From Macrostomum lignano (Eukaryota): DNA of 51,515 bases. Shown piece after piece: positions 1 to 51,515 of this stretch; position 1 is the stretch's first letter, and every line of letters starts with the position of its first letter. Location: assembly GCA_002269645.1 (NCBI GenBank), contig NIVC01003241.1, positions 1 through 51,515 on the forward strand. Direction: 5' to 3'. Position numbers and translations under genes: made by a program. Under the pieces are notes generated by a model that saw nothing but the letters and a program-made list of their open reading frames with translations, had not been told where the DNA came from and did not search any database.

Positions 1-2270
1 TGATCGGCTGGTATTCGGCATGAGTAGCGATGCGATTCGCTCCAAGTTGTTAGAGAGTGCGAACAACTCCTACAAGGCGCTGACCACCCTGGCTATTTCC
101 TTGGAGACTTCGCAGAGATCTTCAAGCGAAATGTCGCTACTGTCGTCTACACACCGAGTCACGGCTCAACCAGCTGCGACCGCACGCCCCAGCAGCAGGC
201 AAGCCAACTCGATCAGACCATCTGCCGGCGCGGCATCGCCCGAGACTAACCGTTGCGACAGCTGCGGAGGCTCTCATTCGCGACAGTCCTGCAGGCATCG
301 CAGCGCCAAGTGCCACGGCTGCGGCAGGCTCGGTCATCTCAAGAAGGTCTGCCGTTCATCCAATGCCTCCATCAAGATGGTAGACGAGTCTGACTCCGCC
401 ACAGAGGACGAACAGGAAGAGGAGCCCATCTTCCACGTATCGAACGCCTCCCGGTTGGCCATCATGGTGCCTCTACAGGTGGAAAAGACGCTGACGCAGT
501 TTGAGCTGGACACCGGATTAGCTGTCAGCTTGGCACCAAAGTCCTACTACGACCAGCCTCTCAGCCACCTACCGCTGCGCCCATCGAGGACCACACTGCG
601 TACCTACACTGACCAGGAGTTTGCCCGCTCGGCGAGGTGACCGTCAGTATCAACTATGAGGGACAGTCCTATGCGCTGCCATTGCTCATCGTATCCTAAG
701 GCGGCGCTCGGCTCCTTGGCCGCAACTGGCTGAAGACCATCCGACTGGATTGGCCCCGCTTGACTGCTCCAGTCAACGCCGTAGCGGAGAACCCCAACGA
801 CATCGCTGCAGAAATGATTCAGCAGTTTCCAGACGTCTTCGCGGACAAACTGGAAAAGTAGCGCCTGGAGGAGGTGAAGTTGCACGTCCAGGACAGCGCC
901 ACGCCCCGTTTCTACAAGGCCCGGTCAGTACCTTACGCCCTGCGTGACAGCGTAGACAATGAGCTGCATCGAATGGAGGCAGAGGGCGTCATCACTTCAA
1001 GCACCACCTCCGACTGGGCGGCGCCGATTGTTCCGGTCGTTGAGGATGGCTCGGTGCGCATATGCGGAGACTACAAATGCACCTTCAACCGCGTGGCCAA
1101 GCAGGAGCACTATCCATTGCCAATGATCGAGGACCTGTTAGCGCGGCTGGGCGGCGGATCATCGGCGGCTCCCCGGACTGCTGGGCCCGGACAAGGAAAT
1201 CCCGACGCGCGCTGCTGCCAGAATGCAGAGGTGGGCCATCCAACTATCGGGCAACCAGTACTCGATGGAGTTCCGGCCCACAGAGAAGCACAGAAACTGC
1301 GATTCCCTCTCTCGCCTGCCGCTCAAGGGCAACTTCATCGAGGAAGTCGCGGTGCACTCACTCGAATCGTCCTCCAGAGCGAGCGCTTGCCGCTCAAGGG
1401 CAACTTCATCGAGGAAGCCGCGGTGCACTCGCTCGCTCTGGAGGACGATTCGAGCGTCGCAGTTACTGCTGCTGCCATTGCCAAGGCAGCTCAAGCCGAC
1501 ACGACACTATCGAAGCTGCTGTGGGCCCTGCGGTCGGGACAGGAGCTTCCAGCTAACGATTTCCTGGACTTCGCCCATCGTCGAACAGAGCTTTCAGTCG
1601 AAGCCGGTTGTGTGCTGATGGGATCTCGCGTCGTTATCCCGGACACCCTGCGCCAGTCGGTGCTGCGGGAGCTGCATCTGGCGCATCCCGGTGCGAGCCG
1701 AATGAAGGCCCTCGCATGGAGTTTCGTCTGTCTGGTGGCCCGGGCTAGACAAGGAACTGGAGCAGCTCGAGAGAGAGTGCGATACCTGCAGAGCTCATCA
1801 GGCAGACCCAGCAAAGGCTCCAGTGCATCCCTGGCTGTTCCCCAACGAACCATGGAGCAGCCTACATGTCGAGTTCGCCGGCCCCGTCAACGGTCGAATG
1901 TACATCGTTATTGTCGACACCTACAGCAAATGGCCCGAAGTTCGCCTCGTCAGCGACACGTCTGCTGGCGGGACCATCGGACATCTCCGTGACGTATTCT
2001 GCCACTTGGGCCTGCCAAGGATTCTCGTATCCGACAACGGCCCCCAGTTTGCCTCTCGTGAGTTCGCTGATTTTATGCGTAGCAACGGGATCCGGCACGT
2101 GACATCAGCGCCCTACCACCCGGCCACCAACGGGCAGGCCGAGAGATCGTGCAGACGCTAAAATTCCACATCAGGAAGGTGGGTCACTCTGCGGAAGCCA
2201 TGCAGCACTTCCTGTTTGCCTACCGGATTCAAGCACCGGTGCCTCACCAAGCGAACTGCTATTCGGTGCT
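1..2270 (+). mobile_element. Decayed Ty3/Gypsy LTR retrotransposon gag-pol (K02A2.6-like), internally deleted, 5' end outside window
   Basis: Gag zinc knuckles CDSCGGSHSRQSC and CHGCGRLGHLKKVC; protease LDTG; RT start WAAPIVPV..DGSVRICGDYK..YPLP; RNase H end DH..IPTRAAARMQRWAIQL; integrase Zn-binding ELHLAHPG and core HVEFAGP..IVDTYSKWPEV..SDNGPQF..SAPYHPATNGQAER. Several frameshifts and stops; most of RT/RNase H is missing. Confidence 0.93.
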
Positions 2271-2635
2271 GTGGGCAATTAAGCCCGAGTAGAGTAAATT
2301 TATTTTGAGCATTTGTATGTCATAGAGTATTCGCGAGGTTCAGGGTCTCGCATCTCAATTCTTTGCCTGGCGGCACAGCTGCAAAATAAAAAGAGGTAAC
2401 ACAACGGACCAAGACCGGAGCTAGTTGCTCACGGCCCATAATATCTAACACAACCATAAGGACATTGTTTTTGTTCGTTTATTGTGTTCCATCAAGAAAC
2501 AATTCCATCAAGAAGTATCCAGCTACCGGTGCCGGTGGTAGCAAAGTCGTGCAAGAAAAGCTGCCTCTAGTCGCGACAAAGAGGGCTGATGCAAGCAATG
2601 AAGCTGCCAGACCTAATGGCGGAGTTGCAACGAGC

Positions 2636-3335
2636 ATGGCTGACATCGAGAAAGTGGAGAACGGGAAGAACTTCCGACGCTGGTTTGATCGATTTGCTGT
2701 TGCCGCACGCTTCTACAGGTGGTCGGCCGATGAGAAAGCGGAAGTCCTGTTAATGAGACTGTCGCCGACACTGTATGACACTCTGTCTGACCAAATGGCG
2801 CCGGACCTGGAGCTACGTCCTTGCCGAGTGCTACAGTTTTCAAAACACAAAGCGCGAACCCACAGAATCTGTACGGAGTTTCACAGAACGACTGCTAAAA
2901 GCTTCTGACAAATGTGAGTTAAACAATTGGGATGAAAGACTCAGAGATCAGTTTATTTGTGGGTTGAATGAGAAGAACATTCTGGCAAAATTGCTAGTGA
3001 TGGATCATAAAAAGCTGTTGTTCAAAGACGCAGTAGCCGATGCCGAAGCCTATTCGTCATTGAAAGCGACTCAAATCATGCAGTCAGCTCCGACAGCAAT
3101 AGGCGGAATCTGTGATGAAAGTCTTTGACAAAAGGACTTCTGAACAGCGGCGGCAGAGGGGTCAGAGGAAGAAGAGGCACCCACCTGCTAATCATGCTGA
3201 CTCACAGAGCAGCACAGGACGATGTTCTCGTTGTGGGGGTCCGCCAGCACGACAAGACAGCTTGCCCAGCGAATGGGAAAACATGCAGAAAATGCGGATA
3301 GGCTAATCATTTTGAAAAGCTGTGTCGAACGAAAG
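2636..3335 (+). mobile_element. Second LTR-retrotransposon gag remnant (frameshifted, truncated before pol)
   Basis: NFRRWFDRF..EKAEVLL, Q..ESVRSFTERLLKASDKCEL..ERLRDQFICGL (retrotransposon gag signature), then a broken knuckle CSRCGG..CPANGKTCRKCG*ANHFEKLC. Confidence 0.85.
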
Positions 3336-3469
3336 GATCCAGTCAGCATCACTACGTGTCCCAAGAAAGTGATCTACAGGATGTGCTCCACGCTACTTCC
3401 CCGGTAGGAAAGAGCGTTGCGACTTCCGTGAAGCTGAACTGTTTGGTGAAGGGACAAGAAAGACCAGTA

Positions 3470-4075
3470 AATTGCCTGAAGGGTGATGACTGAAGGCTCG
3501 AGAGACTAGCTGAGAATGTCCGGCAGTTGAGGTTTGCCCATTATTAAAGCTTGATAAGAAAAATCTGACAGGTTCCAACAGGATGTCCATAGTCACCAGG
3601 TGTAATCTGTTGAAGGTGCCGACGGCGTCGGGGTGATGACTGAAGGCTCGAGAGACTAGCTGAGAATGTCCGGCAGTTGAGGTTTGCCCAATATTGAAGC
3701 TTGATAAGAAATACCTGACATATTTGCAACAGGATGCCCATAGTCACCTGGTGTAATCTGTTGAAGGTGCCGACGGCGTCGGCGTGATGAATGAAGGCTC
3801 GAGAGACTAGCTGAGAATGTCCGGCAGTTGAGTTTTGCCCGGGAGGCAAAAATTGCTTGATCAGCGAAACTAGAAAAATTCTTATCAGGCTGTCCATAGT
3901 CACCTGGTGTAATCTGTTGAAGGAGCCGACGGCGTCGGGATGATGACGGAATGCTTTAGAGACTAGCTGAGAATGTCTGGCGGTCGATTCTTGCCCACTG
4001 TCGAGGCTTGATCGGCGAAACTAGAGAAATCCGCATCAGGGTGTCCATAGTCACCTGGTGCCACAGCTGTTGAGG
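3470..4075. repeat. Degenerate tandem repeat, ~150-bp unit x4
   Basis: Motif g(g/c)gtgatga(c/a)tgaaggctcgagagactagctgagaatgtc recurs at 3481, 3631, 3781 and ~3938. Confidence 0.85.
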
Positions 4076-5243
4076 GTTCAGAAGCTCCACCTGGGTGAAG
4101 GCTAGTGACTAACGAAGTCAGAACTGATGCAGACACATGTGGTCGACGTGCTGATGAAATTTGGAGACTTGGCAAGGCTGCACTGAGGCGCAGTGCTAAT
4201 TGGCGCACAGGGGTGTACTGAATACACTAGCGCTTATGGGAAAAATCCGACCTTCTGGCAGAATCGTCGAATATCTCGACGGTCCGGAGGGCTGGCGACT
4301 TGATTCTTGTTTGAGAAGCTAGGTGCGCAACAAAAAGTTGCCCACGTTCTTGAATTTCGTGTGCCTGCGTTGCTCCGTTCTGGCCCAGCAAAAAAATTGT
4401 CAGGGGGGGAATCCCCCCGTCTTTGGTGTGGTTCTACTGTTAGAAAGGTTTCGTAGAAGTTAAGTTAGAGTAACGAATATTTAGTAGAATATACGTAAAC
4501 TAAATACGTACTTGAAATTTATACTCAGCAACAGTGAAAAGTTGCCACTCTATGCGCCAGTGAGCAATTTATCTTAGAAGTAAAAGGTTGTGCGAGAAAA
4601 CTCAGGGGTAGCTTTAATCCGTCCAACCCTTGCACACCGCTCCCCCGACTTTCATTCTTCAACTCAAGTCTGCCGCGGTGTACCTGAGTTGCATCACTCG
4701 CAAAGAATGAGAGACTTTACCTGCACTCTCAAAAGTGGGGACCACAGACGGAATCTTTTGTGATGGCGACTTCGATTTTGCTGAGTATACGTATCTTTAT
4801 TTACGAACAATTAACGTTTAATTTACGTTTTTAAAACAACCATTGTTGGCAAGTTGTTGCACTGTTTGATGCATGCAGGGATTCCCCGAGCGATATATTC
4901 AAGATCGATATTCGGAAATATAACAAAAATCTCTGCTTTTTGCCTACCAATAGAATGTGACTTTGTTTCTTTTGAATTTCAACTCTGTGCATGTGCGTCA
5001 TTTGGGGACAATTTTGGCCATAGACAGTCTGAATTGAAATTCATCTGTTTCAATAGAAAAAAACTTTGTTTGAATTGATTTTTTGCAAGGGCTGTCATTT
5101 CCTAAAGTGTTTGAATTGAAGTTCTGCTTGTTTCTTTTGAACATGACTTTGTTCAAAGTAGGAGGTAAAATGGTATATTTCTATTATGTTTAGCAACAAA
5201 AATAACTTTGGACCTAATCAAATTTCTTATTTTCTACTACCAG

Positions 5244-5505
5244 GGGCCTTTTCATATTGCTTGTTCTGGTTCCAGAACCAGAACCAATTTGTGAAGTATA
5301 ACTTTTTGTCTCCATAACTAGATGGAGATACGTGCTATAAAGTTTTTATTATTGAATGACAATCGCCAAGAAGAAAGTGAAAAATTGTGCTAAGTGAGGT
5401 TGTTAAGGCAGTCAAACATACAACAGAATTAAATAGTTATACTGCTGTTTTTCTTGGAAGATCCGAACCGATTCTGATTCTGGAATTGGTAATATGAAAA
5501 GCCTC
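5244..5505. mobile_element. PIF/Harbinger-like MITE
   Basis: Imperfect TIRs gggccttttcatatt / aatatgaaaagcctc (13/15), subterminal ttccagaaccagaacc / gattctgattctggaa, and a 3-bp CAG duplication at 5241-5243 and 5506-5508. Confidence 0.6.
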
Positions 5506-6369
5506 CAGTAGAGTATCGTAAAGCAGCTCTACTTTTGAAAACAGAGAAAATGATTTTCTATCATTATATTCAAAATTAAAGCAGAATATATAAATCAATA
5601 TTATAGACTTATAGTAGAACTAAGGGCCTAAATCTGGAGATTTTTGTATCTGCTATATATATCTGCATTGATTCTGCAATAATAGTAATCTGCATCTGCA
5701 TCCACATTTTATTATGCGAATCTGTTCTATATCCATATCCATTTTTACAGCGGTATTTAGTTCATACTAATTCATAGGCCTATTTAGTCATGGTATTTAG
5801 TTCATACCACCCAAAATTGTAATATAATAGCCAAGCCATAGTCTGTTTTGTTTTGTTTGTTTTTTGAAAAGTGTGAAAACTTTTATATTTTCATCATTTT
5901 TAATTTAATTTTAATATCTTTATTTATAATATATATATTAAAAAAATTATAATTAAAAAATTAAAAGCTTATAAAGCTTTGTTTAAAATACTCCCTTCAT
6001 TAGTTCCTAAGTTATTTATTTTATATTTGGTAAAAAGTATTACTTAAAATATCTAGTAATACTTTAAATACATGTAATTCTTTTAGGTCTAGAAAGTTGC
6101 TTGTATGTTAAAATAATCCTAATATATATTTTTATTTCTAGTTAAAAACCTTATCAACCTAGGGCTAGCCTATTAGAATATAATTTTAGATCTTGTAGAT
6201 GTGTAGTACATGTTAATAAACATTATCTAATGATATAATTATTATATATTGAAATAGATACATAAGACTTTAAGAACAATTTTCTAGCTAACCTAAATTT
6301 ATTTACATAATAAATAGCTAATAATATGCTTTGCAGCCATTTAGCCAATTTGACTATTGTTGGCAGGCT

Positions 6370-9300
6370 ATGCTATGCCTGCTTGTGGCTTATGTTACCA
6401 TGGCAACTATGGTCATTAGTAGCACATTGGGTCAGACTATTGTTTGCAATCAAAGTATTGGCACTGATTGGACAAAATTGCCAGCATCATTGCAATTAGT
6501 TGTCAACAGTAGCACTACCATAAGCTTGAGATTTGATTCAACTACAACAAATTCAATTGAACCTAATGCTACATTGTCCAACTGTAGTGTATCTGTCATG
6601 GCAGGATTTGACCAACCATTGGAAGGCTACTTTGTATTGACAGTTCTGTCTGGCTAGTTTACCAATTGGAAGCCAAGCTGTACTTCGTGAATCATCACCA
6701 GATGGTGTCATACTGTGGGATTCTAGCATATCAAGTTTAGTTTATCATCAATTTGCTACAGAATTTCAACATAGACAATTTTATGCTTCAATTCTAATTA
6801 AATCTGTCAATATTGGCATTGCTACATTGGTGCTTGGAGTGCAGTTTGTTGCTGCTAGCCAGTGTCCAGATGGTTGGCACCTGTCTGATGATTATTGCTA
6901 TGGAGTACCAAGGTGAGAAAGAATGTCTTGAGTTTTTTATTTTTAATACTAGAAAAAACTTGATTCTCTGTATGCTAATACTATAGTATTTTTCTTATAC
7001 TATGTGTATTCTCCTTAAAAATATTTATCAACATAAACTAATCTATTAGGGTCTTGAAATTGAGCAATTAACAGTCCTAATTCATTCTATGTAAATTTTC
7101 TTGCCTCTACTAAGTACTCATAGTAGCCTCTATTGGGTAGGGAGATTATATTTTATCGTAGCTATCATAGCTGGAAATGAAAGAAAAAAGATAAAATATG
7201 CACTTCCACGTCACGTGACTGCTCTCCGCTATAGTTAGCCAATTCATGCATGCGCAACCCTCCTGATTTACAGCTGCCGACTTACCTATGAGAGAAACCT
7301 AGGAATAAAGTTAACGTAATTTTGGGTGAACGGCAAGAGTAACCATTACTGTTTTATTAAGGCCAACTGCCTTGTCATCTAATTAGTACTAGGCTGTACT
7401 ATTCAAGTAGGCATTTTTGCGACTTACCTTGGCTAGACCCCTTTTTAAAGGCCGAAAGTAGCAAATCATTTTTAGTAGATAGATGTACATAAATAATATA
7501 GTAATGATGTACACATGCTATAGCTAACAGTGAACTTATAATTATTGCAATACTTATTTGTTAGACTGTCAACACCGGTGTCATTTGACGCTGCAGTCAC
7601 TGGCTGCATGCTGCTCCGGTCTAATCTGGCTATCCAGCACCAATCGCTGGCCGACTTTGATGCGGCTCTATCAGGCTCCGGTCAGTCTGTTGTTGGGCAA
7701 GCCTACTGGATTGGGGCCAAGAGATTCGATTTGGCTGATTCCGCTGCAGAATATCTGAATGGTCGGGAGTTGACTGTCAGGTAGGATTTCTTGTATGTTA
7801 ATGTGGAATAGCTAGGGCTTTTCAGTTCGGGTTTTTTTCATAGAGTATTGAAGTCTTAAAAATCCCAGAAACTATAAAATACATCTTCGAATCAATAATT
7901 TAGGGGTTGTGGCCTAGTATTTAGAGCGCCGGAATCACGGCTTGAAGATTGGAGGCCCGATTCCCGACCCCTCTCGAAACAATTTGTCCTTGAGCAAGAC
8001 ACTTATGGTAACTCTGCTGTCGGTTGCACATCTGACCTAAGTGGGACAGATTTAATCAATCATTAAATTATTTTTATCAATATTATTCGAATCAAGTATT
8101 CAAGAAGTTTACAGAAATTATGGATCTTTAAGTTAAATGGATTCCAACTTGAAAAAAACGGGGTGCCAATTTGGCATCCGGGGTCTGAATTCAAGATGCC
8201 AAAAATAAATTTGATGTGATATGACGCACGCTTTGGCAAAATAAGACCCAGCTTCATTAAATTTAAAATAATTCAAATTATTTACGCATATCAAGGATAT
8301 GCGCAAGTTGACATGGAGAGACGGGTACAAAGACAGCTAGATAGACCGTAGGAGGAGACAGGAAGACAGGTAGGGCAAGGAGACAGGCAGACAGGTAGGG
8401 AAAAAAGACAGACAGACAGGTAGGGCAAGGAGACAGGAAGACAGGTAGGGCAAGGAGACAGGAAGACAGGTAGGGAAAGGAGACAGGAAGACAGGTAGGG
8501 AAATGAGACAGGAAGACAGGTAGGGAAAGGAGACAGACAGACAGGTAGGGAAATGAGACAGACAGACAGGTAGGGAAATGAGACAGGAAGACAGGTAGGG
8601 AAAGGAGACAGGAAGACAAGCAGGAAAAGTAGACAGGCAGACAGGTAGGAAAAGTAGACAAGCGGAAGTCTTTATACGACTTATATTGATAATAATAGTA
8701 TAATTAGACAAGATTTTATTACTATCTACTATTTACTATCTATCGCTGTCTCCCTAGCATTGACCGGAATTGTCCAATTGAGGATTCGACGTGCGTCTGC
8801 GTTGCCTACGAGCGTACTCAACCGGAGCCCTCCGCTGCGTCATTGCGTTTGCGCCGCTGCTCAGATAATCTACCTTACCTATGCTCAAATCTGGCCACAG
8901 GACCAGGCGCCTATTATACCAGTTTGGGTAGCGGGAAATCCAAATCTAAATTGAAATTATATCCAGCCGATTGGATTGGTATTGGATTAGTAACTGTCGC
9001 GTCCATAGCAACCGTTGCTATCTTAATTGGTTACTATGCCGTTGTCAAGCCTAAACAGAAACAACGTCATTGGAATCAGCGACGTAGAATTGTGGGCGAC
9101 GCGGACGGACTGAGTGCGTCTTATCAATCGGCATCTTGGTTGGCCCAGCAACCGCAGCCTCCGCAGCCTCATCCTTGTCATCAGCATTATTATCTTAGTC
9201 GAGACAACAGCGTAAGCGGAGGTTTCGGCTTTATCGTTGCTTCGTCTACTGTCGCTTCGTCGCTCACTGCCGCCTCGTCGACTGAGGAGTCGATGACGCT

Positions 9301-9385
9301 TGGAGCTGCCGTTGCGCCGACGCCGTTCTCTCGCCGTCAGCCCATGCCAATGCGAGACATGTCGCAGGATATTAGCCAAGTTTAG
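6370..9385 (+). CDS. Type I membrane CUB-like/C-type lectin receptor, paralog 1 (exons 6370-6912 with a frameshift near 6645, 7565-7780, 8758-9385)
   Basis: Signal peptide MLCLLVAYVTMATMVISSTLG; CTLD CPDGWHLSDDYCY..AVTGC..LA..YWIGAKR..CVCVAY..CSDNLPYLC; TM WIGIGLVTVASIATVAILIGYYAVV followed by KPKQK. Both GT-AG introns are phase 2 and join in frame. Confidence 0.8.
7903..8050 (+). mobile_element. tRNA-derived SINE (V-SINE-like core) in intron
   Basis: A-box-like tggcctagta, B-box-like gaggcccgattccc, then tgtccttgagcaagacactt resembling the V-SINE core motif. Confidence 0.6.
8335..8665. repeat. Purine-rich intronic minisatellite (~24 bp, agacaggtagggaaaggagacagg)
   Basis: Direct tandem copies visible. 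Confidence 0.9.
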
Positions 9386-9569
9386 ATTCAACTGTTAATA
9401 GGGAGATGACAAGAGACAAGAGAGCGGATCCAAGCCAATGCTGTCAAGAAATTTAACAGTCTGTGTCTCAAATTTGTAGTGTGATTGATGCAAAATCAAA
9501 CCCTGCTAAATGGTTTTGGCTGTAGGCAACCCTGGTGCAACGCCTGCGGCTACATGGGGTCCCAAAGCA

Positions 9570-9930
9570 CCGGGATGCTTGCTGTCTGGGGAATGCTTGC
9601 TATCTGGGGGATGCTTGCTGTCTGGGAAATGCTTGCTATCTGGGGGATGCTTGCTATCTGGGGGATGCTTGCTATCTGGGGGATGCTTGCTATCTGGGGG
9701 ATGCTTGCTATCTGGGGATGCTTGCTATCTGGGGGATGCTTGCTATCTGGGGGATGCTTGCTGTCTGGGAAATGCTTGCTATCTGGGAAATGCTTGCTAT
9801 CTGGGGGATGCTTGCTATCTGGGGGATGCTTGCTGTCTGGGAAATGCTTGCTATCTGGGGGGATGCTTGCTATCTGGGGGATGCTTGCTATCTGGGGGAT
9901 GCTTGCTATCTGGGGAATGCTTGCTATCTA
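9570..9930. repeat. 18-bp minisatellite (gggggatgcttgctatct), ~20 copies
   Basis: Direct tandem copies; produces spurious MLAIWG ORFs. Confidence 0.95.
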
Positions 9931-11636
9931 AGCTCTGACGGCAATTCTGCCCGTTCTGCTGACTCTTTCTGTTGACTCATACACGTGTCTTTTTATAGTT
10001 TTCTTTGTCCACTCTCTTCTCTCTGACAGATAATGCTGGAGTCACTATCGTGTTTAAAAACAAGTGCTGTTTTGCTGCACTAATTTCGTTACTAATATCT
10101 ATAGACTATAGTGTGTTTTGGTCTTTCTTCTTAGAAGTGTAAATGAGAGTGCTCCCGATTGTTATTAACATATATGACTGCACTTTTGCTTGCGTTCTTG
10201 TAGTCTTTCACTCGGACAAGCACACCCCCGTTAAAATTTGTATTCATTCAAAGCACGTGTGTTAAACTTTTAATGTAAAAATTTCCATGTAAAATGTACT
10301 TTACTTATAGTTCAGTTTTTTATCTGTACTTTTTCAAGTGTTATCTAGCTCTGCTTGCCTTTTTAAATTATCTTGACAGGGGTCAAAGGGGAAGTGCCTG
10401 CGTCCATTCCGCTAAGCCCTGTCACCATGTCTGAAGCTAAGAGCTAGCAGAGATTCTCAGGCCTGAAAACTTTGGTAATGTCTGGGTTTGGGTCGAGATA
10501 GAAGAACCTCTTTTTACTAACGAGCTTTGTTTAGATTTTTCAAAAAAATATTGCATCAATTTGAGGTGCTAATCGGTTCTAGTCAACACGAGCTTCGACT
10601 TTGTAATTTATGTAAATAAGTTTTATTAACCCGTGCTTATATTATTTACTTATTGAATCAATGCAAGCCTAAGTGTTCCAAATTTTTATTTAATGCTCAT
10701 CTCCACGTTTTTGTCTTTTTATGCTCTGGTTAATTGGTTGGTTTTGTAGTTGAGAAGCTCTTTTATTTCATACTAATATTTAAATGAGATTGCTGTGTGT
10801 TGCACTTAAAACAGTTAATATATACACTTTTCTTAGATTACTTTGTTCAGACTTTTCCTTGAATCTGCATAGAGGGGTGTTGCAGGGTAGGAATGTCCAA
10901 AATGAGGTGAAATTTTAGTCACAGGTTTGCATGCGTTTTATAGAATGATTTGAAAATCGATACTGGCATTCGCTGTCTCTGTGTCCGTCTTTCCCTGTTG
11001 GTTGGCATGCTAGAATGAAGTGCCGTTGGCTCTTCATTGATCCCAGACTCTGAATGATGTTTTCTAGTTGATGCATTGCTTCGTTTGAGTGACTGAAAAC
11101 TCAGCAGCTTAAAAGTGCACGAGTTGCTATGTGCCTCGCCTTCAGCTGCATTCGCTTGAGTTCTCATCATTTGGATGGAATCGGCTAAGAGATCGATTGA
11201 GCGCATCATCACATGACCTTAATATGGATGTCAGGACACTGTATTCGCGAAGCCAGTGATAAGCAAAACATGTCGCTCCTAATATGATTAGCACGATTAG
11301 CTTATCTTGCTGTGTACATCCTGTACATCCTTCATATGCTGAAAAGACATCTTCGGGACTCAGGAACGCTTGACGCAGCTGATGGCTCAATTGTCTCTTT
11401 CATAAACAAAAAACATAGCAATGATGCGCGTAGTAATTACTTTGTAATTTATTTGACAAAGAACTAACAGACCTAGGTAGGGCAACCAAATTTGAGGGCA
11501 GCTTTCGTTTCATGATGAATTCGTTTTATTGGATTAATTAAACTTTTCTATTGTATTTATGCCAAGTCGTCGTCTCTACTTATGCTAACAAGTTTTTAAC
11601 TAAGATATAATTTGACACGCATTATATTTAACAGCA

Positions 11637-13355
11637 ATGTCGCCCACCTGCGAAACTCCCAACTGCGGCAAGGAGGCCAAATTTCGTTGTCCAACCTGCG
11701 TTAAACTCGGCATTGACGGCTCGTATTTTTGTGCCCAGGATTGTTTTAAGGTGAGGAAATGTAATCGCATTTTATTTGCTTTCTTGTACTTGTAACTGTG
11801 AATTGTTTACATCTGAATCTGTTACTAAAAGACAGGCAGACAGACATACAGACACAGATAGTCAGTCAGTCAGTCAGACAGACAGACAGCCAGGCAGACA
11901 GACATACAGGCACAGAGACAGGCAGACAGACAGACAGGATGGCAGACAGTCAGTCAGACAGACAGACAGACAGACAGGCAGGTAGGCAGAAAGGCAGGCA
12001 GACAGACAAACAGACAGACAGGCAGGGAGGCAGACAGACAGGCAGACAGACACACAGGCAGAAAGACAGACAGACACGCAGGCAGGCAGACAGACAGGCA
12101 GCCAGGCAGACAGACAGGCAGGCAGACAAACAGGCAGACAGACAAACAGACAGACACAGACAGAAAGACAGACAGACACGCAGGCAGGCAGAACGGCAGG
12201 CAAACAGACAGGCAGACAGACACACAGACAGAAAGACAGGCAGACACGCAGGCAGGCAGACAGACAGACAGACAGACACAGACAGATAGGCAGACACACA
12301 GACAGATAGGCAGACACACGGACAGGCGGGAGGCAGACACACAGACAGGCGGGAGGCAGACAGTCAGGCAGGCAGACACACAGACAGAAAGACAGACAGA
12401 CACGCAGGCAGGCAGAAAGGCAGGCAGACAGACAGACAGACAGACACAGACACAGACAGATAGGCAGACACATAGACGGACAGGCAGGCAGACAGACAGA
12501 CAGACAGACAGACAGACACACAGACAGAAAGACAGACAGACACGCAGGCAGGCAGAAAGGCAGGCAGACACAAAGATAAGACAGAAGTAAATGAACAAAT
12601 ATAAATGGCCACTTGCAGGCGAAAATGAGGCGCTTGAATGTGCTCAGGAGTCAGCGAATTGGCAGAATTGCCTCAGCGCTGGTGCTGTGTGACGATGTCG
12701 CCTAAGGCGTTGCATAAGCGCGCCCGCAGCTATCTTCACCTTCTCTCCCTCCGACTATCACTCGCAGGGCTACTGGAAGGACCACAAGAAGGTGCACGCC
12801 CTAGTTGAAAAGCTTCACCCCGGCAGCGCGCTAGCCGCCGACAAGCAGCAGCCGCTGGAGCTGTCCTGGCCTGGCTATCATTTCACTGGCTCGCTGCGGC
12901 CGCACAGGCAGACACCCCGGCGCACCCTGCCTGATTCAATCGTCAGGCCCGACTATTGGAAAGACGGCACACCGTACAGCGAGCGGCAGAGCAAATCAGT
13001 GCTCAGAGTTATTGACGACGATGCCGAACTAGAGGACATGCGAGTAGTCTGCCGTCTGGCTCGTGAAGTTCTCGAAGAAGGCATGCGAGCCGTTGCTCCC
13101 GGTGTCACCACCGACGAGATCGACCGGATTGTGCACGAAGCCTGCATCGAACGGGACTGCTATCCGTCACCTCTGAACTACTACGGCTTCCCGAAATCTT
13201 GCTGTACATCCGTTAACGAAGTGATCTGTCACGGCATACCGGATCTGAGGCCGCTGGTTGAAGGCGATATTGTTAATATTGATGTGACCTGCTATCATCG
13301 GGAGCATCACGGCGACCTCAATGAGACCGTGTTCGTTGGAAAGGTGAGTCAAGTA

Positions 13356-13442
<87 letters not shown>

Positions 13443-14165
13443 ATCTGTCTGCCTGTCTGTCTGTTTGTCCCTTTGTCAGTCAGCTAATCTATCTGCCGGC
13501 TATATCGTATGCATTCCTTCTTCCTTCCGGTATATGATATCGCTGATCTAGACCCCACCGCAGCATGCCTGGTTTATCAAAATAAGTCGAGCTACTTCTA
13601 ATTCTAGATATATAACCAATTCTAAGCGCTATTTATATCTATTTCCAACGCTTTGCCGTACAAGCATCCTGCAGCGATAGTATACATGTAAGTAACGAAT
13701 GCTATATTGCCAAATCTTCAGGTGGACGAGGACAGCAAGCGCCTAGTCCAAGCCGCCTACGATTGCCTACAAAAATCGATCGAAGCCGTCCGACCCGGGG
13801 TAAAATTCCGCGACATGGGCGACATTATCCAGCGTCACGCGCACTCGGCCGGCCTGTCGGTTGTCCGAACCTACTGTGGCCACGGAATCCACCGTCTGTT
13901 CCATTGCGCACCAAATGTGCCGCACTACGCTAAAAACAAAGCCGTAGGCGTGATGAAACCCGGTCACGTGTTCACTATCGAGCCAATGATTAATCTGGGC
14001 GTCTGGCGGGATCAGCTGTGGCAGGACGATTGGACTTCGGTCACCGTTGATGGCAAACGGTCGGCACAGTTTGAGGAGACTCTGTTAGTAACGGAGACCG
14101 GCTGCGATGTGCTCACCCGCCGGCTGGCTGATAATGGGCGACCGTTTTTCATGTCGCAAGTGTGA
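11637..14165 (+). CDS. METAP1: Methionine aminopeptidase 1 (exons 11637-11750, 12768-13343, 13722-14165; 377 aa)
   Basis: N-terminal zinc finger [18 protein letters not shown]|[10 protein letters not shown]; [61 protein letters not shown]. Two phase-0 GT-AG introns. Confidence 0.97.
11830..12575. repeat. (GACA/GGCA)n microsatellite in METAP1 intron 1
   Basis: Direct inspection. Confidence 0.97.
13358..13470. repeat. (GTCT)n microsatellite in METAP1 intron 2
   Basis: Direct inspection. Confidence 0.97.
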
Positions 14166-14389
14166 ATAATTTATCAAGTTTATAAAGAGCATGATGTCTT
14201 TTTGGTCTCAGCTTTGTTTGTTTTTGGTATTGTTTTAATAACTGCATACAACTATAATCAAATAGGGAGCCAATATTTCAGTATCAAACATATGCATGCG
14301 TGTACTCCATATGAGGGTCTAGATTTTGTAACAGTTTTCTGTTTGGTCTGTGTACATGTAGCTGACGAAACTGGGCGGTCATTTCAGTA

Positions 14390-14960
14390 ATTTTATGACC
14401 GGTCATTGAATGGCTCTATGAGCTGTCATTCATTGGCTTAATGAGCGGTCATTTCAGTAATTTTATGAGCGGTCATTGAATGGCTCTATGAGCTGCCATT
14501 CAGTGACTGGATGAGCAGTCATTCAGTGACTTGATAAGCAGTCATTCAGTGACTTTATGAACAGTCATTCAGTGACTTTATGAACAGTCATTCAGTGACT
14601 GGATGAGCAGTCATTCAGTGACTTTATGAACAGTCATTCAGTGACTGGATGAGCAGTCATTCAGTGACTTGATAAGCAGTCATTCAGTGACTTTATGAGC
14701 AGTCATTCAGTGACTTTATGAGCAGTCATTCAGTGACTTTATGAACAGTCATTCAGTGACTGGATGAGCAGTCATTCAGTGACTGGGTGAACCGTCATTC
14801 AGTGACTTTATGAGCGGTCATTAAATGCATTTTTGAGCAGTCATTCATATGCTAAACGAGCGGTCATTTGAATGACTTTTTGAGCAGTCATTCATATGCT
14901 AAATGAGCGGTCATTAAGTGACTTGATAAGCGGTTATTTAGTGGCCTAATGAGTAGTGAT
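14390..14960. repeat. 23-bp minisatellite (cagtcattcagtgactttatgaa and variants)
   Basis: Tandem copies with degenerate flanks, downstream of METAP1. Confidence 0.9.
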
Positions 14961-15779
14961 GATTTAGTGACTGAGCCACTCACAATGATAAATTAACATT
15001 ATCATTAAATTTATTTCTTTTTTAAATAAGCAGATGCGCAAGAAAGATGCCTGTTATGCTAGACTGCGTTCTGTTTTTAGAAAAATTAAGTAGCTAAATA
15101 ATATCAATTACCGTTGATAGATGTGAACGCATAAAACCCTTATTTAACCTTTTTTTAATAAATTTGCCACCGAGTATGTAAGCGTTTTTATACAGATAGG
15201 GACTTCAGGAATGCTTCTAATATTATAATATCATATATAGCTTAATAATTTATACACTAATGTACTTTTAGACCTTACCCGCGCAGAATGTTATATTATT
15301 TTGCTCGATATTTTATCAGCTTCCCTATTTTGACAATAATTGCAGTTTGTTGTTTTTTGTTGCTGGCTCATGTGTGTGTACTTTTGTGTCTCTAGCGGAC
15401 ATCCTGTCGGCTTAATCTGTAATCTGTGTGTGTCTGATATTGTACTTATGCTGTACCCAAGACTGTGGAATGAAAAAGAAATTACCTAAATTTGCTTTGA
15501 TGACAAAGCTTTGCGTTTTAATAGTTCTTGTTTTTTTATTTTAAAAGTACCTTTTTGTCATTTTGTTAGCTGTAGCTTTTAGTTTATATCCGAATAGGCA
15601 CTTCAAGGATACTGATACTGATTTATTGTATAACTTTAACATTCTTTAATATTATTTCTGCGTCTTGGCTACGTAATTGAACTGCAATGTGTCTTCGATT
15701 GACTGTCGCCTTTATTTCTATATTATCATTGATGCGTAAGTGCTTATAGTTGCTGCTATAACTGCAATACAACCTCCAA

Positions 15780-16150
15780 CCACACCGAAAACCACTCTTG
15801 AACCCAACCTCAGTGCCACCTAACCCCAATATTAGGGGCACTATATTGGGCCATGCAGGCAATGCCACCCAACCCCAATGCCACCATTGTACGCAACCCC
15901 AATGCCACCCATAAACCCAACCCCAATGCCACCCATAAACCCAACCCCACTGTTACCCATGAACCCAACCTCAATGCCACCCATGTACCCAACCCCAATG
16001 TCACCCATGAACCCAACCCCAATGCCAGCCTTGAACCCAACACCAAAAACCAATAAACCTAGCCACAATACCATCTGTGAACTCCATCCAAAAAGCCACC
16101 ATTTAAACCACTAAAAAACCTTTGAACCCAACTCAAAACCATTGAACGCA
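15780..16150. repeat. C-rich ~24-bp repeat (aacccaaccccaatgccacccata)
   Basis: Degenerate tandem copies. Confidence 0.8.
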
Positions 16151-16197
16151 ACCAAAAACTACTTTTCTTACACTGAATTGAACAAACCGTTTTTCAG

Positions 16198-17622
16198 ATC
16201 CTTACTTGACCGTCTCCAAAGATATTTATTGCACTAACAAAGTAACTCAAACACTGCACATGGATCCGTCAGGCACTGAGGCTTACAAAATAATGACTAG
16301 AGAGACTGGAACAATAGGCTACACTCAAAACCTCGACTGCAAATGGATATTAAGGGTGTCAAGGACGTCTGCTACCGTTCAGATAATGATTAACATAACT
16401 ACTATAGATTTGGCATTTGTTGAACGCCTGCATGAGCAGTCCTGCTCAAATCAACCCATTGTTGATGTCTTCTCTATGAAATTTGACGGCATATTTCAAG
16501 TTGGATCTAGTGAGTGCAAGTTGGTTACTGGATAGATTTGAGTAGAGGGTAGAGATAAGAGTAGGGGATAGAGATAGGAGTAGAGGGTAGAGAGAGATAA
16601 GAGTAGCGGGTAGAGATAAGAGTAGGGGTTAGAGATAAGAGTAGGGAGTAGAGATAAGAGTAGGGAGTAGAGATAAGAGTAGAGAGTAGAGATAAGAGTT
16701 GGGAGTAGAGATCAGAGTAGGGGGTAGAGATAAGAGTAGGGGTAGAGATAAGAGTAGGAGTTGAAGATAAGCGTAGGGAGTAATGATGAGTGTAGGAGAT
16801 AGAGACAAGAACAAGGGAATATGGTTAAAGATCGACATTATTATACATAAAAAATCATATTCGTCTAACTTTTTTCAGTGCAATTTAGCCATTTAAAATG
16901 GTGCTCAAATTGGATGGCTGTACGCACGGGAGAGATCCTTGTTTTCAGCGTGATCGCCTCGTAGGTTTAATTCTGATTTTGTCTGCATATCGGTATAGAA
17001 TAGTTATACATGCAAATATTATATGCAATTATAGTAGTTTATGTACTTTGATTATTGCTCAATCTGCCCCCCGGCCAGCCTCGGCAGCTTAACTGTGCAG
17101 TTCAAGTCGGCCGAGCGGCCACTCCCGGCCGACGATATCGGCCAAGAATACCGCGGCATCGAATTCAAAGCCACCGTGTTGAAAGCGAATTACTGCGAGC
17201 ACGGCCTGCTGCACCACAAGGGCTGGTGCTACTTTATTACTAACCGACTGATCACGTTTAGGCAGGCTTGGAACTTCAGCCAGCACGCCACCGGGGAGCT
17301 GGTCGCCTTTGACACTCAGCGGGAGTTTGCCGAGCTTTTTCAAGCTAGTAGGTTGTTGGCTGTGTGTCTGCGTGTCTGTCAGTCTGTCTGTCCGTCTGTC
17401 TGTGTGTGTGTGTCAGTCTGTGTGCGTGTCTGTCAGTCTGTGTGTGTGTGTGTGTGTGTGTCTGTCAGTCTGTTTGTGTGTCTGTCTGTCTGTTTGTGTG
17501 TCTGTCTGTCTGTCTGTCTGTTTGTGTGTCTGTCTGTCTGTCTGTCTGTTTGTGTGTCTGTCTGTCTGTTTGTGTGTCTGTCTGTCTGTTTGTGTGTCTG
17601 TCTGTCTGTATGTCTGTTTGTG

Positions 17623-17653
<31 letters not shown>

Positions 17654-19197
17654 GTGTCTGTCTGTCTGTCTGTCTGTTTGTGTGTCTGTCTGTCTGTTTG
17701 TGTGTCTGTCTGTCTGTCTGTCTGTTTGTGTGTCTGTCTGTCTGTTTGTGTGTCTGTCTGTCTGTTTGTGTGTCTGTCTGTCTGTTTGTGTGTCTGTCTG
17801 TCTGTCTGTCTGTTTGTGTGTCTGTCTGTCTGTCTGTCTGTTTGTGTGTCTGTCTGTCTGTTTGTGTGTCTGTCTGTCTGTCTGTCTGTGTGTCTGTCTG
17901 TCTGTCTGTCTTTCTGTCTGTCAGTCTGTCCTTCTGTGTGTCTGTCTGTCTGTCTGTGTGTCTATTTGTTTGTCTTTCTGTCTGTCAGTCTGTCCTTCTG
18001 TGTGTCTGTCTGTCTGTCTGTGTGTCTATTTGTTTGTCTTTCTGTCTGTCAGTCTGTCCTTCTGTGTGTCTGTCTTTCTGTCTGTCAGCTATCTGTCTAT
18101 CTATCTACCTATCCATCCATCTATTTAGACAGTGACAGAGGCTCCGGATATGGCAACACTCCGCTGGATCTGGCCGCAAATAAACTGGTGTGGATTGGCA
18201 ATTTCTTGGGAAGCGACGGCAACGTTTACGCTACAACTTCTGTAAGGAGATGCTACGAAGGCATTACTTACGACTTTGCGTGAGTGACGCAAATTTTCGG
18301 GTCTTGTTAATGAGGGAGATTCAACAATCAATTCAACAATCTTGTTAATGAGGGAGATTCAACAATCAATTCAACAATCTTGTTAATGAGGGAGATTCAA
18401 CAATCAATTCAACAATCTTGTTAATGAGGGAGATTCAACAATCAATTCAACAATCTTGTTAATGAGGGAGATTCAACAATCAATTCAACAATCTTGTTAA
18501 TGAGGGAGATTCAACAATCAATTCAACAATCTTGTTAATGAGGGAGATTCAACAATCAATTCAACAATCTTGTTAATAACGGAGATTCAACAATCAATTC
18601 AACAATCTTGTTAATAACGGAGATTCAACAATCAATTCAACAATCTTGTTAATAACGGAGATTCAACAATCTTGTTAATGACGGAGATTCAACAATCAAT
18701 TCAACAATCTTGTTAATGAGGGAGATTCAACAATCAAGTAGAGAGATATGGGGTCGAAAGAAATATCGATGATATTTCCGCTTCTAAAACACAGGAAGTT
18801 TGCAGCACCTGACGGCCAGTCGGATAAGAAGGCTCCACGGAAAGCCTGTCGTTTCGCAATGAGCACCAGCACCCAGAATCTCACCTGTCAAGATGACGAT
18901 GCACTACTGCCAGCGCTGGTCCGTTTCCCGCTAGTTTCGTTGGCTAATAATTACGACGCCAGGGCGTATCCATGCGCACCGCCTCGCGACGCCGATACGG
19001 ACTTTGATGAACTAATTGACAGCGAAGAATCCAAAGCGGATGTTGATCCTAATGCATTTGATAAAAAATTCCAAATTCTGTTAGCTGGCCTGGGCATTTT
19101 TGCTGGCTGTCTGGTGGCAATGCTTGGCTTAGCAATTGCTGCGCAGATTCGCGACTATACCTATTCTGATCTCATCGAGGTTAATGAGAATAGTTGA
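16198..19197 (+). CDS. Type I membrane CUB/C-type-lectin-like receptor, paralog 2 (exons 16198-16509, 16879-16960, 17079-17347, 18129-18279, 18795-19197; 5' exon unresolved, candidate signal-peptide ATG at 15288)
   Basis: CUB-like [28 protein letters not shown]; CTLD-like [26 protein letters not shown]; [25 protein letters not shown]. All four introns are GT-AG with matching phases (1,2,1,2). Confidence 0.8.
16540..16810. repeat. Purine-rich intronic minisatellite (gagtaggggtagagataa)
   Basis: Direct tandem copies. Confidence 0.9.
17365..18120. repeat. (TCTG/TGTG)n compound microsatellite in paralog 2 intron
   Basis: Direct inspection. Confidence 0.97.
18302..18737. repeat. 38-bp minisatellite (tcttgttaatgagggagattcaacaatcaattcaacaa), ~11 copies
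   Basis: Period 38 (18302, 18340, ...). Confidence 0.95.
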
Positions 19198-19550
19198 CTC
19201 TAGATGGGCCCAAAGATACTAAAGTGACTCAGGCATGTATTACTTTGCAAAACAGCTTTCGACTTTCAATTTGACACAGTAGTAAAGAATAATGCATAAG
19301 CTATTTTACGAGTATAAAAATAAAGGCAGCTGAAATGACTTTGATAAGTTTAGAAGCCCAAAGCTTGCAGGCGTAAACAACTTGCTAATTGGTTCAGCAG
19401 TAATGTACATTGGCCAGTCCACTGAAATGTACATGGCAGCTTTAGGCTGGAATTCCGAGAGAGGCAATAAAAATTGGGGACGGGACGGAGGGGGTATGTT
19501 AGGGGTTTAAGCTAGGGGTCAGAGCCAATAAATGAGCCTTCGCTTCAAAA

Positions 19551-20056
19551 GGGACGCTTTCATAAGACCTAAATTTCACAACGCCTAAAACCACCACACT
19601 TCACAACGCCTAAATTTCATATCGCCTAAATTTCACAACGCCTAAAATATTTGCACGCTCTTTCACATCGCCTAAATTTCACAACGCCTAAAATCTTTGC
19701 TTCTCTCCTTCACATTCAGTTTTAGGTGTTGTGAAATTTAGACGATATGAAGTTTAGGCGATATGAAGTAGGATGCATTTTCGGTTTTAGGCGTTATGAA
19801 ATTTAGGCGATATGAAATTTAGGCGATATGAAGTAGGATGCATTTTCGGTTTTAGGCGTTATGAAATTTGGGCGATATGAAATTTAGGCGATATGAAATT
19901 TAGGCGATGTGAAGGAGCGTGCAGAAATTTTAGGCGTTGTGAAATTTAGGCGATGTGAAATTTAGGCGATGTGAAGGAGGCTGCATTTAGGCGTTGTGAA
20001 ATTTAGGCGATGTGAAATTTAGGCGTTGTGAAATTTAGGTCTTATGAAGCGCACCC
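19551..20056. mobile_element. Foldback (MULE-like) non-autonomous element with GGG..CCC ends and 8-bp TSD
   Basis: Long imperfect TIRs gggacgctttcataagacctaaatttcacaacgcctaaa / tttaggcgttgtgaaatttaggtcttatgaagcgcaccc; TSD cttcaaaa at 19543-19550 and 20057-20064; internal ~16-bp repeats in inverted arms. Superfamily is inferred. Confidence 0.8.
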
Positions 20057-20859
20057 CTTCAAAATACATTAAAATGCTTCTGTTTAACTAACTACTGAAC
20101 TGAAAGTAGCTTACACGCAAATGTGCCGAGTGGGCCATCTGGTTATTCTACTATCTGTGGATGTGACTAACAAGCATCTGACAAGTGGAGAGTTCAAAGT
20201 TTTATTTACAGCTAAGCATTTCCCCCTTTTTTAAAGAAATTGTCAATTTTATATTGTTTATAATATATTTCGTTTCAAAAGCTCTTTTGTATTGGCCCAA
20301 TTCAGTTTGAGAATATTTAGGCGTATATATACTACTAATATGTAAGTGGTCCATTTATGGATTTTTTGTCTAATTATTGTCTTTTTCTTTTTTGATTGAC
20401 AAAGTTTTTTGATATGCAACAATAATACACTGGTCTATGTATAGTTTATTATTTCAGTTTATTTTCTATATAGCCTATGTAGTAGATGACTGTCTAATTT
20501 GATTAAAAAATATAGGGAAAATGATCAAATTTCAGCTTTAATCAGATAAATCCACTGGACAAGTCTTTTCTAGCCTCTTCTATAACTGGTCAATGTTAGA
20601 TATACTGACCTTGGACATTGTAAGTATTTCAATTTCCTTATTGTATTGCATTGTTTTATCTGTAATGGCTTTACATATATTTAATTAAATTGACAATTTG
20701 TTACCTGCTAACAATTGCCCTTAGATCATGGATCTAGATCACGGCTTGATAATACTTTGCTGCTTCATCCAGTAAGTTAATAATGCCTGTGTATACATGG
20801 TAACTTGCCTTATCCTAACCCAAACATCTCATCTACCTCTCCTTACCCCTAAACTGACT

Positions 20860-21280
20860 TATTGTCTATCCTGACCCATTTTGATTTAGCTGACCTATTA
20901 TCTACTCTGACCCACTAAGCTGACCTATTATCCACCCTGACCCAATTAGCTGACCTATCATCCACCGTGACCCACTTACCTGACCAATTATCCATCCTGA
21001 CCCACTTACCTGACCAATTATCCATCCTGACCCACCTATCTGACCAATTATCCATCCTAGCTGGCCCACTTACCTGACCAATTATCCATCCTAGCTGGCC
21101 CACTTACCTGACCAATTATCCACTCTGACCCACTTACCTGACCTATTATCCATCCAGACCCACTTACCTGACCTATTATTCATCCTGACCCACTTACATG
21201 ACCTATTATTTATCCTGACCCACTTAGCTAATGTATAATCCTACTTGACCCACTTACCTGACCCACCTATCCTTCCCGAT
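20860..21280. repeat. 30-bp minisatellite (cccacttacctgaccaattatccatcctga)
   Basis: Direct tandem copies immediately upstream of the exon at 21290. Confidence 0.9.
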
Positions 21281-21289
21281 CCCATCCAG

Positions 21290-24200
21290 TCTGAGTGCTG
21301 CAGCTTTCCACTACTGCGTAAAAGACGGCATCGAGAAGTCCAGCAGTCTCCGCCCGGAAATTGACCAGCCAGAGCAGGTTCGCGCCTATCTGAATGACAA
21401 ACTGGAATCTGAACGAGCAATCGGACCGCTGAACTGCAAATGGGAGTTTAAAATAGCGGGAATGCAGCCCGGTAGACCGATGCAGCTGGCTTTGAAAGCG
21501 AAAATGTTAACAAATAACTCCGGACAGACTGCTGGCTGTAGGGAGACGCGAATGACCTACTCTATGTCTGAGCCTCTGTGCAATGGTGAGTTTATGGAAT
21601 GGCCAGGGCATTTGCTAATACTAGCTCAATTATTATTGCAATTTAGTGTAAAACTCTTACAATTACTCTTGCCCTGCCCATTGAGCCAATTGGCATCTGA
21701 GAAACTCCCCATTGAGCCAATCGGCATCTCAGCAACTCCTCCCCATTGAGCCAATTGGCATCTCAGCAACTCCCCCCATTGACCCAATTGGCATCTCAGC
21801 AACTCCCCCTCATTGAGACAATTGGCATCTCAGCAAATCCCCATTGAGCCAATTGGCTTCTCAGCAACTCCTCATTGAGCCAATTGGCATCTCAGCAACT
21901 CCCCCTCATTAAGCCAATTGGCATCTCAGCAAATCCCCATTGAGCCAATTGGCATCTCAGCAAATCCCCATTGAGACAATTGGCTTCTCAGCAAAGATTT
22001 GTAGGACTCAGCGAGTCCTACAAATCTTTCTCCAATAGTCGCAGTACGGTACAAGAAAAGAAAGAACACAGGTGAAAACGAACCGAATAGATTTAGAGAG
22101 TGATAATCCTAGTTCAAGAATGCCTAAATTTGGTTGACTCGACGATTTAATTAAATTTAATAAAGTTACAAGATTCTTAACGTAATTCGCGGCGCAGATA
22201 ATTCGAACTGATGATAATAGCGATGCAACGATTAATAATAGTAAATTACGCAATTGGCAAGCGGATCTCAGCTGAAGAAGAAGAGGAACCGAACACGACC
22301 ACGGAGAAGACTCCTAACCCCTGGCCTAAACCAGAACCTACACTCAAACGAGAGCCCTGCCGAATTGACCGTTCAACGGAGCACTGACTAAGTTCTATCA
22401 GCGCTGCCCTTCAGTGTGACACTGAGGCCCTCTGGGTCGAGGCCCTCTGGGTCGAGGTCACGTACTTGGTCAGATCCGACAGTCTCTATCTAAACCGCGC
22501 TTGATAGCGACGACTTCAGACAGAAATTTGCCGTAGACGTTACGCTACAAGACTGAAGCGGTCGGGCAGGGAGTAAAACACGGACCGGGGGTGATGAACT
22601 CAGGCGCCTCAAAGCGCGAAAACAAGGCAAAACAGCCGGGAAGTGGAACAAAACAAAAAGCCGGGGCGAAAAGGGGAGAGAAGTGAGATCCGATTGCCAA
22701 ACACACTTTCATATATAGTCATTGTCAGACCCTCAAAACCCCCCCTAAAGCCGGGTGGTGGTCGTCTGGCCGGCCGCTCGCTAAGCTGATTTGCACTGTG
22801 CAAAATAAACTCTAACTAGAAAAAAAGTACATTGAAAACGTGACTAAATTAAAGCAAAATACAATAATTATCAACAATAATACAGAAGCCAACTAACTAA
22901 TAAAATTCAGAAATTACACAAAAGATGCTCACACTACAACCCTGACAAATTTGAACTCAATTTTGACGAATTATTGCCATTAGTCTATTTAACTATCCCT
23001 AACGATTATTTTGTCTAACTTTAAAAGTCAGAACTTTTTTCTGAAAAAAAGAAACTTTTATTACATTTCAAAGGTTTTGAATCCCGAAACACGTTTAGCT
23101 GGTGTAGTAAAGACACCGCACCTCCTATTCTGGTTACGATACCAGTTATTAATGGGTAATTATGTTTAGTATATATATATATTTCTTATTTATTTTAAAG
23201 CCTCTATCTTTTTTTTAAGTTCATAAATTGCGTCATAAATTACGCTCGTAGTAACTTTGATGTGGCTGTTTTTCGGAATAAATAGAGAATAAACAGCACA
23301 AAAACGTTGTTGGACTGTGGCTGCCTGTTGTGCTTGCCAGTATTGTTGAATGTAGTTTTCCTTTTGGCTATCAATAGTTTTACTATAATGGCATCGTGTA
23401 TTTTGTTCTATTAAATGTTGATACTAATTTTTAGCCATTGTTAGTTGACCATTAAAGATTCGTTGCTGGCCTTAGACAAGTATGAGCCAATCATCACTAC
23501 TAATAATGTGACGGATCGCTTCTTTATATCTTCCTACATCTGTATTCCTGCTTGTGTTCTATGTTATGTACTAGCAATAGTTCACAAAATTATTTAACGG
23601 AATGGCTTGACTAGTACACAAAACACTTTCGTACCTTGCATCCCTGATTACAGTATTAAAATCACTTTGATTGTACTTTTAGCTAATCACTAACAACAGC
23701 CTCTCAGATCCCATATGCTCAGATCAGCAACTATTATTTTAACAATGCCCACATTTGAACCTTTGTCAGCACGAACGTCCTGACGGTGTCCTATCACCGA
23801 GCAGCTAGCGACAGCATGACTGGCATCCAAGAGCTGACGGTCAGCGTGCCCAAGCCCGGCTACTGTGGTCGCGATTGGCTGGCCTTCAATGGCCGCTGTT
23901 TCTTCATCTCGTCTAAACCGATTGCGTTGAAAGAAATTGACGAAGCTTGGATGAAGTATCGGGCACCTCGTCTGGCTGTATTTGAGAATTCAGCTGAGAT
24001 CAAGGCGTTTCTATTGGCTAGTAAGCATTTCTCATGTTTTTTGCGTTATTAAGACTTGCTTGTTTGTTTGCATCCTTTGTGTGAATCTCTATCTACCTAA
24101 CTCATCCCTTTATAAGAAGTCTACCTGACACACCTTGATGAGAATCGCCCTCTACCTGATACACATCTTAATAAGAGTCATCCTCTACCTTGATGAGAAT

Positions 24201-27200
24201 CACCCTCTACCTTGATGAGAATCACCCTCTACCTTGATGAGAATCACCCTCTACCTGATACACATCTTAATAAGAGTCATCCTCTACCTTGATGAGAATC
24301 GCCCTCTACCTTGATGAGAATCACCCTCTACTAGAAGAGTCATCCTCTACCTTGATGAGAATCACCATCTTCCTTGATGAGAATCACCCTCTACCTTGAT
24401 GAGAATCACCATCTTCCTTGATGAGAATCACCCTCTACCTTGATGAGAATCACCCTCTACCTTGATGAGAATCACCCTCTACTAGAAGAGTCATCCTCTA
24501 CCTTGATGAGAATCACCATCTTCCTTGATGAGAATCACCCTCTACCTTGATGAGAATCGCCCTCTACCTTGATGAGAATCACCCTCTACTAGAAGAGTCA
24601 TCCTCTACCTTGATGAGAATCACCCTCTACCTTGATGAGAATCACCCTCTACCTGATACACATCTTAATAAGAGTCATCCTCTACCTTGATGAGAATCGC
24701 CCTCTACCTTGATGAGAATCACCCTCTACCTTGATGAGAATCGCCCTCTACCTGATACACATCTTAATAAGAGTCACCCTCTACCTTAATGAGAATCACC
24801 CCCACCTTAATGAAAATCGTCCCATAATGTGATTTTTTGTTTTTTAGCTCACCGGACCAAAGCTTCATACGAGTATGTCAACAAAATAATTTTGTCATCA
24901 ACTCTTCTGCTAATCAAATGTATTTTTTCCTAGAAGTGAACATTTATGGTCCGGAGTTTGCATGCATAGATTGTATTATCTATATAGACTTTTATATGTT
25001 GTGATCCTTCCAAAAAGACTATGGAATTTTCGCACTAATCAGTATTTTTTCATTTATAAAAGCAACTTGCTGACCTAAAGTTAGCAACTAAAAAGGGATC
25101 TAAAACAATTTCTGTAAAAACCTTGTCATAAACCTTACTATTGGAAGTTCCTTTTTACTAGTGACGTTATTAGTTCCTACCGTCGCGCATTAGCGTGGTT
25201 TTTTATAAACTGCAGCATTGTGTCTGCAATTCTGCAAACCGGAGGAACCACGCATCGAAGCAACTTTGACTCCTTATTAGAATAAGTGGAAAAAGGCGTC
25301 CGACCGTTTGTTGCAATTTCGGAAATTTCCGGTGTCGCGTCGCTGCAGGAGTCAAGGCAGATAGTGTTGCAGCGCGATGCGGTTTTGGGTAAACGGCAAG
25401 AGTAACTTTGACTATTTTATTAAGCCTAGATGCCTCGTCATCTAATTAGTACTTTGCCTGTATTCGATACGAAAGATAACATGTTCTGTGTCGCGTCGCG
25501 TTTTTGAGCTACAATTTTAGACTCCGTGTTGCGCGTCCACAGGTTTTCTACACATTCCAATAGGGCTTTAAGTTCGGCTTTGGTAAAATGGTCCAGTTCA
25601 GTTTGTAGGATGACAACGATCTCCTATCCTCTTTTGCTTCATTCTATAAGAAGAAGAAGTCAATAGGCGCAAGGTCCGGCGAATATGCCGGGTGTGGCAG
25701 CTGGACAAGCTGCGTCGCCCACAGAAGCTCCTTATAGAGTAAAGAAGCAGGGGCTGTGTGCACCCTGGCGCACTTTAAGCGACATTGTCACACAACCGGC
25801 GAGAGGCATTACTGCCCATTCTGCTGACTCCCCCCTGAGCAGGCACACAAGCGTGCGGATGCGTACGCAGTCATACGCACAGGCACACACTCACACAGGA
25901 GTGTACAGCGGCCCTAACTTTATTTATCGTTTAGGCATGTACACTTCACTGTGCCTTGGGAGTTGACCTTCGATGAGCGGTTATTGCACGAGCAGAGCCC
26001 AAAGCCGAGATTTCAATTTAGCCGCAAATTAATGTGACTGCACTTGGACTCGAGCTACAGCCTGGCTAACGTCTTTTTGGCTACGGCTCCTCTGCAGAAG
26101 CTCCCTGGTCGCTCCACAGTTGTTAAGAGTTGTTGTCCCTGTGGACGAAGATGCCTCTATCGAGGGTCGGCGGCCGCTTCTGCGCTATCGCTTGCAGGAC
26201 CAAGATGGCCGCCATCAGCGTCGGAATTTTAGCTGAGCATCGTCAAATGTTGACCTCAAGTTTCCTTACTAGTGAGAATGCTTTCAACCAACTTTGAGCA
26301 CGAGGCTGCTGAAATCTGGTCAGCGCTCAGTTGGGGGCCCATCACAAGCTCGAAAAATCACATTTTCAAAAAGCATCCACTATCACAAGCTCGAAAAGTC
26401 ATAAGCTCGAAAAATCATAACGTCGAAAACTGATTTAGCAACCATCATCACAAGCTCGAATAGGGTTAGGGTTAGTGCTTGTGCCTTAAGGTAGGGTTTA
26501 GCAAGGTTGGGGTTGGGGTTAGAGCTTGTGTCTTAGGGTTAGGGTTAGTGCCTTGGGGTTAGGGTTAGAGCCTGTGCCTTTTCAAGCTTGTGATGGTGGT
26601 TGCTAAACTTTTCGACGATGTGATTTTTCAAGATTATGACTTTTCGAGCTTGTGATGGTGGTTGCTAAATAAGTTTTCGACGATGTGATTTTTCGAGCTT
26701 ATGATGGCAACCCGCTGAGTTGGTAGGGCACCCAGCGAGCCGAGGCTCTCGTGCAGAATCTTAACGATGGTCCAATTTGATCGATGCCCAGAGGCTGCTC
26801 AGAGAGCCAACTTGATTGGCTCTCGTGAGGTTCGTCGTCCAGAGTGTGCCTTGACTCTGAAGGGCCTCCCTAAAGAGTCTGGTAGCACGCTGTAGTGGAA
26901 TTTCCCAGGCAAAATGGCTAATTATACTTCCGTCGCATGCTACTTTGTCAGTAGAACGTAAACGAAGAAAAATTATGAAGCATCTGTAATATGAAGCAAT
27001 ACGACAATATGTTCAAAAATGCTTTTCAACTAGAAAACACAATTTGCACACTACAATAGTTTTTTCTACTTAAATTCTTATACTCTACCTCATAAATTCT
27101 CGGTATAAATATGTGATTGGTAAAATGAATGCAGCTAATGAAAAATGTAAATTTTCAAATTTAAAACTTCAGATCAGATCAAAAGGATCACGAAGCTTTT

Positions 27201-30200
27201 CTAGTACAGTGTAAAGCCAAGAGTTCATGTTTCTGAATCTCTGTTGAAGTGACTTCTAACAAATACAGTACCGTTTTTAACACAAAATTTTGCAGATTAT
27301 AATGATGCTTAACAGTTTTTGATCTGATGCTTTAGTAAAAAACTGGGCCACAGCCTCCCAGATCCCTAGTGTCAGTTGGTGGGCCAGCCTCCCAGATCCT
27401 CAGTTGCTGGGTCAGCCTCCCAGATCCTCAGTTGCTGGGTCAGCCTCCCAGAGTGTCAGTTGCTGGGCCACCATGCACTTAATAAAAAAATATTTTAAAT
27501 CCAGAATCTTACGCTGAAAGTTCAAATTTCAAATTTTGCAATTTAAAATTTCAGATCAGATCAAAAGGATCACGAAGCTTTTCTAGTACAGTGTAAAGCC
27601 AAGAGTTAATGTTTCTGAATTTCTGAATCTCTGTTGAAGTGACTTCTAACAAATACAGTACCGTTTTTAACACAAAATTTTGCAGATTATAATGATGCTT
27701 AACAGTTTTTGATCTGATGCTTTAGTAAAAAACTGGGCCACAGCCTCCCAGATCCCTAGTGTCAGTTGGTGGGCCAGCCTCCCAGATCCTCAGTTACTGG
27801 GCCACCATGCACTTAATAAAAAAATATTTTAAATCCAGAATCTTACGCTGAAATTTCAAATTTCAAATTTTGCAATTTAAAATTTCAGATCAGATCAAAA
27901 GGATCACGAAGCTTTTCTAGTACAGTGTAAAGCCAAGAGTTAATGTTTCTGAATTTCTGAATCTCTGTTGAAGTGACTTCTAACAAATACAGTACCGTTT
28001 TTTTAACACAAAATTTTGCAGATTATAATGATGCTTAACAGTTTTTGATCTGATGCTTTAGTAAAAAAACTGGGCCACCAGCCTCCCAGATCCTCAGTTG
28101 CTGGGCCGGCCTCCCAGATCCTCAGTTGCTGGGCCACCAGCCTCCCAGATCATCAGTTGCTGGGCCAGCCTCCCAGAGTGTCAGTTGCTGGCCCACAGCC
28201 TCCCAGATCCTCAGTTGCTGGGCCAGCCTTCCAGATCCTCAGTTGCTGGGCCACCAGCCTCCCAGATCATCAGTTGCTGGGCCAGCCTCCCAGATCGTCA
28301 GTTGCTGGGCCAGCCTCCCAGATCCTCAGTTGGTGGGCCAGCCTCCCAGATCCTCAGTTGCTGGGCCACCAGCCTCCCAGATCATCAGTTGCTGGGCCGG
28401 CCTCCCAGATCCTCAGTTGCTGGGCCACCAGCCTCCCAGATCATCAGTTGCTGGGCCAGCCCCCCAGATCCTCAGTTGCTGGGCCAGCCTCCCAGATCCT
28501 CAGTTGCTGGGCCACCAGCCTCCCAGATCATCAGTTGCTGGGCCAGCCTCCCAGAGTGTCAGTTGCTGGCCCACAGCCTCCCAGATCCTCAGTTGCTGGG
28601 CCAGCCTTCCAGATCCTCAGTTGCTGGGCCACCAGCCTCCCAGATATTCAATTGCTGGGCCAGCCTTCCAGATTCTCAGTTGCTGGGCCAGCCTCCCAGA
28701 TCCTCAGTTGCTGGACCAGCCTCCCAGATCATCAGTTGCTGGGCCAGCCTCCCAGATCCTCAGTTGCTGGACCAGCCTCCCAGATCCTCAGTTGCTGGGC
28801 CGGCCTCCCAGATCCTCAGTTGCTGGGCCGGCCTCCCAGATCCTCAGTTGCTGGGCCACCAGTCTCCCAGATCATCAGTTGCTGGGCCAGCCTCCCAGAT
28901 CCTCAGTTGCTGGACCAGCCTCCCAGATCCTCAGTTGCTGGACCAGCCTCCCAGATCCTCAGTTGCTGGGCCGGCCTCCCAGATCCTCAGTTGCTGGGCC
29001 ACCAGTCTCCCAGATCATCAGTTGCTGGGCCAGCCTCCCAGATCCTCAGTTGCTGGGCCAGCCTCCCAGATCCTCAGTTGCTGGACCAGCCTCCCAGATC
29101 CTCAGTTGCTGGGCCGGCCTCCCAGATCCTCAGTTGCTGGGCCAGCCTCCCAGATCCTCAGTTGCTGGGCCAGCCTCCCAGATCCTCAGTAGCTGGGCCA
29201 GCCTCCCAGATCTTTCAGATCAGTCTACAAGCGCCCAGCCAGACGCCTCAGTAGCTTATTGAACTGCTTGGTACGGCAAAAGTACAAATCGCGTCTCTCC
29301 CCTTCCTAAATTCACAGATAAAAACCGAGCCAACGAAGCGCCCTACAGACCGCCGTTGGACCTCTCCTCGCCAGTTCGAGTCGGCCTGTTCCGCTGCTCG
29401 GCCGGCACTCGGCAGTGTTTCAATTACTGGAAGCCTCAGGCCAATGGCTGCTTGACTGTAACTAAATTCAATGATTCGAAACCAATGCTGTTTCAAGAGA
29501 AGTGAGTAGTTTCTGTGTTGGTTTTTGGCTTTAGCCATAAACTATCGTTTGTATAAGGATAAAAATGTTTCGAATATCTCATTTTGAAGCGACATGTTCT
29601 GCCGATCGAATAGAAAGTTTCTCATTAGGAAACTTGTCAATATTGCGCAACTGAGGATCTGGGAGGCTGGCCCAGCAATTGAATATCTGGGAGGCTGGTG
29701 GCCCAGCAACTGAGGATCTGGGAGGCTGGTGGCCCAGCAACTGAGGATCTGGGTGGCTGGCTGTGCAGTTCACGCATCTAGTTTATTGTACAACCTTGCT
29801 CATATTCCATGTGATGATATGGCCCTTCCAATGTTTTGGTGACTGTACTCGTAGTTTATTTAATCTAATATGTACTGATATATTTATTACGTTCAAATCC
29901 GTATTCGTGTCCAAGTTGGAGCTCATCTATCCTCTCATAAACAACTATTTTATTTACAGTCGGACTATCGCTACTTCTAGTAGCAGGTGTGAAATGTGCG
30001 CCATTTTAAAATTAAAATCAACTACTACAACTTACAATAAGCAGCAATTGGAGCCGGTGCTGATGGCTTCGGATTGTCTCACGGCGGTGCATAGTCTGTT
30101 GGCTTTTGAAGAGTCTCCACAGATTGGCCGGTCTGAGGCTTGTCCGGCTGATAATCAGTGCAATGATGGAGCCGATTACTCCAGCTTATATTCAGCCGCC

Positions 30201-30425
30201 TGCGGTTCTGGTAGTGAGGCTGGTCAATCCGATGCTTACGTGAATATTTTTATTGTTGTTGGTGGTGGTGTTGGTACGTTATTTTTCGTGTCGATCTTTA
30301 TTGTATTTAGACATTTTTATATCAATCGCACCTGTAGACGACGTCATAGTGTGCAACCGCCCCAGCAGTTAGCAGCAGATGAAAATCTACTGCAAGAACG
30401 TCAAAGTTTAGATCCAACTGCATGA
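21290..30425 (+). CDS. Type I membrane CUB/C-type-lectin-like receptor, paralog 3 (exons 21290-21585, unresolved small exon, 23770-24020, 29318-29501, 29960-30425; 5' exon unresolved)
   Basis: PLNCKWEFKI (CUB-like); NVLTVSY; CGRDWLAFNGRCFF..LAVF; PPLDLSSPVRVGLF (cf. paralog 2 [16 protein letters not shown]); CEMCAIL..SDC; TM IFIVVGGGVGTLFFVSIFIVF then RHF. Three intron positions and phases match paralog 2. Confidence 0.75.
21705..21995. repeat. ~31-bp minisatellite (cccattgagccaattggcatctcagcaact)
   Basis: Direct tandem copies containing the palindrome gccaattggc. Confidence 0.9.
24120..24815. repeat. 22-bp minisatellite (ccttgatgagaatcaccctcta) with higher-order variants
   Basis: Direct tandem copies. 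Confidence 0.95.
26333..26713. mobile_element. Foldback MITE with GGG..CCC ends, 8-bp TSD and central telomere-like (TTAGGG) tract
   Basis: TIRs gggggcccatcacaagctcgaaaaatcaca / tgtgatttttcgagcttatgatggcaaccc; TSD gctcagtt / gctgagtt (7/8); tagggttagggttag tracts at ~26461-26570. Confidence 0.75.
27140..28080. repeat. Triplicated ~330-380-bp block
   Basis: cagatcagatcaaaaggatcacgaagc at 27170, 27552 and 27886; each block ends in satellite seed units. Confidence 0.9.
28070..29212. repeat. 27/31-bp minisatellite (gggccagcctcccagatcctcagttgct), with a short inverted copy at 29646-29761
   Basis: About 40 tandem copies; open in three frames (spurious 364-378 aa ORFs). Confidence 0.97.
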
Positions 30426-31577
30426 CTCCTATATATCAGACAGTCAGTCGTACCGTGTTAAAACGATTAATAGAAGTCTGCTTATACTGGCAAAAACCTG
30501 CTTTTTTGCTGTGTCTGTTTAAATTTTATTTGTTTTGACTGCAGAACAGCGGTTTTCATTCGAGATTGTGTCACACAAGAGACTTATTATTTGCCCCTTC
30601 CTGCACCCTGTGTCTGACTGGCCTCGCCCGTGTGTACATTGCTACGAGTATATGATAAGGATATATGTTTAATTTTACCATTTATAATGGCGAAAAAACG
30701 CGAATTATGCTCACTTATGTTCACTAGTAGATAAGCGCACTTTTTTTAAATGTTAATTTTCGGCCACGAGTTTGACTCAAACAAAACCTCGAGCTCTAGC
30801 ATACATCCTAAGCCTAAGTCAAAGTCCTATTTGCAACCCCTGTCAGTCAGTCGAAATGTCAGAACATTCAGAATTTATCATTAGCCAGAACATTAGCCAG
30901 CTGATAAAAATCTCCATCCACCTTGTGTGCAAAGGAACTACTGGAAAAGACTCAAAATGACTAGCTGACTGACTCACTCATCCGCAGGTTTATGACTCCC
31001 ATCTCATCTCATTGTAAATACCTCTATGCTCTATTATGGCCTCCACTGCGCTTAGGCACCTGTGCAATATAAGTTATTTTTGCAATATATTAAACAAGTA
31101 AGTGTTGTAGGATACGTATTTATAATATAAGTATACTATATATACAATATATATCATGTAAACATGCTATATATACTGATCATGCTTTTTTGTATTAAAC
31201 TCCAATAGTTAATTTGCTAGTTAACTTCATTTTTTTCTTGTAAAAATGATACCAGGATAATAAATAATTTAGTTCATCAAGTGAGCACACTTAGTCCTTC
31301 AGTTTGTGCCTTGTTTATTAGACACCTCATAACCGTACAACTTTTCAGGCCCAACAAATCGCATAGTAACGATTCACGTACAGACAAAACTATTCACACA
31401 CAACAGCCACAGCAGTTCACACAACAACAACAATTCATTTGCAGCAATATCAACAGGCTTCTGCATAATTTAATGAGTTTTTTGTTACAATAATCAAATT
31501 TACTCCATTCCAGCTATTTTAGTCTCAAATCTACCACCGGCTACTCATGCCATTGCCATAAATTTTTTCATTTCTAA

Positions 31578-31877
31578 ATGTCATCACCGCCCGCTGAGTC
31601 TTCGACTTCTTCTTCTACTAAAAGCCCGCAACAAGACTCAGCCACTCTATTCGGACCCAAAGCGTGTACTCATCTTAAAGAGGAGCTGCGACTCTGCTTG
31701 TTGCTATCCGATTGCGTTAAACGGGATCGAAGGACGCCGTTGGACTGCCTGCGCGATCCCAAAGCCGACGTGCCGGCCGAGTGTCAGGCGGCTCGCTACA
31801 ATTTGTTCATCTGCCGGCGGGAGCAGCTCGATAATAGGAATCGATTTAGGGGGAAGAAGTTCTCCCAGGCCTACTGA
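31578..31877 (+). CDS. COA5: Cytochrome c oxidase assembly factor 5 (PET191 family), single exon, 99 aa
   Basis: ACTHLKEELRLCLLLSDCV..TPLDCL..ECQAARYNLFICRREQLDNRNRFRG matches the COA5/Pet191 twin-Cx9C pattern and the C-terminal LDNR.RFRG motif. Confidence 0.93.
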   Translation: MSSPPAESSTSSSTKSPQQDSATLFGPKACTHLKEELRLCLLLSDCVKRDRRTPLDCLRDPKADVPAECQAARYNLFICRREQLDNRNRFRGKKFSQAY

Positions 31878-31949
31878 TTCATTCTTTGATTGGTTGTTGC
31901 TTTTGTTGAGGTATGCAAGGGCCGGGGTTTTATCTGTGTTGAAGGGAAG

Positions 31950-34210
31950 CTGACACAAGGGGGAGAAGGGGAACTGACAGACACAATGGGAGGTTGACAG
32001 ACAGGGAACTGACACACAGGTGCAACTGACATCCAGGTGCAACTGACATCCAGAGGAACTGACACACAGGTGCAACTGACATCCAGAGGAACTGACACAC
32101 AGGTGCAACTGACAAACGGGGGAACTGACACACAGAGAAACTGGCCCACAGGTGGACTGACACCCAGGGGAACTGACACACAGGTGCAACTGACAAACGC
32201 GGGAACTGACACAGGGAAACTGACACACGACACAGGGGACTGACACATTGAACTGGCACCCAGAGGGACTACTGACACAAGGAACTGTACAGACAAGGAA
32301 GAGCTGGTAAACACAGTAGAGAACTGAAAGACACGGGTGAAACTGATAGACCCAACAAGAGGGGGTGAGGGTGAGGGGGTGTTGACAGACAGTGGGAACT
32401 GACAGACACAAGTGGGAACTGGCAGACATTAGTGGGAACTAACAGACATAGTGGGAACTGACAGACATTAGTGGGAACTGACAGACATTAGTGGGAACTA
32501 ACAGACACAAGTGGGAACTGAGAGACAAGTGGGAACTGACAGACACAAGTGGGAACTGACAGACATTAGTGGGAACTGACACATAAGTGGGAACTGACAG
32601 ACATTAGTGGGAACTGACAGACATTAGTGAAAACTAACAGACACAAGTGGGAACTGATAGACAAGTGGGAACTGACAGACACAAGTGGGAACTGACAGAC
32701 ATAAGTGGGAACTGACAGACACAAGTGGGAACTGACAGACACAAGTGTTAACTGACAGACACAAGTGGGAACTGGCAGACATTAGTGGGAACTAACAGAC
32801 ATAGTGGGAACTGACAGACATTAGTGGGAACTGACAGACATTAGTGGGTATGAACAGACACAAGTGGGAACTGACAGACACAAGTGGGACTGACAGACAT
32901 AAGTGGGAACTGACAGACACAAGTGGGAACTGACAGACACAAGTGGGAACTGACAGACATAAGTGGGAACTGACAGACACAAGTGGGAACTGACAGACAC
33001 AAGTGGGAACTGACAGACATTAGTGGAAACTGACAGACACAAGTGGGAACTGACAGACATTAGTGGGAACTGACAGACATTAGTGGGAACTAACAGACAC
33101 AAGTGGGAACTGAGAGACAAGTGGGAACTGACAGACACAAGTGGGAACTGACAGACATTAGTGGGAACTGACACATAAGTGGGAACTGACAGACATTAGT
33201 GGGAACTGACAGACATTAGTGAAAACTAACAGACACAAGTGGGAACTGATAGACAAGTGGGAACTGACAGACACAAGTGGGAACTGACAGACATAAGTGG
33301 GAACTGACAGACACAAGTGGGAACTGACAGACACAAGTGTTAACTGACAGACACAAGTGGGAACTGGCAGACATTAGTGGGAACTAACAGACATAGTGGG
33401 AACTGACAGACATTAGTGGGAACTGACAGACATTAGTGGGTATGAACAGACACAAGTGGGAACTGACAGACACAAGTGGGACTGACAGACATAAGTGGGA
33501 ACTGACAGACACAAGTGGGAACTGACAGACACAAGTGGGAACTGACAGACACAAGTGGGAACTGACAGACACAAGTGGGAACTGACAGACATAAGTGGGA
33601 ACTGACAGACATTAGTGGAAACTGACAGACACAAGTGGGAACTGACAGACATAAGTGGGAACTGACTGACATAAGTGGAAACTGACAGACACAAGTGGGA
33701 ACTGACAGACATTAGTGGGTATGAACAGACACAAGTGGGAACTGACAGACACAAGTGGGACTGACAGACATAAGTGGGAACTGACAGACACAAGTGGGAA
33801 CTGACAGACACAAGTGGGAACTGACAGACATAAGTGGGAACTGACTGACATAAGTGGGAACTGACAGACACAAGTGGGAACTGACAGACACAAGTGGGAA
33901 CTGACAGACATTAGTGGAAACTGACAGACACAAGTGGAAACTGACAGACATAAGTGGGAACTGACTGACATAAGTGGAAACTGACAGACACAAGTGGGAA
34001 CTGACAGACACAAGTGGGAACTGACAGACACAAGTGGGAACTGACAGACACAAGTGGGAACTGACAGACATAAGTGGGAACTGACTGACATAAGTGGAAA
34101 CTGACAGACACAAGTGGGAACTGACAGACACAAGTGGAAACTGACAGACACAAGTGGGAACTGACAGACACAAGTGGGAACTGACAGACATTAGTGAAAA
34201 CTGACAGACA
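31950..34210. repeat. Large 20-bp minisatellite (gtgggaactgacagacacaa) with a degenerate 33-bp upstream portion
   Basis: About 90 tandem copies between COA5 and ALG13. Confidence 0.97.
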
Positions 34211-34362
34211 CGGGGCTCAAAAAGTGAAATTGGCGGACACAAGGGTAACTGCCAGATTTCCATACAATGATATTCTTCACTCAACGCTTTCCAGACCAAG
34301 ACACCTGGACAACTTCAGACAGTGCAGCAAAGATAAAGACCAATAACAAAGAGCCAGTCGCT

Positions 34363-36848
34363 ATGCCCAACGTATTTGCCACTGTCGGCACAACTTCTTT
34401 CGACGCTTTAATCCGCCGATTAGATTCTCCGGAATTGCATAAAATCCTCTGCGACCAGCTGGGCTATCACGGCTTAGTTATGCAAATAGGTCGAGGCGAT
34501 TACGAACCTGTAGCTCACACTGCTCGGGATTACCCATTAGAGGGTCGGTTCTCCGTTAGTTACTATCGATTTAAGCCGTCCCTGGCTGCCGATATCGCCG
34601 CCGCAGGATTAGTAATTAGCCACGCCGGAGCTGGCAGCGTGTTGGAGTCATTGAATGCCGGAAAACGTTTACTAGTTGTTGTCAACGACGATTTGATGCA
34701 TAATCATCAAACTGAACTGGCTCACCGGGTTGCTAGGCAAGTAATAAATTCAATTTCCATGTTTTGTAGCTTTGAATTGCAGTGGATTATGACCCCTTCG
34801 AAGACCCCCAACCGCCATAATATATGACCCCAACAATCATAGACTATGACCCCTAGCAGCCATAGACAATGACTCCCAACAGCCATAGACAATTACCCCA
34901 ACAGCCATAGACTCCACTCTGACCCAAATTAGCATAGACTATGACCCACCAACAGCCATAGACTATGACCCCCTAACAGCCATAGACTATGACCCCAAAC
35001 AGCCATAGACTATGACCCCCCAACAGCCATAGACAATTACCTCAATAGCCATAGACTATGACCCCCAACAGCCATAGACTCCACTCTGACCCAAATTAGC
35101 ATAGACTATGACCCACCAACAGCCATAGACTATGACCCCCTAACAGCCATAGACTATGACCCCCAACAGCCATAGACTATGACCCCCCAACAGCCATAGA
35201 CAATTACCTCAATAGCCATAGACTATGACCCCCAACAGCCATAGACTATGACCCCTAAAAGCCATAGACAATTACTCCAGCAGCCATAGACTATGACCCC
35301 AAAAAGCCATAAATCATGACCCAAACAGCCATAGACTATGACCCCCAACAGCCATAGACTATGACCCCTAACAGCCATAGACAATTACTCCTAACAGCCA
35401 TAGACAATTACTCCTAACAGTCATAGACAATGACCCCAACAGCCATAGACTATGACCCCCTAACAGTCATAGACAATTACCCAGCAGCCATAGACTATGA
35501 CCCCTAACAGCTATAGACTATGACCCTTAAAAGCCATAAATCATGACCCAAACAGCCATAGCCATAGGTTATGGCCTCAACAGCCAGACTATGACCACAA
35601 CAGCCATAGACAAATACTATGACCCCAACAGCCATAGACAAATACCCCCAACAGCCATAGATAATTACTCCTAACAGCCATAGACAATTACCCCTAACAG
35701 CCATAGACTATGACCCCCCTAACAGTCATAGACAATTACCCCAACAGCCATAGACTATGACCCCCTAACAGTCATAGACTATGACCCCCAACAGCCATAG
35801 ACAATTACCCCAGCAGCCATAGAGTATGACCCCTAACAGCTATAGACTATGACCCCTAAAAGCCATAAATCATGACCCAAACAGCCATAGGTTATGGCCT
35901 CAACAGCCAGACTATGACCACAACAGCCATAGACAAATACTATGACCCCAACAGCCATAGACAAATACCCCCAACAGCCATAGATAATTACTCCTAACAG
36001 CCATAGACAATTACCCCTAACAGCCATAGACTATGACCCCCCTAACAGTCATAGACAATTACCCCAACAGCCATAGACTATGACCCCCTAACAGCCATAG
36101 ACTATGACCCCTAACAGCTATAGACTATGACCCCTAAAAGCCATAAATCATGACCCAAACAGCCATAGGTTATGGCCTCAACAGCCAGACTATGACCACA
36201 ACAGCCATAGACAAATACCCCCAACAGCCATAGATAATTACTCCTAACAGCCATAAACAATTACCCCTAACAGCCATAGACTATGACCCCCCTAACAGTC
36301 ATAGACAATTACCCCAACAGCCATAGACTATGACCCCCTAACAGTCATAGACTATGACCCCCAACAGCCATAGACAATTACCCCAGCAGCCATAGAGTAT
36401 GACCCCTAACAGCCATAGACTATGACCCCTAACAGCTATAGACTATGACCCCTAAAAGCCATAAATCATGACCCAAACAGCCATAGGTTATGGCCTCAAC
36501 AGCCAGACTATGACCCCAACAGCCATATACAAATACCCCTAACAGCCATAGACAATTACCCCTAACAGCCATAGACAATTAACCCTAACAGCCATAGACA
36601 ATTAACCCTAACAGTCATAGACTATGACCCCTAACAGCCACGCCAACAAATATAATATAAAACTAATAAGTAATTAATGTGTCCCCTGTTCCAGAGACGG
36701 ACACCTGGACACAACGGTATGCGTCGACCTTGAAGACGCCCTTAAACGCCTGACCCCCGTAAGCCAGTTGAAACCGTTTCCTCGAGGCGAACCGGAGAAA
36801 TTCGCCAAATTCCTTGACAGCGTTATGGGATTCGGCGATGGGGATTAG
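34363..36848 (+). CDS. ALG13: UDP-N-acetylglucosamine transferase subunit ALG13, short form (exons 34363-34736 and 36695-36848; 175 aa; GC-AG intron)
   Basis: VFATVGTTSFDALI, VMQIGRG, YRFKPSL..DI..AGLVISHAGAGSVLE.L..GK.LLVVVN..LMHNHQTELA, then exon 2 DGHL..GEPEKFAKFLDSVMG. Confidence 0.95.
34815..36640. repeat. ~22-24-bp minisatellite (ccccaacagccatagactatgac) filling the ALG13 intron
   Basis: Direct tandem copies with higher-order duplications. Confidence 0.97.
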
Positions 36849-37254
36849 ACAGCGTCAGTTATTTTCATTGATAATTCTTTGCATCATTTTTTGCAAAAGT
36901 ACAATATATGTACTTTTAATCAATTAACAGTCGAATTGTAAAAGATCTTCGATCGCGTTGATATAATTTACAGACCAATATTGTACGTGTGTTATACTCG
37001 TAGCAATTTAGTGTATTACAATTACAAACCATTTTTAGTATATGGAAGTTAGCTCTCTTAAGTTAATAAGTTTCAATAAATACAAGTGCTGAGTTTTTCT
37101 GCTTGCGGCATTGTTGTCTTCTAAAAGATGCAAGATTTTGCTGCTTTAAAATTTCTTTTTCTAGTTTAAAAAACTCAAATTGTTAGCCTGAATTATTAAA
37201 TAGATTTCTGTATGACTAAATCGGGTTTGATTTAGTTCTCAAGTCTAGTTTCAG

Positions 37255-38165
37255 CCTCTACTTCAGGCTAGATTCAGGGTCTAGTTCAGGCTAGATTCAG
37301 GGTCTACTTCAGGCTAGATTCAGGGTCTAGTTCAGGCTAGATTCAGGGTCTACTTCAGGCTAGATTCAGGTAATACTTCAGGCTAGATTCAGGGTCTAGT
37401 TCAGGCTAGATTCAGGGTCTACTTCAGGCTAGATTCAGGTAATACTTCAGGCTAGATTCAGGGTCTACTTCAGGCTAGATTCAGGGTCTACTTCAGGCTA
37501 GATTCAGGGTCTACTTCAGGCTAGATTCAGGGTCTACTTCAGGCTAGATTCAGGGTCTAGTTCAGGCTAGATTCAGGGTCTACTTCAGGCTAGATTCAGG
37601 GTCTACTTCAGGCTAGATTCAGGGTCTACTTCAGGCTAGATTCAGGGTCTAGTTCAGGCTAGATTCAGGGTCTAGTTCAGGCTAGATTCAGGGTCTACTT
37701 CAGGCTAGATTCAGGGTCTACTTCAGGCTAGATTCAGGGTCTACTTCAGGCTAGATTCAGGGTCTAGTTCAGGCTAGTTTCAGGGTCTAGTTTAGGCTAG
37801 ATTCAGGGTCTACTTCAGGCTAGATTCAGGTCTACTTCAGGCTAGATTCAGGGTCTACTTCAGGCTATATTCTGGGTCTACTTCAGGCTAGATTCAGGGT
37901 CTACTTCAGGCTAGATTCAGGGTCTACTTCAGGCTAGATTCAGGGTCTACTTCAGGCTAGATTCAGGGTCTACTTCAGGCTAGATTCAGGGTCTACTTCA
38001 GGCTAGATTCAGGGTCTAGTTCAGGCTAGATTCAGGGTCTACTTCAGGCTAGATTCAGGGTCTAGTTCAGGCTAGATTCAGGGTCTACTTTAGGCTAGAT
38101 TCAGGGTCTACTTCAGGCTAGATTCAGGTAATACTTCAGAATAGATTCAGGGTCTACTTCAGGAA
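37255..38165. repeat. 23-bp minisatellite (ttcaggctagattcagggtctac), ~39 copies
   Basis: Highly homogeneous tandem copies. Confidence 0.97.
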
Positions 38166-38279
38166 AGATTTGATTTAGGCTTCAGAATAAATGGTTCAAT
38201 TTAAATTCATTCAGTACTTGTTGTTACACCAACCTTAGCTACAATCGCACATTCATCCATCATTGCATGCTAATAAGCC

Positions 38280-41200
38280 ATGTCTCTAAGCGAATACGAA
38301 CAGCGTCGTCTGAAAAATCTCGCCGAAAATCGGCGCATTCTTGGCGAACTCGGCGCTTTAAATTCGCCACCGAAACGATGGACAAAGCCTTCGATTTCTA
38401 AGCTGCCAACGGCTGCGGCGTCTAAGAAGCGGCAGTCTTTGATCTCTAATAATAAGAATCGCCGACAGTCTAACAAGCCGAAACCTGTCAGCCGATCATC
38501 TGATGCAGCCGGCGAGCCCGAAGCTGTCCAGGACGCCGATTCCGACGCCGTTTTAGCTCGCCGTTTGGCGGCTGAACTCGACGAAGCGCCCAGGCGGTCG
38601 AGTCGCAGGCTTGAGGGCCGGCCGGCGCCGCAGTACATTGGCCAGTGCGACGGCTACGGCAAAGACGACAGCGGCGAGGAGAACTGGGTGCCGTCGTCGG
38701 GTCGGCGCGGTCGCGGCTCTGACGACGATGATGATGAGTACGACAGCAAAGATGAGGACAGCGATGGCGAGGGCGGTGAGTAGTAGATGGAAGGCTGCTG
38801 AGGTGTCTTACATGCTATCTATTTGTGTGATTTTTAGCTAGTTTAGGCCTAGCTCGTATTTAGTGTGAATCTTACGGTGGGCGCTGTGCGTCTTGCAGTG
38901 GACTGGACTGAATCTTATACATGTGACTTAAAGTGAATATTTTAGTGACCTAGTGTGAATCTTATAGATCTGTAACCTAGTGTGAATCTTATAGATTTGT
39001 GACCTAGTGTGAATCTTATAGATTTGTGACCTAGTGTGAATCTTAGATTTGTGACCTAGTGTAAATCTTATATAATGATTTAGTTTGATTCTTATACTGA
39101 AATTAGGTGTGAATCTTATAGATGTGTGACCAGGTGTGAATCTTTTAGTGTGACCAGGTGTGAATCTTATAGTGTGACAAGGTTTGAATCTTATAGATGT
39201 GTGACCAGGTGTGAATCTTATAGTGTGACCAGGTTTGAATCTTATAGATGTGTGACCAGGTGTGAATCTTATAGTGTGACCAGGTGTGAATCTCACAAAT
39301 GTGTGACCAGGTGTGAATCTTATAGTGTGACCAGGTGTAAATCTCACAGATGTGTGACCAGGTGTGAATCTCACAAATGTGTGACCAGGTGTGAATCTAC
39401 AGTGTATGGACCAGTTTTGAATCGTTAAATTACACAGGTGTGAATCCTTCGCTAGTACAATAGTCTCTTTAATCCGCTGTCTCAACCCCCCCCCTCCGGC
39501 CCCCAGGCGGCAGTCGCCGAGCCCGCCGAGCAGCCGCTGCCAGCGGTAGCAGTGTATTCGACCGACCCAAGGTGGCCAAAAACCGGCCGAACATCTACGG
39601 CGCCATAGCCGGCGTTGCCGTGGGCACCCTGTTCGAGACTCGAATTGACGCCTGCCTAGCGGGACTGCACCGGCCAACGGTGGCCGGCATCCACGGCGGC
39701 ACGGACGGGGCCTACTCGATCGCCCTGTCCGGTGGCTACGAGGACGACATCGATCTGGGCAGCCATTTCACCTACACTGGCGAGGGCGGTCGCGATTTGA
39801 AAGGCACCAAATCGAATCCGAAAAATCTGCGCACAGCGCCGCAGACTAAGGATCAAGCTTTGAGCAGGAATAATGCCGCCCTGGTGCGCTCGGCCGAGAA
39901 TGGACAGTCTGTCCGAGTTATTCGGGGTTATAAGTTGCGCAGCGAGTTTGCCCCGCCTGAAGGCTATTATAGGTGAGGAATTATCCCGCCTGCTTGATTC
40001 TTCCCAGTTCCCAACTACATGATTTTATCTTTATCCCCAATTATCCCAACTATATGGTTCTTCCCATTATGCCCAATTATCCCAGCTACATGATGATTCT
40101 TTCCATAATCCTCATTCCCCAATTATCTTAACTGCTTGATTTTTCCCATTATCGCCAATTATCCCAGCTACATGATTTTTCCCATTATCCCCAATTATCC
40201 CAGCTACATGATTTTTCCCATTATCCCCAATTATCCCAGCTACATGATTTTTCCCATTATCCCCAATTATCCCAGCTACATGATTCTTCCCATTATCGCC
40301 AATTATCCCAGCTACATGATTCTTCCCATTATCGCCAATTATCCCAGCTACATGATTTTTCCCATTATCGCCAATTATCCCAGCTACATGATTCTTCCCA
40401 TTATCGCCAATTATCCCAGCTACATGATGATTCTTTCCATAATCCTCATTGCCCAATTATCTTAACTGCTTGATTCTTCCCATTATCGCCAATTATCCCA
40501 GCTACATGATTTTTCCCATTATCGCCAATTATCCCAGCTACATGATTTTTCCCATTATCCCCAATTATCCTAGCTACATGATTTTTCCCATTATCGCCAA
40601 TTATCCCAGCTACATGATTTTTCCCATTATCCCCAATTATCCCAGCTACATGATTTTTCCCATTATCCCCAATTATCCCAGCTACATGATTTTTCCCATT
40701 ATCGCCAATTATCCCAACTACATTGTTCTTTCCATTATGCCCAATTATCCCAACTATATGATTTTTCCCATTATTCCCAATTTATCCCAACTACATTATC
40801 CTTCCCGTATCTCCCCAATTATCCCATCATATTAGTTTCCCTTTCTTAACAATACATGTAAAGTATCTCATGAATGAGCAGAGCATTATTAAATCCCAAA
40901 TCGCAGATACGACGGTCTCTACAGAGTAGAGAAATGGTGGTACACCACCGGCATGGCGGGTTTCGGCGTCTACAAGTTTGCGTTCAAGCGCCTGCCAGAT
41001 CAGGCGCCGGCGCCATGGGAAGAAGCTGCGGCCGAACCGGTTGTGTACAACTTCCGGACAGACTATCGACCCGTAGAGGAGGAACCATCAGCTGCTGTCG
41101 CCACCGATGCCGACGAAAACACGGCTGTACCCCCAACCGATAATAATGCTACTACTAATAGTAGCTGCGTCCAAGAAGAGGAATCGTCAAAGAAAACTGA

Positions 41201-42650
41201 CGAGAAACGACGGGGTCGTAAAAAGAAATCGACAAGTAAAACAAATGACGCCGGATTGGCGGTCCCTGGCGGGGCTCCAGTTGAATTGGACTACGAAGCC
41301 GTGTTGTCCGGCCAGATTGACGTTGGCGGCGGGACTGCCGACTGCGAGGCTGATGGAAAGAAAAAATCCGGACAGAATGGTAAAATTATGAGGATTACGT
41401 CAGTTGGTCAGTGATAGTAGTAGCAGTTCACTGCAATTGCATAACAATTGGTTACCTAGCAGCATAGCAACAGGTTACCAAGCTGCATAGCAACGGGTTA
41501 CCTAGTTGCATAGCAACTGTTTACATAACTGCATAGCAACAGGTTACCAAGCTGCATAGCAACAGGTTACCAAGCTGCATAGCAACAGGTTACCAAGCGG
41601 CATAGCAACAGGTTACCAAGCGGCATAGCAACAGGTTACCAAGCTACATAGCAACGGGTTATCAAGCTGCATAGCAACTGTTTACATAACTGCTTAGAAA
41701 CAGGTTACCAAGCTGCATAGCAACGGGTTACCTAGTTGCATAGCAACTGTTTACATAACTGCATAGCAACAGGTTACCAAGCTGCATAGCAACAGGTTAC
41801 CAAGCTGCATAGCAACAGGTTACCAAGCGGCATAGCAACAGGTTACCAAGCTGCATAGCAACAGGTTACCAAGCTGCATAGCAACAGGTTACCAAGCGGC
41901 ATAGCAACAGGTTACCAAGCGGCATAGCAACAGGTTACCAAGCTACATAGCAACGGGTTATCAAGCTGCATAGCAACTGTTTACATAACTGCTTAGAAAC
42001 AAGTTACCAAGCGGCATAGCAACAGGTTACCAAGCTGCATAGCAACAGGTTACCAAGCGGCATAGCAACAGGTTACCAAGCTGCATAGCAACGGTTTACC
42101 TAGTTGCATAGCAATGGCTTTCCTAGTTGCATAGCAACGGGTTACCTAGTTGCATAGAAACGTTTTATCAAGCCGCATAGCAACTGTTTGCATAGCTGCA
42201 TAGCAACTGGTTACCCAGCAGCATAGAAATACCAATCAGGCAATACTGATCAGGTTCTTACACGCATAGCAACTTTAAAATTTAATTCAAGATCCCAACA
42301 ACGATCTCGAGCCGCCCGCCACCGCTGCCGCTGATGGCATCGCCGAGAAGAAGCGTCGCGGAGGTCGCAAATCGAAGGCAGCAGCAACAGCAGCAGTTCC
42401 CACAGAACCGTTGCCAAGCCAAGATTCAACTAGCAACGAGAAGAAGCTTGATGTAGAAAATGTGGATCCAATCACGATCTCTGCTGCTGCTGCAGATCAG
42501 CCAAATAAGAGACGCGGTCGAAAGTCGAAGTCTGTTGTTGAGGCTGCTTTTGTGGCTCCGCCGCCCCCGCCGCCTCCTCCTCCTCCACTAGAAGAAGCAG
42601 AATTCGTGTCTCCACCGAGGAAGCGATCGCGTTTCTACTTTGAAGATTAG
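38280..42650 (+). CDS. Stand-alone SRA/YDG domain protein with N-terminal CDCA7/WDR76-like helix (exons 38280-38775, 39507-39972, 40907-41379, 42292-42650; 597 aa)
   Basis: SRA: YGAIAGVAVGTLF..GLHRPTVAGIHG..GAYSIALSGGYEDDIDLG..FTYTGEGG..NNAAL..VRVIRG..YR|YDGLYRVEKWW..YKFAFKRL. Intron phases 1,2,1 give a continuous 1794-nt ORF. No UBL, Tudor, PHD, RING or SET domain is visible. Confidence 0.9.
38865..39440. repeat. 24-27-bp minisatellite (gtgtgaatcttatagtgtgaccag), SRA gene intron 1
   Basis: Direct tandem copies. Confidence 0.9.
39985..40835. repeat. 36-bp minisatellite (ttcccattatcgccaattatcccagctacatgattt), SRA gene intron 2
   Basis: Direct tandem copies. Confidence 0.95.
41440..42235. repeat. 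23-bp minisatellite (gcatagcaacaggttaccaagct), SRA gene intron 3
   Basis: Direct tandem copies. Confidence 0.95.
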
Positions 42651-42919
42651 ACACCTAAAATATGATTTTCGTCACAATGTTGACATTCGATTTCAAACAT
42701 GTAGTTGTTGTGACGATGTTCATAGTAACAGAATTTCCTCATCTTCATCTTCTCTCTCTATTCCTTCTCCTTTCCTGTCCTCTTAGTATAAGTAATAGCG
42801 ACAATATTGCCAGGATTGGCCATAGACATTTCACACCGCTGCCTTTTCGGTAGTTAAAGCGGACCTGTATAGACAGCGCTTATATCAGCCACCACCCGTA
42901 TAAAACGAAACGGTCACAA

Positions 42920-44060
42920 AAAGGGGCTGTTACCGTGTTTTTTACCGTTACGGTCACCAGTTACCATTTTTTACCGTATTTGTGACTGTTTAGTTCAGGG
43001 TCACCATGTGACTGTTCAATGTTACCGTACTTTGTGACCATTTTGTTTAGGGTCACATGTTACCGATCAATGTGACCGTATTTTGTGACCGTTTTGTTTA
43101 GGGTCACATGTTACCGATCAATGTGACCGTATTTTGTGACCGGTTTGCTTAGGGTAACCATGTGACTGTTCATAGTTACCGTATTTTGTGACCGTTTTGT
43201 TTAGGGTCACATGTTACCGATCAATGTGACCGTATTTTGTGACCGGTTTGCTTAGGGTAACCATGTGACTGTTCATAGTTACCGTATTTTGTGACCGTTT
43301 TGTTTAGGGTCACATGTTACCGATCAATGTGACCGTATTTTGTGACCGTTTTGTTTAGGGTCACATGTTACCGATCAATGTGACCGTATTTTGTGACCGG
43401 TTTGCTTAGGGTAACCATGTGACTGTTTATAGTTACCGTATTTTGTGACCGTTTTGTTTAGGGTCACATGTTACCGATCAATGTGACCGTATTTTGTGAC
43501 CGTTTTGTTTAGGGTCACATGTTACCGATCAATGTGACCGTATTTTGTGACCGTTTTGTTTAGGGTCACATGTTACCGATCAATGTGACCGTATTTTGTG
43601 ACCGTTTTGTTTAGGGTCACATGTTACCGATCAATGTGACCGTATTTTTTGACCGTTTTGTTTAGGGTCACATGTTACCGATCAATGTGACCGTATTTTT
43701 TGACCGTTTTGTTTAGGGTCACATGTTACCGATCAATGTGACCGTATTTTGTGACCGTTTTGTTTAGGGTCACATGTTACCGATCAATGTGACCGTATTT
43801 TGTGACCGTTTTGTTTAGGGTCACACGTTACCGTTCAATGTGACCGTATTTTGTGACCGTTTTGTTTAGGGTCACATGTTACCGATCAATGTGACCGTAT
43901 TTTGTGACCGTTTTGTTTAGGGTCACACGTTACCGATCAATGTGACCGTATTTTGTGACCGTTTGTTCAGGGTCACGTGTTACCGATCAATGTGACCGTA
44001 TTTTGTGACCGTTTGTTCAGGGTCACATGTTACCGTTCACTGTTACCGTATTTTGTGACC
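42920..44060. repeat. Left subterminal array, 51-bp unit (gtgaccgtattttgtgaccgttttgtttagggtcacatgttaccgatcaat), ~21 copies
   Basis: Period 51 (e.g. 43501 and 43552). Confidence 0.95.
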
Positions 44061-44448
44061 GTTTTGTTCTGTTGTGGAGTTTACTACTTGTCGCTTTCTA
44101 CCAACTGTTGTCGTCTTCATTGCATAATAGACTGCTACTACGTTGCTAAATTTGAGTGCGGCGTGACGCACGTGTTATTGTTGCCTGAATTTTTACTTTA
44201 CAATTTTACAGAGTAGCCTCTCCTGAAATAGGTCACATGGATACCCAGTTATATATAGTTAGGTATGGACACGTGATAGTTATGAATAGGGAAGCAAATT
44301 TATTACCTATGCCCAGGGATCCGTTCTCTTTCAAATCAGTATATAAGGAGAAGTGACGGTAACCCACGAAGCAACTGACTAATTTCTCATGAACGTTTGC
44401 CACTTTTGCAGAGGATAAGAATCATTATTAAGAACAAAAATCTCTATC

Positions 44449-47418
44449 ATGGAAGCCCAGCAACGCCGCGCCATTATGACTCGTTTAAGAGTGAAACGAT
44501 TTCGAGAACGCAAGACAGTGCAGCTTCTATTTCAAAGGCGACAACAGTGGTTACAATCTGGAACGACTGCAATGGGCGCCGCCATTGGAAATCCACAGAC
44601 GAATCGTGGTAATAAGCGCCGTCATCCAGACGACGACATCGGTAGCGAAGGTACTCCACAACCGCCATCTACCGGCGAAGGTACTCCACAACCGCCATCT
44701 ACCGGCGAAGCTACTTCACAACCGCCATCTACCGGCGAAGCTACTTCACAACCGCCATCTACCGGCGAAGCTACTTCACAACCGCCATCTACCGGCGAAG
44801 CTACTTCACAACCGCCATCTACCGGCGAAGCTACTTCACAACCGCCATCTACCGGCGAAGCCTCCACCAGCGAAACTGCCAGTGAAGCTGGCGATGCCAG
44901 CGAAGCTGCCGAAAGCTCTGCCAGCGAAACTGCCAGTGAAGCCGGCGATGCCAGTGAAGCTACCGAAAGCTCTGCCAGCGAAACTGCCAGTGAAGCCGGC
45001 GATGCCAGCGAAGCTACCGAAAGCTCTGCCAGCGAAACTGCTAGTGAAGCCGGCGATGCCAGCGAAGCTACCGAAAGCTCTGCCAGCCAAGCGCCTAGCG
45101 ACGATGCCGAATACAGCGATGACGGTGACGGCGATGATTATGATTCAGACGACGCTAAACTGCGTAACTTTTGCCAGTTGGTCGCCTATCCTGGCGCTAC
45201 TGTGTCATACGCTGCAATTGGAACCCTAGCTCAGTGTCTGGCCTTTGCGCAAAATCTTTCTGTACATGGTGTCGACAAATTGCTTGCCTACACAAAGGCC
45301 GTGCTTCCTGTAAATGCTGCGTTTCCACAGACCCGTCATATGCTGGACAATTTGCTAAACCTGACACCGTACTCCTACACGAGATGCAGACCTTCAGTGT
45401 ATTGTCTGAGCTGCGATCGCGAGATGCAACAACCGCGCCCAAATCACTGTCCGCATTGTAATGCTAGATTGGAATCGCCAGAGTCTGTTGGGCACTTCTG
45501 GCGAATGGATATAGGCAGCCAAGTACGACAGATGATCGAAGAATGCCATCTTCTAGACCACGTAATATATCCCGTCGATCAGCCGGCGAACGTGGGACGT
45601 CTTTACATGGGTAGCGGAACTGCGTATGCGGCATTCAAGCGGTCTATTGCACTGGGCTCACGAAGTGACCTCACGTATTCAGTGTGCATCGATGGCTTTC
45701 CAATTTTTAAAAGGTCTGTTATGGAAATGTGTCCAGTTTATGTCAGCATTAACGAAGTAACCGACAACATGAAGAGTAGATATGTCGTTGTAGCCGGCTT
45801 CTGGTCCGCTAAAAGGAAACTACGCTCCACTGCGTATCTCCCTTGGCTAGTAGAGCAACTGAATGCACTGCGGTCAGTTGGTATTGAATTCATGAAAGGT
45901 GCCGGTGTCGATGGCAAACAGGGTGGAAGAATTAGACTGCACCCACTAATGTTTATTCTAGACGCTCCGCAACGGGCAGAAACCAAATGCATGCGTCAGT
46001 TTAATGCCGAGTACGGGTGCGACAATTGCTACACTATCTCCCTGCACGACGCAGAACGTGGGGGCAGTGCGAGAATATATCCATGCGCAATGTCGGATGA
46101 TGCGATGCATGCAGCTCTGGCTGCCAATGTCACGCAGCCAACAGTTCGCAATCTGGCTGACACCGTGATGCTGGCAAACACTAAACCGGTATCAGCGGAG
46201 CACAACCTGGGAGTCATAGCGGTATCGCCACTTTATCGGCTTGAGGGCTTTGACTACATTCAAGGTTGTCCACCATGTTTCCTGCATCAATTGCTGACTG
46301 GTCTTGTCCGACGCACTATGGAGCAGTTATTTGTGCCAATTGGCAAGAAGCCCATGAGAGTGTGTCCCGCACCGGATTTGTCCAGACGACTTTCAGATAT
46401 TAACACTAGGCTGGCGACTATCCACGTGCCGGCGTCGCATCAGCGGGCCCCGCGCACGATGCATGAGCTAGGGCACTTCCGTGGGCACGAGCTCGAAGCG
46501 TGGCTACTTTGTTACGGACCAATGGTGCTAGGGGATGGCCTGCTTGATGCCAGTTACTACCAGCACTTTATGCTTCTGTCGTCTGCTATTTTCTGGCTTT
46601 GTCTCGATGGCGCACCGCACACGCAGATATTGCGAGCTGACGCTAACCTGAAGCACTTTTATAAAGAGCTGCGCAACCTTTTCGGAGCAGCCGCACAGAC
46701 GTATAATGCTCACCAGGTATGTGAGCATTTTAGTGCGTATGCTCTACTGCTAGGACCGCTGCATCGGGTATCAGCCGGACTTTTCGAGTCTATGCATGGT
46801 CGCTTGCGCTCGCGAGTTCACGGTACGCGACACTCAGACAAACAGTTGGTAAAGCAGCTAACTCGACGTGCGGCGACTCGTTATCTCAGCTCACTATTGG
46901 GTGTCAGAGACATTTTCAATAGCTCCAACCCAAAGGCGACAGATAGACCGGCATTGACAACCGCCGGTGGAGTGCGGCTGTACGAGCGCCGACAGGGACG
47001 TGGCTTCACGAGGGCTGTACTTCACAGTGGATGCCAGCTGGAGGTTTTTCGACCTGAGTTGCAATTCTGCAGATCTGCGTCCTGCTTCATCGCATTTAAT
47101 TGCGGCGCGACATTATTTGAGTTCGGTCGAGTGGAGTCGATTCGCGTTGCAGATGGCACTGCAAAATTGGTTGTTCGTCGTTTATTGACCGAGAAGTACT
47201 TGGAGCCACGCGATAATCCACTTTACTGCTTCTCTGGGCGTCGCCTACTTGGCGGTTGTGCGCTTGCGCACGTGCGTCGATTGCGACGAAGCCCTTTCGA
47301 CGAGGTGTCCAAGTTCTACTTCGAATTGGACCCGGTTGCCACCATCGTCAAATCTTGTGCCGTGTCGGACTCTCACGTGGCGTTTCTGCCACATGAACAA
47401 TTTTCCTTCGCAGCATAG
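44449..47418 (+). CDS. CACTA/EnSpm-type (CMC) transposase, 989 aa, intronless
   Basis: CLSC..CPHC; IDGFPIFK..CPVYVSINE; LDAPQRA..QFNAEYGCDNC; PCFLHQLLTG; FRGHELEAWLL.YGP; YNAHQV.EH; LGPLHRVSAGLFESMHG. These match the animal EnSpm motif series (DG / DxxAR..CxxC / [DC]xxH / HxxxH / FE). Confidence 0.9.
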   Translation: MEAQQRRAIMTRLRVKRFRERKTVQLLFQRRQQWLQSGTTAMGAAIGNPQTNRGNKRRHPDDDIGSEGTPQPPSTGEGTPQPPSTGEATSQPPSTGEATSQPPSTGEATSQPPSTGEATSQPPSTGEATSQPPSTGEASTSETASEAGDASEAAESSASETASEAGDASEATESSASETASEAGDASEATESSASETASEAGDASEATESSASQAPSDDAEYSDDGDGDDYDSDDAKLRNFCQLVAYPGATVSYAAIGTLAQCLAFAQNLSVHGVDKLLAYTKAVLPVNAAFPQTRHMLDNLLNLTPYSYTRCRPSVYCLSCDREMQQPRPNHCPHCNARLESPESVGHFWRMDIGSQVRQMIEECHLLDHVIYPVDQPANVGRLYMGSGTAYAAFKRSIALGSRSDLTYSVCIDGFPIFKRSVMEMCPVYVSINEVTDNMKSRYVVVAGFWSAKRKLRSTAYLPWLVEQLNALRSVGIEFMKGAGVDGKQGGRIRLHPLMFILDAPQRAETKCMRQFNAEYGCDNCYTISLHDAERGGSARIYPCAMSDDAMHAALAANVTQPTVRNLADTVMLANTKPVSAEHNLGVIAVSPLYRLEGFDYIQGCPPCFLHQLLTGLVRRTMEQLFVPIGKKPMRVCPAPDLSRRLSDINTRLATIHVPASHQRAPRTMHELGHFRGHELEAWLLCYGPMVLGDGLLDASYYQHFMLLSSAIFWLCLDGAPHTQILRADANLKHFYKELRNLFGAAAQTYNAHQVCEHFSAYALLLGPLHRVSAGLFESMHGRLRSRVHGTRHSDKQLVKQLTRRAATRYLSSLLGVRDIFNSSNPKATDRPALTTAGGVRLYERRQGRGFTRAVLHSGCQLEVFRPELQFCRSASCFIAFNCGATLFEFGRVESIRVADGTAKLVVRRLLTEKYLEPRDNPLYCFSGRRLLGGCALAHVRRLRRSPFDEVSKFYFELDPVATIVKSCAVSDSHVAFLPHEQFSFAA

Positions 47419-47581
47419 GGACATTGACTTATGGCGGATAGTCGCTTAGTTTCTTTTGGCGTAGTAGTATATATTTGTTAGCAGTAGTACATTTAGCCAA
47501 TTGGCTACATTTATAATGCATTAATCTATTATCGCGCATAACTGTGCTTTAATGATGCCAACTGTCTGAAACATACGCCAT

Positions 47582-47765
47582 CATGGGCGGCGGGAGCTTG
47601 CGGCACAGGGGGCACGTGCCTCCCCCCAGAAAATAAGTCCAGGCGGTAATTTTTAGTGCTTCCTCTGATTTTAGGCACTAATTAGCAGTAATTATGAAGG
47701 TACCTGTGCCCCCCTTGCCCTGTGCCTGGTGCCCCCCAAAAATATTAGACTCCGTCGCCCCCCTG
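47582..47765. mobile_element. hAT-type MITE nested in the CACTA element
   Basis: Perfect 8-bp TSD tacgccat (47574-47581, 47766-47773); imperfect TIRs catgggcggcgggag / ctccgtcgcccccctg. Confidence 0.75.
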
Positions 47766-49247
47766 TACGCCATCGTTTAACTCACATTGCTCTGTTCAAG
47801 GCTTCATCTCATATTCTGATCAATATGGGCAGCTGGCTACAGTCTGTAAATTTGCATGAAATACATGACGTTTATACCTGCTTCACTGGAAAATGAATAC
47901 ACTGCGTTAAATTTATTTCTAGAAATACGATCCACTGAAATATACTGCTATAGTGATAGTAAGATAGGATTCTCTTAAGTAGGTACCATCTTATACCTCT
48001 TAAAATGACAATCGCAACTACGGAATTAGAAGGTTAGTATTGTGCGACAAGTGAGAAACGCGTAGTGAAAAAAAACACGACGTCGTTAACAGGACTAAAA
48101 ATCAATATGGCGGACAAGTCACCGATTCAAATCTTTTTTTCGTTTTCGACTGTAAAAATTTAACCTTTTGAACAAACACTAAATACATCGAATTATACTG
48201 GCAAAACAGGCTCCTTAAGCCTGAGCCAAATTTGCTACTACAATGATTACTGTTACGTTTTCAGTGAACTGTCGATTAAGTTGTCTCATGTCTGTGGCTA
48301 TGTGAATACAAAATCTTTAGGCTCATTCCATATAAGCACAGGCATAACTGCTTTTTTTACTTATAAAATGAAATATAATAATAGAATATACTGGAGCAAT
48401 ATTTTAAATGATATATAATTTTGTCAAGAATATGTTTATAAACTTTCTTAACAAAACTGCTACTTTCTCAGCTAGGAAAGGGCTGGGTACACTGGAGAGC
48501 TCGAAAATAATCATCTCAGAGCAAGATAGTTCAGAAATCATTGAAAAAATAATTTAATGAATGAAACTTAAAGATTGCCAAACTTTCATATAGATGTCAT
48601 TATTAATATAGATGCTATTAGGCCCTAAGCATTGAGTGGCACTTATGTTTGTAATAGGCCTAACAGGATTACAGGATTTTTGGCATATAGAAACTAAACA
48701 GTTAAAGTCTTATAAAATTTTTCAAACATATAATATATGTAGAATATTTTGCAATGCATTTTTTTTAATTGGACTAAGAACATCTTCAGAAATCATACTC
48801 CTTTTGCAATATATAATTAAACTCAAAAAGGCAACAAAGATACATAAAAGGCAGCCTTATGGTCATAACACTTTTTTTGTAACTTTGAAGTACCAATATA
48901 TGAAATAGATAACAGATTTTCTGGTCACCAGTATTTTTATCTAGATAAAATCATAATAGCATTAGATCTGATGATGCAAGTACTATACTTTTATCTATAG
49001 TTTTTTTCAACCCTCCAAAGCTTTCTATTTGTTTTTAAAAGGTACAGAAACTTAATTATGTCTTTTGCTTATAAAAATGTCCAAAATTTTACAAAAATGA
49101 CTTTCTGCCACCTGATAACGACAACGTACTAATTAGACAACATTTTATCATTCATTTATTCTTCACCGGTAGATATTGCACATAAAAAACTTTTGGTACA
49201 AAAAATTAGCTGACAAATTTCTTAACTTCTTAGGTTGTGTTTGTTCT

Positions 49248-49441
49248 CAGTAACGCAACCAGAAATTTTTCAAGGGGGGGGGCGGATTCTGAGGTTAAAG
49301 TCCCGGGAGGGGGGGGGCGGCGGAGGGGTGGCTCTGTTTTTGGCGAAAATTCGCTTGGTCCCCCCTTTGATTTTTTTTTGGTCCCCCGCCTAAGGGGTGG
49401 GCGACCGCCCCCCCCCCCCCGCCCCCCTGGTTGCGCCACTG
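49248..49441. mobile_element. hAT-type MITE nested in the CACTA element
   Basis: TIRs cagtaacgcaaccag / ctggttgcgccactg (13/15); perfect 8-bp TSD tttgttct (49240-49247, 49442-49449). Confidence 0.85.
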
Positions 49442-49501
49442 TTTGTTCTTGTAATTATGCTATCCTACAATTAACCATTCCAGATTAACTCTAATTCTAC
49501 T

Positions 49502-50572
49502 ATGGCGGATGCAGACTCGCTAGATAGAATAATGCGGTCTGCAAGCATATTAAAAGATAATGTCACACATATTCTGAAAAATATTGATAGCAGCTGTTCA
49601 GTCATCTGTATGCTGCAGGAGCTGCCGCTGCAACAATCGGATCGCAAAGCGACTCTCTGCGACCTGCAAGATTGCTTCCATGGCCTGCATGGCGAACTGG
49701 CCCTGGTTGCTATGCAGGCTAGTGACATAAGCAAGCGATTGCTGCAATTGGACCACCCGGTGCCATCAGCTGGTCTAGCCGGCGCAGAAGCAAGTTCGGC
49801 AGCCCGATCACCCGATGATATTCAACGGGCCATTAAATTTTCCATTGCGCAACTGCCACCTGCGCAGCTGCCATCCGGCGCAGAACGTGCAGTGGACTGT
49901 GCACCCGCGAAGCCGCCATCCGGCGCAGAACGTGCAGTGGACTCAGACTGTGCACCCGCGAAGCCGCCATCCGGCGCAGCAAATAGTGCGGCATCGGTTT
50001 GTCCATCGTGTGCACCACTGTGCGCCAATGGCTTTAACTGGCCAGCAGCCTGGATCGACATGGCGTCAGACAAAGCTGCAGAAAAAGCTGTGGTGGTCGA
50101 CGTGCTGCAGCGAGTGGCCAAGCAGCTACCGGCACGGGCCGAGAGCCCAGCAAGATACACCGCTGCCGCATTGTCATCACGACAATGATTGCGTACCTGG
50201 CGCAACAAAGATCAAAAGGCGCCAGCCATGGTGACACGCCCGCTGAGGCGCAAAAGGCAATGGCCAACTGCCTGCGCATGATGTGCGATCGATATGTCCA
50301 AACTGTACTGGAGTCCGGCGAGGCGGTGCAACGGTCCGCCAACGGGCCGCCGGTCGCCGTAGTGTACGGCAAAGCAAAAGTATGCCGCCGTGTTTAAGCG
50401 CACTGGATTCTGTATTGCGCGAAAACTACAAAAATCGCTCAAATTGGCACCCAGCGGAAATGAGGTGGCGACGATCGACATCGATGCCGATGATGAGGAC
50501 GCCAACGTTGGCGACAACGGAGATCACAATGACGACGAAGCTGCAGCCTCTCATCCATCTGCAAATCCATGA
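49502..50572 (+). pseudogene. Probable CACTA accessory ORF2, split into three overlapping frames (49502-50188, 50185-50397, 50390-50572)
   Basis: GC-rich coding-like sequence inside the element; adjacent ORFs overlap by 4-8 nt, consistent with two single-base frameshifts. No family recognised. Confidence 0.5.
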
Positions 50573-50778
50573 GTCGAAGTGTACCAGACTGAAATGCAGC
50601 CATTTCGGGCATTTTATTATTTACTGGGCTTTTTCTGATCTTATCGGGAATAATGAAAGAAAATGGAGAGAGTGGGAGGGAGAAATTTGTGTATGCAACA
50701 TATCATTGTGCTAAACTAAACAAAGCTAAACTAAACCTAAAATTCGCAGTACAATGGGTTTCTAAAACTTTTGGTCGC

Positions 50779-50965
50779 GCACTTCTGCGATGTCCCACTA
50801 ATTCAACTAGTTCTTTTTGGTGCACTTCTGCGATGTCCCACTAATTCAACTAGTTCATTTTGGCGCACTTCTGCGATGTCCCACTAATTCAACTACTTCT
50901 TTTTGGCGCACTTCTGCGATGTCCCACTAATTCAACTACTTCTTTTTGGCGCACTTCTGCGATCG
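50779..50965. repeat. 43-bp tandem repeat, ~4.3 copies
   Basis: gcacttctgcgat at 50779, 50822, 50865, 50908 and 50951. Confidence 0.9.
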
Positions 50966-51139
50966 CTATGTACCATATAATAATGCATTTTAATAATAGC
51001 GCGCTTTGCGTATATAAAGCTTAATTGCCGCAATTACTGGTTACTTCACATCTAATATATTACTGCTGATTTGTATTCCTGTTACTTATTTGCACATTAT
51101 TTTGCACATACTGTTGGTCGATAGTCAGAAAAAACACAC

Positions 51140-51515
51140 AAGATCACAAAAACGGTCACAAAATATTGGTAACAGTAAACAGTAACATAGTTACCCTAAG
51201 CAAAACGGTCACAAAATACGGTAACATTAAACGGTAACATGTGACCCTGAACAAACGGTCACAAAATACGGTCACATTGAACGGTCACATGTGACCCTGA
51301 ACAAACGGTCACAAAATACGGTCACATTGACGGTCACATGTGACCCTAACAAACGGTCACAAAATACGGTCACTTGAACGGTCACATGTGACCCTAACAA
51401 ACGGTCACAAAATACCGGTAACATTGAACGGTCACATGTGACCTAAACAAACGGTCACAAAATACGGTAACATTGAACGGTAACATGTGACCCTGGACAA
51501 ACGGTCACAAAATAC
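51140..51515. repeat. Right subterminal array (~50-bp unit), reverse complement of the left array
   Basis: attgaacggtcacatgtgaccctgaacaaacggtcacaaaatacggtcac is close to the reverse complement of the 51-bp left unit. Confidence 0.95.

What the first reader, a model, noticed from the sequence alone, without database searches (positions are those of the whole stretch)
38280..42650. SRA methyl-C reader fused to a CDCA7/WDR76-type helix: candidate alternative HELLS adaptor
Seen: the spliced 597-aa protein starts LSEYEQRRLKNLAENRRILGEL, followed by disordered acidic/basic sequence, a complete SRA domain and a basic/Pro-rich tail, with none of the other UHRF1 domains (UBL, TTD, PHD, RING). Established, recalled from memory: the pattern R..N[IL].[EQ]N...L..L is the helix in CDCA7 proteins reported to bind and activate the remodeller HELLS/DDM1, and a similar helix occurs at the N-terminus of WDR76/Cmr1 (WDR76 is a reported HELLS partner). 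CDCA7 couples this helix to a hemimethyl-CpG-sensing zf-4CXXC_R1 domain, and SRA also reads methylated C. Inference: this may be a convergent CDCA7 analogue in which SRA replaces the zinc finger, recruiting HELLS to methylated DNA independently of UHRF1's ubiquitin ligase. The helix also occurs in unrelated proteins, so function is unproven.
Basis: partly seen in the sequence, partly recalled or inferred. Interest (0 to 1): 0.85.

Follow-up and report, generated by a model that had tools for sequence, protein, structure and literature searches.

The report
SRA methyl-DNA reader with remodeller-docking helix
This flatworm gene encodes a methylated-DNA reader (SRA domain) that has no ubiquitin-ligase parts and instead carries a short conserved helix shared with two known partners of the chromatin remodeller HELLS, so it may be a third, unrecognised way of bringing that remodeller to methylated DNA.

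Summary
Four GT-AG exons (38280-38775, 39507-39972, 40907-41379, 42292-42650, + strand) give a 597-aa protein. It has an N-terminal helix, a disordered linker, a complete SRA domain (Pfam E=5.7e-47) and a basic/Pro-rich tail. No UBL, TTD, PHD or RING domain is present. The organism is Macrostomum lignano.

The architecture is not a one-off. About 80 of the 150 best SRA relatives carry the same helix (YExxRxxNIxxNxxLLxxLGL), mostly at the N-terminus. They come from flatworm, hemichordate, molluscs, nemertean, crustaceans, cnidarian, nematode and several fungal phyla.

The helix profile aligns ungapped and in register with three known helices:
- Cmr1/WDR76: hhalign 97%, E=1.7e-11.
- CDCA7, inside its mapped HELLS-binding helix: hhalign 88%, E=3.5e-6.

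So this is a shared portable module rather than convergence, and it is closest to WDR76/Cmr1.

A published table lists M. lignano with DNMT1, DNMT3, HELLS and 5mC, but with CDCA7 not detected. Daphnia and Cryptococcus show the same pattern.

HELLS binding itself is untested here. The adaptor idea is plausible (about 0.45), not shown.

The parts
38280..38775 (+). Exon 1 (aa 1-165 plus 1 nt): start codon, N-terminal helix, basic linker, RRSxR motif, acidic run
   Evidence: Splice enumeration. Two in-frame stops lie upstream of the ATG.
38286..38357 (+). Conserved N-terminal helix motif, aa 3-26 LSEYEQRRLKNLAENRRILGELGA (AF2 helix aa 5-23)
   Evidence: AF2 pLDDT 86-91. Y6, E7, R10, N13, N17, L21 and L24 are at least 90% conserved in the family. 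The motif matches the Cmr1/WDR76 and CDCA7 helices.
38592..38612 (+). RRSSRRL, the family-wide RRSxR motif (aa 105-111)
   Evidence: R106, S108 and R110 are at least 90% conserved in the 55-sequence alignment. The motif is found in about 60 of 71 family linkers and in WDR76 (CRRSMRL) and Cmr1 (TRRSRRL).
38776..39506 (+). Intron 1 (731 nt), mostly a 27-nt minisatellite (38945-39398)
39507..39972 (+). Exon 2 (aa 166-321): N-terminal two thirds of the SRA domain (from nt 39596). It holds the thumb (HRPTVAG), the pocket (SGGYEDD, FTYTGEGG) and the finger loop (NPKNLRTAPQ).
   Evidence: Pfam SAD_SRA. Residue mapping.
39973..40906 (+). Intron 2 (934 nt), mostly a 36-nt minisatellite (40009-40826)
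40907..41379 (+). Exon 3 (aa 321-479): YDG strand and end of the SRA domain (to nt 41003), acidic stretch, first KRRGRKKK patch (41205-41228)
41380..42291 (+). Intron 3 (912 nt), mostly a 23-nt minisatellite (41438-42226)
42292..42650 (+). Exon 4 (aa 479-597 plus stop): basic patches KKRRGGRKSK (42348-42377) and KRRGRKSK (42507-42530), Pro10 (42558-42587), TAG stop
   Evidence: The same exon 3/4 join is used in UniProt A0A1I8GDG6.

Best explanation
The gene is the Macrostomum lignano member of an old, uncharacterised opisthokont family of 'SRA-only' proteins. These are annotated 'YDG domain-containing' or 'UHRF1-like', and the Cryptococcus Uhf1 lineage belongs here.

Shown: the protein has an intact, UHRF1-type base-flipping SRA domain. 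It also has a conserved N-terminal module made of one amphipathic helix (YExxRxxNIxxNxxLLxxLGL) and an RRSxR motif. This module is shared with WDR76/Cmr1, and its helix is shared with the HELLS-binding helix of CDCA7.

Inferred mechanism:
- The SRA domain binds methylated, probably hemimethylated, CpG by flipping out 5mC.
- The N-terminal helix docks on the N-terminal coiled coil of the SNF2 remodeller HELLS/LSH, as the CDCA7 helix does.
- The RRSxR motif and the basic patches hold the protein on nucleosomes or DNA.

The protein would then bring, and perhaps activate, HELLS at methylated DNA without any ubiquitin-ligase activity. In a species where CDCA7 was not detected, it could be the main HELLS adaptor for methylation maintenance.
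For: SRA domain. Pfam E=5.7e-47. UHRF1 SRA is the best PDB sequence match and fold match. The positions that in UHRF1 form the thumb (V446, G448), the 5mC pocket (Y466, D469, Y478, T479) and the finger (N489, R491) are conserved in the query (V224, G226, Y243, D246, Y255, T256, N272, R274) and across 55 family members. The UHRF1 roles are from established structures (2zkd, 3clz).

Family. Of the 150 best of 3227 SRA hits, about 80 carry the helix, nearly always at the N-terminus. Taxa include Ptychodera, Mytilus, Lineus, Amphibalanus, Daphnia, Nymphon, Xenia, Plectus, Macrosteles, chytrids, Glomeromycotina, Basidiomycota including Kwoniella, and Ascomycota.

Helix similarity. The helix HMM scores 19.5 bits on Cmr1 residues 4-28, 13-17 bits on WDR76 around residues 161-189, and 11.1 bits on human CDCA7 residues 118-132. 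All alignments are ungapped and in one register, and 0 of 3000 shuffles reach any of these scores. hhalign gives 97.3% (E=1.7e-11) against WDR76/Cmr1 and 87.6% (E=3.5e-6) against CDCA7. Six of the seven near-invariant family positions are kept in CDCA7 (F114, R118, N121, N125, L129, L132).

Literature. The CDCA7 helix is necessary for HELLS binding (PMC11417364, PMC11343034). WDR76/Cmr1 co-purifies with HELLS, MUS-30 and Irc5 in human, Neurospora and yeast (PMC4714748, bioRxiv 10.1101/650028). Recombinant Cryptococcus Uhf1 (SRA-only) binds hemimethylated DNA selectively (bioRxiv 10.1101/149385).

Species context. The supplementary table of PMC10538959 lists M. lignano with DNMT1, DNMT3, UHRF1, HELLS and 5mC 'Y*', and CDCA7 as ND. 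Daphnia pulex and Cryptococcus neoformans show the same pattern.
Against: - No binding was measured or modelled.
- The helix is short. A profile search of the PDB shows that chance partial matches reach 16 bits. The 11-bit CDCA7 match therefore counts only as a targeted test whose position coincides with the mapped helix.
- Two family hallmarks, E7 and the terminal LGL, are absent from CDCA7. They are present in WDR76/Cmr1, whose HELLS-binding region has never been mapped and whose HELLS association is salt-labile (10.1101/650028).
- The family coexists with CDCA7 in molluscs, cnidarians and hemipterans, so it is not a simple substitute.
- Cryptococcus uhf1 deletion alone barely changes 5mC (10.1101/149385).
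- Position S481 of UHRF1 is Glu in the query, and the finger loop is 6 residues longer, so the methylation-state preference may differ.
Confidence: 0.45

Rival explanations
1. The protein is a methyl-DNA reader, but the N-terminal helix plus RRSxR is a general chromatin module, not a HELLS-docking peptide. It would bind histones, the nucleosome acidic patch, or another partner shared with WDR76/Cmr1. The protein would then act like Cryptococcus Uhf1, as an accessory that marks hemimethylated DNA for the DNA methyltransferase.
For: - The module is closest to WDR76/Cmr1. The WDR76 N-terminal half (1-310) carries its histone, SIRT1, GAN, Ku and PARP1 associations (10.1101/650028).
- RRSxR is near-invariant. 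From memory, it resembles the HMGN nucleosome-binding core RRSARLSA, which contacts the acidic patch.
- Uhf1 acts in parallel with H3K9me to support Dnmt5 (10.1101/149385).
Against: - The one experimentally mapped function of a helix of this type, in CDCA7, is HELLS binding.
- Both other families that carry the helix are HELLS partners in several organisms (PMC11343034, PMC4714748).
- A helix with buried-type conserved Asn residues on one face looks more like a helix-helix docking surface than a histone-tail or DNA contact.
Confidence: 0.3
2. The helix recruits a ubiquitin ligase, for example DDB1-CUL4 as in the DCAF protein WDR76. The family would then be a functional analogue of UHRF1 (SRA plus E3) built from different parts.
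For: WDR76 is described as a CUL4-DDB1 substrate receptor, and DDB1 co-purifies with it (PMC11331135, 10.1101/650028). Short N-terminal helices anchor DCAFs and viral hijackers to DDB1 (established knowledge of the H-box).
Against: - By inspection, the conserved positions (Y6, E7, R10, N13, N17) are not H-box features.
- The spacing of the hydrophobic residues before the LGL end does not fit the HBx/DDB2 H-box.
- CDCA7, which shares the helix, is not known as a DDB1 binder.
- In WDR76 the helix lies about 130 residues upstream of the propeller, unlike typical H-boxes.
Confidence: 0.08
3. The helix is itself a DNA-binding or self-association element, STPR-like or a leucine zipper, that only strengthens DNA binding by the SRA domain.
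For: The first half of the motif weakly resembles the STPR DNA-binding repeat of FMBP-1 (MSAYAAQRLAN; 13.7 bits, E=0.29 against the PDB). The CDCA7 helix was historically annotated as a leucine zipper (PMC10538959).
Against: The STPR match is at chance level and covers only 11 residues. Pfam reports no STPR hit. The helix occurs as a single copy, whereas STPR works as tandem repeats.
Confidence: 0.07
4. The gene model is wrong or the locus is a decaying copy, with exon 1 not spliced to the SRA exons in vivo.
For: M. lignano carries several copies, including a frameshift-ridden one (A0A1I8FCX8). The UniProt model of the 98% copy uses a different exon 1/2 join. No RNA data were available.
Against: All four exons are open with canonical GT-AG sites. 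The helix-linker-SRA order and the RRSxR motif match orthologues from many phyla. The start is fixed by upstream stop codons and by orthologues that begin at the same motif.
Confidence: 0.04

Closest known systems
Cryptococcus neoformans Uhf1 (CNAG_00677), the SRA-only 'Uhrf1-like' protein
   Same: It is an SRA domain protein without Tudor or RING. Its close relatives in Kwoniella and Cutaneotrichosporon carry the same N-terminal helix and fall within the same family. The recombinant protein binds hemimethylated CpG selectively, and it supports maintenance methylation in parallel with H3K9me (10.1101/149385). Cryptococcus is also listed as HELLS+, CDCA7 ND.
   Different: The Uhf1 sequence itself was not retrieved here, so its helix is inferred from sister genera. 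It works with Dnmt5 rather than DNMT1. No link to HELLS, and no function for its N-terminus, has been described in the papers searched. The M. lignano protein adds a long basic/Pro-rich tail.
CDCA7 / CDCA7L (HELLS activator; HLBH helix plus zf-4CXXC_R1)
   Same: It has a short helix upstream of a methyl-CpG-sensing DNA-binding domain, followed by a basic stretch. The helix aligns in register (hhalign 87.6%), with F/Y, R, N, N, L and L conserved.
   Different: The DNA reader is an SRA domain (base flipping, blocked inside the nucleosome core according to PMC11343034) and not the zinc finger, which reads the major groove on nucleosomes. No zf-4CXXC_R1 domain is present. E7 and the terminal LGL of the helix are absent from CDCA7. 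HELLS binding is untested.
WDR76 / yeast Cmr1 / Neurospora WDR76 (partner of HELLS/MUS-30/Irc5)
   Same: The N-terminal module is shared. The helix gives hhalign 97.3%, E=1.7e-11, for example LSEYEQRRLKNLAEN against LSPYERKRLKNISEN, and it is followed by RRSxRL.
   Different: The C-terminal effector is a WD40 propeller linked to DNA damage and CUL4-DDB1, not an SRA domain. In vertebrate WDR76 the helix is internal (around residue 165), whereas in Cmr1 and the SRA family it is at the very N-terminus.
UHRF1 / UHRF2 (and plant VIM/ORTH)
   Same: It is the closest SRA domain by sequence and fold (about 42-45% identity), with the same flipping residues.
   Different: UBL, tandem Tudor, PHD and RING are absent. 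The protein therefore cannot ubiquitylate H3 or PAF15 to recruit DNMT1. It is annotated 'UHRF1-like' in some databases only because of the SRA domain.

Membership tests
SAD/SRA (YDG) domain proteins | Match to Pfam PF02182 above the gathering score | tested here: met
   159.6 bits against a cut-off of 30.7; residues 196-353 cover profile positions 2-148 of 148.
SAD/SRA (YDG) domain proteins | SRA fold | tested here: met
   AF2 pLDDT >90 over residues 190-360. Foldseek top hits are UHRF1 SRA-DNA complexes, E~1e-17, TM(target) 0.70-0.76.
SAD/SRA (YDG) domain proteins | Base-flipping and 5mC-pocket residues (UHRF1 V446, G448, Y466, D469, Y478, N489, R491) | tested here: met
   All are conserved in the query and in at least 53 of 55 family members, except Y478, which is Y or F. 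S481 is Glu in the query, and K490 is Leu.
SAD/SRA (YDG) domain proteins | Binding of methylated or hemimethylated DNA | not testable with these tools
   This needs EMSA or a structure. It has been shown only for a probable family relative, Cryptococcus Uhf1 (10.1101/149385).
UHRF1 E3 ligases | UBL, tandem Tudor, PHD and RING domains around the SRA domain | tested here: not met
   Pfam at E<=10 finds SAD_SRA only. AF2 shows no other folded domain in residues 1-380. The tail (381-597) is low complexity.
CDCA7 family | zf-4CXXC_R1 zinc finger (PF10497) | tested here: not met
   No hit. The protein has only 3 cysteines.
CDCA7 family | HELLS-binding helix (HLBH) | tested here: inconclusive
   The profile match falls exactly on human CDCA7 118-132 (11.1 bits, 0 of 3000 shuffles; hhalign 87.6%). 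The score is below what chance gives in a database-wide search.
CDCA7 family | Binds and activates HELLS | not testable with these tools
   No multimer prediction or HELLS sequence of the species was available.
WDR76/Cmr1 | C-terminal seven-bladed WD40 propeller | tested here: not met
   No WD40 hit.
WDR76/Cmr1 | N-terminal helix plus RRSxRL module | tested here: met
   hhalign 97.3%, E=1.7e-11 over 30 columns. RRSxR is present in all three.
Helix+SRA ('Uhf1-like', YDG domain-containing) family proposed here | N-terminal YExxRxxNIxxNxxLLxxLGL helix, RRSxR in the linker, and a C-terminal SRA domain with the NPKNLRTAPQ finger loop | tested here: met
   The query has all three. The family alignment of 55 sequences shows these as the only conserved blocks.

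The most novel reading that the evidence does not exclude
One short helix is a portable docking peptide for HELLS/LSH-type remodellers. Evolution has attached it to three different sensors of DNA state: the CDCA7 zinc finger (hemi-mCpG on nucleosomes), the WDR76/Cmr1 propeller (damaged chromatin) and this SRA domain (flipped 5mC). In lineages that keep HELLS and DNA methyltransferases but have no detectable CDCA7 (Macrostomum, Daphnia, Cryptococcus), the helix+SRA protein would be the HELLS adaptor that sustains maintenance methylation. That would explain these exceptions to the reported CDCA7-HELLS-DNMT co-evolution.
Probability: 0.3. Interest if true: 0.85.

Novelty: new variant of a known kind. 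Interest (0 to 1): 0.7.

Why it matters
HELLS/LSH/DDM1 is the remodeller needed for DNA methylation in compact chromatin. Vertebrate HELLS is inactive without an adaptor, and CDCA7 is the only adaptor with a mapped interface.

If the helix shared by CDCA7, WDR76/Cmr1 and this SRA family is a common HELLS-docking peptide, three things follow:
- It defines a recognisable motif for finding further HELLS clients.
- It gives a molecular basis for the conserved but unexplained WDR76-HELLS association.
- It offers a candidate for how species with HELLS and DNMT1 but no CDCA7 target the remodeller.

It would also give a function to a widespread family that databases label 'UHRF1-like' although it cannot be an E3 ligase. 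The prediction can be tested with a few point mutants.

Tried and rejected
- The search for homologous proteins with the full protein and with residues 1-375 timed out. Residues 1-60 alone found no candidate. A 50-sequence helix profile returned only two short unnamed proteins, because E-values are computed for 5.8 billion sequences.
- Real CDCA7, WDR76 and Cmr1 sequences were therefore obtained with a chimeric query written from memory. It proved 100% identical to human CDCA7 and S. cerevisiae Cmr1. Only mammalian and Saccharomyces sequences were returned, so the CDCA7 and WDR76 profiles are shallow.
- A PDB search with residues 1-72 found nothing. The PDB profile search found only chance-level partial hits.
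- Pfam has no model covering the helix.
- 'Convergent analogue of CDCA7' was considered and set aside in favour of a shared module, because three families align without gaps in one register.
- The DDB1 H-box was considered and judged a poor fit by inspection.
- Reading the basic KRRGRK patches as canonical AT-hooks was rejected, because they lack the GRP core.
- Whether the table entry 'UHRF1 PAA75535' for M. lignano is a canonical UHRF1 or this SRA-only protein could not be determined. Colour coding is lost in the text copy.


Full report
**Observation**

The region 38280-42650 holds a four-exon gene on the + strand. I enumerated all GT donors and AG acceptors near the suspected boundaries and kept combinations that give an open frame. 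One model has exactly 597 aa and retains the YDG motif: exons 38280-38775, 39507-39972, 40907-41379 and 42292-42650. The donor and acceptor sequences are canonical. Two in-frame stop codons lie directly upstream of the ATG.

The product begins MSLSEYEQRRLKNLAENRRILGEL. Pfam reports a single domain, SAD_SRA, at residues 196-353 (159.6 bits, E=5.7e-47). It reports nothing resembling UBL, Tudor, PHD or RING, even at E<=10. The nearest solved structures by sequence are UHRF1 and UHRF2 SRA domains (E~1e-37 to 1e-33), followed by plant SUVH proteins.

An AlphaFold2 model built on a 55-sequence family alignment shows three regions:
- a confident helix at residues 5-23 (pLDDT 86-91);
- a disordered stretch up to about residue 185;
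- an SRA fold at 190-360 (pLDDT mostly >90).

Foldseek places the model on UHRF1 SRA-DNA complexes (E~1e-17). The tail carries three KRRGRK-type basic patches and a run of ten prolines.

**Organism and copies**

A 98%-identical protein in the public collection is UniProt A0A1I8GDG6, 'YDG domain-containing protein', from the flatworm Macrostomum lignano. That model joins exon 1 to the SRA exons but uses another frame at the start of exon 2 and skips the first SRA strands. The model given here keeps those conserved strands, so it is better supported by homology. A third, frameshift-ridden copy also exists (A0A1I8FCX8).

**The architecture is an old family**

phmmer of the 597-aa protein against 1.84 billion representative proteins gave 3227 hits. 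Among the best 150, about 80 carry the same helix, nearly always at the very N-terminus. Most of the rest are fragments that start inside the SRA domain.

Named members come from these groups:
- Animals: Ptychodera (hemichordate), Mytilus, Lineus (nemertean), Amphibalanus, Daphnia, Nymphon, Macrosteles (leafhopper), Xenia (soft coral) and Plectus (nematode).
- Fungi: chytrids (Geranomyces, Rhizophlyctis, Nowakowskiella), Geosiphon, Basidiomycota (Somion, Pleurotus, Cylindrobasidium, Melanopsichium, Cutaneotrichosporon, Kwoniella) and Ascomycota (Saitoella, Tuber, Peziza).

The helix consensus is YExQRxxNIxxNxxLLxSLGL. N17 is invariant, and Y6, E7, R10, N13, L21 and L24 are at least 90% conserved.

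A full-length alignment shows only three conserved blocks:
- the helix;
- a motif RRSxR in the linker (query RRSSRRL, aa 105-111; R106, S108 and R110 at least 90% conserved);
- the SRA domain, with a family-specific finger loop NPKNLRTAPQS.DQ.

**SRA function**

The residues that in UHRF1 form the minor-groove thumb, the 5mC pocket and the Asn/Arg finger are known from the 2008 SRA-DNA structures. They are conserved in the query and across the family. Two differences stand out: UHRF1 S481 is Glu in the query, and the finger loop is six residues longer. Base-flipping recognition of methylated cytosine is thus the expected activity, but the exact preference is open.

The only characterised protein of this kind, Cryptococcus Uhf1, binds hemimethylated DNA selectively (10.1101/149385). 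Its relatives in the sister genus Kwoniella carry the helix.

**The helix compared with CDCA7 and WDR76**

To test the resemblance rather than recall it, I retrieved real sequences with a chimeric query. Human CDCA7 and S. cerevisiae Cmr1 came back at 100% identity, together with many mammalian WDR76 proteins.

A profile of the helix from 50 helix+SRA proteins gave these best matches:

| Protein | Residues matched | Score |
|---|---|---|
| S. cerevisiae Cmr1 | 4-28 | 19.5 bits |
| Mammalian WDR76 | about 161-189 | 13-17 bits |
| Human CDCA7 | 118-132 | 11.1 bits |

None of 3000 shuffles of each protein reaches the observed score. All three alignments are ungapped and share one register. Profile-profile comparison gives 97.3% probability (E=1.7e-11, 30 columns) for WDR76/Cmr1 and 87.6% (E=3.5e-6, 19 columns) for CDCA7.

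The CDCA7 match lies inside the region shown to be needed for HELLS binding. In human CDCA7 this is residues 108-143 (PMC11417364). Deleting the equivalent helix of Xenopus CDCA7e abolishes the interaction; that helix is named HLBH and is predicted to pack on HELLS CC2 (PMC11343034).

One caution applies. A profile search of all PDB sequences shows that chance partial matches reach 16 bits. The CDCA7 score therefore has weight only as a targeted test, together with the positional coincidence.

WDR76 and Cmr1 also carry RRSxRL downstream of the helix. The whole N-terminal module of the SRA family is thus the WDR76/Cmr1 module. I read this as a shared mobile module, not convergence.

**Link to HELLS**

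Two unrelated families with this helix are HELLS partners. The evidence for CDCA7 is direct mapping. The evidence for WDR76/Cmr1 is co-purification in three organisms:
- Neurospora MUS-30 and WDR76 co-purify reciprocally and interact genetically.
- Yeast Cmr1 proteomics found Irc5.
- Human WDR76 and HELLS co-purify reciprocally, though the association is salt-labile.

The binding region in WDR76 has not been mapped. The inference that the helix is the common docking element is therefore reasonable but unproven.

**Species context**

The supplementary table of Funabiki and colleagues (PMC10538959) lists the following for M. lignano:
- DNMT1: PAA75726
- DNMT3: PAA85768
- DNMT2: present
- UHRF1: PAA75535
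- HELLS: PAA85898
- 5mC: 'Y*'
- CDCA7 and all other zf-4CXXC_R1 classes: ND

A second paper states that 5mC is present at low levels and that DNMT1 and DNMT3 are conserved in this species (PMC11292947). Daphnia pulex (DNMT1, DNMT3, HELLS, 5mC; CDCA7 ND) and Cryptococcus neoformans (DNMT5, SRA-only UHRF1, HELLS; CDCA7 ND) show the same pattern, and both lineages have helix+SRA proteins.

Molluscs, cnidarians and hemipterans have CDCA7 as well as the helix+SRA family. The family is therefore not merely a replacement.

Blastocladiomycetes are listed as DNMT1+, UHRF1+, HELLS ND. Whether their SRA proteins keep the helix would be a sharp test, but I could not fetch them.

**Best reading and rivals**

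Most likely (about 0.45) the protein reads methylated DNA with its SRA domain and uses the N-terminal helix to dock on HELLS. RRSxR and the basic patches would then act as nucleosome or DNA anchors. The resemblance of RRSxR to the HMGN acidic-patch motif RRSARLSA is from memory and was not tested.

Rivals:
- The module is a general chromatin or partner-binding element unrelated to HELLS (0.3).
- It recruits DDB1-CUL4, as might be expected from WDR76 being a DCAF (0.08). By inspection the motif does not fit the H-box.
- It is a DNA-binding or zipper helix (0.07). The STPR similarity is at chance level.
- The gene model or locus is not functional (0.04).

**Novelty**

Full-text searches found no paper that links WDR76 and CDCA7 through a shared helix, or that describes an SRA protein with such a helix. 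The gene family is present in databases only as 'YDG domain-containing' or 'UHRF1-like'. I class the finding as a new variant of a known kind: an adaptor for a methylation-linked remodeller, with a different DNA-reading head.

**Limits**

- No HELLS sequence of the species was available.
- No multimer prediction was possible.
- No transcript data were consulted.
- The profiles for CDCA7 and WDR76 are shallow.
- Taxon labels were obtained for only 30 of the 150 relatives.

Noticed in passing
window 37245-38170, 38945-39398, 40009-40826, 41438-42226: The 5' flank and each of the three introns of the SRA gene are filled by their own, unrelated minisatellites (units of 23, 27, 36 and 23 nt, 18-40 copies). 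The whole window is unusually rich in such arrays: 46 TRF rows with score of at least 200.
   Followed up: partly
window 42973-44068 and 51150-51515, enclosing 44449-47418 and 49502-50188: A 51-nt tandem array and its reverse complement (arms up to 130 nt, 96% complementary) flank about 7 kb. That stretch holds a 989-aa ORF with an acidic repeat region and no significant Pfam hit, plus a 228-aa ORF. It looks like a large DNA transposon with inverted subterminal repeat arrays. The right end runs off the window.
   Followed up: partly
window 1-2161: Remnant of an LTR-retrotransposon pol gene (integrase core rve E=4.6e-17, weak Integrase_H2C2) with broken frames.
   Followed up: partly
window 12792-14165 and 34267-34827: Neighbouring host genes: a methionine-aminopeptidase-type Peptidase_M24 gene, split by an intron that runs into a (CTGT)n-like array, and an ALG13-like Glyco_tran_28_C gene upstream of the SRA gene.
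   Followed up: partly
P0001 and P0012 (M. lignano UniProt A0A1I8GDG6, A0A1I8FCX8): M. lignano has at least two further copies of this gene. One is 98% identical, and its public model skips the first SRA strands. The other is strongly degraded, with frameshift-like changes, and reads as if it had no introns. It is annotated 'PEHE domain-containing'.
   Followed up: partly
P0035, P0041, P0072, P0079, P0112 (Agaricomycetes): In mushroom-forming fungi the helix+SRA unit sits at the C-terminus of longer proteins that carry DUF7923 (E down to 1e-61) and CCCH zinc fingers upstream. This is a further architecture of the same module.
   Followed up: partly
window 38592-38612 (aa 105-111) and relatives: The near-invariant RRSxR(L) motif between the helix and the SRA domain also occurs after the helix in WDR76 (CRRSMRL) and Cmr1 (TRRSRRL). 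It resembles the HMGN nucleosome-binding core, so it may be an acidic-patch arginine anchor.
   Followed up: partly
Supplementary table of PMC10538959: Melanopsichium (Ustilaginaceae) has a helix+SRA protein, although its relative Ustilago maydis is listed with no DNA methyltransferase and no UHRF1 but with HELLS. If this holds, the family can persist without 5mC, which would argue for a role beyond methylation reading.
   Followed up: no
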